Below, in pieces: positions 1 through 64,000 of a DNA stretch of 64,000 bases (positions are counted from its first letter, which is position 1; each line of letters begins with the position of its first letter). The position numbers and the translations under genes were made by a program. The notes under the pieces are model-generated. The model saw only the letters and a list, made by a program, of their open reading frames with translations. It made no database searches and had not been told where the DNA came from. The stretch is from assembly GCF_053078305.1 (NCBI RefSeq), contig NZ_CP166879.1; one strand, written 5' to 3'.

Positions 1-66
1 CGCATGAATCCAGTTGCCGAACGCTTCTGGCGTGAACTGCGCGAGCTGGAGATTGTGCTTAGCTGA
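1..66 (+). CDS. 3' end of a CDS running off the window (ends ...[11 protein letters not shown]); by K-12 synteny possibly the LysR-type regulator yjiE/hypT
   Basis: Open frame from window edge to stop at 64-66; position next to iraD; product not verifiable from 21 residues. Confidence 0.3.
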
Positions 67-451
67 CATTCTCCAGCGTCGCACTGCGCCAACCGCCATT
101 ATCCCAGACCAGATCAAACGTTAGCGGTTCATCGTCGTGGTACAGCATTATCTCAAGGCTGATCGCCAGAGTGTGGCAGTACGCTTCTTTCAAATTAACC
201 TGCAACGCCGCAATCCGTGGCTCATGAAATAACAGTGCAGAACGCAGCTGACGGCAATACCAGCTCTGGAGATGTTTGTCGCTCGAGTTATGCACTTGCC
301 ACTCGGGCATGCCTGAAACAAGTAATGACGGTAATGCCGAATGAGGAGAATTAAAAAGAGTGAGGAGATCGCTGCATACCGATTTACGCAGCGATGACGT
401 TTTATTGCCTGAAATTTCAGGTAAAACAGCCTGAAGTGATTGGCGCATCAT
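59..451 (-). CDS. iraD: Anti-adapter protein IraD (inhibitor of RssB-mediated RpoS degradation)
   Basis: ORF translation matches recalled IraD ([17 protein letters not shown]...); start placed at the internal Met giving 130 aa. Confidence 0.85.
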
Positions 452-1122
452 TTTGCGCACTCCTGACGTTTAGCAACATATGCGGCTTGCCCTGAACACC
501 GGGCACCACTGTATTGATGCTCATTTTCCATAGCCATTCCCTTTTGTTCATTACATCCATGTCAGTCTGAGACAGGCCTGAATCCTGTCAGCAAAGTATA
601 AAACCTTACTTGCCTATGAATATCTACTGACTTTTCAGGAAAAAAGTCATGATTTGATAAAAATCATCAAACTCAAAAAAAAACCGCTAGTATATTCTGA
701 ATATTCCGAATAGTTACGTAGATGAAAATACTTGTCACCGCCGCTACTTAATTCCGGTGGGAAATTATTTATTTCCGCATAATCAGCCATGTATTATTTG
801 AAACAATTAGTTTGTAAATAATATAAATTGATAACATATCAAATACATCAAAAATACCATTCATAGGCATTATTAATATAGACATCAATATAGCAACATC
901 AAATTCCAATTAGTAATAAGATATGCTTTTTAATTGCATGAAAATAATTTCAAATGAGCGTTTTTTGATACTTTAGAGTGTTTCCTACCCTTTAATATCA
1001 CCGTGTAGAGTTGATATCACTACAACAGAAACATGCATGTCATTTTTTTACTTCTTTTTTACTACAGAAAAATTTATCTATTTTTCTAAACATCAGTGAA
1101 ATACTCATAAAAGGTAACTATT

Positions 1123-1953
1123 ATGTCTATGCCATTAAGCAATACCCTTCAGAGCCAAATTATTACAGATAATCACTTCCTTCATCATCCAAAAGTCGAC
1201 AGTGAGTTAACACGTAAATATGAACGTGCACGCCTGGATACGGAAAATATCTATCTTCTGCCTCTTGCTCGTGGCAATAACCATAATTACGATGGAAAAA
1301 GCGTTGTCGAAATTAGAAAACTTGATATTAGTAAAGAGTCCTGGCCATTTAATTATGTGACAGAAGCATGCAGAGAATCCGATGGTATTACAACAACAGG
1401 ACGTATGCTCTATCGAAACTTGAAAATCACCTCAGCTTTAGACGAAATATATGGTGGCATATGTAAAAAGGCGCATGCTGCTACAGAATTAGCAGAAGGT
1501 TTACGGCTAAATTTATTTATGAAGAGCCCTTTCGATCCTGTTGAGGACTATACAGTTCATGAAATAACATTAGGCCCTGGTTGCAATGTTCCAGGTTACG
1601 CCGGAACCACGATAGGATATATTTCAACCCTTCCAGTTTCTCAGGCAAAAAGATGGACCAATGAGCAGCCAAGAATTGATATCTATATTGATCAGATAAT
1701 AACTGTCTCAGGGGTAGCAAATTCTTCCGGATTCGCCCTTGCCGCATTACTTAATGCTAATATTGAGATGGGAAATGACCCAATCATTGGTATAGAAGCC
1801 TATCCTGGTACCGCGGAGATCCATGCAAAAATGGGATATAAAGTTATCCCCGGTGATGAAGATGCGCCACTCAAACGCATGACTCTGCAACCGTCATCTC
1901 TTCCAGAACTGTTTGAATTAAAAAATGGTGAATGGAATTATATTGGTAAATAG
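1123..1953 (+). CDS. yjiC: Uncharacterized protein YjiC
   Basis: 276-aa ORF, AT-rich upstream region, conserved position between iraD and uxuR. Confidence 0.75.
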   Translation: MSMPLSNTLQSQIITDNHFLHHPKVDSELTRKYERARLDTENIYLLPLARGNNHNYDGKSVVEIRKLDISKESWPFNYVTEACRESDGITTTGRMLYRNLKITSALDEIYGGICKKAHAATELAEGLRLNLFMKSPFDPVEDYTVHEITLGPGCNVPGYAGTTIGYISTLPVSQAKRWTNEQPRIDIYIDQIITVSGVANSSGFALAALLNANIEMGNDPIIGIEAYPGTAEIHAKMGYKVIPGDEDAPLKRMTLQPSSLPELFELKNGEWNYIGK

Positions 1954-2093
1954 CCACTGAGAAGAATGAGTACTAATATTCAGGTTATACAGATATTTAA
2001 ACAATACCCTGCAATTTACAAAGTAATACTCATTGCGACTTCTTAATTTAAGAAAGCGCAAGGAACGTTTACCCTTGCGCTTATTATAATCAG

Positions 2094-2867
2094 TCAGGCG
2101 TCGACTTTATCCAGCGGCCATGAATCAAACAGATAGCCGTCAAAATAAATATCGTCAACGTTCGAGAATTCCAGCAGACGTTGCTTAACGTTTTCCAGAT
2201 GCTGCCACATTGCCAGCTTCGCCGCTCGGGCATCTTTTTTGATTAACGCGGCGAGGATCTGTTTGTGATCGCCCAACCACTCTTTACGATACAGGCTGTC
2301 ATCCAGATGGCTGTGCAACTGGATCCACATTGGATTGTTTTCCCGCCACTGCCAGGACTGACGGAATAACTCCACCAGCATGCTGTTATGCGTTGCTTCG
2401 GCAATAGCGAGATGGAACTGCATGTCACCGCTTTCGCTGCTGCCCGGCGCACTGGAAGCCAGTTCACGCTCTTCCAGTTGCAATGCCTGACGCATTTTGA
2501 CGATATCTTCGCGGGTAGCCTGCAGGGCGGCAAACTCGGCGATGTTACTTTCCAGTAACTGACGCGCCTGTAACAGCTCAAAAGGACCCGCATCATTGCA
2601 GACGTTGGCATCCGGACTGTCTGTGTTGTGGCTGCCTGAGCTATCAAGAACATAGATACCGGCACCCCGGCGCACTTCCACCAGCCCTTTGATCTCCAGC
2701 ATGATCAGCGCTTCACGTACCACCGTCCGCGTGACATCAAGCATTTCTGCAATTTCACGCTCCGGCGGCAGCCGTTCGCCAGGATTGTACGGCGTCTTTA
2801 TGATCAGATCGCGGATCATCGCCCCGACTTCCTGGTAAGGTCTTTGCGCAGAGGTGGCAGATTTCAT
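2094..2867 (-). CDS. uxuR: GntR/FadR-family repressor UxuR of the glucuronate/mannonate regulon
   Basis: 257 aa, N-terminal GntR HTH (ERLPPEREIAEMLDVTRTVVREAL), adjacent to uxuAB. Confidence 0.93.
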   Translation of the reverse strand: MKSATSAQRPYQEVGAMIRDLIIKTPYNPGERLPPEREIAEMLDVTRTVVREALIMLEIKGLVEVRRGAGIYVLDSSGSHNTDSPDANVCNDAGPFELLQARQLLESNIAEFAALQATREDIVKMRQALQLEERELASSAPGSSESGDMQFHLAIAEATHNSMLVELFRQSWQWRENNPMWIQLHSHLDDSLYRKEWLGDHKQILAALIKKDARAAKLAMWQHLENVKQRLLEFSNVDDIYFDGYLFDSWPLDKVDA

Positions 2868-2903
2868 GGTGTTGTGTCCGTTAGGTGCGGTTAATCAAAT
2901 TTT

Positions 2904-2938
2904 TGCCGGATGCGGCGTGAACGCCTTATCCGGCCTAC
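2904..2938. repeat. REP (repetitive extragenic palindromic) element
   Basis: gccggatgcggcgtgaacgccttatccggcctaca consensus-like palindrome between uxuR and uxuB. Confidence 0.8.
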
Positions 2939-3081
2939 AACGGGCAATTTTACGGCCCCCGTTAATCTCAAACTATACCATTAGCACTGGAAGTTGGCAC
3001 GTACAGGTGGGCAAAAAAACGAAAACTGGTCAACCAAATATCAGTTTGATTGACCAGTAAGTCTGTAGGGTAATCAGTTAG

Positions 3082-4542
3082 TTACAGCGCAGCCACACAC
3101 TCGCGCGCACCGCGTTCGCACAGCTGCTGATATGCCGCAGTCACCGCGCCAACAAAGTCGGCATTCTGCGGCAGATCATCGGCAAAAATACCGCTCAGGC
3201 CCAGCAGCGCTTTCACGCGGTCTGCGCCCTGATACTGCGCGTTAATCTTCTGGAACTCGGCCAGCATCGGGTCGACCACGTCAATGGCATTACCCTGCTC
3301 ATCCACGCCCTGGGTGTAACGCATCCAGCCAGCCACGCCCAGCGCCAGGTGACGCCAGCTGCCGCCGTTTTGCAGGTGCAGACGCACCGGATCCAACAGA
3401 CGCTGCGGTAACTTCTGGCTGCCGTCCATCGCAATCTGCCAGGTACGGTGACGCAGAGACGGGTTGCTGAAACGCTCGATCAGCAGCGTCGCATAGGCGT
3501 TCAGGTCCGTACCTTCCGGCATCGACAGCGTTGGCGCTTGTTCCTGCATCATCAGGGCAAAGGCCGCTTTGCGATAATCCGGGTTAGTCATGGTGTCGGC
3601 AATAGTTTCATAGCCGCCGAGGTAACCGAGGTATGCCAGGAAAGAGTGGCTGCCGTTCAGCATACGCAGTTTCATCATTTCGAACGGCACAACGTCTGCA
3701 ACGAACTGTGCGCCAACTTTATCCCAGTCCGGACGACCATTAACGAAGTTATCTTCAATCACCCACTGACGGAACGGTTCGCAGGCAATGGCGCACGGGT
3801 CGTAAACACCCAGCTGGTCAGCAATTTCCTGTAAGGTTTCTGGCGTCGCCGCCGGAACGATGCGGTCAACCATGGTGCACGGGAAGGTGACGTTCTCTTC
3901 AATCCATGCCGCCAGCTGCGGATCACGCGCCTGAGCCAGCCCCAGAACCGCGACCTTTGCCACATGACCGTTCTCACGCACGTTGTCGCAGGACATGACA
4001 GTAAACGCTTTCAGCCCTTTTTCACGACGCAGACGCAAGGCTTCGACGATGTAACCAATTGCAGACTTCGGCGCAGTCGGGTTTTCCAGATCGTGCTTGA
4101 TCAGCGGGTTATTGAGATCCAGTTGACCGCTTGCCGCATCAGCGCAGTAGCCTTTTTCCGTGACCGTCAGAGAGACAATCGCCGTTTGCGGACGCGCCAT
4201 CGCGTTGAGAATACCTTCGCAGCCGTCGATTTCCGGGTGCAGAGCTTCTTTCATCGAACCGATAATTTTCAGCTCGGTGCTTTCCGCGCCTTTTTCCGCC
4301 ACGGTGTACAGCAGTTGCTGTTTTTTCAGGTTTTCGATCAGCACGCGGTCGTTGCCTGGCATCAGGTTAACTTCGCAGATGCCCCAGTCGCTGTCGGTGC
4401 TTTCCAGCAGATGATGGGTATACAGCGCCTGGTGCGCGCGGTGAAACGCCCCGCAACCGAGATGCACAATGCGTGATTCCAGACGAGAATGATCCCATGA
4501 CGGGCGGGCAACCGGCAGATTGCTGTCAACAATAGTAGTCAT
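3082..4542 (-). CDS. uxuB: D-mannonate oxidoreductase (fructuronate reductase)
   Basis: 486 aa, mannitol-dehydrogenase family translation, operon partner of uxuA. Confidence 0.93.
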   Translation of the reverse strand: MTTIVDSNLPVARPSWDHSRLESRIVHLGCGAFHRAHQALYTHHLLESTDSDWGICEVNLMPGNDRVLIENLKKQQLLYTVAEKGAESTELKIIGSMKEALHPEIDGCEGILNAMARPQTAIVSLTVTEKGYCADAASGQLDLNNPLIKHDLENPTAPKSAIGYIVEALRLRREKGLKAFTVMSCDNVRENGHVAKVAVLGLAQARDPQLAAWIEENVTFPCTMVDRIVPAATPETLQEIADQLGVYDPCAIACEPFRQWVIEDNFVNGRPDWDKVGAQFVADVVPFEMMKLRMLNGSHSFLAYLGYLGGYETIADTMTNPDYRKAAFALMMQEQAPTLSMPEGTDLNAYATLLIERFSNPSLRHRTWQIAMDGSQKLPQRLLDPVRLHLQNGGSWRHLALGVAGWMRYTQGVDEQGNAIDVVDPMLAEFQKINAQYQGADRVKALLGLSGIFADDLPQNADFVGAVTAAYQQLCERGARECVAAL

Positions 4543-4622
4543 CGTAAACTCCAGAATCCGTCTTCAGAGAGTGACGGCAAGGAAGAAGGAACCGGCACGG
4601 CGCGCAGCCATGCCGGTGGGTA

Positions 4623-5807
4623 TTAACGGCTAAAGAAAGCGCGCTGAATCGCCAGTTCGACACCGCGAACTTCGGCCAGGCCTTTCAGACGACCAATTGC
4701 GGAGTAACCTGGGTTGGTTTTCTTCTTCAGGTCGTCCAGCATCTGATGACCGTGGTCCGGACGCATCGGGATCAGGTCTTCTTTGCCTTCCGCTTTACGA
4801 CGGTGTTCTTCTTCAACAATCGCTTTCACCACTTCGTACATATCAACGTCACCGTTCAGGTGCGCCGCTTCGTGGAAGGTTTTCGGGTTATCTTCACGCA
4901 TGGTGGAGCGCAGATGGGTGAAGTAAATACGCGGACCGAACTGCTTGATCATATCAACCAGATCGTTGTCAGCACGCACGCCGTAGGAACCGGTGCACAT
5001 GGTGAAACCGTTCGCCATGCTGTTTACGGTATCAACCATCCACTGCATATCTTCAATGGTGGAAACAATGCGCGGCAGGCCGAGGATCGGGCGCGGCGGA
5101 TCGTCCGGGTGAACCGCCATACGCACGCCAACTTCTTCAGCAACTGGAATAATCGCTTTCAGGAAGACCGCAAAGTTTTCGCGCAGCTTCGCTTTATCGA
5201 TATCTTTGTACAGCTCCAGGTGCTTACGGAACTGGTCGAGGGTATACCCTTCTTCCGCGCCCGGCAGACCGGCAATGATGTTACGGGTCAGACGCGCTTT
5301 GTCTTCGTCGCTCATGGTGGCGAAGCGTTCTGCGGCCTGAGCAATTTCTTCTTCGGTGTAATCCGCTTCCGCGCCTGGACGTTTCAGGATATGCATTTCG
5401 AATGCAGCGAATTCGATCTGGTCGAAGCGCAGAGCTTTGGAGCCGTCTGGCAGCACGTATTCGAGGTCAGTACGGGTCCAGTCGAGCACCGGCATGAAGT
5501 TGTAGCACACGGTGCGAATGCCACACTGCGCCAGGTTGCGCAGAGTCTGCTGATAGTTAGCGATCCACTGCTCATAGTTACCAGTGTGGGTTTTGATATC
5601 TTCGTGAATTGGTACGCTTTCTACGACAGACCACACCAGGCCTGCGTCTTCAACGATCGCCTTGCGTTTGAGGATCTCTTCTACGGACCATACTTCGCCG
5701 TTCGGGATATGGTGCAGCGCGGTAACCACGCCAGTTGCGCCCGCCTGACGGACATCAGCTAAAGAAACCGGATCGTTTGGGCCGTACCAGCGCCAGGTCT
5801 GTTCCAT
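4623..5807 (-). CDS. uxuA: Mannonate dehydratase
   Basis: Translation [16 protein letters not shown]... (394 aa from internal Met; ORF extends 12 codons upstream). Confidence 0.93.
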
Positions 5808-6146
5808 GATTTTTCCTCTTTCACATAGTGGGTTCCACAGCAAAGAGACGCGGAACCCTGGAGTTGTTTAGGTATCCGGATGAACAACCAGACCGCAGCC
5901 GTGGCGTTGCATCGGATGAGATGGCGTATAAGTTCTACCTTTTGGTAAGACATGTCAACCCGAATTCTAAAATTGGTTAACCACATCACAAGAATTTCAC
6001 TCTCATGGTTGTTGCTGCAAATTGCAGCAAAGGGTAATCGATGGTTATTGATCAGAGGATGTGACATTCATCGCAACAATGGTTGACCAATTTACATAAC
6101 ATGTCGCCCAAAATAACAACGGTTCAACCAGGTAAGGTAAAACGTT

Positions 6147-7490
6147 ATGCATGTGCTTAACATTCTCTGGGTGGTATTCGGCATTGGTCTGATGCTGGTA
6201 CTGAATTTGAAGTTCAAAATCAATTCAATGGTGGCTTTGTTGGTGGCGGCGCTGTCCGTCGGGATGCTGGCGGGCATGGATTTGATGTCGCTGCTGCACA
6301 CCATGAAAGCGGGCTTCGGCAACACGCTGGGGGAACTGGCTATCATCGTGGTGTTCGGTGCGGTCATCGGTAAATTGATGGTCGACTCCGGCGCGGCTCA
6401 CCAGATAGCGCATACGCTGCTGGCGCGTCTCGGTCTGCGCTATGTACAGCTGTCAGTGATTATCATCGGCCTGATTTTTGGTCTGGCGATGTTCTATGAA
6501 GTGGCCTTTATCATGTTAGCGCCGCTGGTTATTGTTATTGCCGCCGAAGCTAAAATTCCGTTCCTGAAACTGGCGATCCCGGCAGTAGCAGCTGCCACTA
6601 CCGCACATTCACTGTTCCCACCGCAGCCGGGTCCGGTGGCGCTGGTGAATGCTTATGGCGCAGATATGGGGATGGTTTATATCTATGGCGTACTGGTGAC
6701 GATCCCAAGTGTAATCTGCGCAGGTCTGATCCTGCCGAAGTTCCTCGGCAATCTTGAGCGCCCAACGCCATCATTCCTGAAAGCAGATCAACCGGTAGAT
6801 ATGAACAATCTGCCCTCTTTCGGCGTTTCGATTCTGGTGCCGCTGATCCCGGCGATCATTATGATCTCTACCACCATCGCCAATATCTGGCTGGTAAAAG
6901 ATACCCCTGCCTGGGAAGTGGTTAACTTTATCGGTTCCTCGCCGATTGCAATGTTTATTGCGATGGTGGTTGCATTCGTACTCTTTGGCACCGCACGTGG
7001 TCATGACATGCAATGGGTGATGAACGCTTTTGAAAGTGCGGTGAAAAGCATTGCAATGGTGATTCTGATCATCGGTGCGGGTGGCGTGCTGAAGCAAACT
7101 ATCATCGACACCGGCATTGGCGACACCATCGGCATGTTGATGTCCCACGGCAATATCTCGCCCTACATTATGGCATGGCTGATCACTGTGCTAATTCGTC
7201 TGGCGACGGGTCAGGGTGTCGTTTCGGCGATGACCGCCGCCGGGATTATCAGTGCTGCAATCCTTGATCCAGCAACTGGTCAGCTGATTGGCGTGAATCC
7301 GGCGCTGCTGGTGCTGGCGACGGCTGCGGGTTCCAACACCCTCACCCACATTAATGATGCCTCATTCTGGCTGTTCAAAGGTTACTTTGACCTGTCAGTA
7401 AAAGACACGTTGAAAACCTGGGGACTGCTGGAGCTGGTCAACTCCGTGGTTGGGCTGATTATTGTGTTGATTATTAGCATGGTAGCGTAA
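6147..7490 (+). CDS. gntP: Gluconate/fructuronate permease (GntP family)
   Basis: 447-aa polytopic membrane protein, GntP-family translation, divergent from uxuA. Confidence 0.92.
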
Positions 7491-7499
7491 AAGAACACC

Positions 7500-7521
7500 A
7501 GAGCCTGCCAATGGCAGGCTC
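7500..7521 (+). terminator. Stem-loop downstream of gntP (probable rho-independent terminator)
   Basis: agcctgccaatggcaggct inverted repeat immediately after gntP stop. Confidence 0.5.
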
Positions 7522-7555
7522 AGTTCGGATTGTCGGCAAAGTGCGCTTTGTTTAT

Positions 7556-7600
7556 GCCAGATGCGACGCTGACGCGTCTTATCTGGCCTACAAAGGGCTA
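7556..7600. repeat. REP element
   Basis: atgcgacgctgacgcgtcttatctggcctacaaagggc REP-like palindrome between gntP and fimH. Confidence 0.75.
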
Positions 7601-7664
7601 ACGTGCAGGTTTTTAGCTTCAGGTAATATTTGCGTACCTGCATTAGCAATGCCCTGTGATTTCT

Positions 7665-8567
7665 TTATTGATAAACAAAAGTCACGCCAATAATCGATTG
7701 CACATTCCCTGCAGTCACCTGCCCTCCGGTACGTGCGTAATTTGCCGTTAATCCCAGACTTACCGCCGAAGTTCCTACTGCTCCTAACGATACCGTGTTA
7801 TTCGCTGGAATAATCGTACCGTTGCGCGTCAACTGTACGCCGACGCCCTGCGCTGGTGAAAACGACGCGGTATTGGTGAAAATCGAGTTGCCCGCATCTG
7901 CGGTTGTGCCGGAGAGGTAATACCCCAGGTTTTGGCTTTTCGCACAATAAACGGTAAGAGGAATTGGCACTGAACCAGGGTAGTCCGGCAGAGTAACAGT
8001 GACATCACGAGCAGAAACATCGCAGCCGCCAGTAGGCACCACCACATCATTATTGGCGTAAATATTCCACACAAACTGGAAATCATCGCTGTTATAGTTG
8101 TTGGTCTGTCGCAAAATAAGCACGGCAATTAATGAGCCAGCTTTAATCGCCACCCCGCCCGCACTGCTCACAGGCGTCAAATAAAGCGCCACCGGCCACG
8201 GCTTATCCGTTCTCGAATTATAAACAACCCGCGGCGTTTCGCTGGTGGTCGGAAATGGATAGCTACTGCCACTATATTTTACGGTCCCGGAAAAATTAGA
8301 TAACACGCCGCCATAAGCCGAGCCTCGTTGCAGTGTGACATAGTCTGTAATGGTTTCCGGATAATCGTTATGGCAAAAGATTTGCGTCGAAAGATCTACG
8401 ACCAGGTTTTGCCCCACATTCACGGCAGGCGCAAGGTTTACATAAACATTAGCGCTGCCACCGCCAATAGGGATAGCGGTACCATTGGCGGTTTTACAGG
8501 CGAATGACCAGGCATTTACCGACCAGCCCATCAGCAGTACAGCAAACAGGGTAATAACTCGTTTCAT
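7665..8567 (-). CDS. fimH: Type 1 fimbrial adhesin FimH (mannose-binding)
   Basis: 300 aa, signal peptide, FACKTANGTAIPIGGGSANVYVNLAP lectin-domain sequence. Confidence 0.96.
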   Translation of the reverse strand: MKRVITLFAVLLMGWSVNAWSFACKTANGTAIPIGGGSANVYVNLAPAVNVGQNLVVDLSTQIFCHNDYPETITDYVTLQRGSAYGGVLSNFSGTVKYSGSSYPFPTTSETPRVVYNSRTDKPWPVALYLTPVSSAGGVAIKAGSLIAVLILRQTNNYNSDDFQFVWNIYANNDVVVPTGGCDVSARDVTVTLPDYPGSVPIPLTVYCAKSQNLGYYLSGTTADAGNSIFTNTASFSPAQGVGVQLTRNGTIIPANNTVSLGAVGTSAVSLGLTANYARTGGQVTAGNVQSIIGVTFVYQ

Positions 8568-8586
8568 TACAATTATCTCTTCGGGT

Positions 8587-9090
8587 TCAGCTGTAGGTAT
8601 AGGTGATGCTAATCACTGCCTGAATGGTTCCCTGAGTGGCTCCGCCATTTACCGTCAATGCTCTGACCTGTAACGGGAAGTGCGCTGATTGTGAGGAATC
8701 ATCCACCTGAACTGTTTTGGTTGCGCCAGTATTCAATGTGTTGCCACTGTCATCCTGTAGCTCTAACTGGATGTTTTGCGCGGTCCCCTGGTTTTTATAA
8801 TATCCGGTACTGTCGGCTGCCCCGCTGAAGCTGGCAGTGACCCTCGACGTTCCCACCGGACAATTAGTCAACTCAAGCGCAACATCATGCCAGGCCGATG
8901 CCGCCCCGGCAGACATCAGACTGAAAGAATAAAGATCGCCGAGATCAACCGTGGCATTGGTGGTGGAAACTGTGCACGGTTTGGCGACGACCTTACCGTT
9001 CACCGTGATGGTGACATCAGCTGCCTGTATCGTCGCACTTGCGAGCGCCAATATTGCCGCCAATAAATACCCACGTTTGCGCCATTTCAT
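8587..9090 (-). CDS. fimG: Type 1 fimbrial minor subunit FimG
   Basis: Pilin-like ~167 aa ending ...ISITYTYS; position in fim operon. Confidence 0.93.
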   Translation of the reverse strand: MKWRKRGYLLAAILALASATIQAADVTITVNGKVVAKPCTVSTTNATVDLGDLYSFSLMSAGAASAWHDVALELTNCPVGTSRVTASFSGAADSTGYYKNQGTAQNIQLELQDDSGNTLNTGATKTVQVDDSSQSAHFPLQVRALTVNGGATQGTIQAVISITYTYS

Positions 9091-9102
9091 GAGCATCTCC
9101 AG

Positions 9103-9636
9103 TTACTGATATTCGAGAGTGAAGGTAGCCGTGGCATTGATATGCCCCGCAGTGACAGGCACCTGTGTCGCCATTAGCCGGGCGTAAAAATTCAACGTAT
9201 TTGGTTTACCCGGCGTCAGGGTCGTCCACGAAATCGCGGACGATGGAGCATTAAGGGGTATCTGATTTTGCTGCTCATTCAGAAGCTGTATTCCCAGTCC
9301 CGAAGCCGCTGACACCGTATTTTCAAGTGCAAGCAGGTTGGCATTGTGGCTATCTGCAACGCCGGTAAACCCAACCTTTACGGCAGAAACGGCGTTACCA
9401 CAGGGTGACAGCAAAATACGAAATGGAACGACAGGAGTCGTTGCGCCAATGTTGTTAAATTGCTTCGCCGCGTTTTCCATCAGATCAACAGTAAAATTGG
9501 CTGATTCAGCGGCCACACTACAGCCGTTATCTCTGACATAGCCGCGGATAGTAATCGTGCTATCCGCAGCCAAAACGCGACTTACCGCCAGCCACAAAAA
9601 AGCGCACAGAAGATAAAAAGGTTTGTTTCTCATCAC
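9103..9636 (-). CDS. fimF: Type 1 fimbrial minor subunit FimF
   Basis: Pilin-like 177 aa; position in fim operon. Confidence 0.93.
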
Positions 9637-9642
9637 GCCCCC

Positions 9643-12279
9643 TTAACGACATTCAGCTGATAGCTGGGTTAATAACTGCTGCTGACTCTCTGGTGGCAGT
9701 TGATAATTGGCGACACAGTGAGCATTTTCCTCTTCTCCCCATTTCACCTGAACTTTTCCCGCTAGAGGCATTCCGCTGAGGTAAACCTGACCATTATCCG
9801 CAACAATGCCGCTACTCTGGCTACTCTCTGATGTCACCATCGCCCCGAACGGCAGCGGCTTATTATTGTGGGTTAGCGTCATGAGCAGTTTTATCCCAAC
9901 GCGCGCTTTAAACTCTGCTCGCACGATCGCCCCACGAGTGGGAACAACGTTAGCGACCGCGTTATCTAAATCGACGTTATCAGCCAGGGTATTGGTATCC
10001 AGCGCCACTCTGTTTTCCCGATATTCGGTGGCATAAGGCAGCACGGCATAACCGCGCCAGTCGGTACGCACCCCCGTCTGGTTTTCGACTTTTGCATCTT
10101 TTGCGCCAGGCGCTTTAACAAGTACCACCGTATCGTTTAACGGCTGCCCCAGCGTTACACCATTGGCATGAGCCAGTACCCCACCGCTGACTCCGTAATA
10201 GAGCTGCTTAATATCATCGCTATGGCTGTAACCGATATTGGCATTGCCGTAACCACCGCGATAATTCAGCGTGGTGTAGCCTGTACTTCCGCTATTACCA
10301 TCGCCTCCCCCGGCATAGCCGGTTTGCACGCTATAACTGAGGTTGTTGTCTTCCAGCAACGTACCGTATACACCAGCCAGATTGGTCATCCGACCGTTGA
10401 GATCGTGTGACATGCTGTAGCTGGCACTGGCATGTCGCCACTGAGATTTACTGTCAGAACGCAGCCAGTGGCTGAAAGGAATATTGACGTTAAGCGCTAA
10501 CATCTGATCCCGTCCTTTTTGCCAGGCGTTTTTCGTCAGGCTATAGCTGAGCGTCCAGTTGATATCTTCGAACGCAGTATTTAATCCAGCCTGGAATTGC
10601 TCATCGACATTACTCGTTCCCCAATAAGTTTGATGGCTACCACTCAAATACAGTGTTGATGTGCGCCCGAGTTGCTGAGTAACGGTGAGCTGTAATTTCC
10701 CGCGTTTGTTATAAGCGAGGTTGTAATAGTCGGTGAATTTCGGCTTAACCTGAATAACTCCGTCCTGTGTTTCGATGTTGTAGCCATTCATTCGACTGTA
10801 TGTTGTATCAGCGAAATTAAAATATCCGCTGGTCGAATAACGGTAACCCACTAACTGAATATTCGTGCCTGACTCATTGAGCGATTTGTTATAGAGAAAA
10901 CGCACCGATTGTCCGTCATGCTGACTGTCATCGGGAAGTGTGGAATTAGCCTGCGTCATATCCACAGACAGAGCGCCCAGTGCCCCCATGTTTTTCCCGA
11001 TACCGAAATTAAAAGCACGATAACGATCCGCCAGTTGCGTTCCACCATATATTGTCCAGCCAGCCGGAAGGCCGTGGAGTAATGTACTCTGGAAAAAGCG
11101 GGTTTTTTCCTGCTGCGCATTTCCACTACGGTATTCTCCTGCCGTAATGGAATAACGAGTATGCCCTTCACGTTGCAAAAGCGGGACTGACGAATAGGGT
11201 ACGGTAAAAATCTGCGTGCTGCCGTCAGCCTCTTTGATCGTTACCTGCAAGTCACCACTATTACCTGCGGCATAGATATCGTTGATGGTAAAAGGCCCCG
11301 GTGGCACCGTACTATTATAAATGTCATACCCATTTTGTTTAATAGTGACCTGTGCAGTACCACGAGCAATACCGTGGATCACCGGGGCAAATCCTCTTTG
11401 GCTATCGGGTAACATATTGTCATCTGAGGCCAATTGTGCGCCGCGAAAGTTAATACCATCGAAAATATCGCCCTGAGTATAACCATCACCCAGCGTCAGC
11501 CGGGAACGTAAAGGAATTATGTCTCGCTCAAGCCAGGTATTGATATGCTGCCATTTATTTTTGCTACCTGATGAACTGTCGCTACTGTTATAACTCCAGG
11601 TGGTATTGTCGCGTAAACGCCACGCACCAATATTTAACCCACTCTGTAGGTTTAAATATGCATAATGGCTGTTACCCCCAATCCGATTCTGTACACTATT
11701 TCCGCTGAAATTATAATTGAGCAATCCGGCATTAATACCAGGATCCCATAACTCAGGAGGAATATAACCACGCGCGCGATTACTCATAAATGCCTGAGGG
11801 ATCGTCAGGTTCAGTCGCTGCTGACCAACATCTAAATGCGCAGTAGCGTCCTGGACCATTGTGGTTAATGGCACACAGGCATCATCCGCCAGCAGATTCA
11901 TACCGGCGACAGAAGCCGTATTCAGCCCCATACTGGCAAGTTGCGCGCGTGTCAGGCAGGGAACAATCCCTTGTTCACTGTCGCCCGTATTAAATGTGAC
12001 ATCACGCGTTGCCATATAACCATTATTCAAATAGATATCGACACGATACGTCCCTGGCGGTAATTCTTGCCCATTTTCAAAACGCGATAAATCGGCCACA
12101 GCCTGGGGATCATCCGCTAAAAAACGCGGGTTAAAATAGAGTTCGGCAGATGACAAAGGTGCCTGTGCGGCAAAAGCACAGGCAACAAAGAGCCGGACAA
12201 AAAAACCAGCCAAACGATGCTTACGAATATGCAAGCATTGTGTGTTTCGCTGGTAAAGTCTTAAATTCAGATATGACAT
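9643..12279 (-). CDS. fimD: Outer-membrane usher FimD
   Basis: 878 aa usher-family protein between fimC and fimF. Confidence 0.96.
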   Translation of the reverse strand: MSYLNLRLYQRNTQCLHIRKHRLAGFFVRLFVACAFAAQAPLSSAELYFNPRFLADDPQAVADLSRFENGQELPPGTYRVDIYLNNGYMATRDVTFNTGDSEQGIVPCLTRAQLASMGLNTASVAGMNLLADDACVPLTTMVQDATAHLDVGQQRLNLTIPQAFMSNRARGYIPPELWDPGINAGLLNYNFSGNSVQNRIGGNSHYAYLNLQSGLNIGAWRLRDNTTWSYNSSDSSSGSKNKWQHINTWLERDIIPLRSRLTLGDGYTQGDIFDGINFRGAQLASDDNMLPDSQRGFAPVIHGIARGTAQVTIKQNGYDIYNSTVPPGPFTINDIYAAGNSGDLQVTIKEADGSTQIFTVPYSSVPLLQREGHTRYSITAGEYRSGNAQQEKTRFFQSTLLHGLPAGWTIYGGTQLADRYRAFNFGIGKNMGALGALSVDMTQANSTLPDDSQHDGQSVRFLYNKSLNESGTNIQLVGYRYSTSGYFNFADTTYSRMNGYNIETQDGVIQVKPKFTDYYNLAYNKRGKLQLTVTQQLGRTSTLYLSGSHQTYWGTSNVDEQFQAGLNTAFEDINWTLSYSLTKNAWQKGRDQMLALNVNIPFSHWLRSDSKSQWRHASASYSMSHDLNGRMTNLAGVYGTLLEDNNLSYSVQTGYAGGGDGNSGSTGYTTLNYRGGYGNANIGYSHSDDIKQLYYGVSGGVLAHANGVTLGQPLNDTVVLVKAPGAKDAKVENQTGVRTDWRGYAVLPYATEYRENRVALDTNTLADNVDLDNAVANVVPTRGAIVRAEFKARVGIKLLMTLTHNNKPLPFGAMVTSESSQSSGIVADNGQVYLSGMPLAGKVQVKWGEEENAHCVANYQLPPESQQQLLTQLSAECR

Positions 12280-12345
12280 TATTCCTCCGGTTTAAAATCA
12301 CCCGGCAGTCAATTCTTTTTATTCAGGCGAAAAATTCCCCCTGCG

Positions 12346-13071
12346 TTATTCCATTATGCCCGTCATTTTGGGGGTAAGTGCGCCATAATCATTTATTGTT
12401 CGGTAAGTAATATTGCTTCCTGCATCAGAAGGCAATTTAACCGTGCTTTCGCCCATTGGAGGCACCAAGGCATTTTCAAGAACCCGGGTTCCGGCATTCA
12501 ACTCTGTTACCGTCAGGTAATAGGGTGTCGGGTTAATCAGCGTCAGAGAATTCGCGCTACGACGAAATCTTAATTTTTCTGCGGCCTGATCGGATGGCAA
12601 CGCTAATTTAGCCGGACGATAGTACAGTTTAATGCGGCTGATAATTGCGAGCTGTAGCGTATTCTCAGTCAATTTTGATTTATCCATTGACGGAATCGCT
12701 TTAACGTTCATCCAGAATAAACTTTCCCGGTCCTGTGGCAATTGGTTATTTGTTGCATCAAGAATACGCAAGGTATTCTCTTTTTTTCCCTTCATCGCAA
12801 ACAGAGGAGGCGTCACGATAAAACGACCATCCTTTACACCATCGGCATTTTCCACCCATGATTGAATTAAATAGGTACTATTTTCATCATTATTTGTCAC
12901 GGCAAGTTGCACTTGTTTTTGCCCTGCCGGATAAATTACGCGAGTCGCACCTAAGGCCACTCCCGCTTCAGCGCGTCCGGCAACCATCATTGCCATGAAC
13001 ATCAGGATACCTGCCAGCAAGCAGAATGTTATTTCCTGCGATTTCCTTACATTGACGTTTTTATTACTCAC
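12346..13071 (-). CDS. fimC: Periplasmic pilus chaperone FimC
   Basis: 241 aa PapD-like chaperone translation. Confidence 0.96.
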   Translation of the reverse strand: MSNKNVNVRKSQEITFCLLAGILMFMAMMVAGRAEAGVALGATRVIYPAGQKQVQLAVTNNDENSTYLIQSWVENADGVKDGRFIVTPPLFAMKGKKENTLRILDATNNQLPQDRESLFWMNVKAIPSMDKSKLTENTLQLAIISRIKLYYRPAKLALPSDQAAEKLRFRRSANSLTLINPTPYYLTVTELNAGTRVLENALVPPMGESTVKLPSDAGSNITYRTINDYGALTPKMTGIME

Positions 13072-13107
13072 TGTCCTGTTCCTGTTATCACATTATCTGC
13101 TGAACAA

Positions 13108-13647
13108 TTACTGATAGGTTAAAGAGAACCAGGCCTGGGCATTGGCGATGCCGCCAGTAACCCGACGCCCGGTAGCACGATATTTGGCGATGAAATGTAG
13201 CGAAGTAGAGCCTGAGTAAAGCCGTTTCCAGTTTGCTGGAGGACGATTAATCGGTACGAGGTTTCCTTCATCATCAAACAACGCTACGCCAATATTGGTG
13301 GCTATCCCTGGCCCCTCTCCCACGGAAAGCACATCCGGATTTTTACCATCCGCGACACCGTGAAACGCCACACCCACACGTTCACTCACCACCGTGCTAC
13401 ATTCCCGTAAATGAATAACAAAAGGCACCGGTGCGCTATCTTCCCCTACCGCATGAAACCGGTTACTGCTGATTTGCCCCATATTGACCGTCATTTGTTT
13501 ATCACCGGCTTCAATCCGGCAAGTTTCCGCAATAATGACGCCCTGAAATTGCATATTTCCGCCGGGCAACGTGGTATTCCATTTATTTCCGGCCAGAGCA
13601 AACATTGGCAGCAACGACGCTAATAGAAATAATCTCTTCCTTTTCAT
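13108..13647 (-). CDS. fimI: Fimbrin-like protein FimI
   Basis: Pilin-like; start set at [13 protein letters not shown] (179 aa); ORF extends further upstream and overlaps fimA 3' end. Confidence 0.88.
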
Positions 13648-13711
13648 CGTTATTTTTATCGCACAAGGGTGGGCATCCCTGCCCGTAATGACGTCCCTGA
13701 ACCTGGGTAGG

Positions 13712-14260
13712 TTATTGATACTGAACCTTGAAGGTCGCATCCGCATTAGCTGCGCCAGGGGTTGCGACACCGGTTGCATAATAACGCGCCTGGAACGGAA
13801 TGGTGTTAGTACCGTTATTCAGGGTTGTTTGCTCACTGAATGTCGCACCATCCAGCGTCAGCGCAGCACCCGTTCTGTCCAGGATCTGCACACCAACGTT
13901 TGTTGCACTACCTGCAGCAGAACTCTGCAGAGCCAGAACGTTGGTATGAGTCGCATCAATCGCCGTACCTAAAAAGGCAACAGCGGCTTTTGATGCAACA
14001 TTGGTATCGCAATCATTCAGCTGAATGTTAAAACCGACAGCAGAACTGGTTGCTCCGTCCTGTGCCAGCGATGCGGTACGAACCTGTCCTAACTGAACGG
14101 TTTGATCCACAGAGCCTGCATCAACTGCGCAAGCGGCGTTAACAACTTCCCCTTTAAAGTGAACGGTCCCACCATTAACCGTCGTGGCAGCGGCCAGAGC
14201 CGCTGTAGAACTGAGGGACAGAGCCGACAGAACAACGATTGCCAGAGTTTTAATTTTCAT
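13712..14260 (-). CDS. fimA: Type 1 fimbrial major subunit FimA
   Basis: Start set at [23 protein letters not shown] (182 aa); pilin C-terminus ...FKVQYQ. Confidence 0.95.
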
Positions 14261-14378
14261 GCTGCTTTCCTTTAAAAAAACTATTTCTAAATCGACATGG
14301 GCAGTCGTTCTGTACACTTTGTTTTGTCAACGAGTTTGACTGCCAACACTGCACAGTTTTCCCCCAAAAGATGAAACA

Positions 14379-14693
14379 TTTGGGGCCATTTTGACTCATA
14401 GAGGAAAGCATCGCGCACAAACTTTTTCAGTTTATTTGTTGGCTTAATATTCTATTGTTATCTTTATTTATAGATTTTTATATTGCATGAGGTGGTTTTT
14501 GGAGAGAAGAATGAGGAAGATGCGTCGAGCCACAGAAACGTTAGCTTTACATATAGCGGAGGTGATGTGAAATTAATTTACAAGAGAAATAATTTACATA
14601 TCAAACAGTTAGATGGTTTTTGTCGTTTTTTAAAATTTTTATGCTTGAGAAAAAATACGTAACTTATTTATGATATGGACAGTTTGGCCCCAA
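14379..14693. promoter_or_regulatory. fimS: fimS invertible phase-variation switch (315 bp) bounded by 9-bp inverted repeats TTGGGGCCA (14379-14387) and TGGCCCCAA (14685-14693); carries the fimA promoter
   Basis: Both 9-bp inverted repeats read directly between fimA and fimE; sigma70-like TTGAGA-18bp-TATGAT at 14645-14674 on + strand. Confidence 0.9.
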
Positions 14694-14740
14694 TTGTCTT
14701 GTATTTATTTGTTTTTTAACTTTATTATCAATAAGTTAAA

Positions 14741-15337
14741 TCAAACCTCTTCTCTTTTTAATTTTTCGTTTATGAGATTATTTCTTTCCCATAATCCGGC
14801 AAAACGAGCAGCATTACTGGCGGTATAACGTACAGTATGGCGAATATTTCGATGCCCGAGATAATCCTGAATTAAACGAGTATCTGCACCACGCTCCGCC
14901 AGTTCATAACCGCAAGCATGCCTTAACATATGAGGATGAGTCTGCGTTACGGTTCCAGCTTCAATACCGGCATCACGAATAATGCGATAGGCCTGCTGGC
15001 GAGAAAGCCGACTCCCGCGGCGAGAAATAAATATAGCGTCGGTCCGGTCAGCGCCTTTCCAGTTAGCACGTTCCAGGGTCCAGCGTTCCACAGCTTCACG
15101 CTCATCAAAACGTAACGGGTGAACGGTAGAAAATCCGTTCTTCAGTCGGCGAATATTTATTCGACCTTCATTAAGGTCAAGATCCTGATAATGCAGATCA
15201 AGCAGTTCACTAATACGCATCCCATGCCGATATGCCAACAGAATAAGACAATAATCTCTGGCTCCCGTTGCCCCGTAACAAACCGCCTGCATCATGGCCT
15301 GAACTTCTTTACCGGTAAGATAACGACGTTTACTCAC
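14741..15337 (-). CDS. fimE: Tyrosine recombinase FimE (ON-to-OFF switching)
   Basis: 198 aa, MSKRRYLTGKEVQAMMQAV..., C-terminal HxxR...Y recombinase motifs. Confidence 0.96.
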   Translation of the reverse strand: MSKRRYLTGKEVQAMMQAVCYGATGARDYCLILLAYRHGMRISELLDLHYQDLDLNEGRINIRRLKNGFSTVHPLRFDEREAVERWTLERANWKGADRTDAIFISRRGSRLSRQQAYRIIRDAGIEAGTVTQTHPHMLRHACGYELAERGADTRLIQDYLGHRNIRHTVRYTASNAARFAGLWERNNLINEKLKREEV

Positions 15338-15814
15338 AATAGTAGTACTCCTAACTGAGATATATTTGAATGAATACCTATAGGAAACCTCAATCGGTCA
15401 AAATTAGCCCAATAGATAAAAAGATAACCACACACGAAGTGATGTGGCTATCAGTCAATTACATTAAATATCATACAAAAATAAAATATCACTGATGTGA
15501 CAACATCTATTTTCATTGATTTGATTCAATATAACAATAGATTGCAGTGGATTAACTTCCAGTTGCTTAAAAAATAAAGAAAAAAGTGCGAAAACAGGAG
15601 AATTTAAGCGATGTGTAAATTTATGAATGATTTTGTTTATTTATTTTGAAGAACATAAACCATTGTATTTTGTATGGATATGGTTAACTTAATGTTTATT
15701 ATGATAATTAAGAATTATACTTACAATAACATCAATTAATAAATGGTTAATCGTTTTTGATATATCGTAAGAATAATGTAGTTTTTAACACCATCCCTGG
15801 TATCTCAACTATCT

Positions 15815-16417
15815 CTATAAAACAGCGTGACGCTGTCGTCCTCTGGCTCTATCCCAGATGCCGTAAAAACGCCCTGCATTGCTGGCGGTATACCAGACAG
15901 TATGACGAATATTGCGATGCCCAAGATAATCCTGGATAAGTCGCGTATCTATTCCCATATTCGCCAAAGCAAAACCACACGAATGGCGTAACATGTGCGG
16001 ATGAATCTCCAGTGACAACCCGGCATTACCACCGGAAGTCGAGATAATATGGTAAAACTGTTGCCGAGAAAGCGGATTCCCCTTACGCGATAAAAATACC
16101 CACTCGCTCTCAGCATGCGGATAAGAAGTACGGATACTCAACCAGTTTTTTAAAGCCTGAATTTCTTTGTTCAATAGCGGGTGCGTTGTTGAAAAGCCTT
16201 TTTTTAATCGATGGATATATATACACTTTGCCTTAAGATCAATATCCGAAATCCTCAATCGACAAATTTCACTCGCCCGGAAACCATGAATAAAACAAAG
16301 CAAAGTCAGACAATAATTACGTGCTGCATGAGGCCCGGTATTTGCTGCTTTAAGGAGTGATTCGATTTCACTATGGGTCAGGAAGTTCCTTTTTTTGTTA
16401 TCAGCCTTATTCTTCAT
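15815..16417 (-). CDS. fimB: Tyrosine recombinase FimB (bidirectional switching)
   Basis: Start set at MKNKADNKKRNFLTHSEIESLL (200 aa); paralog of FimE. Confidence 0.95.
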   Translation of the reverse strand: MKNKADNKKRNFLTHSEIESLLKAANTGPHAARNYCLTLLCFIHGFRASEICRLRISDIDLKAKCIYIHRLKKGFSTTHPLLNKEIQALKNWLSIRTSYPHAESEWVFLSRKGNPLSRQQFYHIISTSGGNAGLSLEIHPHMLRHSCGFALANMGIDTRLIQDYLGHRNIRHTVWYTASNAGRFYGIWDRARGRQRHAVL

Positions 16418-17872
16418 CGTTTTTCCCTTATAATTACAGACGCGCACTAGCTGTGCTGGGTTAGCAATAATCCAACATTTTTATCCTGATTATGTTTATA
16501 AAAGCGAACGTTTGCTTAATAACTAACGTAAGTGGACCAGTTCTTCTGAGTGAACTTAAATGGAGTAGCAACAGTTAATTATAATAACGTTGCCATACAA
16601 ACGCTATGCTCTTGCATGCTATGTACCTTTATATATTTATCAATCGGATACGAATCTAATAATAACCCTCATCATTAATGCAACTAATCTTATCTATATA
16701 TCATGTGATATGTTCTGTAACAAGTAAAATCAACATAAAAAATTCAGCAAAATTTAATATTCGTTCAACTAGCCGTCTCACATATGACATTATTAGTCAA
16801 CTCAATTTGCCACAAAATGGCTATTTCATGGAACACAGTAATTTCTTAGTGGCTATTATCAAGCTAATTCTTAGGTCCCTAGCGATTATTCCTGGCTGGT
16901 TCGTCAGTTTAAGCCATGAGATTGTTACATTCCTTTTTATCCTGGAGATATGGGGGAACGCAGGAGACGATTTTTTCATCTACATTCGCTGGTAAATATG
17001 GCTTTGGTCACTGCGACTTAAACCTTCCTCAATCACAGCCATTCGCCGGGCGATACGGCAAACAAACTAAGTGAAACATCATCCTGAAAACACCAACATC
17101 AACAAGCCTCTCCAGATCGACTTCAGAAGTGACCAGTTACAAGCCACAAACCAGGAAACATATTTCATGATGAGAGTTATGCTCAGCCTGATGGCGGGTA
17201 AACACTTATTTTCACCAAGCTCACTGAGTTAGCTTGCAAAGCTTCCCTTGTTTAGACTCTAAATAAATTATTTATAAAACATATAGTTAAAAGAAGATCT
17301 TTAGTTTTTGAAGACCACCGCAAGTGTTCGTCTGGCTTCACATGGCATCTTCTTCTTAGAAAAAGATCGACATATTTTGTGACACGAATTGCAAATCTGG
17401 TTTTGTTGTATGGATTGCGTGATTTTTGATCTGGTATAACAGGTATAAAGGTGCACCACGATAGACAATGAGACAGGGCATCTTGCAATCTATGGCAAAC
17501 ATCGCTTCAGTTCTTTCTCATCGGGTGATGAAAACGCACTTCAGTCTGAAAGGAATATGAAAATGAGATCAACAGACACTCTATTTTATGACTCTGGGTA
17601 AAATGGATTGAGTAAGTGATATAGCTTACGAACATTCAAATCAATTAAACATCAGAAGAGATTTTATACTCAGGTATTTAATCTGGATCTCTGTTTATTT
17701 AAATAATGTGAAAAGAGATTTTTCACAGGAGACCTTATACAAAAAAATATAAAATACAGCTACCGGTTGCCAAAGACACTATAAGCCTGGCAAAAAATAT
17801 TACACAACATAAATGCTAATTGTTTATGCGGGCTTTGTATTGCTTTCTGTATCCTACAAATGAGTGAAATTT

Positions 17873-18589
17873 ATGAAAAAGGCTAAAATACTTTCTGGCG
17901 TATTATTACTGTGCTTTTCGTCCCCATTAATTTCTCAGGCTGCGACACTGGACGTACGTGGTGGATATCGTAGTGGAAGCCACGCCTATGAGACTCGACT
18001 CAAAGTCAGTGAGGGATGGCAAAATGGATGGTGGGCAAGTATGGAAAGTAATACCTGGAATACCATTCATGATAATAAAAAGGAAAATGCCGCACTCAAT
18101 GATGTTCAGGTTGAAGTTAATTACGCGATTAAACTTGATGATCAATGGACGGTGCGCCCGGGAATGTTAACGCATTTTAGCAGCAACGGCACACGCTACG
18201 GACCCTACGTAAAACTGTCCTGGGACGCGACAAAAGATCTTAATTTTGGCATTCGCTATCGTTACGACTGGAAAGCTTACCGACAACAAGACTTATCCGG
18301 TGATATGTCTCGTGATAACGTTCATCGTTGGGATGGATATGTCACTTACCATATTAATAGTGATTTCACCTTCGCATGGCAAACGACGCTATACAGCAAA
18401 CAGAACGATTATCGCTATGCAAACCATAAGAAATGGGCGACGGAAAATGCATTTGTTCTACAATACCATATGACGCCGGATATTACGCCATACATAGAAT
18501 ATGACTACCTTGACCGTCAGGGTGTTTACAACGGCAGAGATAATTTATCGGAAAACAGTTATCGCATTGGTGTGTCATTTAAACTGTAG
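17873..18589 (+). CDS. nanC: N-acetylneuraminic acid outer-membrane channel NanC (KdgM family)
   Basis: Signal peptide plus beta-barrel-like sequence; start at MKKAKILSGV (238 aa). Confidence 0.9.
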   Translation: MKKAKILSGVLLLCFSSPLISQAATLDVRGGYRSGSHAYETRLKVSEGWQNGWWASMESNTWNTIHDNKKENAALNDVQVEVNYAIKLDDQWTVRPGMLTHFSSNGTRYGPYVKLSWDATKDLNFGIRYRYDWKAYRQQDLSGDMSRDNVHRWDGYVTYHINSDFTFAWQTTLYSKQNDYRYANHKKWATENAFVLQYHMTPDITPYIEYDYLDRQGVYNGRDNLSENSYRIGVSFKL

Positions 18590-18609
18590 TAGACAGGAGA
18601 CAGTCACAA

Positions 18610-19715
18610 TGAATAAAACAATAACGGCGCTTGCTATCATGATGGCTTCATTTGCCACAAACGCGTCTGTATTACCGGAAACTCCTGTGCCATTTAAAAG
18701 TGGTACCGGAGCAATTGATAACGACACTGTCTACATTGGTTTAGGTAGCGCAGGTACGGCATGGTACAAGCTGGATACACAGGCCAAAGATAAAAAATGG
18801 ACAGCGTTAGCTGCATTCCCTGGTGGACCAAGAGATCAAGCAACCTCGGCATTTATTGATGGCAATCTGTATGTGTTTGGCGGCATTGGAAAAAATAGCG
18901 AGGGCTTGACTCAGGTATTTAATGACGTACACAAATACAACCCTAAAACCAATAGCTGGGTTAAATTGATGTCGCACGCACCGATGGGCATGGCGGGCCA
19001 TGTGACTTTTGTACACAACGGCAAGGCTTATGTTACTGGCGGTGTTAACCAGAATATCTTCAATGGCTATTTTGAAGATCTCAACGAAGCTGGAAAAGAT
19101 TCAACCGCTGTAGATAAAATCAATGCCTACTATTTTGACAAAAAAGCAGAAGATTATTTCTTCAATAAGTTTCTGTTGTCTTTTGATCCCTCAACACAGC
19201 AATGGAGTTACGCTGGCGAATCGCCCTGGTACGGAACGGCTGGTGCGGCGGTTGTGAATAAAGGTGATAAAACCTGGCTTATTAATGGCGAAGCCAAACC
19301 AGGATTGCGAACGGATGCCGTATTTGAACTTGATTTCACCGGTAATAATTTAAAATGGAATAAGCTTGCTCCCGTCTCATCACCAGATGGCGTCGCTGGC
19401 GGTTTTGCGGGGATAAGCAATGATTCTCTTATATTTGCCGGAGGGGCCGGATTCAAAGGTTCACGAGAAAATTACCAGAACGGTAAGAACTATGCGCATG
19501 AAGGCCTGAAAAAATCATATAGCACTGATATTCATCTTTGGCATAACGGGAAATGGGATAAATCGGGTGAATTATCGCAAGGTCGGGCCTACGGAGTATC
19601 ATTGCCCTGGAATAATAGTCTATTAATTATTGGCGGTGAAACTGCAGGCGGCAAAGCGGTGACGGATTCAGTTTTGATCTCTGTGAAGGATAATAAAGTT
19701 ACAGTACAAAACTAA
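18610..19715 (+). CDS. nanM: N-acetylneuraminate mutarotase NanM (Kelch-repeat)
   Basis: Start at MNKTITALAIMMASFATNA with signal peptide; repeated GG..G Kelch-like motifs. Confidence 0.9.
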
Positions 19716-19779
19716 CGCTTCAGGGCCCCAGTAAAGGGGCCCAGCTATCAATTTGTCATTTCAATTACGCGAAAATTAT

Positions 19780-20760
19780 ATGAACGCAATAATATCGCCC
19801 GATTATTACTATGTTCTTACCGTTGCTGGTCAGTCTAATGCTATGGCGTATGGCGAAGGACTGCCATTACCGGACAGGGAAGATGCGCCTCATCCCAGAA
19901 TTAAACAATTAGCGAGATTTGCGCATACGCATCCCGGAGGCCCGTCATGTCACTTTAACGACATTATTCCACTGACTCACTGCCCACACGATGTTCAGGA
20001 TATGCAGGGTTATCACCATCCTCTGGCAACGAATCATCAAACACAGTACGGCACCGTTGGCCAGGCACTGCATATTGCACGGAAATTACTGCCCTTCATT
20101 CCTGATAATGCAGGGGTTCTCATCGTTCCATGTTGTCGTGGCGGCTCGGCTTTTATCGCAGGCAGCGAAGGGACATATTCAGAACGGCACGGAGCCAGCC
20201 ATGATGCTTGTCGTTGGGGAACGGATACTCCGCTATACCAGGATTTAGTCAGCAGAACGCGAGCCGCACTGGCAAAAAATCCGCAGAACAAATTCCTCGG
20301 CGTATGCTGGATGCAAGGCGAATTTGACTTAATGACCAGTGACTACGCGTCACACCCTCAACACTTTAATCATATGGTTGAAGCCTTTCGTAGGGATCTA
20401 AAACAATACCATTCTCAGCTTAATAATATTACTGATGCGCCCTGGTTTTGCGGCGATACCACCTGGTACTGGAAAGAAAATTTCCCTCATGCGTATGAAG
20501 TTATTTATGGCAATTATCAAAATAATGTTTTAGCCAATATTATTTTCGTCGACTTCCAGCAACAAGGTGAAAGAGGACTGACGAACGCGCCTGATGAAGA
20601 CCCGGACGATTTAAGCACGGGATATTACGGTTCAGCGTACCGGTCACCGGAGAACTGGACGACGGCACTGCGAAGCAGTCATTTCAGCACGGCAGCCCGT
20701 CGGGGGATTATTTCTGACAGGTTTGTAGAAGCAATTTTGCAGTTTTGGCGCGAAAGGTGA
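19780..20760 (+). CDS. nanS: 9-O-acetyl-N-acetylneuraminate esterase NanS
   Basis: Start at MNAIISPDYYYVLTVAGQSNAMAYG (SGNH-like GQSN motif), 326 aa. Confidence 0.88.
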   Translation: MNAIISPDYYYVLTVAGQSNAMAYGEGLPLPDREDAPHPRIKQLARFAHTHPGGPSCHFNDIIPLTHCPHDVQDMQGYHHPLATNHQTQYGTVGQALHIARKLLPFIPDNAGVLIVPCCRGGSAFIAGSEGTYSERHGASHDACRWGTDTPLYQDLVSRTRAALAKNPQNKFLGVCWMQGEFDLMTSDYASHPQHFNHMVEAFRRDLKQYHSQLNNITDAPWFCGDTTWYWKENFPHAYEVIYGNYQNNVLANIIFVDFQQQGERGLTNAPDEDPDDLSTGYYGSAYRSPENWTTALRSSHFSTAARRGIISDRFVEAILQFWRER

Positions 20761-20767
20761 GCGTTCA

Positions 20768-21418
20768 TTAATTTGATTTATTCGCATCCATCAACGCTTT
20801 TAACTCCTCCGGCGTAAACGGTGGTTTGCGTCGGTGCAACATCGCATGGCAATTAGGGCACACAGGAAGTAAATCATTAACTGGATCCAGCAGGTAATCC
20901 TCTTTAATGGCTGAAAGCGGCACCAGGTGATGCATATGGATAAAGCCCTCAGCGATATCGCCATAGATCTTCACCAGATCAACGCCGCATACGTTGCACT
21001 GGCATCCGTGATATTCGACTGCTTTCTCGCGAGCTTTTTTATCGCGTTCATAGCTGTTTACCGTCACCTTTATCGCCGCACCTTCAACGTAGGTCCCCTG
21101 CGACGGCAACTCATCCGGGAACAGAACATCGGCTATGGGAGCCGCAGCGGCTTTATCCTGATGAATATGAAATCCCTGATCTATAAGTAGCTTGACGCAT
21201 TTAGATTTTATTCCGCCGGTGAAATCCGCAGGGGTAAATTGCGTCCCCGTCATCAATGTCGCTGCGATGCCAGCAATCGCCTTCGAGGGGTAACGTCGGC
21301 CATGATATTCAATCTCATACAACCGTGCAGGCTGGAACTGATGAGTTTCTCCCGCATCCCATAAATGAATAGCTTTGATGATATACCGCCGAGGAAGATG
21401 ATCGGGGAGTTTATTCAT
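20768..21418 (-). CDS. HNH endonuclease-domain protein (C-terminal CxxC...HH...CPNCH zinc/HNH motif) with uncharacterized N-terminal domain; possible modification-dependent restriction enzyme
   Basis: C-terminus CQCNVCGVD...HMHHLVPL...CPNCHAMLH read directly; no family assignment verified. Confidence 0.6.
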   Translation of the reverse strand: MNKLPDHLPRRYIIKAIHLWDAGETHQFQPARLYEIEYHGRRYPSKAIAGIAATLMTGTQFTPADFTGGIKSKCVKLLIDQGFHIHQDKAAAAPIADVLFPDELPSQGTYVEGAAIKVTVNSYERDKKAREKAVEYHGCQCNVCGVDLVKIYGDIAEGFIHMHHLVPLSAIKEDYLLDPVNDLLPVCPNCHAMLHRRKPPFTPEELKALMDANKSN

Positions 21419-21497
21419 GGAGAATGTCCTTATACGTTCTCAGAACAAGCAGCAAAAAAACAAATGAGATCAAAGTAATATATCTTCACTTGCAGGC

Positions 21498-22427
21498 TTG
21501 AACAGCAGAAAATTTGCGAGCATGATCGCAATTATTTCACTGCCAGGGATATCAATGGCTTCCAGTAAATCGCTACAGCAGGCAATTGCCAATATAAAAA
21601 TCTGGCATAAGGGTGAACAGCGCGCGCCGCATAAGCCATTGTTATTGCTATACGTATTAGCGGGATACCTGCATGGACATCCGCGCCTTTTCGATTATGG
21701 CTCGGAAATCTACGAACCTCTGCACAGTTTACTGGAACGTTTTGGGCCACAGCGTTCACAGTACCGACCTGATATGCCGTTCTGGCGATTACAAGGCGAC
21801 GGATTCTGGCAATTACACAATGCCGAGCGTTGCTCAACAGCAGGGAGCAGCCGACAACCGCCAGTGAAGGAACTGAACGAATACCACGTTGCAGGCGGTT
21901 TCGATGAACAGCACTACGCCCTGGTAACCGGCAATAAAAAACTCATCAATACTCTGGCGCAACAGATACTCGAAGCGCACTTCACCGAGAGTATTCAGGA
22001 AGAAATTGCTGACGAGCTGGGTTTTGATCTCCAGCAAATCCGTAAACAGCGCGACCCGTTATTTCGCAAAAATGTATTACGCGCTTATAAATACCAGTGC
22101 GCGATATGTGGCTTTAATATGCGCCACGACGACACCACCGTCGCGCTGGAAGCGGCGCATATAAAATGGAAACAGCACGGCGGTCCTTGTGAAATTCCTA
22201 ATGGCCTGGCGCTTTGCGCAATTCACCATAAAGCCTTTGATAAAGGATCGATTGGCCTGGACGAAAATATGCGGGTACTGGTATCAGATGCGGTAAACGG
22301 CGGAGGGATCGTTGAGAGATTATTCTGGGATTTTGACGGGAAAACTATTGCGTTGCCGCAGGTGCGTAAAAATTACCCTTATGAGGGGTTTGTGGAGTGG
22401 CATCGGAAAGAGGTTTTTAGGGGGTGA
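21498..22427 (+). CDS. HNH endonuclease-domain protein with ~180-aa N-terminal putative DNA-recognition domain (predicted restriction endonuclease type)
   Basis: C-terminal CAICGF...HIKWKQHGG...NGLALCAIHHKAFD HNH-like motif; divergent from preceding HNH gene. Confidence 0.6.
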   Translation: MNSRKFASMIAIISLPGISMASSKSLQQAIANIKIWHKGEQRAPHKPLLLLYVLAGYLHGHPRLFDYGSEIYEPLHSLLERFGPQRSQYRPDMPFWRLQGDGFWQLHNAERCSTAGSSRQPPVKELNEYHVAGGFDEQHYALVTGNKKLINTLAQQILEAHFTESIQEEIADELGFDLQQIRKQRDPLFRKNVLRAYKYQCAICGFNMRHDDTTVALEAAHIKWKQHGGPCEIPNGLALCAIHHKAFDKGSIGLDENMRVLVSDAVNGGGIVERLFWDFDGKTIALPQVRKNYPYEGFVEWHRKEVFRG

Positions 22428-22468
22428 GGTTGATAACTATCGCAGTATGTTCAATATTGCTGACATAA

Positions 22469-22651
22469 TCAGTGCAGGATCTTGCCGCTAGTTTACAACT
22501 CGCCTTCGATAGCGGCGCAAAACGAGTTCTGTTGCCGATATCCTCGGCTATGGATATTCCAACAGTTCCGGCAGAGTTGTTTACCAAGTTTCAGGTAAGT
22601 TTTTACTCAGAACCGGTTGATGCGGTTTATAAGGCGCTGGATGTGAATTAA
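22469..22651 (+). pseudogene. Start-less 3' gene fragment encoding a Lon-protease-like C-terminus (...GAKRVLLPISSAMDIPTVPAELF...VDAVYKALDVN*)
   Basis: 60-codon open frame without start, GC-rich island in AT-rich surroundings, resemblance to Lon C-terminal region (GIKxVLIP...) from memory. Confidence 0.35.
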
Positions 22652-23049
22652 CACATTCCTCAGCTTATTTATAAAAGGATTATTCCCATTTGATATAATA
22701 TCAGTGCCAATTTACTTTTTTCAATGGAATATATCTCGGCTAAATAACAATAAAACTTATCGCTAATGGATTAAATAAACAATTTTCTAATTCATTTCAC
22801 CACCTTTGATATAGAAATTGATGGTGTTGTCGCTGCCATTGCTTATGGTGATGATAAAATCCACGTTTCTGGATCGTTGCGTAGAAAATCATCACTACCT
22901 TGATATTTTGATGCGATATGATCATACCGTTCCGTAGTACCAATTTCAATTTCAGGCTAAACCCCAACATTAAAAAAATTAGAGTTATTCACTGATTATA
23001 TTATCAATAATATAATCAGTGAATAACATGGACTATATAATAAATTGCT

Positions 23050-25320
23050 CTAATCATTTCCCTTACGAATATATGGGCCAAAAGCCCAAGAATCATAATA
23101 AGGGTGATGGACTAGTTTTTCATTAAATCGAACACTATAAGTTAATTTTTTTATATTTTTACGTACAGCATTAATACTGGGCAAAGAGGAAAGATAATCT
23201 ATAAACTTATCGATAGTGATTTCCCCTTCGCAACACTCAAACCCATCAATGATATTTTTCGCCATTTTTCCATTTTCATTTGTTTGATATATCACTCCAG
23301 GTATTCGTTGAAAAAAACTAGATAATGCATATTTGTCCGCTACATATGTATCATCCACATGATATTTCCCACCGAGCATAGTTGTAGTAACAATAAGCTT
23401 ATACACACCTTTGGGTTGCCATGTTGATGGTAGTTCGAATTCTTTAATGATCACATCAAGATGATTAAGATAATGTTCAGAAATTCGATTTATTTGTTGA
23501 AAATAAGAACGCATAAATTTATTATTATGATCATGTATTAATGAGCTATCTCCAACGATGTTACACACTTGCTGATAGTACTTACCATAATATATTGGTT
23601 GACCATTTGATTTTAGTTCTGTAAAAATCAAACAATCATCCAGGAGAATCACGCAATCGCACTGATAATTAGCATGAGCATCAATTGGAGAAGCTTTAAT
23701 CCCCGCATCACGAACTTGTTTTATAAATTGTTGCTCATGAAATCGCCCTTTACTTGCTTGAGAAATTTTTTTGGAACCAAATAATGACATTAGAGAGCGA
23801 GTCACTGAGCTATTTGCTATTAATGCAGGCATTAAGCATAAACCGTCCATACAGGGAATAAATGGGCAATCATTAAGATCATGTGATTTTGAATTGAAGG
23901 TAAAATAATCTATCAGTTTTTTTGCTGCATCTGCTGCAATCCCCTTACGTTGAAAGAATGATAACCAACTCTCACGGCTTTTTATGATCAGCCAGCGATC
24001 CAACTGTAGGGGTATAGGTTTTGTCGATGAAAATCTTTTGCTCATTTCTTCTTTAGATAACTCGACTAAACATTGATAAGCGTGCACCCAATTAAATAAT
24101 GATATATTCCCATATTCTTCATGAAGGTCATCAGGAGATATATTTTCCAACTCGCTTAGATGAAATGAGCTAAAAACGCCATCAGAATTTAAGTAAGATG
24201 GCATATGATCCTTTACCCAACTATTTAGATGAAAATGTTTGTTACTAAATTCATGAACTTCGCTATATAGATGTGACGCTCTCATCATTAGTCTATTTCT
24301 TGCAATCTCATAATCTCGGTATAAACAAAAACTATCAACCTCAAGAGAGTAAATGTTATTATCCAATTTTGTAAATACTGCACTACTTAGTCTGAAAAAG
24401 TCTCTTACTCTGCTTAATGAGTCAAAAACATTCCACTCATTAAGGTACCCTCCCATTGAAAGCAAGGTTTGTTTATTCACACAAGAAGTTAGTTTCAATG
24501 GCTCATGAGTCCGTAAATAAGAAAATATTCGTCCGGTGTAATTGGCTACCTCATCAAATGCCCTATCGATAACTCGAAAATATTCGATATCAGGTTCAGC
24601 ATGAATATTAATATTTTCAGAAACGATTACTCTGCTTAATGAGTCAAAAACATTCCACTCATTAAGGTACCCTCCCATTGAAAGCAAGGTTTGTTTATTC
24701 ACACAAGAAGTTAGTTTCAATGGCTCATGAGTCCGTAAATAAGAAAATATTCGTCCGGTGTAATTGGCTACCTCATCAAATGCCCTATCGATAACTCGAA
24801 AATATTCGATATCAGGTTCAGCATGAATATTAATATTTTCAGAAACGATAAATAATGGAAAAATCCTCTTCATTTTTTTAGGATCATTGACCACAACCAA
24901 GGATGATAATGATGATAAAAACATCTCACAAAACATGATGAGATTAAGTATTAATGCATGTGATTTTTTTGTATTTTTACGCCAAATACCAGCACATTTT
25001 GTAGCCGCAAAGAAAGAATTATTTATATCATGCATAATTTTACATTGACTCTCGAACTCAGAAATTAGTTCAATGTTATCAGGAAATGAGTTTACTAGCT
25101 CATTAATACATTTTTTGAATGTATTGTTATACTCAACTTCAGTCTGAACTGAAAATCTATTATAATAGATGGAAGATATTCTCAGCACATCCAAGGCGAT
25201 ATCTATACTAATATCATCTCTTTTTATGTACTCACAAAAAAAAGAACAAAACTGTTTCGGGTCGTTAGCAAGATTACTAATTCTAGTGGTATCATAAACT
25301 TTTTCCATTTTTCCATACAT
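23050..25320 (-). CDS. Hypothetical 756-aa AT-rich orphan protein; C-terminal region has a PD-(D/E)xK-like motif (CDCVILLDD...FTELK)
   Basis: Long uninterrupted ORF, low GC, no recognisable family; nuclease motif is inference only. Confidence 0.6.
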   Translation of the reverse strand: MYGKMEKVYDTTRISNLANDPKQFCSFFCEYIKRDDISIDIALDVLRISSIYYNRFSVQTEVEYNNTFKKCINELVNSFPDNIELISEFESQCKIMHDINNSFFAATKCAGIWRKNTKKSHALILNLIMFCEMFLSSLSSLVVVNDPKKMKRIFPLFIVSENINIHAEPDIEYFRVIDRAFDEVANYTGRIFSYLRTHEPLKLTSCVNKQTLLSMGGYLNEWNVFDSLSRVIVSENINIHAEPDIEYFRVIDRAFDEVANYTGRIFSYLRTHEPLKLTSCVNKQTLLSMGGYLNEWNVFDSLSRVRDFFRLSSAVFTKLDNNIYSLEVDSFCLYRDYEIARNRLMMRASHLYSEVHEFSNKHFHLNSWVKDHMPSYLNSDGVFSSFHLSELENISPDDLHEEYGNISLFNWVHAYQCLVELSKEEMSKRFSSTKPIPLQLDRWLIIKSRESWLSFFQRKGIAADAAKKLIDYFTFNSKSHDLNDCPFIPCMDGLCLMPALIANSSVTRSLMSLFGSKKISQASKGRFHEQQFIKQVRDAGIKASPIDAHANYQCDCVILLDDCLIFTELKSNGQPIYYGKYYQQVCNIVGDSSLIHDHNNKFMRSYFQQINRISEHYLNHLDVIIKEFELPSTWQPKGVYKLIVTTTMLGGKYHVDDTYVADKYALSSFFQRIPGVIYQTNENGKMAKNIIDGFECCEGEITIDKFIDYLSSLPSINAVRKNIKKLTYSVRFNEKLVHHPYYDSWAFGPYIRKGND
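24406..24849. repeat. Perfect tandem duplication of a 222-bp unit (2 copies) inside the 756-aa ORF, in frame (74-aa duplication)
   Basis: Identical DNA blocks beginning tactctgcttaatgagtcaaaaacattcc at 24406 and 24628; protein repeat VIVSENINIHAEPDIEYFRV... x2. Confidence 0.9.
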
Positions 25321-25996
25321 CCTATTGTCTAAATTACTATAAAACTAGCCACTTAACTAATAATTATAAATTTCATCTTTTACACCTTGCATTTTTATAA
25401 CCAATGAAATCTACAACAAGCAACTGATGGATAATCCGATATTGGTCGCATTTAATGGCATGGTAGCAAAGTTTTCATCACATACCTCCTTTGCACCAGA
25501 ATAAACGCCAGAGATCTGAAATTGCGAGTACACTACAGAAATTGTACTGCTGGTCCCATCAGCATAAAACCATAGTTACACAGGTAATCATCATTATTCG
25601 CCAAGATAATAAATATTATTCGGTAGAATAGCGTTCTCAGGTGGTCAGTAAAATTGTCTTCAACAAGATGTCTGCGCATCTCGTCTGCTAGCCCTACATA
25701 ACTGCTCTCGACCGAAACTATTTATTGAATGTTCACCAAGGTGGGCGTGGAGACAAAATGACGTCTTTTGATATTAGCTACCTGAGCCACATGGTCAAAA
25801 CGTTCAAGTAGCATAGCGAAACCACCCTGCCCACGTAATGTGGACGATGCAGCTTCCAGCCAGAGCAAACTTGGGACCATCGACTACAAAATGAAGAATA
25901 CTGAACTGCTTTTCTGGCAGGCCTATATACTGCACGGATATGGGTGATTTCAGACACAAAAAAAGCCGCCCTTGAGCGACTCGATTTGCATACGGT

Positions 25997-26020
25997 GTGG
26001 TGCGAAGGCCGGACTCGAAC
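25997..26020. repeat. Direct repeat of leuX 3' end (attachment-site repeat) marking the distal boundary of the P4-like element
   Basis: tggtgcgaaggccggactcgaac matches leuX 3' end tggtgccgaaggccggactcgaac (38719-38742) at 23/24. Confidence 0.8.
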
Positions 26021-26285
26021 ATTTAATTAAACAACTGTATTTAAATAGTTTTTGTATTTAAAAATGAATTGATGCCCCTTTTTGTGCCCCCATTACCAAA
26101 ATAACAACCTAACCTTGTACTAAAAAAGAGATTTTTCAATGTAGGCACTCTGGTTCGGCTACGCTTACCGGAGACGAACCTGAACATAAGAAATCTGAGA
26201 TAACTTCATAGTAATCATCTTTAACACTTTTGACCAATAATATCTATCATAAAGGCAGAGAAATTAATCTCTGCCTTTATTAAGG

Positions 26286-27154
26286 TCACATAAAAAGATT
26301 ATTAATTAGAGTACACTGTTGACATCCATTAATATCTACAGCTTTTAAAAAATCTGTGTTACTAATCAAAACAGCATTACTAACACCTGAAAACTGCAGC
26401 TGTGCATACATACCTAAGATAGATTTTTTTTCGTAATACTGAGATCTTCCTGTATAACTTTCACCAGTATTAGAACTTATAAATCGCCTCGTTCTTTCTT
26501 GTATCAATAAATTATTTTTAAGGAAGCTCAAAATATCTTGCTGCAATTGTTTGTTTTTGTTATGAAAATAACATAACAATTGATCCTCTAAGGTACCAAG
26601 CTGAGTGTTAACGTCATGAAAAATATACCCCCCCATTCACTCCCATTAAACTCAATAATACTTCCATTGGAGAGTTGAGTAGTATCTTCTAAACCTATCT
26701 CATTTTTAATCTCTGTTATTCTGGCATCAATGCCAAGTTCATCAGCATCAAAAAAATATAAAAATCTATATGCAATTTCTATACTGAAGTCATCTGTACC
26801 AGAAAGTTCTTTATACATAGTGACTAACTCAGCCCTTTCACGACTTCTGCCATCACCATTTAGATTATGTATAAAAATTAAGTTCCCGTTATGATAGAAA
26901 CAAACAGAAGGTAGTTTTGGCCCGTTTGGCTGAAAGCCAAGTTTTTTATCTGGAATTCTTACTTGACTTAGTTCTTTTTCAAAGCGTTTATCAAACGGTG
27001 GAGGTAATTGACCAATTTTAAGATCTTGAAGTTGGAATCCATTAACTAAAAGAATTCTGCTAAGAAAAGCGACGTCATGCTGTCCTTCACAAAAGGCAAC
27101 TATGACTCTATTATAAGATACACTCACAATTTTAGCCTCTAATATCAAGATCAA
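26286..27154 (-). CDS. Toprim-like (OLD/DUF4435-like) putative nuclease partner, split into two overlapping frames (188 aa + 116 aa) by a frameshift at a G7 homopolymer (26628-26634)
   Basis: Candidate Toprim acidic residues (CEGQHD ... FFDADE); the two frames join if the run were G8; start ambiguous (TTG at 27154 or GTG at 27127 preceded by GAGG). Confidence 0.5.
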
Positions 27155-29369
27155 TATTTTTTATCAAATAGCCAAATCTTTCGCCATCAGCCCTTTTCAC
27201 TACTACTTTATCGTCAACTTTGCTTAACTGAAATCCAGTAATGCAATCATTATTATAATCATTATTTAAAAAAGCTCTGATACATTCACCCGAATGTGAC
27301 GTAAGGAACACTTGCACATTGAAACGTTCTGCAAGTTGTTGCGTAAATTTAGTAAACTCCAATAGTAAACTATAATGAATCGCAGTTTCAAATTCATCAA
27401 TAAAAAGTACACCGTTACGACATGCAGCAAAAGATAAAGCTATATAAAAGATGCGCTGAATACCCTCTCCATAAGAAGTAAGATCGAAACTTCTGTTAAA
27501 ATCATATGCTGATTCTACGATAAACCTTTTGAGCTCCATGTCTTCAGTAAATCTGACATCTTTTATCGTTGGCTCAATTTTATTCATGAATTCAATAACA
27601 AGGCCGATAGCGGATTGTATATTTAAATCATCTGATTCTGAGTCAGTTACAGACGTTAAATTTGCACCTATACTTTTGTTATAATCAGTGAGCAAATCGT
27701 CTATATCGTAGAAATAAGGGCTTTTAAATGACGATGAACACAAATGCGAAACTTGATCAGCGTTCCTTCTCATACGTTCATGGATAAAAGTATGGACTGT
27801 GTTATTTCTAAATTCTCCATCAATGCTAGACTTTAAGCTATAAGATGCTATATAGTCATCTTGTTTATCAATTGAAGAATCATCATATTTAATCATTTCA
27901 ACAGTAACATTACTATCATCAAATACTCCTGACAAGATTATTTTATCTTGGAAAAGAGCATTTAGCAATGTTGGACTCAAAGTACTGATTTTATTTTTTT
28001 GCCTAATAAGATTAAAATGCGATGAAATATCATTACGCTGCGTCAATAAGTAAATTGCTTCAAGCAATGAAGTTTTTCCAGCATTATTAAAGCCAGCAAT
28101 GATATTAATCTTATTGAAATTATCCAATGAGAAGTTTTTAAAGAATTTATATTTTTTGATATAAATGGATTTAAAATGTTTTTTTACTCCATACTCAAAA
28201 TTAGTTGTATAGTTTCCTCCTTCGATATTTATAGCCATCTGCTTTGGCATTATTTGTGTTAGTTTTTCTTTTGCATCATCTAATAAGCGCAAATCCTCTT
28301 GGTTTATGAGGCTACTATATAGATTTAAATCCTTTAAGGCGTCTTCAAGCTTGCTTAAAGCATTTTTATAGTTTTGCTGATTTACTGAACCGCTCGCAGC
28401 TAATCCTCTTGCAAGGCTACGTTCATCCTCCATTACCTTCAAGGCTTTTTCATTATTGATGAACAAAGCAAGATCTCGTATCTCAAGAGATTTAGTAATT
28501 ATAGGTTCTAGCTCAACGTATTCACCATTACTTTCCTCTTCAATATCATCTTCTAGCTCATTTTTCTCAAGGTATTCATCTGTTTTAGAGATCCACGAAA
28601 AAAGCCTATCAAGATTCACTAAATTTCTAGCATAATAACCGTTATCACTCCAGTCTAACCAAGATTTAATTACAGGCTTTTTGATTATTTCTTCAAAAAT
28701 ACCAAACATACTTGGTTCGAATTGCTCACCATACTCACTTGTTTTATATAAGGAAATTAGATTATAAACTCTAAGCATAGAGCGAAGACGCGTTTTAGAA
28801 ATACCGAGCGAACTAACTAGCTCATCTTCTTTTTCAACATACTCATCTCGAGTTTTGTCTTCATATGGTTTTAAAAAATCATAAAGCAGTTTGGACTGAT
28901 TATATGTTGACCACTTTTTATTACCACTTATATGCTTTAATCCCATTACAATCAGATGTTTTTCAACATCTTGATTATTATGGATTTCGAAAGGAACACT
29001 TCTAAAAATAGATGGATCTAGTTTTCCAATATCAAACCCCTTTTCATATGCTTCTTGCAATGCTTTCAGCGCCGTTACACGACGATTTCCCTCAAGGACT
29101 AAATAATTGTTATCTCCTAAATCCTTTACTTGAATAACATCAACATCTAAGTATCCATTAGATTTAAAACTTGCTATTAGATCTTTGATATTCTCTTGTC
29201 TATTTCCTTCTATAAAAAAGCGAGTCCTACGCTGAATTGTTGGATCTAGCATGTCCTTTTCTGAGACTGGCTTGTGCTGGTCATTGTCAACAAAACGGTA
29301 GTTATTAGGATCTAGAAATAAATTTTTTAAATTTTTGCTAATGCGCGGGCGAATTTGCTCGACATTCAT
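27132..29369 (-). CDS. ParB/Srx-like N-terminal domain fused to ABC-type (AAA_15/21, OLD/AriA-like) ATPase; putative anti-phage defence ATPase
   Basis: N-terminal LVLEGNRRVTALKAL (ParB GxRR-like); C-terminal Walker A GFNNAGKTS, signature-like SYGEG, Walker B VLFIDEFE, H-loop TSHS; GAGGTGA RBS before ATG. Confidence 0.65.
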   Translation of the reverse strand: MNVEQIRPRISKNLKNLFLDPNNYRFVDNDQHKPVSEKDMLDPTIQRRTRFFIEGNRQENIKDLIASFKSNGYLDVDVIQVKDLGDNNYLVLEGNRRVTALKALQEAYEKGFDIGKLDPSIFRSVPFEIHNNQDVEKHLIVMGLKHISGNKKWSTYNQSKLLYDFLKPYEDKTRDEYVEKEDELVSSLGISKTRLRSMLRVYNLISLYKTSEYGEQFEPSMFGIFEEIIKKPVIKSWLDWSDNGYYARNLVNLDRLFSWISKTDEYLEKNELEDDIEEESNGEYVELEPIITKSLEIRDLALFINNEKALKVMEDERSLARGLAASGSVNQQNYKNALSKLEDALKDLNLYSSLINQEDLRLLDDAKEKLTQIMPKQMAINIEGGNYTTNFEYGVKKHFKSIYIKKYKFFKNFSLDNFNKINIIAGFNNAGKTSLLEAIYLLTQRNDISSHFNLIRQKNKISTLSPTLLNALFQDKIILSGVFDDSNVTVEMIKYDDSSIDKQDDYIASYSLKSSIDGEFRNNTVHTFIHERMRRNADQVSHLCSSSFKSPYFYDIDDLLTDYNKSIGANLTSVTDSESDDLNIQSAIGLVIEFMNKIEPTIKDVRFTEDMELKRFIVESAYDFNRSFDLTSYGEGIQRIFYIALSFAACRNGVLFIDEFETAIHYSLLLEFTKFTQQLAERFNVQVFLTSHSGECIRAFLNNDYNNDCITGFQLSKVDDKVVVKRADGERFGYLIKNIDLDIRG

Positions 29370-29634
29370 ATGTCACCTCAATGGTGTAGGAACTATACAA
29401 TGCAACTTTACTTGATACCTCAGCAATCAACAACTTCATGTTTTTGAAACTAAGCGCGCGCAGCCCCGCACGCCTGCCCGCTTCGCTTAACAGACTGGTT
29501 TTCATGCACCTCATAAATCGTCTCAGAAGCCACCAAACAAGGGTTTTCTCGTCAAAAATGGTGCATAAGACTCATGCGTTTTCATGCGCCATAGACATGC
29601 ACTCATTCGCTCTCATGCCAGCCAGGAAAAGGGG

Positions 29635-29662
29635 ATAAAAAATCCCGGTACTGGACCGGGAT
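29635..29662 (-). terminator. Rho-independent terminator after the delta/Ogr gene
   Basis: Stem atcccggt-loop-accgggat followed by T-run on the minus strand. Confidence 0.55.
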
Positions 29663-29682
29663 TACGTGGGCGTTCTTTCTAA

Positions 29683-29964
29683 TCAGACAGGAATCTGCTG
29701 ACGGCTTGACAGTTTTGACGCGGAGCCATAGCGATTAAGTGTTTGCTGTTGTTTTTCCGGGGATTGTGCTTTGTCTGATAGCTGTTCATTGCGTCGGGGT
29801 TTCATGATTATCTTATCCACACTCTCCAGTGCCGTAAATGTGCAGGAACATTCCAGATTCTGGCACTGATACCACGAGCGTTTAACTGACGGAGCTTCAT
29901 AGGCTGCTGTTCTGGCGTGTGCAACTGTACCGCATTCCGGACATTTAAGTGCCATTAATATCAC
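29683..29964 (-). CDS. Ogr/Delta-family zinc-finger late-gene activator
   Basis: MALKCPECGTVAHARTAAYEA...WYQCQNLECSCTF matches the Ogr C4 zinc-finger pattern. Confidence 0.8.
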   Translation of the reverse strand: MILMALKCPECGTVAHARTAAYEAPSVKRSWYQCQNLECSCTFTALESVDKIIMKPRRNEQLSDKAQSPEKQQQTLNRYGSASKLSSRQQIPV

Positions 29965-30512
29965 TCCTGTATATCGTTAATGTCATTCAGGCGTTGCTGA
30001 AAACGCAGATGTTGTGCCGGGGTGTAAGAGCCCTGGCAATCACGAATCATCCCGGGGTCAGGCATCAAACCGGATTCATCCAGGATCTCACGATAATCCC
30101 CGGCAATTTCAGGCGGTGTTATTGTCAGCTGGCGAACCAGAGCACTGCGTAATATACGGGACGCAACGTCAACCCCTCCGCGCCCCTTCAGGAACGGAGC
30201 CAGTGCAGATGTCAGGGCTGCCCCATTCGCCTGCATAAAATTGCTGAGAGCGGCTTCTGTGCAGGCTTCCATCAGTAAATGCTGCGAGTAAATGCATTCG
30301 CGCGCAGCACAGTTAATTTGCCATTTCAGCACATCCAGACGTTCCCGCAGTAATTCGAGCTGTCGGGCATAATCTGCTGGTTTTTCTGTGGCAGCGAGGA
30401 GAGATGCTATCTGTTGTTCAACGGCTTTTCGGCTCTCACTATGTCCGGCCCACAGAATACGGGCATTCCGAAAACTGGTAAGTGCCTGGTCAGGCGTGCC
30501 TCGGGCCGTCAT
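29961..30512 (-). CDS. P4-like late-operon protein (tentatively Psu-like)
   Basis: 183-aa helical protein in late operon between Sid-like and delta genes; assignment by size and position only. Confidence 0.4.
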   Translation of the reverse strand: MTARGTPDQALTSFRNARILWAGHSESRKAVEQQIASLLAATEKPADYARQLELLRERLDVLKWQINCAARECIYSQHLLMEACTEAALSNFMQANGAALTSALAPFLKGRGGVDVASRILRSALVRQLTITPPEIAGDYREILDESGLMPDPGMIRDCQGSYTPAQHLRFQQRLNDINDIQE

Positions 30513-31252
30513 ACTGCTTTCTCCTTCTCAGCAAGTTCCTGACGAACCTTAATTTTATGCATAGCTGCCGGAGAGAGTTGATTACTGAAATCCAGACGCG
30601 CCGCATAATCCGGGGCAATTCCCGCCAGTTTAAACACCGGGTCCTGTTCAGGCATCGCATCGTTAGCCAGAGCCGGTCTGGTGATATGTTTATGAATAAA
30701 GTCTTTCAGCACTGTGTCCGGGTCATTAACTGAATTCACCACACCCACAACGGCACTGGCTTCCCGGCCCATTGTGGATTTAAGCAGGCTCAGCGTCTGA
30801 ATAAGCGCTTTTCCATGCGATTGCATAAAATCTTCCCAGATTTGTTTTGCGCGAATATCCACAAGAATGTTATGCGCGTGGATATACTTTCCGGCTAATT
30901 CCGCAGCTTTCTGCGGCAAAAGTGCATTTTCGCTTTCCTGAGCCGCCAGCAGCTCATCAAAATCCTCAAGCGTTTCTCGTCCCAGCGCAATTTCCGTGCG
31001 CAGTTTTTTCATTTCCTTTGAAACCACGCCCTGACTTTCACGAAACAGCGTGCGCCACTCCTCATTCAGTGTGTTCGTCGTGGCTTCCATCTCAGCGCGA
31101 CGCTGGCGGATTGTCGCAATATTATCCGCTGCCGCTTTCTGCTGACGACGTGCTTCAAGCCATGCGTTTCTGGCTGTGTTCATGGTTTCCAGTGCCCGCT
31201 GCGTTACAGCCGGAAAAGTGGAAAGGTTGTTATTCACTGCGGTGTTGTTCAT
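30509..31252 (-). CDS. P4-like late-operon protein (tentatively Sid-like capsid size-determination scaffold)
   Basis: 247-aa helical/coiled-coil-like protein, first gene of late operon; assignment by size and position only. Confidence 0.4.
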   Translation of the reverse strand: MNNTAVNNNLSTFPAVTQRALETMNTARNAWLEARRQQKAAADNIATIRQRRAEMEATTNTLNEEWRTLFRESQGVVSKEMKKLRTEIALGRETLEDFDELLAAQESENALLPQKAAELAGKYIHAHNILVDIRAKQIWEDFMQSHGKALIQTLSLLKSTMGREASAVVGVVNSVNDPDTVLKDFIHKHITRPALANDAMPEQDPVFKLAGIAPDYAARLDFSNQLSPAAMHKIKVRQELAEKEKAV

Positions 31253-31430
31253 GGCTTCTCCTGTCGGGTTGGTTCGTTACGTCAATTGTGTCGTGGCTGA
31301 CACAAGCACACTATCGGTGCTCAGTGTGTGGTGGCTGGCACAACGGGCGCTTGCGGTTATTCAGACGTGGCTATGAAAGCCAGCCAGATAAAAATGCCCT
31401 CAGTTTCAGTCTGCTTTATGTCCCTGATGC

Positions 31431-31618
31431 GGTGGAACAGGTGAAACATGTGTTACAGCTTTGTTTTATAAAGCACTTATATACACTGCACCGGTGGAAC
31501 ATCGCGGGTAACAAGGTGGAACAGCGGATTGGCTGGCGTTACATCTGTTCCACCTCACTATTTCAGAAGGTGGAACAGGTTCAGCCCTGTAAAATACGGT
31601 TGTTCCACCTGTTTCACC
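31431..31618. repeat. Iteron array (GGTGGAACA / TGTTCCACC, at least 7 copies in both orientations); probable P4-type ori/crr alpha-binding sites
   Basis: Repeats read directly downstream of the alpha gene; resemble the P4 TGTTCACC iteron. Confidence 0.6.
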
Positions 31619-31652
31619 TGTTACCCTTAATAAATAAGACTCACGCAAAGCC

Positions 31653-34325
31653 TTAACCCGGCACCTCGCTGTTGAAGACATAGAGCCTGCGGGGATTCAT
31701 CTCTGGCGGGCGAATGGTTGTCTGGAGTTTGCCATCAGTGGAGGGCAGCAGGTATCCACGATCTGCGCACAGACGAGCCACCTTGCGCGGGTCAAATCCC
31801 CTGCAGATTTCTTTCCAGCCGGACGGCATGACATAGAACGTAGTGACAGCTTCCGTGCCCTGCGCGGTACTGCCTTTCTCCACCCTGCGCCAGCCCACCA
31901 TATTGCCGGGGCGGTTGCGCTCGTCATACCAGTCTGCAAAGCGGCTGTACTGATTCGCGGTAAAGAAACTGCGAACCTGCTCCAGTGCGGCAATATCTTC
32001 CTGATTGGCGGTGTGCCCGCGATCTTTCAGCCATGCGTTCAGGCAGACGCGGGTTGCCCGCAGTGCTTCACCCTCAGGCCAGCCGGTGATACCCAGACGG
32101 GTTGCCAGTTCACCCGCCATCGCCACCAGTGCAAAGCGATTCACAGCCCGGCCCACCTGGTTGCCTGCATCTTTCGGAGTCAGGGCGGCAGCATATTCCT
32201 TCATCAGCGATTTTGCCTGTGCCGTTAGTCCGTTAAGATCAGCGGTCAGTGCTTTCAGCCACTCCCGGAACGGCGAACCGTAGTAGCAGGACGTGGCCCA
32301 TTCAAGATGCTCTGCCAGAGCCTTGCCGCTGTCGAAGCCGTGCAGCTCCTCAAAAACGCCAAACTTCCCGGAATCGCTGGGGATCTGGATCATCCTGACT
32401 TCCATCCCGGCAAAAGTACGCTCACCGGCCTTTGCCGCATGTTCGGTCAGAGATAACTCGCCAGTTGAAAAGAACAACAGGCGCCACTGCTTACGGGTAC
32501 GCAGCTCACCGTCCGTACCGGCACGACCCTTGCCCTGACCGTTTGCCAGCATGTAGGCGATACTGCCTGCCTCGCGTCCGTCAACTTCCCGGATCTCATC
32601 AAGCATCATGGCGGCATCGTTGCGGCGGCTGGCGCATCCCTCCAGCGCGTTGCCGGTGGCCCGCCATGTCTGCCAGTAGTCAGGCCCGCCGCAGACGGAG
32701 GTTGCCGCTTTCATGGTGGTGGTCTTACCGTCTGTCGATTCCCCTTTGAGGTGGTAGCCGCCGCCGTCCATACCAACCAGCCGTAACAGTGGTGCAGCAA
32801 AGGCCAGGCTGACAGCAAATGCCACGCGGGAGTTGCCGGTACAGTAGCGGGATACGTTCTCCCGCCATTCCTCTGTTGTACCCGACACGCGGAAATCACG
32901 CCCCTGCACGGAAGTGGTCTGGAGAATGACACCCTCTGCACCTTCACCGCTGACCTCATCCTGCAGGACGTAAACCTGACCATGCCAGCCAGTACGGCTG
33001 ACGCAGGTCACGCGGCGTTCCGGTTTACACAGTGAGATATATTCCATCAGGCGTGCGCGTGCCTCACCGGTGGTGCTGATATAAGACAGCCCGTTAACCA
33101 GCAGTACCCGGCGCAGTTCCTCACCACTGCCGCTCAGCATTTCCATCGGCATCGCCCAGCGGCGACGCTCACCCCATGTATCTTCCCATTCCAGCAGTCG
33201 TCCGAAGTTACCGCCATCGGCATCGCAGGTGATTGCCGTAACGCGCAGCGGGCTGCATATTTTGACGTTCTGGATCTCCGTCTCACCGTTGCGCTGTACC
33301 TGCTTTTCATACCAGAGATATTCCTGGGTAAGACGGAACCCGTGCGGCAGTTGCGTGCGGCCTTCCCCGCACAGTACCAGACCGTTGCGAAAGACTTCAC
33401 GGGCACGGGTAATACCGTGCTCCCGATGAAAGTCATTCCAGTCAGCCTTAATCTCTCCTGGTGGCAGCGTCATCCAGCCGCCAACAGCTTTTGCCGCCCG
33501 TTCAGCAAAGGCTCTGCCGGGATTCTCCCCCCCGTCCTGAAAATCGTTATCACCGGCGATGATAATTTTTACCTCAGGCCAGCGTGCCCGCAGCGACTGC
33601 GCCACATTGGGCAGGTTGCCCGCAGATATGGCAGCCACTACGCATCCGGCAGTGAGCTGGCTTACCGTCAGCGCCGTAGCGTAACCTTCGGTAATCACCA
33701 CCTGTACCGGTGGTTCAGACGGTAACGGGCTGAGCGACACAAACGCGCCTTTCATCGTGCTGCCGGGCAGTATGCTTTTTTCACCCGTCGGGGCGATAAG
33801 CTGTGCACCGGTCACGGCTCCGGTGTTGGTCGTGAGTGGTAACAGCAGAGAACCGGCAGGAAAATCCTTACCGCTGATATGCTGCACGCTTCCGGTCAGA
33901 GAGGCTGGGTATCCGGCGAACCCTTTTCCTGTCAGATAGGCGCTTTCTCCCGTGTGGCTCTCTTTCATCAGCGCCGCCACGGTAAGACCCATGTCGCGTT
34001 TAGGGGCTTTTTGTCTGGCAGGCTTAACAGGCAGTTCCTGCACATCCGGCACATTAAGCATCTGCGCCACCTCCTGCGCAGCCTTTCTGACGCTGTAACC
34101 GGTTACGAGCTTAACCAGATCCAGACCGTCACCATTGCCACACTGGCTGCAGATCCACGTCCCGCGCCCGTCAAGGTCATCAAGGCGAAAACGATCCTTG
34201 CCCCCACATTTCGGGCAGGGACCGTGCCTGCCGTTTTCAGGTACATCAATACGCAGCATCTGCAGAATAACGGGCCATTTCCCCCGCGCGGCGGCTGAAA
34301 TCTGCGTAACCGTCTGTATTGTCAT
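31653..34325 (-). CDS. P4 alpha-like primase/helicase replication protein
   Basis: 890 aa; N-terminal Cys-rich zinc-binding region (CPKCGG...CSQCGN), ATP-binding GESTDGKTT motif. Confidence 0.8.
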   Translation of the reverse strand: MTIQTVTQISAAARGKWPVILQMLRIDVPENGRHGPCPKCGGKDRFRLDDLDGRGTWICSQCGNGDGLDLVKLVTGYSVRKAAQEVAQMLNVPDVQELPVKPARQKAPKRDMGLTVAALMKESHTGESAYLTGKGFAGYPASLTGSVQHISGKDFPAGSLLLPLTTNTGAVTGAQLIAPTGEKSILPGSTMKGAFVSLSPLPSEPPVQVVITEGYATALTVSQLTAGCVVAAISAGNLPNVAQSLRARWPEVKIIIAGDNDFQDGGENPGRAFAERAAKAVGGWMTLPPGEIKADWNDFHREHGITRAREVFRNGLVLCGEGRTQLPHGFRLTQEYLWYEKQVQRNGETEIQNVKICSPLRVTAITCDADGGNFGRLLEWEDTWGERRRWAMPMEMLSGSGEELRRVLLVNGLSYISTTGEARARLMEYISLCKPERRVTCVSRTGWHGQVYVLQDEVSGEGAEGVILQTTSVQGRDFRVSGTTEEWRENVSRYCTGNSRVAFAVSLAFAAPLLRLVGMDGGGYHLKGESTDGKTTTMKAATSVCGGPDYWQTWRATGNALEGCASRRNDAAMMLDEIREVDGREAGSIAYMLANGQGKGRAGTDGELRTRKQWRLLFFSTGELSLTEHAAKAGERTFAGMEVRMIQIPSDSGKFGVFEELHGFDSGKALAEHLEWATSCYYGSPFREWLKALTADLNGLTAQAKSLMKEYAAALTPKDAGNQVGRAVNRFALVAMAGELATRLGITGWPEGEALRATRVCLNAWLKDRGHTANQEDIAALEQVRSFFTANQYSRFADWYDERNRPGNMVGWRRVEKGSTAQGTEAVTTFYVMPSGWKEICRGFDPRKVARLCADRGYLLPSTDGKLQTTIRPPEMNPRRLYVFNSEVPG

Positions 34326-34705
34326 ACTTCCCCCTGATACAACGTCACACCGGTACTGCAGAAGTCATCAAAGGCCGCCGGAAGCGTGCGGTACATCTCC
34401 GCCATCACTTCACAGCCGCGCGCGGTCAGTACCGGCGGCGCGGTCAGCAGTGACGGCTCCAGCATGTCAGTCAGCAGTGCCAGCGCGGCAGCGGCGCCCT
34501 GTGCTTCGCCGTACTCGTTAATCAGTGCGCACTCGATATGCAGCGCAATGGCCATTTCAATACGCTCCACCGTCAGGCTGTGCGGACCATACTGATCACT
34601 GCCAGTTTCGTTCAGCATTTTCTGCCGCCATGCTGAAGCAATAGCCCGTCGGTAAAGCGCGGTGGTCATTTCTGCCGGGAAAATGGAAACCTGCGGCTGG
34701 TTCAT
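34322..34705 (-). CDS. Hypothetical P4-like early protein
   Basis: 127-aa ORF overlapping alpha start by 4 nt (translational coupling). Confidence 0.5.
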   Translation of the reverse strand: MNQPQVSIFPAEMTTALYRRAIASAWRQKMLNETGSDQYGPHSLTVERIEMAIALHIECALINEYGEAQGAAAALALLTDMLEPSLLTAPPVLTARGCEVMAEMYRTLPAAFDDFCSTGVTLYQGEV

Positions 34706-34986
34706 CTGGCACCTCCTTCAATCAGTGCGCAGCTGTGTGCAATATCCGTCAAATCTGCCCGCAGGTACTCCATCAGCGCGGCGACACCAGGCGCACAGCC
34801 TGCGTCCAGTGCTCCGGCCTGAGACGGGTATTCAGAAAAGAGAAGCTGGAGCATGTCGCAGGCATTTCTTGCGCGGATCAGCTTTCCGAAACCGTCCTCT
34901 GACAACCCATAGGCAAAAGCACCGGTATTGTGTTTTTCAGGCAAAGTGTGGCCCTGAGCACCGTTGTGCCCGTTTGAAATATTCAT
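34702..34986 (-). CDS. Hypothetical P4-like early protein
   Basis: 94-aa ORF overlapping the next gene by 4 nt. Confidence 0.45.
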   Translation of the reverse strand: MNISNGHNGAQGHTLPEKHNTGAFAYGLSEDGFGKLIRARNACDMLQLLFSEYPSQAGALDAGCAPGVAALMEYLRADLTDIAHSCALIEGGAR

Positions 34987-35017
34987 CGTGAATTACTCCG
35001 TTTTCAGCGGTATTTTG

Positions 35018-35407
35018 TCAGAGAAACTTTGAATAGTGACCGTCGTCAGGCTCAGCAGAACGCCGTATGGTACGCTCCCGCCAGCGGATAAATAGCACAG
35101 ACGGATGCAGTGTCAGCGGGCCGGAACCACTACTGCCTGCAGGAGCTGGTGCAGGCTTAAAGAGCGGTACATCAAACAGGCGCGTATACCGCTGTTCAAA
35201 CCATGCCAGAGGGCAGGAAGAAAGCTGGTTGTCGCTGTCATGACGTATCAGCACTTCACAGCTGAATTCAGGATTAACCAGCGCCACAGAGGGCGAGGCT
35301 TCTATTAATCGGATAATCGTGACCGTCCAGCCACGTTCATGCCGCCAGCGTTCGCCGGGGTGCGGATAATTACGCATGTTCACCTCCGCAGGGAATGCGC
35401 CCGGCAA
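35018..35407 (-). CDS. Hypothetical P4-like early protein (true start possibly the internal Met at ~35377)
   Basis: 129-aa ORF in the same early-operon orientation. Confidence 0.4.
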   Translation of the reverse strand: MPGAFPAEVNMRNYPHPGERWRHERGWTVTIIRLIEASPSVALVNPEFSCEVLIRHDSDNQLSSCPLAWFEQRYTRLFDVPLFKPAPAPAGSSGSGPLTLHPSVLFIRWRERTIRRSAEPDDGHYSKFL

Positions 35408-35621
35408 AGCTCAGTACACAGTCCGGGGCAAGTCTGCGCCGCGCTGACCGCTCATTATCTGCGGTGAGCCTTAACATCACAGGACGGGCATTGCGTTGAC
35501 TGCGGTTGATCGCCGCAAATAACCAGGTACACTTCTGTTTAGCCATCTTCGTTACCTCATATAGCGGATTGGTCAGAAGCCCGGTTAGTGTTGCTGCACT
35601 GTCGGGCTTCGCACTCACAAG

Positions 35622-35713
35622 GTGAATCGCACCTTTAATTTTAAAGCTACCCTTAAGTGAATCGCACTTCAAGCTTTTTATTATCATTTTTTTTGCGTAT
35701 ACTGAATCGCACC
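35622..35713. promoter_or_regulatory. Three direct repeats of GTGAATCGCAC (35622, 35657, 35702) in the divergent control region; putative operator
   Basis: Repeats read directly upstream of the 61-aa + strand ORF and the early operon. Confidence 0.45.
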
Positions 35714-35733
35714 TAACGCGAGGAGATCCAGTA

Positions 35734-35919
35734 ATGGCAACGAGTTCAACTAACAACAAGTCGCAGCAACTTAATGCTCGTTTCCCACATGATGTAGTTG
35801 CAGAATTAGAAAGCAACCTTGAAGATGGAGAAACGAAAGCGCAATTCATTGTTACTGCTGTAAAAGGCGAGATTAAACGCCGACAGCGCAGGAAAAATAA
35901 GCCAGAGCAAGGAAGTTGA
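35734..35919 (+). CDS. Small basic protein (61 aa), possible DNA-binding regulator
   Basis: ORF with GAGGAG RBS; basic C-terminus (IKRRQRRKNK); no family verified. Confidence 0.4.
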   Translation: MATSSTNNKSQQLNARFPHDVVAELESNLEDGETKAQFIVTAVKGEIKRRQRRKNKPEQGS

Positions 35920-36030
35920 ATAGAGAAGCCAACAGACGTTCTCTCTGGTCCCATGTTAATTTCAGTAAGCGACAATATTTTTAAGCCCACAAATTCATTA
36001 TGTCGGGCTTTTTTATTAGTGATTTTCATA

Positions 36031-36246
36031 TCACTCACCACGAGAGGCATATATTTGCTCTTGAATCCAGTGATCAACTTCGCTTTCAACGAATGAAATT
36101 GCACGAGTTCCTATTTTCACCGGACGGGGAAATGTATTGTTTGCAAGCTGTTTGTAAAGCCATGCCTTGCTACGCTGAACGCGTCTTAATACCTCTTTTG
36201 CTGAGATAAGAGTCTGATTATCTGAAAAGCTGTTTGCATATTCCAT
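36031..36246 (-). CDS. alpA: AlpA-family phage transcriptional regulator / excisionase-like protein
   Basis: ...ISAKEVLRRVQRSKAWLYKQLANNTFPRPVKIGTRAISFVESEVDHWI AlpA-like HTH. Confidence 0.75.
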   Translation of the reverse strand: MEYANSFSDNQTLISAKEVLRRVQRSKAWLYKQLANNTFPRPVKIGTRAISFVESEVDHWIQEQIYASRGE

Positions 36247-36622
36247 CTTGTTACTCCGTGTTCTACTTAAGTTCACGGTGACTTTAAACACTGGGAAAAA
36301 GTGATTCTAGTGATAATGGAATCTATTAAGACAAACATTGATTCTATTGAAAAACAATAATCTCCACTGAAAAAAAGAAGTAATATTCATATGAAAGAAC
36401 ACGGAAAGAAGGAAATGCACAAAACAATAAAATTAATAAAATTCATATAGATAGGATGGAAAATCAAAAAATCATACGTCAAAAGGTATTATTACATTTT
36501 AACGATTCATATTACCTAGGAATTAGCACAGTATTACACCGTATTACATCGTATTACCCCCTATAGCCCCTTAGAGCCTCTTGTGGCCCTTCTATTGAGA
36601 GATAGCCAGAAAATTAATAAAT

Positions 36623-37261
36623 TCACTCTCCGTATTTTATAATGTCTTTCCCCAGCTTTATTTTCTTATAAAACGTAGCTTTTTTAATCCCTTTCATTAG
36701 AATCTCATTCTCATTACAAAAAGAAACAATATCATTATATATAACACTATTATCGCTATAACTTACCTTTCCATGTCTCTTAAGCAATTCAATTAGTAAA
36801 TAAATTAATTTACAACTATAATTATCCTCATCATCTTTTCTGTACTGCCCTCTACCATTACTCCTTAATTTTTTACCAACTTCACATAATTCACTTCCTC
36901 CTAACGTCATTAGAATATCGCTCCAATCTTTATTTTTTACCTGTTGTCGTAATGCGTTCTCAATTCTCTCCTTAATCTCCACAGGTACAATACCTTCCCT
37001 CTGAAAGATATAAGCAGCAGTTAATAATAAGTTCGCCTCCACTTTTTGCGTGGCGGATACGTTTTTATATTCATTAATTAATTGTAGATTTCTGGTTATT
37101 GCCTTTCTTAATCTAATAACCTCTTTTAATTGAACCTCAGTCAATTCATCATTTTCGGTATCATAGTCAAAACCATTCATAGCAAGCGCCACTTCGTGTG
37201 GCGTTATGTAAGTTAACCTATTAAAATAAAACAAATTATTATCAAATTGAGTATTGTTCAT
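36623..37261 (-). CDS. Hypothetical AT-rich protein (212 aa) between integrase and alpA; possible accessory cargo
   Basis: Clean ORF, low GC, no recognised motifs. Confidence 0.5.
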   Translation of the reverse strand: MNNTQFDNNLFYFNRLTYITPHEVALAMNGFDYDTENDELTEVQLKEVIRLRKAITRNLQLINEYKNVSATQKVEANLLLTAAYIFQREGIVPVEIKERIENALRQQVKNKDWSDILMTLGGSELCEVGKKLRSNGRGQYRKDDEDNYSCKLIYLLIELLKRHGKVSYSDNSVIYNDIVSFCNENEILMKGIKKATFYKKIKLGKDIIKYGE

Positions 37262-37290
37262 TTAAATCTCTCCGCAGCCCCCAATGGTAA

Positions 37291-38553
37291 TTATTTTCCA
37301 TGCATACGCGCAAAATCATATGGTGTGATAGATCCATTCTTATTAGCATCAATATAATCAGCCCACCATTGCAACATTAATCTTCTTTCTTCAAGATATT
37401 CGGAAGTATGCATATATGAACCTTTCACGTTTTTTCGTTCAACGTGGCTTAACTGTCTTTCAATGGCATCATCATTCCATAGTTTCGACTCACTTAGCGC
37501 ACCACGCGCCATAGTTCTAAACCCATGACCACATACTTCAGTTTTCGTATCATATCCCATTACACGTAAGGCGTTATTTACTGTATTTTCACTCATTACT
37601 TTTTTAGGATCATGATCGCTGGGAAATATAACCTCACCTTTACCACTCAAGGCATGTAAACGTTTAAAAATATCAAATGCTTGTTTGCTAAGCGGAACAA
37701 TATGTTCAGTTTTCATCTTCATCCCACGCTCAGAGTGTTTTACGCCGGGAATAGGCTTACGAATTCCGGGTATTGTCCACTCGCTTCGTTCAAAGTTAAC
37801 CTCACTCCAGCGAGCAAAACGCATCTCACTTGAACGTATAAATGTGAGTAGCGTTAATTCAACGGCAAGCCGTGTCATTAGTCGCCCTTTATAGCGTGAT
37901 AGTCTTTCAAGAAGCTCAGGAATTCTTTTTGGGGGTAGTGCTGGGTGGTGGGTTGCTTTAACGCTTAAAAGCGCTCCAGCCATATCGCATGCAGGATTTG
38001 ATTCAAGCAGGTCATTCTGCACACCAAAACGCATAATTGCGGTTACGCGCTGCATCAGTCGCTGCGCGACATCATGTTTACCTGCCGTATCGACAGCTTT
38101 GATTGGATTGAGAAGCTGGCTGGTTCTCAACGTTCTGGCATCGATTTGACCTATCGAGGGGAAAATATACTGCTCAAGTGTCAGCAGAACACGACGGCTA
38201 TGATCTTCGCTCCAAGTAAGGTTACTTGCGTGCCATTGCCTTGCGATAGTTTCAAATAAATATGCCCCCTCAATTTCAGCTTGTGCCCCCTTTTGCTCAG
38301 CTTTGGGGTCAATACCCTGAGACAACAATTTCTTTGCTGCATCGCGCTTACCCCGCGCTTCAGCCAAAGTGACAGTCGGGTATACACCAAAAGCGAGTCG
38401 ATCTTCCTTTTTGTCAGAGGGGCGGCGATATTTCATGCGCCAGTACTTAGAACCTTTAGGGGAGACCTCAAGATACAAGCCGCCTCCATCAGCCATTTTA
38501 TAAGCTTTCTCTTTCGGCTTTGCGGTCTCTATCTGGCGAGCGTTGAGTTTCAT
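37291..38553 (-). CDS. P4-type tyrosine integrase
   Basis: N-terminus MKLNARQIETAKPKEKAYKMADGGGLYLEV...; immediately adjacent to leuX. Confidence 0.9.
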   Translation of the reverse strand: MKLNARQIETAKPKEKAYKMADGGGLYLEVSPKGSKYWRMKYRRPSDKKEDRLAFGVYPTVTLAEARGKRDAAKKLLSQGIDPKAEQKGAQAEIEGAYLFETIARQWHASNLTWSEDHSRRVLLTLEQYIFPSIGQIDARTLRTSQLLNPIKAVDTAGKHDVAQRLMQRVTAIMRFGVQNDLLESNPACDMAGALLSVKATHHPALPPKRIPELLERLSRYKGRLMTRLAVELTLLTFIRSSEMRFARWSEVNFERSEWTIPGIRKPIPGVKHSERGMKMKTEHIVPLSKQAFDIFKRLHALSGKGEVIFPSDHDPKKVMSENTVNNALRVMGYDTKTEVCGHGFRTMARGALSESKLWNDDAIERQLSHVERKNVKGSYMHTSEYLEERRLMLQWWADYIDANKNGSITPYDFARMHGK

Positions 38554-38718
38554 TTTGGGGGCACAAATCCTCATCGAATTGACATGCCCCCGATTATGCC
38601 CCCAAAAGAGGGTAGACTACAAGAGACCAACAAAGACCATTAGATACCATACTTTACTTGTTTTTTAAGGATTTTTTTGTATTTAGAGACTTCAGGAAAC
38701 GTCAAAAGAAGTGTTAAT

Positions 38719-38803
38719 GGTGCCGAAGGCCGGACTCGAACCGGCACGTATTTCTACGGTTGATTTTGAATCAACTGCGTCTACCGATTTCGCCACTTCG
38801 GCA
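38719..38803 (-). tRNA. leuX: tRNA-Leu (anticodon CAA)
   Basis: Minus-strand GCCGAAGTGGCGAAATCGGTAGACGCAGTTGATTCAAAATCAACCGTAGAAATACGTGCCGGTTCGAGTCCGGCCTTCGGCACCA; 85 nt with CCA end. Confidence 0.93.
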
Positions 38804-38997
38804 CTGAAGAGGTATGCGGAAAACGTTGTGGATTATACCTGTCGCACGCCACCATGCAAGCGCCAGCTTGCTCGCACCTCGCTAAGTGCTGAAATTTTCA
38901 GCATTGCATACAGCGATGTGTAACCTTTGTCACACTCCAGGCACCCCTCCCTGCCATGCTCTACACTTCCCAGACAACACCAGAGAAGGACCAAAAA

Positions 38998-40017
38998 ATG
39001 TCGATGATAAAAAGCTATGCCGCAAAAGAAGCGGGCGGCGAACTGGAACTTTATGAGTACGATCCCGGTGAATTGAAGCCACAAGATGTTGAAGTGCAGG
39101 TGGATTACTGCGGGATCTGCCATTCCGATCTGTCGATGATCGACAACGAATGGGGATTTTCACAATATCCACTGGTTGCCGGGCATGAGGTGATTGGTCG
39201 CGTAGTGGCGCTCGGGAGTGCCGCGCAGGATAAAGGTTTGCAGGTCGGTCAGCGTGTCGGGATTGGCTGGACGGCACGCAGCTGCGGGCATTGCGATGCC
39301 TGTATTAGCGGTAATCAGATCAACTGCGAGCAAGGTGCGGTGCCGACGATTTTGAATCGCGGCGGTTTTGCCGAGAAGTTGCGTGCGGACTGGCAATGGG
39401 TAATCCCACTGCCAGAAAATATCGACATTGAATCTGCTGGGCCGCTGTTGTGCGGCGGTATCACGGTCTTTAAACCACTGTTGATGCACCATATCACTGC
39501 CACCAGCCGCGTCGGCGTGATTGGTATTGGCGGGCTGGGGCATATCGCTATAAAACTTCTGCACGCAATGGGATGCGAGGTGACAGCCTTTAGTTCTAAT
39601 CCGGCGAAAGAGCAGGAAGTACTGGCGATGGGTGCCGATAAAGTGGTGAATAGCCGCGATCCGCAGGCACTGAAAACTCTGGCGGGGCAGTTTGATCTCA
39701 TTATCAATACTGTGAACGTCAGCCTCGACTGGCAGCCTTATTTTGAGGCGCTGACCTATGGCGGTAATTTCCATACGGTCGGTGCGGTTCTCACGCCGCT
39801 GTCTGTTCCGGCCTTTACGTTAATTGCGGGCGACCGCAGCATCTCTGGTTCTGCTACCGGCACGCCTTATGAGCTGCGAAAGCTGATGCGCTTTGCCGCC
39901 CGTAGCAAGGTTGCGCCGACCACCGAACTGTTCCCGATGTCGAAAATTAACGACGCCATCCAGCATGTGCGCGACGGTAAGGCGCGTTACCGCGTGGTGT
40001 TGAAAGCCGATTTTTGA
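38998..40017 (+). CDS. ahr: NADPH-dependent aldehyde reductase Ahr (zinc-type alcohol dehydrogenase)
   Basis: Start at [20 protein letters not shown] and CGICHSD zinc-ADH motifs. Confidence 0.92.
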
Positions 40018-40020
40018 AAA

Positions 40021-40584
40021 TCATTCGCAGCGCTGATCTGAGGCGCTGCCCTCTTTCGCACATATTCTGTTTTGTCGTATCGCCAGCACAGCCTGCCGAC
40101 ATTGTTCGGTGACATTGGCAATATCATGGTTGATATCAATGCGCACAATATCCTGTTCATCTGCTTGTGGACGCTCCAGCGCCTCAAACTGACTTTTTAG
40201 TAACGCTACCGGCATAAAATGCCCAGCCCGACGCTGCATTCGCGCGAGGATAGTTTCATAGTCGCCATCTAACCAGAGGAAATGAACATGGGGGCTACCC
40301 TTGCGTAAAATATCACGATACTGTTTTTTTAATGATGAACAGACAATAAATCCTGTTTCATTCTTTTTATAAAGACTGTATGAAGCATCATTTAAGCGTT
40401 CCAGCCAGGGAAGTCGATCTTCATCAGATAATGGAATACCCTGCGACATTTTATCTATATTTTTGGCTGGATGAAGATCGTCACCATCAATAAATTTAGC
40501 AGATAATAACGCGGCAACCTTGCTACCAATTAATGTTTTACCACTCCCTGAAACGCCCATCAAAATAAAGCTTTCACCCGCCAT
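40021..40584 (-). CDS. idnK: Gluconokinase (thermosensitive, L-idonate pathway)
   Basis: 187 aa; Walker A GVSGSGKT. Confidence 0.92.
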   Translation of the reverse strand: MAGESFILMGVSGSGKTLIGSKVAALLSAKFIDGDDLHPAKNIDKMSQGIPLSDEDRLPWLERLNDASYSLYKKNETGFIVCSSLKKQYRDILRKGSPHVHFLWLDGDYETILARMQRRAGHFMPVALLKSQFEALERPQADEQDIVRIDINHDIANVTEQCRQAVLAIRQNRICAKEGSASDQRCE

Positions 40585-40800
40585 TTAAAATCTCCTGAAT
40601 CATCTTACCTGCTGCGATACTACGCCTGGTGGCATAATAATTTCACGTTTTTTTATTTCTGCTGATAAGAATTACAAGGCACATCACGTTATGCGTAACA
40701 TAGTAATGTAACAATTTTCTGACGTGATCTTCATCACAAATAATGACAATTAAAACCGCTTAAATGCTTCCGAGGTGTCTACCTGACCAGTGAGGAATTT

Positions 40801-41832
40801 ATGCAAGTGAAAACACAGTCCTGCGTTGTTGCGGGCAAGAAAACTGTTGCCGTTACCGAGCAGACGATAGATTGGAATAATAATGGAACATTAGTACAAA
40901 TAACCCGAGGTGGAATTTGCGGTTCCGATTTACATTATTATCAGGAAGGAAAAGTAGGTAATTTCATGATAAAGGCACCGATGGTGTTAGGTCATGAAGT
41001 TATCGGTAAAGTTATTCATAGCGACTCATCAGAATTACATGAAGGGCAAACGGTAGCCATTAATCCGTCTAAACCGTGCGGTCACTGCAAATACTGCATT
41101 GAACATAACGAGAATCAGTGTACAGAGATGCGTTTTTTTGGCAGTGCCATGTATTTCCCTCATGTTGATGGTGGCTTTACCCGTTATAAAATGGTCGAAA
41201 CGTCGCAATGTGTCCCTTATCCGGCCAAAGCTGAAGAAAAGGTTATGGCTTTTGCCGAACCTTTAGCCGTCGCGATTCATGCCGCACATCAGGCCGGCGA
41301 GTTACAGGGCAAGCGAGTATTTATTTCTGGTGTTGGGCCCATTGGCTGCCTGATTGTCAGTGCTGTGAAAACACTGGGGGCCGCGGAAATTGTCTGTGCC
41401 GATGTGAGTCCCCGTTCCCTTTCGCTGGGCAAAGAGATGGGGGCGGATGTGCTCGTAAACCCACAAAACGACGACATGGATCACTGGAAAGCGGAAAAAG
41501 GCTATTTCGATGTCAGCTTTGAAGTGTCCGGTCATCCTTCATCAGTGAATACCTGTCTGGAGGTCACTCGTGCACGCGGCGTAATGGTGCAGGTAGGTAT
41601 GGGAGGCGCGATGGCAGAATTCCCAATGATGACGTTGATTGGTAAGGAGATTTCACTCAGAGGCTCTTTCCGTTTTACCAGCGAATTTAATACCGCAGTG
41701 TCATGGCTGGCGAATGGCGTTATCAATCCACTGCCTTTACTGAGTGCTGAATATCCCTTCACTGACCTGGAAGAGGCGCTACGTTTCGCCGGTGATAAAA
41801 CCCAGGCAGCAAAAGTCCAGCTTGTTTTCTAA
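40801..41832 (+). CDS. idnD: L-idonate 5-dehydrogenase
   Basis: 343 aa zinc-ADH family; divergent from idnK. Confidence 0.92.
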   Translation: MQVKTQSCVVAGKKTVAVTEQTIDWNNNGTLVQITRGGICGSDLHYYQEGKVGNFMIKAPMVLGHEVIGKVIHSDSSELHEGQTVAINPSKPCGHCKYCIEHNENQCTEMRFFGSAMYFPHVDGGFTRYKMVETSQCVPYPAKAEEKVMAFAEPLAVAIHAAHQAGELQGKRVFISGVGPIGCLIVSAVKTLGAAEIVCADVSPRSLSLGKEMGADVLVNPQNDDMDHWKAEKGYFDVSFEVSGHPSSVNTCLEVTRARGVMVQVGMGGAMAEFPMMTLIGKEISLRGSFRFTSEFNTAVSWLANGVINPLPLLSAEYPFTDLEEALRFAGDKTQAAKVQLVF

Positions 41833-41855
41833 GAGATAAATAAAGGAATAATACA

Positions 41856-42620
41856 ATGAACGATCTATTTTCACTGGCAGGAAAAAATATCTTGATTACC
41901 GGTTCAGCACAGGGCATTGGCTTTTTACTGGCAACCGGCCTGGGTAAATATGGCGCACAAATAATTATTAATGATATTACTGCCGAACGCGCAGAACTTG
42001 CTGTAGAAAAACTCCACCAGGAGGGTATTCAGGCCGTTGCCGCACCTTTTAATGTTACTCATAAACATGAAATTGATGCCGCCGTTGAACATATCGAAAA
42101 GGACATCGGCCCCATTGATGTGCTGGTGAATAACGCCGGTATCCAGCGCCGTCATCCTTTTACTGAGTTCCCTGAACAAGAGTGGAATGATGTGATCGCA
42201 GTAAACCAGACCGCCGTGTTCCTGGTATCGCAAGCGGTAACTCGTCACATGGTTGAACGCAAGGCAGGTAAAGTTATTAATATTTGCTCGATGCAAAGCG
42301 AACTGGGACGTGACACCATCACCCCTTATGCCGCATCGAAAGGGGCGGTAAAAATGCTCACCCGCGGCATGTGCGTCGAGCTGGCGCGCCACAATATTCA
42401 GGTCAACGGTATTGCGCCGGGCTATTTCAAAACAGAAATGACTAAAGCACTGGTTGAGGACGAAGCCTTCACCGCCTGGTTGTGCAAACGGACCCCCGCC
42501 GCACGCTGGGGAGATCCGCAGGAACTGATTGGTGCTGCGGTGTTCCTTTCTTCAAAAGCCTCTGATTTCGTAAACGGCCACCTGTTGTTTGTTGATGGCG
42601 GCATGTTAGTGGCTGTTTAA
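41856..42620 (+). CDS. idnO: 5-keto-D-gluconate 5-reductase (SDR family)
   Basis: 254 aa; TGSAQGIG Rossmann motif. Confidence 0.92.
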   Translation: MNDLFSLAGKNILITGSAQGIGFLLATGLGKYGAQIIINDITAERAELAVEKLHQEGIQAVAAPFNVTHKHEIDAAVEHIEKDIGPIDVLVNNAGIQRRHPFTEFPEQEWNDVIAVNQTAVFLVSQAVTRHMVERKAGKVINICSMQSELGRDTITPYAASKGAVKMLTRGMCVELARHNIQVNGIAPGYFKTEMTKALVEDEAFTAWLCKRTPAARWGDPQELIGAAVFLSSKASDFVNGHLLFVDGGMLVAV

Positions 42621-42682
42621 CAGCCCCCCCTACGTGCAGCGCGAAAGCGCTGCTTTTCTGGCACTAATAAGAGATAAAGACT

Positions 42683-44002
42683 ATGCCATTAATCATTATT
42701 GCGGCAGGCGTCGCGCTGCTTCTTATCCTGATGATCGGCTTTAAAGTTAACGGCTTTATTGCCCTCGTTCTGGTAGCTGCCGTCGTCGGATTTGCCGAAG
42801 GGATGGATGCACAGGCCGTCCTGCACTCTATACAAAATGGTATCGGCAGCACGCTCGGCGGGCTGGCAATGATCCTCGGTTTCGGGGCCATGTTAGGCAA
42901 GCTGATTTCTGATACGGGTGCGGCACAACGTATCGCCACTACGCTGATTGCTACTTTTGGTAAAAAACGCGTGCAATGGGCGCTAGTGATCACCGGTCTG
43001 GTTGTGGGCCTCGCCATGTTTTTTGAAGTGGGTTTTGTCCTGCTGTTGCCGTTGGTATTTACCATCGTAGCATCATCAGGATTACCCCTGTTGTATGTTG
43101 GTGTACCAATGGTAGCAGCGCTCTCTGTAACCCACTGTTTTCTGCCGCCACATCCAGGGCCTACTGCCATCGCGACTATCTTTGAGGCTAATCTCGGAAC
43201 GACTTTACTGTATGGATTTATCATTACCATTCCGACAGTTATTGTCGCAGGACCGCTGTTTTCTAAACTGCTAACTCGCTTTGAGAAAGCACCACCGGAA
43301 GGCTTATTTAATCCTCATCTGTTTAGCGAAGAGGAGATGCCCTCCTTCTGGAACAGTATTTTCGCTGCCGTGATCCCGGTCATCCTGATGGCTATCGCCG
43401 CCGTTTGTGAAATTACGTTACCGAAAACTAACACCGTGCGCCTCTTCTTTGAATTTGTCGGTAACCCTGCCGTTGCGCTGTTTATTGCCATTGTTATTGC
43501 GATTTTCACACTGGGCCGACGTAATGGACGCACCATCGAGCAAATCATGGATATCATTGGGGATTCTATAGGCGCTATCGCGATGATTGTGTTTATTATC
43601 GCTGGCGGCGGCGCGTTTAAGCAGGTATTAGTAGATAGCGGTGTCGGGCACTATATTTCACACTTAATGACCGGAACTACACTTTCGCCGTTATTGATGT
43701 GCTGGACTGTTGCGGCGCTGTTGCGTATCGCTCTGGGCTCTGCCACCGTCGCGGCCATTACCACCGCGGGTGTGGTGTTGCCGATTATCAACGTTACCCA
43801 TGCCGATCCCGCTTTAATGGTACTGGCAACCGGTGCGGGCAGCGTGATCGCGTCACACGTAAACGACCCTGGCTTCTGGCTATTTAAAGGGTATTTTAAT
43901 CTGACGGTTGGTGAAACGTTGCGTACCTGGACGGTGATGGAAACCCTTATTTCTATTATGGGTTTGCTGGGGGTGTTAGCCATTAACGCCGTATTGCACT
44001 GA
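42683..44002 (+). CDS. idnT: L-idonate/5-ketogluconate/gluconate transporter (GntP family)
   Basis: 439-aa GntP-family membrane protein in idn operon. Confidence 0.92.
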   Translation: MPLIIIAAGVALLLILMIGFKVNGFIALVLVAAVVGFAEGMDAQAVLHSIQNGIGSTLGGLAMILGFGAMLGKLISDTGAAQRIATTLIATFGKKRVQWALVITGLVVGLAMFFEVGFVLLLPLVFTIVASSGLPLLYVGVPMVAALSVTHCFLPPHPGPTAIATIFEANLGTTLLYGFIITIPTVIVAGPLFSKLLTRFEKAPPEGLFNPHLFSEEEMPSFWNSIFAAVIPVILMAIAAVCEITLPKTNTVRLFFEFVGNPAVALFIAIVIAIFTLGRRNGRTIEQIMDIIGDSIGAIAMIVFIIAGGGAFKQVLVDSGVGHYISHLMTGTTLSPLLMCWTVAALLRIALGSATVAAITTAGVVLPIINVTHADPALMVLATGAGSVIASHVNDPGFWLFKGYFNLTVGETLRTWTVMETLISIMGLLGVLAINAVLH

Positions 44003-44068
44003 AAGAATAAAATATTGTGATGTAGTTTCGGGGGAAGATTGAAGATTCCCCCGACGTTGGGAGAAGTT

Positions 44069-45067
44069 ATGCGCAATCACAGAATTTCTTTACAGGATAT
44101 CGCTACGCTGGCTGGCGTAACAAAAATGACCGTGAGTCGTTATATCCGCTCGCCGAAAAAGGTGGCAAAGGAAACAGGCGAGCGCATCGCCAAAATTATG
44201 GAAGAGATCAATTATATCCCTAATCGCGCTCCCGGCATGTTGTTGAATGCACAAAGTTATACCCTCGGTATCTTGATTCCGTCATTTCAAAATCAACTCT
44301 TCGCTGACATTCTCGCGGGAATAGAATCCGTCACCTCTGAGCATAATTATCAGACCCTTATTGCTAATTACAATTACGATCGCGATTCCGAAGAAGAGTC
44401 GGTGATTAACCTGCTCTCTTATAACATTGACGGGATTATACTTTCGGAAAAATATCACACCATCAGGACGGTGAAATTTCTGCGTTCAGCCACCATTCCG
44501 GTCGTGGAATTGATGGATGTACAGGGAGAACGGCTGGATATGGAGGTCGGTTTTGATAATCGGCAGGCCGCTTTTGACATGGTGTGTACCATGCTGGAGA
44601 AGCGAGTCAGGCACAAAATTCTGTATCTCGGTTCCAAAGATGACACCCGCGATGAACAGCGTTATCAGGGGTATTGCGATGCGATGATGCTGCATAATCT
44701 TTCCCCATTACGCATGAATCCACGCGCCATCTCATCCATTCATTTAGGAATGCAGTTAATGCGTGATGCCCTTAGCGCAAACCCGGATTTAGACGGTGTA
44801 TTTTGCACCAATGACGATATTGCGATGGGTGCGCTTCTGCTGTGCCGCGAGCGAAACCTCGCCGTGCCAGAACAAATTTCCATTGCGGGTTTTCATGGGC
44901 TGGAGATTGGCAGGCAAATGATCCCAAGCCTCGCCAGCGTAATTACTCCCCGTTTTGATATTGGTCGGATGGCCGCCCAAATGTTGCTGAGCAAAATTAA
45001 AAATAACGATCACAACCACAACACTGTTGACCTCGGGTATCAGATTTATCACGGCAACACGCTTTAG
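44069..45067 (+). CDS. idnR: LacI-family regulator IdnR
   Basis: Start at [26 protein letters not shown] (HTH); 332 aa. Confidence 0.9.
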
Positions 45068-45144
45068 GTTATTTTCTCTTCATTACACGTATTCTCTTTG
45101 CCGGACGTTGCCTATACTCCAGGCAGGAAACTGGAGGAAATCTC

Positions 45145-46647
45145 ATGAGCGACCCCCTGTTAATTGCACGCACGCCGGACACAGAACTGTTTTTACTGCC
45201 GGGAATGGCTAACCGTCACGGGCTGATTACTGGCGCAACGGGGACGGGTAAAACCGTTACGCTGCAAAAACTGGCTGAGTCTCTATCGGAAATCGGCGTG
45301 CCGGTGTTTATGGCTGATGTGAAAGGCGATCTGACCGGTATCGCGCAGGCAGGAACGGCGTCGGAAAAACTGCTCACAAGGCTTAAAAATATCGGCGTCA
45401 ATGACTGGCAACCGCATGCCAATCCGGTGGTGGTGTGGGATATCTTTGGCGAGAAAGGCCATCCGGTGCGGGCGACGGTTTCGGATCTGGGGCCGCTGTT
45501 GCTGGCACGACTGTTGAATCTCAACGATGTGCAATCTGGCGTGCTGAATATCATCTTCCGCATTGCTGATGATCAGGGGCTGTTACTGCTCGACTTTAAA
45601 GATTTGCGGGCGATTACCCAGTACATCGGCGATAACGCCAAATCCTTCCAGAATCAGTACGGAAATATCAGTAGCGCATCGGTTGGTGCCATCCAGCGCG
45701 GGCTGTTATCGCTGGAACAGCAAGGCGCAACACACTTTTTTGGTGAGCCGATGCTGGATATCAAAGACTGGATGCGCACCGATGCCAACGGTAAAGGCGT
45801 TATCAATATCCTCAGCGCCGAGAAGCTTTATCAGATGCCGAAACTGTACGCCGCCAGTCTGCTGTGGATGCTTTCAGAGTTGTATGAACAATTGCCGGAA
45901 GCGGGCGATCTGGAGAAACCAAAACTGGTGTTTTTTTTCGACGAGGCACATCTGCTGTTTAACGATGCCCCGCAGGTACTGCTGGATAAGATTGAGCAGG
46001 TGATAAGGCTTATTCGCTCAAAAGGCGTGGGCGTCTGGTTCGTTTCGCAAAACCCGTCTGATATTCCGGATAATGTGCTCGGCCAGCTCGGTAATCGCGT
46101 TCAACATGCTTTGCGGGCTTTTACGCCCAAAGATCAGAAAGCGGTAAAAGCTGCGGCGCAAACCATGCGGGCCAATCCGGCGTTTGATACCGAAAAGGCG
46201 ATTCAGGAACTGGGCACCGGCGAGGCGTTGATCTCTTTTCTGGATGCGAAAGGAAGCCCTTCTGTGGTGGAGCGTGCGATGGTGATCGCGCCTTGTTCGC
46301 GGATGGGGCCGGTGACGGAAGATGAGCGTAATGGCTTGATTAATCACTCTCCGGTGTATGGCAAGTACGAGGATGACGTGGACCGGGAATCCGCCTATGA
46401 GATGTTGCAAAAAGGCTTTCAGGCCAGTAACGAGCAGCAAAATAACCCCCCCGCGAAAGGGAAAGAGGTAGCGGTGGATGACGGCATTCTTGGTGGATTG
46501 AAGGATATTTTGTTTGGCACTACCGGACCACGCGGCGGGAAGAAAGATGGTGTGGTGCAAACAATGGCCAAAAGCGCCGCTCGCCAGGTAACGAATCAGA
46601 TTGTACGCGGGATGTTGGGGAGTTTGCTGGGGGGGAGAAGAAGGTAA
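45145..46647 (+). CDS. yjgR: DUF853-family P-loop NTPase YjgR
   Basis: 500 aa; Walker [10 protein letters not shown]. Confidence 0.88.
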
Positions 46648-46654
46648 GTCAGGC

Positions 46655-46710
46655 GAGATTTGTCTTTGCCTGATGCGACGCTGGCGCGTCTTATCATGCC
46701 CACCCCACAG
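46655..46710. repeat. REP element
   Basis: gcctgatgcgacgctggcgcgtcttatcatgcccacc. Confidence 0.7.
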
Positions 46711-46807
46711 CAATATATTGAATTTTAATTATTTTTCAGGAATGAACGAAGCACACTTTGCTAACAATAATAAAGGGAGCTTTCGCTCCCTTTATTCGTT
46801 CATTCGG

Positions 46808-47890
46808 TTACGATTTTCTCATTAACAGCCACAGGCTGATTAAGAAGAAGCTGGCGCTTGGCAACAGTGCGCCAATGATCGGCGGGATGCCGTAAACCAA
46901 CGTCAGCGGACCGAAGATCTGGTCCAGTACGTAGAAGACAAAACCGAAGCTAATACCGGTGACCACACGCACACCCATCGGTACGCTACGCAGTGGGCCA
47001 AAGATGAACGACAGCGCCATCAGCATCATCACCGCCACGGATAGCGGCTGGAAGATTTTGCTCCACATGTTGAGCTGATAACGTCCGGCATCCTGACCGC
47101 TCGACTTCAGATACTTCACATAGTTGTGCAAACCGCTGATAGAGAGTGCATCCGGGTCCAGCGCCACCACGCCCAGTTTGTCAGGCGTGAGGTTGGTTTT
47201 CCAGGTGCCGCTCACCGTCTGCGAACCGGTGATCTGTTTCGGATTGGTCAGATCAGATTCATCAACCTGCGACAGACGCCAGACTTTATGTTCCGGGTCA
47301 AACTTCGCAGTAGCGGCATAGCGTACGGATTGCAGACGACGATTCTCGTTAAAGGCATAAATGCTGATGCCACCTAACTCTTCGTCACCTTTAACCCGCT
47401 CAATGTAGACGAAGTTGTTGCCATCTTTCGCCCATAAGCCTTGCTGGGTAGAGAGCAACGAGCCGCCGTACATCGCCTGCGCACGGTAGTTACGCGCCAT
47501 CTGCTCGCCCTGCGGCGCGACCCATTCACCAATCGCCATCGTCAGTAAGACCAGCGGAATGGCGGTTTTCATCACCGACAGCGCAACCTGCATACGGGTG
47601 AAACCAGAAGCCTGCATCACCACCAGTTCGCTGCGCTGCGCCAGCATCCCAAGACCAAGCAACGCCCCAAGCAGAGCCGCCATCGGGAAGAAGATTTGCA
47701 CATCTTTCGGCACGCTCAGCAAGGTATACATTCCTGCGCCTAACGCGTCGTAACTCCCCTGCCCGGCTTTTTTCAGCTGATCGACAAACTTGATAATGCC
47801 CGACAGCGACACCAGCATGAACAGCGTCATCATGATGGTGGTGAAAATAGTTTTACCGATATAGCGGTCAAGTACGCCAAAAGGTTGCAT
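46808..47890 (-). CDS. lptG: LPS export ABC transporter permease LptG
   Basis: 360 aa from MQPFGVLDRYIGK; overlaps lptF stop. Confidence 0.93.
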   Translation of the reverse strand: MQPFGVLDRYIGKTIFTTIMMTLFMLVSLSGIIKFVDQLKKAGQGSYDALGAGMYTLLSVPKDVQIFFPMAALLGALLGLGMLAQRSELVVMQASGFTRMQVALSVMKTAIPLVLLTMAIGEWVAPQGEQMARNYRAQAMYGGSLLSTQQGLWAKDGNNFVYIERVKGDEELGGISIYAFNENRRLQSVRYAATAKFDPEHKVWRLSQVDESDLTNPKQITGSQTVSGTWKTNLTPDKLGVVALDPDALSISGLHNYVKYLKSSGQDAGRYQLNMWSKIFQPLSVAVMMLMALSFIFGPLRSVPMGVRVVTGISFGFVFYVLDQIFGPLTLVYGIPPIIGALLPSASFFLISLWLLMRKS

Positions 47891-48990
47891 CACACCGCTC
47901 CTTTACGCGAAAAACTGGCGCGCAGGCGGCGGACCGGCACGGTGTCCCAAAGGTTGAGAACAATCGCCAAAGCCAGATAAATCAGGTTAACGGTCCACAT
48001 CCACAGCGTCGGGTCCAGCTTACCTTTACCGCCGTTCGATTTCAGGGAGGTCTGGATCAGGAAGAAAAGTAGATACAGCAGCATGGCTGGCAGCATCGAC
48101 AGTACGCGTCCCTGACGTGGGTTAACCACGCTCAGCGGTACGACCATAAGTGCCATCATAAACACGGTGAATACCAACGTGATACGCCAGTTCAGTTCTG
48201 CGCGAGCACGATCGGTGTCAGTGTTCCACAATGTGCGCATGTCCATCTGGTCGGTATCGTTCGGGTCGAGCGCCACCGCCTGGTGACCAATGATCGCCTG
48301 ATAATCCTGGAAATCCGTAATGCGGAAATCACGTAACAGTGCAGTGCCTTCGAAGCGCGTTCCCTGGTTGAGAGTGACGACCTGGGAGCCGTCGCGCAGC
48401 TGGGTTAAATGTCCGGAATCGGCCACCACCACAGAAGGACGTGCATTACCTTTTGGTCGAATTTGCGCGAGGAACACATCTTTGAAATCGCTGCCGTCAA
48501 CGCTTTCGATGAACAGCACCGAACTGCCATTAGTCGCTTGCTGGAATTGCCCTTGCGCCAGCGCCGCCATGCCAGGGTTCGCTTTCGCTTCTGCTAACAC
48601 TTCATCCTGATGACGCGATGACCACGGTCCCGCCCACATCACGTTAACCGCCGCGACGATTGCCGTGAATACCGCAAGGATCATTGCCGCTTTCACCAGA
48701 ACCGCTTTGCTCAGGCCGCAGGCATGCATTACCGTAATTTCACTTTCGGTATACAGTTTGCCCAGCGTCATCAGCAGCCCGAGGAACAGGCTTAATGGCA
48801 GGATAAGCTGCGCCATTTCCGGCACGCCCAACCCGAGAAGGGAGAGCACCAGATTCGCCGGAATATCGCCGTCAACCGCTGCGCCGAGGATCCTCACTAA
48901 CTTTTGACAGAAGAAGATCAAAAGCAAGATGAAGAGTATCGCCAGCTGGCTTTTGAGCGTCTCCCGCACCAGATATCTTATGATTATCAC
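47890..48990 (-). CDS. lptF: LPS export ABC transporter permease LptF
   Basis: 366 aa MIIIRYLVRETLKSQL... Confidence 0.93.
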   Translation of the reverse strand: MIIIRYLVRETLKSQLAILFILLLIFFCQKLVRILGAAVDGDIPANLVLSLLGLGVPEMAQLILPLSLFLGLLMTLGKLYTESEITVMHACGLSKAVLVKAAMILAVFTAIVAAVNVMWAGPWSSRHQDEVLAEAKANPGMAALAQGQFQQATNGSSVLFIESVDGSDFKDVFLAQIRPKGNARPSVVVADSGHLTQLRDGSQVVTLNQGTRFEGTALLRDFRITDFQDYQAIIGHQAVALDPNDTDQMDMRTLWNTDTDRARAELNWRITLVFTVFMMALMVVPLSVVNPRQGRVLSMLPAMLLYLLFFLIQTSLKSNGGKGKLDPTLWMWTVNLIYLALAIVLNLWDTVPVRRLRASFSRKGAV

Positions 48991-49253
48991 TTTAAATACG
49001 CCCGTAAAAACTCGTCTTTTGCAGGATTTTAGCTTGTTTCATGGCTTAAACGTCATTTATTCTCTTGAGTCGTCGAAATCGTCGCTAAGATAATTATACT
49101 CAACGGATTCACCTCTCAGATTTTGTTCTGACGTGCCAATGCCGTAATAACGTTAAGATTAACACGAAGTCATCGCAACAGCGGACATGAGTTACGAAAG
49201 CTTGCAATTCTATCTGTAGCCACCGCCGTTGTCTTTAAGATTCAGGAGCGTAG

Positions 49254-50768
<1,515 letters not shown>

Positions 50769-50774
50769 TTGCGT

Positions 50775-51090
<316 letters not shown>

Positions 51091-51121
51091 GTATTTAAAT
51101 CCACCACAAGAAGCCCCATAT

Positions 51122-51565
51122 ATGAAAAACGCGACGTTCTACCTTCTGGACAATGACACCACCGTCGATGGCTTAAGCGCCGTTGAGCAGTTGGTGTGTG
51201 AAATTGCCGCAGAACGTTGGCGCAGCGGTAAGCGCGTGCTCATCGCCTGTGAAGATGAAAAGCAGGCTTACCGGCTGGATGAAGCCCTGTGGGCGCGTCC
51301 GGCAGAAAGCTTTGTTCCGCATAATTTAGCGGGAGAAGGACCGCGCGGCGGTGCGCCGGTGGAGATCGCCTGGCCGCAAAAACGCAGCAGCAGCCCGCGC
51401 GATATATTGATTAGTCTGCGAACAAGCTTTGCAGATTTTGCCACCGCTTTCACAGAAGTGGTAGACTTCGTTCCTTATGAAGATTCTCTGAAACAACTGG
51501 CGCGCGAACGCTATAAAGCCTACCGCGTGGCTGGTTTCAACCTGAATACGGCAACCTGGAAATAA
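51122..51565 (+). CDS. holC: DNA polymerase III chi subunit
   Basis: 147 aa [24 protein letters not shown]...; overlaps valS start. Confidence 0.93.
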
Positions 51566-54420
51566 TGGAAAAGACATATAACCCACAAGATATCGAACAG
51601 CCGCTTTACGAGCACTGGGAAAAGCAGGGCTACTTTAAGCCTAATGGCGATGAAAGCCAGGAGAGTTTCTGCATCATGATCCCGCCGCCGAACGTCACCG
51701 GCAGTTTGCATATGGGTCACGCCTTCCAGCAAACCATCATGGATACCATGATCCGCTATCAGCGCATGCAGGGCAAAAACACCCTGTGGCAGGTCGGTAC
51801 TGACCACGCCGGGATCGCTACCCAGATGGTCGTTGAGCGCAAGATTGCCGCAGAAGAAGGTAAAACCCGTCACGACTACGGCCGCGAAGCTTTCATCGAC
51901 AAAATCTGGGAATGGAAAGCGGAATCCGGCGGCACGATTACCCGTCAGATGCGCCGTCTCGGCAACTCCGTCGACTGGGAGCGTGAACGCTTCACCATGG
52001 ACGAAGGCCTGTCCAATGCGGTGAAAGAAGTTTTCGTTCGTCTGTATAAAGAAGACCTGATTTACCGTGGCAAACGCCTGGTAAACTGGGACCCGAAACT
52101 GCGCACCGCTATCTCTGACCTGGAAGTGGAAAACCGCGAATCGAAAGGTTCGATGTGGCACATCCGCTATCCGCTGGCTGACGGTGCGAAAACCGCAGAC
52201 GGTAAAGATTATCTGGTGGTCGCGACTACCCGTCCGGAAACCCTGCTGGGCGATACTGGCGTAGCCGTTAACCCGGAAGATCCGCGTTACAAAGATCTGA
52301 TTGGCAAATATGTCATTCTGCCGCTGGTTAACCGTCGTATTCCGATCGTTGGCGACGAACACGCCGACATGGAAAAAGGCACCGGCTGCGTGAAAATCAC
52401 TCCGGCGCACGACTTTAACGACTATGAAGTGGGTAAACGTCACGCGCTGCCGATGATCAACATCCTGACCTTTGACGGCGATATCCGTGAAAGCGCCCAG
52501 GTGTTCGATACCAAAGGTAACGAATCTGACGTTTATTCCAGCGAAATCCCGGCAGAGTTCCAGAAACTCGAGCGTTTTGCTGCACGTAAAGCAGTCGTTG
52601 CTGCGGTTGACGCACTCGGCCTGCTGGAAGAAATTAAACCGCACGACCTGACCGTTCCTTACGGCGACCGTGGCGGCGTAGTTATCGAACCAATGCTGAC
52701 CGACCAGTGGTACGTGCGTGCCGATGTACTGGCGAAACCGGCGGTTGAAGCGGTTGAGAACGGCGACATTCAGTTCGTACCGAAGCAGTACGAAAACATG
52801 TACTTCTCCTGGATGCGCGATATTCAGGACTGGTGTATCTCTCGTCAGCTGTGGTGGGGTCACCGTATCCCGGCATGGTACGACGAAGCAGGTAACGTTT
52901 ATGTTGGCCGCAACGAAGAAGAAGTGCGCAAGGAAAATAACCTCGGTGCCGACGTTGCCCTGCGTCAGGACGAAGACGTTCTCGACACCTGGTTCTCTTC
53001 TGCGCTGTGGACCTTCTCTACCCTAGGCTGGCCGGAAAACACCGACGCACTGCGCCAGTTCCACCCAACCAGCGTGATGGTATCTGGTTTCGACATCATC
53101 TTCTTCTGGATTGCCCGCATGATCATGATGACCATGCACTTCATCAAAGATGAAAATGGCAAACCGCAGGTGCCGTTCCACACCGTTTACATGACCGGCC
53201 TGATTCGTGATGACGAAGGCCAGAAGATGTCCAAATCCAAGGGTAACGTTATCGACCCACTGGATATGGTTGACGGTATTTCGCTGCCAGAACTGCTGGA
53301 AAAACGTACCGGCAATATGATGCAGCCGCAGCTGGCGGACAAAATCCGTAAGCGCACCGAGAAGCAGTTCCCGAACGGTATTGAGCCGCACGGTACTGAC
53401 GCGCTGCGCTTCACCCTGGCGGCACTGGCTTCTACCGGTCGTGACATCAACTGGGATATGAAGCGCCTGGAAGGTTACCGTAACTTCTGTAACAAGCTGT
53501 GGAACGCCAGCCGCTTTGTGCTGATGAACACGGAAGGTCAGGATTGCGGCTTCAACGGTGGTGAAATGACGCTGTCGCTGGCGGACCGCTGGATTCTGGC
53601 AGAGTTCAACCAGACCATCAAAGCGTACCGCGAAGCGCTGGACAGCTTCCGCTTCGATATCGCTGCAGGCATTCTGTATGAGTTCACCTGGAACCAGTTC
53701 TGTGACTGGTATCTCGAGCTGACCAAGCCGGTAATGAACGGTGGCACCGAAGCAGAACTGCGCGGTACTCGCCATACGCTGGTGACTGTACTGGAAGGTC
53801 TGCTGCGCCTCGCGCATCCGATCATTCCGTTCATCACCGAAACCATCTGGCAGCGTGTGAAAGTACTTTGCGGTATCACTGCCGACACCATCATGCTGCA
53901 GCCGTTCCCGCAGTACGATGCATCTCAGGTTGATGAAGCCGCACTGGCCGACACCGAATGGCTGAAACAGGCGATCGTTGCGGTACGTAACATCCGTGCA
54001 GAAATGAACATCGCGCCGGGCAAACCGCTGGAGCTGCTGCTGCGTGGTTGCAGCGCGGATGCAGAACGTCGCGTAAATGAAAACCGTGGCTTCCTGCAAA
54101 CGCTGGCGCGTCTGGAAAGCATCACCGTGCTGCCTGCCGATGACAAAGGTCCGGTTTCCGTTACGAAGATCATCGACGGCGCAGAGCTGCTGATCCCGAT
54201 GGCTGGCCTCATCAACAAAGAAGATGAGCTGGCGCGTCTGGCGAAAGAAGTGGCGAAGATCGAAGGCGAAATCAGCCGTATCGAGAACAAGCTGGCGAAT
54301 GAAGGCTTTGTCGCCCGCGCACCGGAAGCGGTCATCGCGAAAGAGCGTGAGAAGCTGGAAGGCTATGCGGAAGCGAAAGCGAAACTGATTGAACAGCAGG
54401 CTGTTATCGCCGCGCTGTAA
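51565..54420 (+). CDS. valS: Valine--tRNA ligase
   Basis: 951 aa; HMGH and KMSKS class I motifs. Confidence 0.97.
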
Positions 54421-54442
54421 TCAAAACACAGTGATGAAAACG

Positions 54443-54471
54443 AAGGCCGGAGCATGCTCCGGCCTTTTTTA
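54443..54471 (+). terminator. Rho-independent terminator after valS (probably bidirectional with yjgN)
   Basis: aaggccggagcatgctccggcc hairpin followed by tttttt. Confidence 0.75.
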
Positions 54472-54475
54472 TCTC

Positions 54476-64000: not shown

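Follow-up and report, generated by a model that had tools for sequence, protein, structure and literature searches.

On the minus strand of a 64,000-nucleotide stretch of DNA (NCBI RefSeq assembly GCF_053078305.1, contig NZ_CP166879.1; hereafter the window), a run of seven G's divides what reads like a single gene for a Toprim-like effector into two overlapping open reading frames. What does this break represent: an error of sequencing or assembly, a mutation that inactivates the gene, a slipped-strand switch that turns it on and off, a programmed frameshift, or a gene that works as two separate halves? The original prediction, made from the letters of the window, had raised the first four. 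The features on which the question turns are the following:

26628..26634, minus strand: G7 homopolymer, shortened by one base from a G8 run whose codons TGG GGG GGG stand for Trp165-Gly166-Gly167
26588..27127, minus strand: N-terminal PDC-M38B fragment, 179 aa from a GTG at 27127, identical to the recorded protein P0001
26286..26636, minus strand: C-terminal PDC-M38B fragment, an open reading frame of 116 aa covering residues 166-280, identical to the recorded protein P0002
27132..29369, minus strand: PDC-M38A, intact, 745 aa, the partner of the split gene, ending 4 nt before M38B

Read directly, the plus strand has C7 at 26628-26634 with A and A/T on its flanks, and the minus strand has G7 (GAATGGGGGGGTATATTTTTCATGAC; within a longer reading, GGGAGTGAATGGGGGGGTATATTTTTCATGAC). 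In the list of open reading frames the upstream frame starts at a TTG (26588-27154, minus strand, 188 aa); the GTG start at 27127 is taken from the RefSeq annotation of relatives. Beyond the tract this frame runs for 12 codons to a TAG at 26588-26590, and the 179-aa fragment consists of 167 native residues followed by 12 out-of-frame, hydrophobic residues that are foreign to the protein. It retains the invariant Toprim-type Glu14 and Asp127-x-Asp129. The 116-aa frame begins at a fortuitous ATG, the last letter of which is also the tract's first G, and holds the invariant K235 and the QLQFS...N motif. The two frames and their coordinates are as originally described, and the expectation that one more G would fuse them also holds: the addition in silico gives a single open reading frame, 280 aa long if it starts at the GTG and 289 aa if at the TTG. 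G5 restores the frame too, and G6 does not. Runs of seven G's or C's occur five times in the window and are not rare per se; the significance of this one is its place within a gene, not its mere existence.

The restored 280-aa product matches the PADLOC profile PDC-M38B (PDLC04613) at positions 2-278 of 278, with an E-value of 1.4e-138, and its exact sequence is that of a protein on record from 395 contigs, and so the fused frame is no chance reading. Searches of Pfam gave no match to M38B even at E 10, NCBIfam and PHROG gave none, and PADLOC returned PDC-M38B profiles only, with no AriB/DUF4435 match in PADLOC or Pfam; a profile search of PDB sequences yielded chance-level matches only, and a literature search found no papers on PDC-M38, DUF3226 or either protein's RefSeq accession. 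PF11536/DUF3226 is found in some distant homologues of M38B. By sequence profile, the protein falls in none of the Pfam Toprim, DUF4435 or OLD families. The label of Toprim-like effector is supported at the level of fold and motif, not by any sequence profile: M38B has a Toprim fold and, as candidates for the acidic residues that go with it (Glu in the first strand, plus a DxD motif), E14 and D127-x-D129, which are invariant alignment columns in 31 homologues. The comparison table for M38B lists the uncharacterised archaeal protein PH0156 at 16.2, the Toprim region of Burkholderia OLD at 9.7, Thermus OLD at 7.8, GajA at 7.4 and a small Toprim protein at 6.7. The break has invariant residues before and after it, those in the C-terminal 113 residues being G178, L180, E181, K235, Q243-L244-Q245, S247, N251 and D259, and in the AF2 model (pLDDT 87) residues 163-170 form a beta-strand.

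The partner gene M38A matches the PADLOC profile PDC-M38A (PDLC04607) over positions 1-715 of 715, with 1109 bits, and has weaker PADLOC matches over its ATPase domain to AbiLi, AriA (E 3.6e-18), GajA and Old. Pfam finds AAA_21 (2.4e-16) and also AAA_15, while a ParB-like N-terminal domain is indicated by NCBIfam parB_part (8e-5, below its cut-off) and a PHROG ParB-like match (5e-6), with which a GNRR motif in the sequence is consistent. M38A is predicted from these matches to join a ParB-like domain to an ABC/OLD-type ATPase domain (AAA_21/AAA_15). Together the two genes match both profiles of PDC-M38, a candidate two-gene defence system in PADLOC, M38A directly and the adjacent M38B on its G8-restored product, the gene as sequenced in the window being in two frames. 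Directly 3' of the M38B stop, at 26251-26278 on the minus strand, is an 11-bp perfect inverted repeat (AAAGGCAGAGA ... TCTCTGCCTTT), which has the look of a terminator stem but lacks a T-run and was not flagged by the terminator scan.

Elsewhere, a G8 tract in an intact gene is the norm. All complete RefSeq E. coli genomes with the locus (34 of 34) match the window at 99.6% or more with exactly one extra base, and a synthetic query with the run set to G8 aligns to each of the 34 with no gaps. Each of three relatives that were fetched has G8 and a single annotated CDS of 843 nt. Of the two common haplotypes, one has its exact G8 protein on 395 contigs and the other on 447 (about 840 intact). 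Off-length runs make up about 4% of contigs (33 of about 875), counted as contigs or blocks and not as independent isolates; the index blocks of one haplotype give about 9%, which becomes about 4% once the second common G8 haplotype is added. Given a share of about 4%, the absence of off-length runs from the 34 finished genomes, many of which are clonal, is only mildly unexpected. A scan of metagenomes for G5-G11 variants found nothing, and a scan of viral contigs found the window's own element alone.

The homologues also bear on the idea of a functional split gene, whose two open reading frames would be made separately and assemble into an active enzyme. The fragments do overlap, covering residues 1-167 and 166-280, and the C-terminal frame has an ATG of its own. 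Separately encoded halves were looked for among representatives ranging from 93% down to 33% identity, and all 31 are single proteins of 266-291 aa, with no split homologue at any distance. In addition, the break falls within a beta-strand of the core sheet in the AF2 model, the ATG stands just 3 nt after an SD-like GGGAG, which is poor spacing, and the N-terminal fragment ends in its foreign hydrophobic tail. We consider such a split enzyme scarcely credible; some complementation is conceivable, as the two fragments jointly hold every native residue.

Is the G7 of the window, then, a miscount in a strain that truly has G8? Miscounted homopolymers are a common consensus error on some platforms, the locus set includes noisy assemblies such as L006, and the two loci that are 100% identical to the window, L008 (GCA_000736735.1) and L060, may be the same genome and lend it no independent support. 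Against this stands L005, an independent assembly of an SRA run, which has the same haplotype across M38 and the downstream flank and is also G7, and which is distinct from the window in lacking a 222-bp duplication and in 9 downstream and 38 upstream differences. The window's core genes are intact as well (20 of 20 in 25 kb, with no frame breaks), gene intactness having been used in place of a direct indel count because the nearest finished genome is just 98.6% identical; compared with a 1.4%-divergent genome, the core 25 kb shows only 2 gaps, across three other 7-base G/C runs. Moreover, many assemblies of short-read type contain G7 or G9 alleles. The sequences compared make a real G7 allele much more likely than an assembly error, and we rate a miscount in the window, the first of the options raised originally, as distinctly improbable.

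Both shorter and longer runs are indeed on record. The exact G7 products are P0001 (179 aa), recorded on at least 19 contigs, and P0002 (116 aa), on at least 11; the G9 products are P0004, on at least 14 contigs, and P0005, on at least 3, the proteins expected exactly from G9 being ...SEWGGVYFS (171 aa) and MSLMGVNGGGYIFHD... (123 aa). Sources of the G7 and G9 records include short-contig SRA assemblies and public-health draft genomes. Seven G7, four G9 (L011-L014) and ten G8 loci were fetched, and about 5.1 kb of the element plus flank was aligned. In the aligned loci, tract length is uncoupled from the haplotype and from the chromosomal context beyond the end of the element (attR), as the following backgrounds illustrate:

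Fic context: G8 in L015, G7 in L006, G9 in L014; 0 mismatches over about 8.5 kb
332-aa context: G8 in L024, G7 in L007, G9 in L012; 0 mismatches over about 8.5 kb
nanS context: G8 in L003, G7 in L004 and L010, G9 in L011 and L013; 0-1 mismatches over 5.6-7.9 kb
Integrase context: G8 in L016, G7 in L009, G9 in none; 0 mismatches over 6.9 kb

The occurrence of G7, G8 and G9 on matching backgrounds implies at least four to five independent contractions and three expansions. The length polymorphism among near-identical sequences that is looked for in a contingency locus is present, three backgrounds having all of G7, G8 and G9. Other indels in the aligned region of the element are a one-base gap near 29679, in the divergent haplotype of the window and L008, and a change from A8 to A7 in L006. 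The latter locus (CP165025.1, a complete genome with G7) has this second shortened run in the C-terminal part of M38B, at the equivalent of about 26431 in the window, which suggests a homopolymer-noisy long-read assembly and that some of the off-length records may be errors. Taken over all backgrounds, the alignments point to recurrent slipped-strand mutation at a true hot spot and not to a one-off error. Mutation-accumulation studies in E. coli have found that indel rates rise exponentially with run length, with 8-G:C runs as outliers (PMC8510543), and this effect can explain the recurrence without selection.

Our preferred reading, which we hold to be probable, is that a gene of 280 aa, intact in its usual state, is present in the window as an OFF allele at a hypermutable run. 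A G8 tract (TGG GGG GGG) would have lost one base by replication slippage to become G7, and the G7 allele would yield no functional effector while leaving its ATPase partner M38A intact, so that the system would be switched off. The loss of function is suggested by the removal of 113 residues with many invariant positions, and by the position of the break inside a core beta-strand. That the whole system would fall silent is argued from PARIS (AriA and AriB), which needs both of its genes and gets no defence from the ATPase by itself (PMC9122126); by this analogy, G7 most likely switches the system off with M38A left intact. The remaining run would still be slippery, and reversion to G8 would be possible. 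The locus may behave, in other words, as a low-rate stochastic ON/OFF site, with no evidence of having evolved for that. An inactivating mutation by strand slippage, one of the options put forward at the outset, is the one that best accommodates G8 in 34 of 34 complete genomes together with G7 and G9 on otherwise identical backgrounds, the inactivation itself being inferred.

Whether anything keeps the run in place can be judged from lineages that encode the same WGG with other codons, for which close relatives were fetched singly:

Closest sister lineage (666 contigs), 93% aa identity: TGG GGT GGT
Brenneria, 79% aa identity: GGT GGG at WGG
Two further lineages, 77% and 64% aa identity: GGA GGG at WGG
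P2-prophage lineage in Enterobacter (L055/L056), 65% aa identity: GGG GGG, an independent 8-G run

The tract is not conserved where synonymous alternatives exist, the run being missing in four of the five other WGG lineages, and the second Gly of the motif (167) itself varies across the family as G, A, T, C or S. A scan of genome contigs returned only distant relatives (25-44% identity) without WGG, which are uninformative on the tract. Judged by these codons, the run would be a lineage-specific accident of codon choice, with no sign of selection to keep it.

This comparison weighs on programmed recoding, by which G7 would still give the full-length protein through a -1 ribosomal frameshift on G_GGG_GGU or through transcriptional slippage, and so set the dose of the effector. 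Formally the site is there: in the zero frame of G7, TG G_GGG_GGU is an X_XXY_YYZ heptamer, a -1 slip on it leads into the wild-type WGGYIFHD, and a GGGAG motif stands 5 nt upstream of the run. However, the in-frame G8 form is the majority and the sole form in finished genomes, the G9 alleles would require a different shift, and the run is absent from sister lineages. In E. coli, slippage is poor on G-rich heptamers and on runs of seven G's, and the spacing of the SD-like motif is short for -1 stimulation. Neither a conserved configuration nor a downstream RNA structure was found, the 91 nt around and after the run folding with an MFE of -12.6 kcal/mol where shuffled sequences average -15.1 (z = +0.97), with no stimulatory structure. 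The programmed frameshift of the original prediction thus finds little in its favour and is very improbable, although leaky, low-level restoration of the frame from G7 is possible.

A more serious contender is an adaptive contingency locus, in which G8 is kept in this lineage because the satellite, or its host, gains from being able to turn a costly or autoimmune abortive-infection effector ON and OFF reversibly. Length shifts go both ways and recur on clonal backgrounds, and, among the members listed for the E. coli lineage, only P0003 is also disrupted internally, most of the other short forms being marked partial. GGG GGG is also found in a second, distant lineage, in a P2-like prophage, and pseudogenes of defence genes are otherwise reported to be rare in P4 and P2 elements (bioRxiv 10.64898/2026.02.27.708500). 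There is, furthermore, an exact precedent: in pglX of Streptomyces coelicolor an in-gene run of 8 G's is ON, and contraction to 7 G's or expansion is OFF (Sumby and Smith 2003, as reported in the passage on Pgl in PMC4365076), and the same passage gives a measured switching rate of 1e-2 to 1e-4, together with a measured phenotype.

The Streptomyces pglX G8 tract is the closest precedent for the tract in M38B, as both show a series of G7, G8 and G9 alleles in the coding sequence of a phage-defence gene, which here is a candidate one. The two differ in that Pgl is BREX-related and the gene concerned encodes a methyltransferase, whereas M38B encodes a Toprim-like effector; the host of M38 is, moreover, mismatch-repair-proficient E. 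coli, and its run is missing from sister lineages. With mismatch repair active in E. coli, an 8-G run is expected to switch far more slowly than classical contingency loci do. Homopolymer contingency loci are well known in restriction-modification genes of Haemophilus, Neisseria, Helicobacter and Campylobacter, where, as here, a slipped-strand change in a coding homopolymer toggles a defence gene. Those tracts are conserved, usually longer, and occur in species with weak or absent mismatch repair, whereas the tract of M38B is not conserved. The nearest sister lineage, which is also the more abundant one, lacks the run, as do three of the four other WGG lineages; off-length contigs come to about 4% with 0 of 34 among finished genomes, and PDC-M38 has no known phenotype. 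The slipped-strand switch that had been proposed is borne out in one part, slippage in both directions, and fails in the other, conservation of the tract, and we regard adaptive maintenance of G8 as rather unlikely.

The other systems closest to PDC-M38 include the OLD-family nucleases (P2 Old, BpOLD and TsOLD) and GajA of Gabija. With PARIS the pair shares an AAA_21/AAA_15 ATPase followed by a Toprim-fold protein, a two-gene operon and a place in the P4 hotspot, PARIS having been discovered in the same hotspot of P4-like satellites (PMC9122126). The differences are that AriB is a DUF4435/Toprim protein, whereas M38B has no AriB/DUF4435 match and has distant relatives in PF11536/DUF3226, and that M38A is longer at its N-terminus by about 390 aa, which include the ParB-like domain. 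The pair does not belong to PARIS, lacking an AriB/DUF4435 effector and matching AriA over the ATPase domain of M38A only.

The M38 pair rides on a P4-like satellite of about 12.7 kb that is integrated at tRNA-Leu in E. coli, and whose features in the window are:

26003..26020, minus strand: attR, where the 3' end of tRNA-Leu is repeated over 18 bp and the satellite ends, 266 bp past the M38B stop
29683..31252, minus strand: P4-type late genes, directly upstream of the defence pair
29683-29964, minus strand: ogr/delta zinc-finger gene, from RefSeq annotation and Pfam Ogr_Delta for the identical gene in relatives
29961-30512, minus strand: psu, from RefSeq annotation and Pfam Psu for the identical gene in relatives
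30509-31252, minus strand: sid-like gene, from RefSeq annotation of the identical gene in relatives
31653-34325: primase-like alpha open reading frame, further in, with a homologue annotated 'TOPRIM and DUF927'
37291-38574: integrase open reading frame, which adjoins tRNA-Leu(CAA)
38718..38802, minus strand: tRNA-Leu(CAA), of which the 3' part, 38724-38741, is attL

The 18-mer of attR has two exact copies in the window against none expected by chance. The element has the int, alpha, sid, psu and delta genes and the att repeats at a tRNA by which a P4-like satellite is recognised, the identities of sid, psu, delta and alpha resting on RefSeq or Pfam annotation of identical or near-identical genes in relatives, in which the P4 gene set is annotated as Icd-like, TOPRIM/DUF927 primase, polarity suppression protein and Ogr/Delta. 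An IMG/VR entry records 25985-38923 of the window as a viral contig. Rousset et al. described a variable hotspot for defence genes in P4-like satellites and a second one in P2-like prophages (PMC9122126), and the M38 pair occupies the variable defence position of this satellite. Homologues of M38A and M38B, the latter with 64-65% identity, also lie between the replication gene gpA and the portal or capsid genes of P2-like prophages, in Enterobacter and metagenome contigs (L055-L057), implying that the same candidate system is present in both the P2 and the P4 hotspots. In a single genome of the sister lineage without the G run (L046, GCA_045625325.1, locus 761-2996), M38A is split into open reading frames of 406 and 278 aa, and Klebsiella records include truncated forms of M38B of 214 aa (129 contigs) and 177 aa (123 contigs) that are broken elsewhere; the system is thus also lost by other routes.

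With the OFF allele as the preferred reading, the locus has consequences for annotation and for experiment. Annotation pipelines will give two 'hypothetical proteins' where the correct entry is a frameshifted PDC-M38B, and tools that search for defence systems may overlook the system or count it wrongly. The disrupted forms of PDC-M38 that recur and are most often recorded in E. coli trace back to one accidental 8-G run, and a site that keeps producing such pseudogenes departs, in a small but genuine way, from their reported rarity in the P4 and P2 hotspots. The G7 and G8 alleles are also a natural ON/OFF pair for probing the function of PDC-M38. It is a doubtful idea that G8 is a working contingency switch, with an OLD/PARIS-like abortive-infection effector flipping stochastically between G8 and G7 or G9 within E. 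coli clones. Were this so, the satellite or its host could escape autoimmunity or cost, or tolerate a helper phage, with the intact ATPase ready for reactivation, and the locus would be an enterobacterial counterpart of Pgl phase variation. If switching is fast and selectable, a homopolymer-driven, phase-variable abortive-infection effector is added to the P4-like satellites; if not, the gene is an ordinary pseudogene at a mutational hot spot.

Several features of the surrounding chromosome were noted in passing. Just outside attR, an open reading frame on the minus strand (23050-25320) contains a perfect tandem duplication of 222 bp (24405-24849; 2.0 copies, 100% identical), which repeats 74 aa in frame in a protein of 756 aa; locus L005, nearly identical in other respects, lacks the duplication, and its version of the gene encodes 678 aa. 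The 756-aa protein has no significant Pfam-type annotation and matches weakly PADLOC PDC-M29B and a PHROG of unknown function. An HNH-type open reading frame of 309 aa lies at 21498-22427 on the plus strand, between the satellite and the nan genes; its relatives are annotated as a ScoMcrA-like, phosphorothioated-DNA-binding restriction endonuclease. This satellite-to-nan stretch is highly variable among strains, with Fic genes, integrases, type I restriction-modification systems and helicases, and is a chromosomal defence island abutting leuX. On the other side, the core genome at 39000-63900 (the idn operon, lptFG, pepA, valS, argF and others) has at most 98.6% identity to any of 5,426 complete E. 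coli genomes, implying that the window comes from a rather divergent lineage; the most divergent gene there is yjgL, with 87% identity and 36 gapped alignment columns.

Follow-up and report, generated by a model that had tools for sequence, protein, structure and literature searches.

A single iteron array beside an alpha primase-helicase gene as the probable replication origin of a P4-like satellite

Almost half of E. coli genomes are reported to carry P4-like satellites (PMC8628076), and the surveys of them in the searchable literature use gene-based definitions, with no mention of origins or iterons. In this report we focused on a window of 64,000 nucleotides—the whole stretch of DNA that was analyzed, from contig NZ_CP166879.1 of assembly GCF_053078305.1—in which a dense cluster of short repeats lies next to the gene for an alpha-type primase. 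The question raised by this locus is whether the cluster is an origin of replication, an accessory site or something else, and which protein would recognize it. As discussed below, by analogy with characterized satellites we consider, with a probability of roughly 0.8, that the array serves a P4-like satellite as its origin of replication.

The nature of the element carrying the array can be settled first. Two copies of an 18-bp direct repeat of a tRNA 3' end bound an element of ~12.7 kb, one (38724-38741) within the 3' end of tRNA-Leu(CAA) (38718-38802) and the other, CGAAGGCCGGACTCGAAC, at 26003-26020. From the integrase to delta, the genes between them are on a single strand, the minus strand of the window, and comprise in order a tyrosine integrase gene adjoining tRNA-Leu(CAA) (37291-38574), small genes, alpha (31653-34325, 890 aa, annotated as a "TOPRIM and DUF927 domain-containing protein"), a sid-like gene (30509-31252), psu (29961-30512) and delta, encoding an ogr/Delta-like zinc finger (29683-29964). 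The array sits in a 400-bp gap between two minus-strand genes, alpha upstream and the sid-like gene downstream. Its boundary on the sid side (low window coordinates) is marked by a Psid-like late promoter region outside the array (31287-31342, minus strand), in which two TGT-N12-ACA dyads (31287-31304 and 31325-31342) align with both dyads of P4 Psid; we take these dyads to be the Delta/Ogr sites of P2/P4 late promoters, and the low-coordinate end of the array is ~90 bp from the first of them. Since an integrase, an alpha-like primase, sid, psu, delta and att repeats at a tRNA gene are all present, together with the Psid-like dyads, the array-bearing element is a P4-like satellite. Its gene order is unlike that of P4: psu comes before delta and the array lies between alpha and sid on one strand, whereas in P4 the alpha operon is divergent from sid-delta-psu and int is located beyond crr.

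P4-like satellites carry anti-phage defense hotspots, and the variable region after delta (26286-29369) encodes a candidate defense system, PDC-M38. Its A protein is full length (745 aa). Its B protein is split into ORFs of 188 aa and 116 aa, each matching one half of the same profile, a pattern that suggests a frameshift. Just outside the satellite att site, an exact 222-bp tandem duplication (24405-24848, two copies, 100% identical) falls within a 756-aa minus-strand ORF (23050-25320). In E. coli 504211 (NZ_CP025865.1, our locus L002), a 281-bp segment consisting of the alpha 3' end and the array is 100% identical to that of the window. That element adjoins tRNA-Arg with a different integrase neighborhood, whereas the window element adjoins tRNA-Leu (37291-38802), and the comparison suggests that the integration module has been exchanged.

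The array itself is sharply defined. Counted on both strands, the word GGTGGAACA/TGTTCCACC occurs in six exact copies in the 64-kb window, all within 31431-31618 (31431, 31493, 31515 and 31569 on the plus strand, 31546 and 31601 on the minus strand), where 0.40 would be expected by chance. Allowing R at position 5 (GGTGRAACA) adds two GGTGAAACA/TGTTTCACC copies at 31440 (plus) and 31610 (minus), for a total of eight in the window against 0.96 expected, a count that no shuffle reaches. All eight of these strict units (five plus-strand, three minus-strand) are inside 31431-31618. When one mismatch is allowed, the extra matches in the window are scattered singles at chance level. The first-pass annotation had placed this dense, two-orientation array exactly, and just downstream of alpha as we find it, 26 nt past the stop codon (31653-31655). 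Its figure of at least seven copies was slightly too high for the exact word, which is present six times, and is reached only with the two variants, which bring the number to eight. Alignment with related arrays adds four further degenerate units at conserved positions. With eight strict and four degenerate units, the putative origin is an array of ~12 unit positions (31431-31626, minus strand), in a register shared with its relatives.

How are these units arranged? Read on the alpha-sense (minus) strand, there are three tandem units that repeat every 9 bp and are directed away from alpha, then one inverted unit, two direct units, three inverted units, an AT-rich stretch, a degenerate GTAACA unit and two inverted tandem units. 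The alpha-proximal tandem triplet (31601-31626, minus strand) consists of GGGTAACA (31619-31626), which is kept in classes A, B and D of the related arrays described below, GGTGAAACA (31610-31618) and GGTGGAACA (31601-31609). It is followed by a single GGTGGAACA unit in inverted orientation relative to the triplet (31569-31577, plus strand), by a pair on the minus strand (31537-31554) made of GGTGGAACA (31546-31554) and the degenerate GATGTAACG (31537-31545), which reads GGTGGAACG in close relatives, and by three plus-strand units (31493-31523), GGTGGAACA (31493-31501), GGGTAACA (31506-31513) and GGTGGAACA (31515-31523). The AT-rich spacer (31449-31492, 44 bp, ~33% G+C) is a candidate DNA-unwinding element. 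The 30-mer of lowest stability in the surrounding 1 kb (31454-31483) falls within this spacer, the first 9 bp of which (31449-31457) are the conserved degenerate unit containing GTAACA. The far end is a distal tandem pair, GGTGGAACA and GGTGAAACA, again with a 9-bp period (31431-31448, plus strand). With three units to one side of it and ~9 to the other, the AT-rich stretch does not lie in the middle of the array. The two outer segments, 31431-31448 and 31601-31618, form an imperfect 18-bp inverted repeat that is 89% complementary, in which the order of the 9-mers is swapped between the arms. As for other kinds of element, an Rfam gathering scan of 24000-39500 gave tRNA only, which sets aside an RNA element, and a simple scan revealed neither a terminator nor a sigma-70 promoter within the array. 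At an identity of at least 90%, the class-A array occupies 332 places across 325 E. coli genomes, a few of which have two copies.

The protein expected to recognize the array has an unusual architecture. The first-pass annotation had called the gene an alpha primase gene, a name that fits P4 alpha in the primase part and not in the rest. BLASTP against P4 alpha aligns only aa 5-316, corresponding to the zinc ribbon and TOPRIM primase, with 37% identity. Pfam identifies Zn_Ribbon_Prim, Toprim_3 and DUF927 in the 890-aa protein, whereas in P4 alpha the primase is followed by D5_N, DUF5906 and Pox_D5. When a profile built from 20 homologues is compared with the PDB, the ATPase core of the helicase finds its matches in two solved structures, 8tch (SaPIbov1 Rep) and 5dgk (Cch, the helicase of SCCmec). 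The last part of the protein, aa 790-890 (31656-31958, minus strand), is a predicted winged-helix origin-binding domain, with a predicted recognition helix at ~aa 846-855 and a wing at ~aa 866-884; the AlphaFold model of the last 101 aa is a winged helix with a pLDDT of 88.6. This C-terminal domain matches the winged helix of SaPIbov1 Rep, with which sequence identity is only ~12-13%. The P4 origin-binding domain is absent from both of its structural match lists, and the P4 C-terminus scores a probability of 0.2% in hhalign. There are 272 representative relatives of the last 101 aa. In the full-length matches examined (at least 500 aa), the matching segment is at or near the C-terminus, and DUF927 is present in 10/10 sampled relatives. 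Pfam HTH_56, the HTH domain of Cch, gives weak matches in 17/45 aligned members, with an E value of 0.038, below threshold, for the window alpha. Judged from these domain matches and models, alpha combines a primase of the P4 type with a helicase of the SaPI type and a SaPIbov1-Rep-like winged helix, and the 890-aa protein is the predicted initiator, helicase and primase of the satellite.

The array also accompanies related alpha genes. Loci with a homologous alpha (57-100% identity) were collected from reference genomes (43, Enterobacterales) and from IMG/VR (50), and 88 were usable. An array is found downstream of alpha in 88/88 of them, starting in most cases ~25-45 nt past the stop codon and roughly 40-90 nt further in three loci (L031, L090 and L092). 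In three others (L032, L041 and L091), a wider scan places the array ~1.1 kb downstream of alpha, past an inserted recombinase gene; the same scan rules out that L032 and L041 have no array. The inserted gene, a 338-aa tyrosine recombinase at 6690-7706 in L032, extends over the alpha stop codon and stands between alpha and the array in all three. The L032 array belongs to class G, with the word GTGGGAACA, and retains the standard layout. The layout common to the loci consists of two to three tandem units with a 9-bp period, single or paired units of alternating orientation, AT-rich DNA, and two to three tandem units in the opposite orientation.

The iteron words of the usable loci fall into at least seven classes, namely class A, that of the window (AGGTGGAACAG), class B (AGGTGTAACAG), class C ((A/C)TGGTAACA), class D (GGGTAACA), class E (GCGGTTACA), class F (palindromic TACTACATGTAGTA) and class G (GTGGGAACAG). 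These words are highly concentrated, with 242 occurrences in 12 kb of arrays and four in 350 kb of flanks. In alignments of class A, B and D arrays from close elements, the units are in register and the spacers have diverged. Classes A and B differ by a single base that is altered in every copy, the class-B unit being GGTGTAACA where class A has GGTGGAACA. Variable columns amount to 7/97 in units and 27/100 in spacers for class A, and to 3/97 and 53/101, respectively, for class B, the unit columns being defined from the same sequences. Comparative data of this kind point to selection on the iteron units. Two Pantoea genomes each contain two satellites with different iteron classes, A with B in P. 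stewartii CCUG 26359 (L004 and L015) and B with C in Pantoea sp. AS-PWVM4 (L007 and L020). The presence of different classes in co-resident satellites fits incompatibility-driven diversification, in two cases only. Pantoea sp. AS-PWVM4 L020 also has ~16 CAGGAG repeats 1.6 kb downstream of alpha (~7700-8000), which are unrelated to the iterons.

A further finding is that the word class tracks substitutions in the predicted winged helix. In three pairs of near-identical alphas with different words (L042/L019, L024/L025 and L022/L023), nucleotide divergence climbs over the 100-200 nt at the 3' end of alpha, is highest in the array and drops beyond it. Such a profile fits a cassette made of an origin-binding domain plus its iterons. 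Between L042 and L019, 7/16 protein differences fall in aa 845-880, where same-class pairs of similar divergence show 0-3. Across different-class pairs the wing region is enriched for substitutions, with an odds ratio of 2.4 in these related and non-independent sequences, and substitutions are seen at aa 847 and 851, where the predicted recognition helix begins, and at aa 866-870, in the first strand of the wing. In a set of 36 distinct winged-helix variants, which are phylogenetically non-independent, one wing residue is Lys in 15/15 of those from classes A, B and D and Arg in 21/21 of those from classes C, E, F and G. Some class-A alphas vary within the wing with the word unchanged, and a one-to-one residue-to-base recognition code could not be derived beyond this Lys/Arg split. 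We propose from these patterns that iteron word and winged helix are a matched specificity pair, represented here by GGTGGAACA with a Lys-type wing. The suggestion in the first-pass annotation of a distinct alpha specificity is supported by the covariation of at least seven words with the alpha C-terminal domain. The most variable part of alpha between close relatives is aa 1-200 (33726-34325), consisting of the zinc ribbon and a linker, which is ~70% identical between classes A and B while the helicase is 96-99% identical; since this region also differs between the two classes, the N-terminal 200 aa may contribute to word specificity.

These observations can be taken one step further, although we put this forward tentatively and at somewhat worse than even odds. 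The satellites with a DUF927 alpha could be a family of replicons that exchange their origin specificity as one cassette, consisting of the array and the ~100-200 nt at the 3' end of alpha (the ~35-aa wing region). The result would be at least seven origin specificities orthogonal to one another, some of them one base apart per iteron, with a single cis site sufficing. If so, co-resident satellites would replicate without cross-talk, in effect as incompatibility groups for phage satellites.

What would the array do as an origin? The successive steps of binding, melting, double-hexamer loading and replication are inferred by analogy with P4 alpha, SaPI Rep and PICI Pri-Rep. Upon induction, the 890-aa protein would assemble as hexamers, and its C-terminal winged-helix domains would bind the 9-bp iterons. 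Because the iteron sets are oppositely oriented, the expectation is that two helicase rings facing opposite ways are loaded around the 44-bp AT-rich stretch, which they would melt. The DUF927 (MCM-like) helicase would then unwind the DNA, and the N-terminal zinc-ribbon/TOPRIM primase of the same polypeptide would make primers for the host polymerase.

The alternative that survives best, though we regard it as unlikely, is that the array is only a crr-like cis enhancer and that replication starts elsewhere in the element, for example inside alpha or near the early promoter, at a sequence without these words. P4 needs both ori and crr, with crr in exactly this position after alpha. A P4 "replicon II", the subject of a 2006 paper by Magnoni et al. 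that is cited in PMC6092414, reportedly uses an alternative origin. A partner site of this sort, the presence of which elsewhere in the element would have spoken against the first-pass annotation, was looked for. Neither the word at one mismatch nor relaxed words revealed a second iteron cluster within the att-bounded 12.7-kb element, and the class words revealed none in 37 relatives for ~4 kb to each side of alpha, so a second, crr-like cluster built from such words was discarded. In addition, the initiator resembles SaPI Rep, and replicons of the SaPI type rely on one origin next to rep (PMC9371898), which makes a crr-only role less likely; relative to Psid, the array is also placed like P4 ori. 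With a single cluster in the element, the array is probably the origin itself rather than a partner of the crr type. The ori/crr-like replication element originally proposed is retained in the sense that the array is the best candidate cis site, and revised in that one cluster is more likely an origin proper than a crr.

Slightly less probable again is a role mainly in transcriptional control and not as an origin, with alpha or another satellite protein gating read-through into sid-psu-delta or modulating the Psid-like promoter. The position of the array between co-oriented operons, ~90 bp upstream of the Delta-type sites, would suit such a role, as would our failure to find an intrinsic terminator between alpha and sid. 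However, L032, L041 and L091 keep the layout beside an unrelated downstream gene, the word co-varies with the C-terminal domain of the initiator, and opposite tandem ends with an AT-rich stretch are a known origin design. A regulatory side-effect of initiator binding on sid read-through is in any case compatible with origin function. Finally, that the repeats are a chance or decaying feature without function, for which only the degenerate units speak, can be dismissed for practical purposes, considering that 0/100 shuffles reach the count of six exact copies, that an array at least 90% identical is found in 325/5426 complete E. coli genomes as well as at every usable related locus, and that conservation is far higher in units than in spacers.

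The replication-origin reading has several implications. Iteron origins adjoining satellite initiators are already well known, and the general picture of satellite replication is unchanged by this array. The form seen here, which combines a chimeric alpha, a single SaPI/PICI-style origin in a P4-like satellite and iteron classes matched to a winged helix, is undescribed in the searchable literature, where we found no paper linking P4-like elements with DUF927 and where searches with the iteron words returned unrelated primer sequences only. The array marks a type of replicon whose primase is of the P4 kind and whose helicase and origin-binding domain are of the SaPI kind, and it allows origin specificity to be approached at the level of sequence. 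Should they be confirmed, the iteron/winged-helix classes could be used to type satellite replicons, to predict which satellites coexist or cross-activate, and for orthogonal P4-cosmid delivery vectors.

Comparison with P4 shows both similarities and differences. Both satellites have sid, psu, delta and a Psid-like promoter, both are integrated at tRNA-Leu, and the primase parts of their alpha proteins are homologous. In the P4 record X51522, crr is directly after alpha and ori is between ORF88 and sid, and since the Psid regions align, the position of our array matches that of crr relative to alpha and that of ori relative to Psid. The P4 type 1 repeat, which builds both ori and crr, is TGTTCACC/GGTGAACA(G) according to the annotation and sequence of X51522. 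The first-pass annotation had given this octamer correctly, and the unit in the array is one base longer, as it had stated. The P4 word GGTGAACA(G) resembles GGTG[G/A]AACA(G) here, and P4 crr also has tandem units at 9-bp spacing. The main differences are that the unit is 8 bp in P4 and 9 bp here, exact TGTTCACC occurring four times in the window, at chance level, and never in the array; that P4 has ori and crr several kb apart, in contrast to a single cluster; that P4 alpha has D5_N/DUF5906/Pox_D5 in place of DUF927 and a SaPIbov1-Rep-like winged helix; and that the alpha operon is here co-oriented with sid-psu-delta. Because the helicase and origin-binding parts belong to another family than those of P4, the likeness between this word and the P4 octamer is not explicable by a shared binding domain. 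Similar words recur with origin-binding domains that show no detectable relation: P4 (GGTGAACAG, L001 9310-9413) and EcCICFT073 (GGTAGACAG, L047 12010-12240) both have Pox_D5-type initiators, and the DUF927/winged-helix satellites (window 31431-31626 and relatives) use the close words GGTGGAACAG, GGTGTAACAG and GTGGGAACAG. This similarity may reflect shared origin ancestry, convergence or chance.

The closest parallels in design are with SaPI and PICI origins, whose layout the array shares as far as can be judged from its sequence. In SaPIs, the C-terminal winged helix of Rep binds 6-12 iterons located directly 3' of rep, these iterons flank an AT-rich region in opposite orientations, and origin specificity resides in the C-terminal domain (PMC9371898, PMC7581432). 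Likewise, the helicase of the window alpha is of the SaPI/Cch family (8tch and 5dgk profile matches) and ends in a predicted winged-helix fold, the array is immediately 3' of the initiator-helicase gene, and its short iterons number at least six, two or more of them lying on either side of an AT-rich region and facing opposite ways. The window element differs from SaPIs in its Gram-negative host and P4-like hijacking module, in the P4-like fusion of a primase (zinc ribbon and TOPRIM) to the helicase, in iterons of 9 bp rather than 5-6 bp, and in an AT-rich stretch that is off-centre instead of central as in the SaPI description. The SaPI design is shared by the origins of Gram-negative PICIs, for one of which, EcCICFT073, a rep-ori segment was tested on a plasmid (PMC6092414). 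EcCICFT073 has capsid genes and lacks sid, psu and delta, and its Pri-Rep is of the P4 type (D5_N/DUF5906/Pox_D5) without the zinc-ribbon/TOPRIM part. Nevertheless, it is also an E. coli satellite in which a primase-helicase gene is followed by an iteron origin, with 9-bp-spaced tandem units directly behind the stop codon and, beyond them, inverted units and AT-rich DNA ahead of these, and its word GGTAGACAG resembles those of satellites of the window type.

Follow-up and report, generated by a model that had tools for sequence, protein, structure and literature searches.

The region described here lies in a stretch of 64,000 nucleotides of an E. coli chromosome (hereafter the window; RefSeq assembly GCF_053078305.1, contig NZ_CP166879.1) that carries a P4-like satellite of 12.7 kb inserted at a tRNA-Leu(CAA) gene. 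Gene order was read from the RefSeq annotation of an identical locus together with the list of open reading frames (ORFs). The landmarks are as follows:

26003–26020 and 38724–38741: 18-bp repeat of the tRNA 3′ end, marking the bounds of the satellite
31653–34325, leftward: Toprim/DUF927 primase
35370–35546, minus strand: Icd-like cell-division inhibitor of 58 aa, first gene of the early operon, ATG at 35546
35734–35919, plus strand (rightward): gene of 61 aa, YlcI/YnfO family
36031–36291, leftward: AlpA gene, converging on the 61-aa gene
37291–38574, leftward: integrase
38718–38802, minus strand: tRNA-Leu(CAA)

A leftward ORF of 212 aa separates the integrase from alpA. The first early gene is recognised as Icd-like by NCBIfam NF033153 (81 bits) and by the RefSeq annotation of the identical locus; its stop codon overlaps the next ORF, and the operon continues leftward through two small ORFs and a DUF5375 gene to the primase. 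Past the primase, and still leftward, are two Psu-like genes, an Ogr/Delta-like gene and an AAA-ATPase cargo gene. Neither the control region nor the late/cargo half showed DNA similarity to phage records, P4 included, and the P2/P4 cos sequence gave no match. Further repeats are found around the ends of the element: the two copies of a 15-bp direct repeat (GATTTTTTTGTATTT, at 24962–24976 and 38670–38684) enclose a somewhat longer stretch than the tRNA-end repeat does and may have been left by a tandem or earlier insertion at leuX, and a perfect tandem duplication with a 222-nt unit (24405–24848) lies just beyond the left end.

A gap of 187 bp separates the divergent Icd-like and 61-aa genes. 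In this gap a preliminary description had noted a triple direct repeat, flanked by the leftward early operon and the rightward 61-aa ORF, and had suggested that it is the operator of a small repressor, possibly a switch. Both the flanks and the repeat itself are as described. The copies read GTGAATCGCAC at 35622–35632 and 35657–35667 and CTGAATCGCAC at 35702–35712, with start-to-start spacings of 35 and 45 bp. The 10-mer common to all of them, TGAATCGCAC, has exactly three copies in the 64-kb window (starting at 35623, 35658 and 35703), all in the control region, against a mean of 0.17 in shuffled sequence (0 of 100 shuffles reached three). When two or fewer mismatches are allowed, the satellite holds 16 copies where 18.8 are expected, that is, nothing beyond chance. 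What does not stand is the description of the copies as plain direct repeats: they are palindromes built around an asymmetric centre, and the first of them can be flipped (see below). We refer to the three sites as O1, O2 and O3:

35619–35635: O1, repeat copy 1 inside a perfect inverted repeat of 17 bp (AAGGTG-AATCG-CACCTT)
35655–35669: O2, a palindrome (AAGTG-AATCG-CACTT) around repeat copy 2
35702–35714: O3, repeat copy 3 (CTGAATCGCACCT), the weakest palindrome of the three

At 35 and 45 bp the sites are out of helical phase with one another, and so cooperative looping is not implied.

The sites coincide with elements of two divergent promoters, which we predict from consensus and conservation as read from the sequence. 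A simple promoter scan called neither of them. Together with the end of the rightward transcription unit they are:

35644–35672, minus strand: P_L, predicted leftward early promoter; −35 TTGAAG (35667–35672), 17-nt spacer, −10 TAGCTT (35644–35649), start near 35636
35675–35711, plus strand: P_R, predicted promoter of the 61-aa gene; −10 TATACT (35698–35703), start near A35711
35983–36016, plus strand: terminator-like hairpin and T-run ending the 61-aa gene (−9.5 kcal/mol, z = −2.5, followed by UUUUUUAUU)

O2 nearly fills the 17-nt spacer of P_L and abuts its −35 element, while O1 occupies about +2 to +18 of the predicted transcript. O3 spans roughly −10 to +4 of P_R and is merged with its −10 element: the degraded left arm of the palindrome doubles as the end of the TATACT hexamer. 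In every locus the first base of O3 is C or A, never G, because the hexamer (TATACT or TATAAT) requires one or the other. Core elements of both predicted promoters are thus overlapped: the spacer of P_L by O2, its start by O1 and the −10 of P_R by O3. The −35 of P_R is poor and falls in a T-rich tract (35675–35680); the centre of O2 lies ∼48 bp upstream of the predicted rightward start. The 61-aa gene has a Shine-Dalgarno sequence, GAGGAG, at 35720–35725, and is monocistronic. No toxin gene follows it, so it does not qualify as a type II antitoxin.

Relatives of the 61-aa protein, taken from one genome per species, gave 15 loci in Citrobacter, Morganella, Proteus, Dickeya, Pectobacterium, Xenorhabdus and Cedecea. 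More distant homologues added loci of E. coli, Citrobacter and Siccibacter/Cronobacter type, and a scan of viral contigs added 20 satellite-sized IMG/VR contigs with all three sites; the combined set comprises 32 distinct control regions from about ten genera. In all 32 the sites keep their positions relative to the ATG (about −112, −77 and −32), and the triplet with identical 35/45 spacing recurs in the 20 IMG/VR contigs and in Citrobacter, Morganella, Proteus, Dickeya, Pectobacterium and Xenorhabdus. The promoters persist with them. The −10 of P_R is TATACT, TATAAT or CATAAT in 32/32 control regions. The −35 of P_L is TTGA(A/G/C)G in every genus examined while other bases vary, its spacer measures 17 nt in class-I loci, as in all others counted by hand, and its −10 stays within TAnnnT (TAGCTT, TAGTTT, TAAGTT, TAATGT, TAACTT, TAGAGT, TAGCAT, TAGTGT, TAAAGT).

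Among class-I loci the 11-bp cores are essentially invariant and the DNA between them drifts. Comparison with the Morganella locus L005 gives a measure of this conservation: in the 61-aa gene 29 of 53 third-codon positions have changed and only 5 first or second positions, and the three cores are intact. The excess of third-position changes indicates that the ORF is a real gene under purifying selection; the survival of the cores in non-coding DNA, despite neutral change in the neighbouring gene, indicates a genuine footprint.

The module is also found outside complete P4-like satellites. Next to fis in Dickeya and Pectobacterium (L006–L011 and L016, at ∼2600–3190 of each locus) there is only a minimal remnant, consisting of the Icd-like gene, a SymR-like RNA (described below), the three operators and the small rightward gene; the trio is conserved across species, and the cargo gene that follows is, by eye, of ToxN/AbiQ type. 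This remnant may persist as a self-contained toxin–antitoxin-like module. In three E. coli loci (L019–L021, 3679–4041) the small gene and its operators belong to a PICI-like element inside a small-terminase gene. That element also encodes a 120-aa protein in which a weak DUF3950 (YlcI-like) match falls on a Terminase_2 domain, a hint that the YlcI fold is also used as the DNA-binding domain of a terminase.

The 61-aa protein matches NCBIfam NF041551 (YlcI_YnfO_N) over residues 9–50 with 65.7 bits (cut-off 30), and the identical protein WP_000235891.1 is named ‘YlcI/YnfO family protein’ in RefSeq. It also matches phrog_949; the NCBIfam and PHROG families are both without assigned function, and a literature search returned no study of what YlcI or YnfO does. 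No ribbon-helix-helix (RHH) family was found in Pfam at E up to 1, a sequence search of the PDB gave no significant match to a solved RHH protein and nothing else of relevance, and tblastn against phage records gave no match. A monomer AlphaFold model contained two helices only, for which Foldseek found no PDB match. A model of an artificial pseudo-dimer, two copies joined by a Gly-Ser linker, gave a confident RHH fold: a β-strand (residues 10–18) followed by two helices (19–27 and 35–54), the subunits intertwined and their strands paired in a two-stranded antiparallel ribbon. Single-chain Arc is among the top structural hits for this model. In a single comparison, BLASTP aligns NKSQQLNARFPHDVV with SKMPQFNLRWPREVL of Arc; the match is short and weak (E 0.001) and places Q12, N14 and R16 on Arc Q9, N11 and R13. 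Those Arc residues are the ones that contact bases in the Arc–operator structure. The modelling predicts the 61-aa protein to be an Arc-like RHH dimer. Members of the family in lambdoid prophages adjoin small-terminase genes, and the family may have other roles besides.

The predicted β-strand of the protein and the cores of the three sites change together. Proteins with the strand QQLNARF are found with the core GTGAATCGCAC, those with RQKTARV or RQKTARI with GTGACT(C/T)(C/G)CAC, that is, GTGACTCCCAC or GTGACTTGCAC, and those with QFMTARV with GTGATACACAC. In each class, a locus has the new core in two or more of its three sites. A correlation with the gene would be expected of any sequence beside it; the informative point is that separate sites change in concert, which calls for a common reader whose specificity has changed. 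Since gene and sites are adjacent, part of this co-variation is simple co-inheritance.

Linkage is informative in the same respect. In P4-like, PICI-like and remnant contexts alike, no gene but the one for the 61-aa protein is constantly associated with the sites, which are not tied to AlpA, integrase, primase or first early gene. Class-I sites accompany integrases of 22–46% identity, and primases either of the Toprim/DUF927 type (32–99% identity) or of the D5_N/DUF5906 type. Conversely, four E. coli satellites (L002, L003, L148 and L149) have Icd-like and primase proteins 97–99% identical to those of the window and carry other small rightward ORFs, which match the PHROG ‘Arc-like repressor’. 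These satellites have palindromes of their own (ATGGTAATTACCAT twice, or TGTAATG..CATTACA), which are kept while the flanks drift. Homology between the small proteins of L002/L003 type and those of YlcI type was not detectable by hhalign (probability 0.3%), and we treat the two as positional analogues. The comparison shows the small gene and its sites behaving as a putative exchangeable specificity cassette. The linkage pattern disfavours AlpA, the primase (with the sites as iterons) and the early proteins as cognate binder.

We put at about three in four the probability that the three repeats are operators of the adjacent 61-aa, Arc/Mnt-like RHH repressor and act as a switch on the early operon of the satellite. 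The suggestion made in the preliminary description, an operator for a small repressor, gains support from the overlap with promoters, the conserved footprint, the concerted change of sites and β-strand, and the predicted fold.

The alternative that fares best against this reading, improbable as we judge it, is that some other trans-acting factor – a Cox, Ogr or C-like protein of the helper phage, or a host protein – binds the sites and that the 61-aa protein has another job. The contribution of co-inheritance to the co-variation leaves room for such a factor, as does a protein family to which no function is assigned. It would have to be reconciled with a linked gene that is alone in its constancy and is predicted to encode a DNA-binding RHH protein, with several sites per locus switching core in step with the β-strand class, and with O3 placed on the −10 of the 61-aa gene itself, the classic layout of autoregulation. 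Nor did the viral-contig scan find the operator in phage regulatory regions: of the 120 loci matched by a single 14-mer, 100 had one site by chance and were scattered over 86 unrelated contexts, and only the 20 with all three sites were informative.

Two further alternatives are both very unlikely. In the first the repeats act as RNA, either as a 5′ stem-loop of the early mRNA or as a terminator of an antisense RNA. O1 does form a 6-bp stem, is flagged as terminator-like on the plus strand and would sit at the 5′ end of the early transcript; moreover its outer arms change symmetrically (AAGG/CCTT, TAGG/CCTA, TTGG/CCAA), as compensatory changes in a stem would. What speaks for DNA is the orientation of its centre. 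O1 is inverted (GTGCGATTCAC) in three Xenorhabdus loci (L012, L014 and L015), and it flips between L017 and L022, whose proteins are near-identical. Flipping the asymmetric centre keeps the DNA site for a binder of two-fold symmetry and alters the RNA loop, which argues for an element that works at the level of DNA. Furthermore, O2, in the spacer of a promoter, is part of neither predicted transcript, O3 has a broken left arm, Pectobacterium, Dickeya and Morganella lack the T-run that follows O1, and there is no obvious rationale for three hairpins with identical loops distributed over two opposite transcripts.

In the second the primase/helicase would bind the repeats as replication iterons (ori- or crr-like), or a terminase-associated protein would bind them as packaging sites of cosB type. 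There are precedents for both: in P4 the α protein recognises repeats at ori and crr, and in λ the three R sites of cosB precede Nu1. Relatives of the 61-aa protein that neighbour small-terminase genes, and the DUF3950 match on the Terminase_2 protein of L019, point in the same direction. Against iterons stand the unrelated primases that accompany the same sites and, reciprocally, the different repeats that accompany a 99% identical primase in L002 and L003. Both versions have to account for sites that coincide base-for-base with promoter elements, and the cos site of P4-like elements is located between int and psu, not in this region (PMC8628076).

The least probable alternative, that the repeats are sites for AlpA (named in the preliminary description as a possible binder) acting in a Vis-like manner on excision or early transcription, has in its favour an alpA gene 300 bp away and the role of AlpA as activator of early genes in E. 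coli PICIs (PMC6092414), and against it the finding of identical class-I operators beside AlpA proteins only 50–57% identical, beside an unrelated HTH_17 protein (Citrobacter L004) or in loci lacking AlpA within 3 kb, the class-II sites of L017 beside an equally diverged AlpA, and a better candidate for AlpA or Int binding just upstream of alpA. That candidate is an array within 36495–36557 on the minus strand, between the 212-aa ORF and alpA, in which GTAATAC occurs three times with an exact 10-bp period (36531, 36541 and 36551) and two degenerate GTAATA copies follow further on; it is possibly a separate protein-binding array, for AlpA/Xis or for Int of the arm type. No Ogr/δ box (TGT-N12-ACA) was found upstream of alpA. 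One apparent case of a different AlpA, H18, is an alpA truncated by IS903B. In E. coli DETEC-S560 (L150, 2217–3373) alpA is truncated by an IS903B insertion and the RHH gene and operators are intact.

The control region holds a further element on the early side, a candidate cis-antisense RNA that resembles SymR:

35506–35533, plus strand: predicted promoter of the antisense RNA (TTGATC, 16 nt, TACACT), inside the Icd-like coding region
35541–∼35613, plus strand: candidate SymR-like cis-antisense RNA, 3′ end uncertain
35548–35554 paired with 35562–35568, plus strand: hairpin 1, with an anti-Shine-Dalgarno sequence in its loop
between hairpins 1 and 2, plus strand: conserved linker UUGGUCAG
35576–35610, plus strand: hairpin 2

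The predicted start, A35541, comes 3 nt after the complement of the start codon of the Icd-like gene. A TAnnnT hexamer stands 7 nt upstream of the start A in 16/16 aligned loci, and symR of K-12 shares the layout (TAGAAT, 7 nt, AGTCAT). The Rfam symR model (RF01809) aligns with the window over its full length on the plus strand at 26.3 bits, which is below the gathering threshold of 61 bits; full-length plus-strand matches, again sub-threshold (24–35 bits), occur at the same syntenic spot in L025, L022, L006 and L017. Searching in the other direction, a covariance model built from the satellites alone finds the genuine K-12 symR (25.4 bits, E ∼1e-3) as its only non-satellite match in 139 kb.

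In the 16-locus alignment 92% of cells are paired, against 37–47% in slid controls. Ten pairs change on both sides, and none of 500 shuffles reaches the observed score. The alignment contains 56 G.U cells and 6 A.C cells; this excess places the structure in the plus-strand RNA, antisense to the early leader. What is found, then, is a candidate two-hairpin antisense RNA with covariation, lying over the start codon and Shine-Dalgarno sequence of a gene on the opposite strand. A T-run follows hairpin 2 in many loci and is absent in the window. SymR-like RNAs are present also in satellites with other types of repressor (L002, L003). The RNA would mask the Shine-Dalgarno sequence and start codon of the Icd-like gene and probably provides a second lock. 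Rfam int-alpA RNA (RF02996) is found above threshold (52 bits) in the Morganella satellite L005 (6057–6125, minus strand); the window had no match to it between 28000 and 40000.

With the three sites read as operators of the RHH repressor, the switch might work as follows. Repressor at O2 would sit between the −35 and −10 elements of the early promoter and repressor at O1 at the early transcription start, so that the two together would block RNA polymerase at P_L. As P_L is predicted to drive the Icd-like gene, the small early genes and the primase, its blockage would keep the integrated satellite quiescent. O3, the weakest site, lies on the repressor’s own −10 and would bring about negative autoregulation at high levels of repressor; O2, from its position ∼48 bp upstream of the P_R start, might also stimulate that weak promoter. 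The antisense RNA, covering the ribosome-binding site of the first early gene, would probably add a translational lock. A helper phage could lift repression by means of an antirepressor or by transcription that reads through from the convergent alpA; both are guesses. Satellite lineages with different repressor/operator pairs at the same place would constitute immunity types. Binding, repression and autoregulation are in all of this inferred from sequence.

A repressor with palindromic operators at divergent promoters is, for RHH proteins, of a textbook kind. What is new is the proposed repressor role for the uncharacterised YlcI/YnfO family, the three-site architecture, and its location at the start of the early operon in P4-like and some PICI-like satellites. 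To our knowledge, P4 is the one satellite for which the means of silencing is known, and there it is an RNA. Our literature search found no paper describing such a YlcI/YnfO repressor in satellites, and nothing relevant on RHH repressors or SymR in these elements. The inferred role would give a function to YlcI/YnfO and phrog_949. A conserved, portable repressor with a defined operator would offer a handle on the derepression signal of the helper phage, and satellites could be grouped by operator and repressor into immunity classes. The SymR-like RNA extends a family of chromosomal type I antitoxin RNAs to mobile elements.

A broader proposal is possible, and we advance it tentatively, as less likely than not: that the long-missing master repressor, or immunity determinant, of Gram-negative satellites, both P4-like and PICI-like, is the YlcI/YnfO RHH protein with its three operators, with the exchangeable specificity classes as immunity groups. 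The SymR-like RNA would then place a double lock on a toxic Icd-like first gene, helpers would have to defeat the module (by antirepressor or alpA read-through), and the cassette would be the source or a sibling of chromosomal symE/symR.

Several known systems invite comparison. Like the CI RNA of P4 and the c4 RNA of P1 and P7, the module would silence a satellite's or phage's early operon; the operon controlled by c4 in P1 is icd-led, and the first gene here is Icd-like, while the target in P4 is the α operon. There the agent is a processed RNA from the same strand, whereas here it is a putative protein operator together with a cis-antisense RNA from the opposite strand. The comparison with the P4 immunity region that had been proposed in the preliminary description detected no similarity to that region or to C4/CI RNA: Rfam C4 (RF01695) and isrK gave no match at E up to 1 over 28000–40000 or at E up to 10 over 35380–35760.

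The Stl (Rpr) repressors of SaPIs and PICIs are, like the 61-aa gene, encoded divergently from a xis/replication operon and are the presumed keepers of satellite quiescence. In Gram-negative PICIs the global repressor has been described as ‘unclear’ (PMC6092414). Stl is a large HTH protein inactivated by proteins of the helper phage; the present candidate is a predicted RHH protein of 61 aa.

The likeness to SymE/SymR of K-12 concerns the antisense RNA: one of ∼75 nt that starts 3 nt past the start codon and combines two hairpins with a linker of UUGUGAUUAG type and a GUGUUG..GCAC loop, with cross-detection in both directions. In both cases a repressor operator lies just beyond the 3′ end of the RNA, a LexA box in symE and O1, the putative RHH operator, here. 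The satellite RNAs differ in scoring 24–35 bits against the Rfam threshold of 61, and in their target, which is Icd-like and not SymE.

In λ, OR1, OR2 and OR3 are likewise three related sites between divergent promoters, two of them over the early/lytic promoter, with the weakest on the repressor’s own promoter and the middle one placed where activation is possible. The λ repressor is an HTH protein, in contrast to the RHH protein predicted here, and its sites are adjacent instead of 35 and 45 bp apart.

The immI region of P22, with Mnt and Arc, differs in having one operator per promoter where here there are three separated sites, and in controlling arc–ant where here the target is the satellite early operon from icd to primase; nor does the 61-aa protein have significant sequence homology to Arc or Mnt. 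The resemblance lies in the design. Both have a small RHH protein (53–83 aa), predicted as such in the satellite, that is encoded divergently from the operon it represses, or here would repress, and that regulates itself, as O3 suggests for the satellite. Both have palindromic operators of 17–21 bp, putative ones in the satellite, placed on a promoter, and the β-strand motif QxNxR(F/W)P of Arc, whose single-chain form is a top structural hit for the linked-dimer model, is matched in the 61-aa protein.
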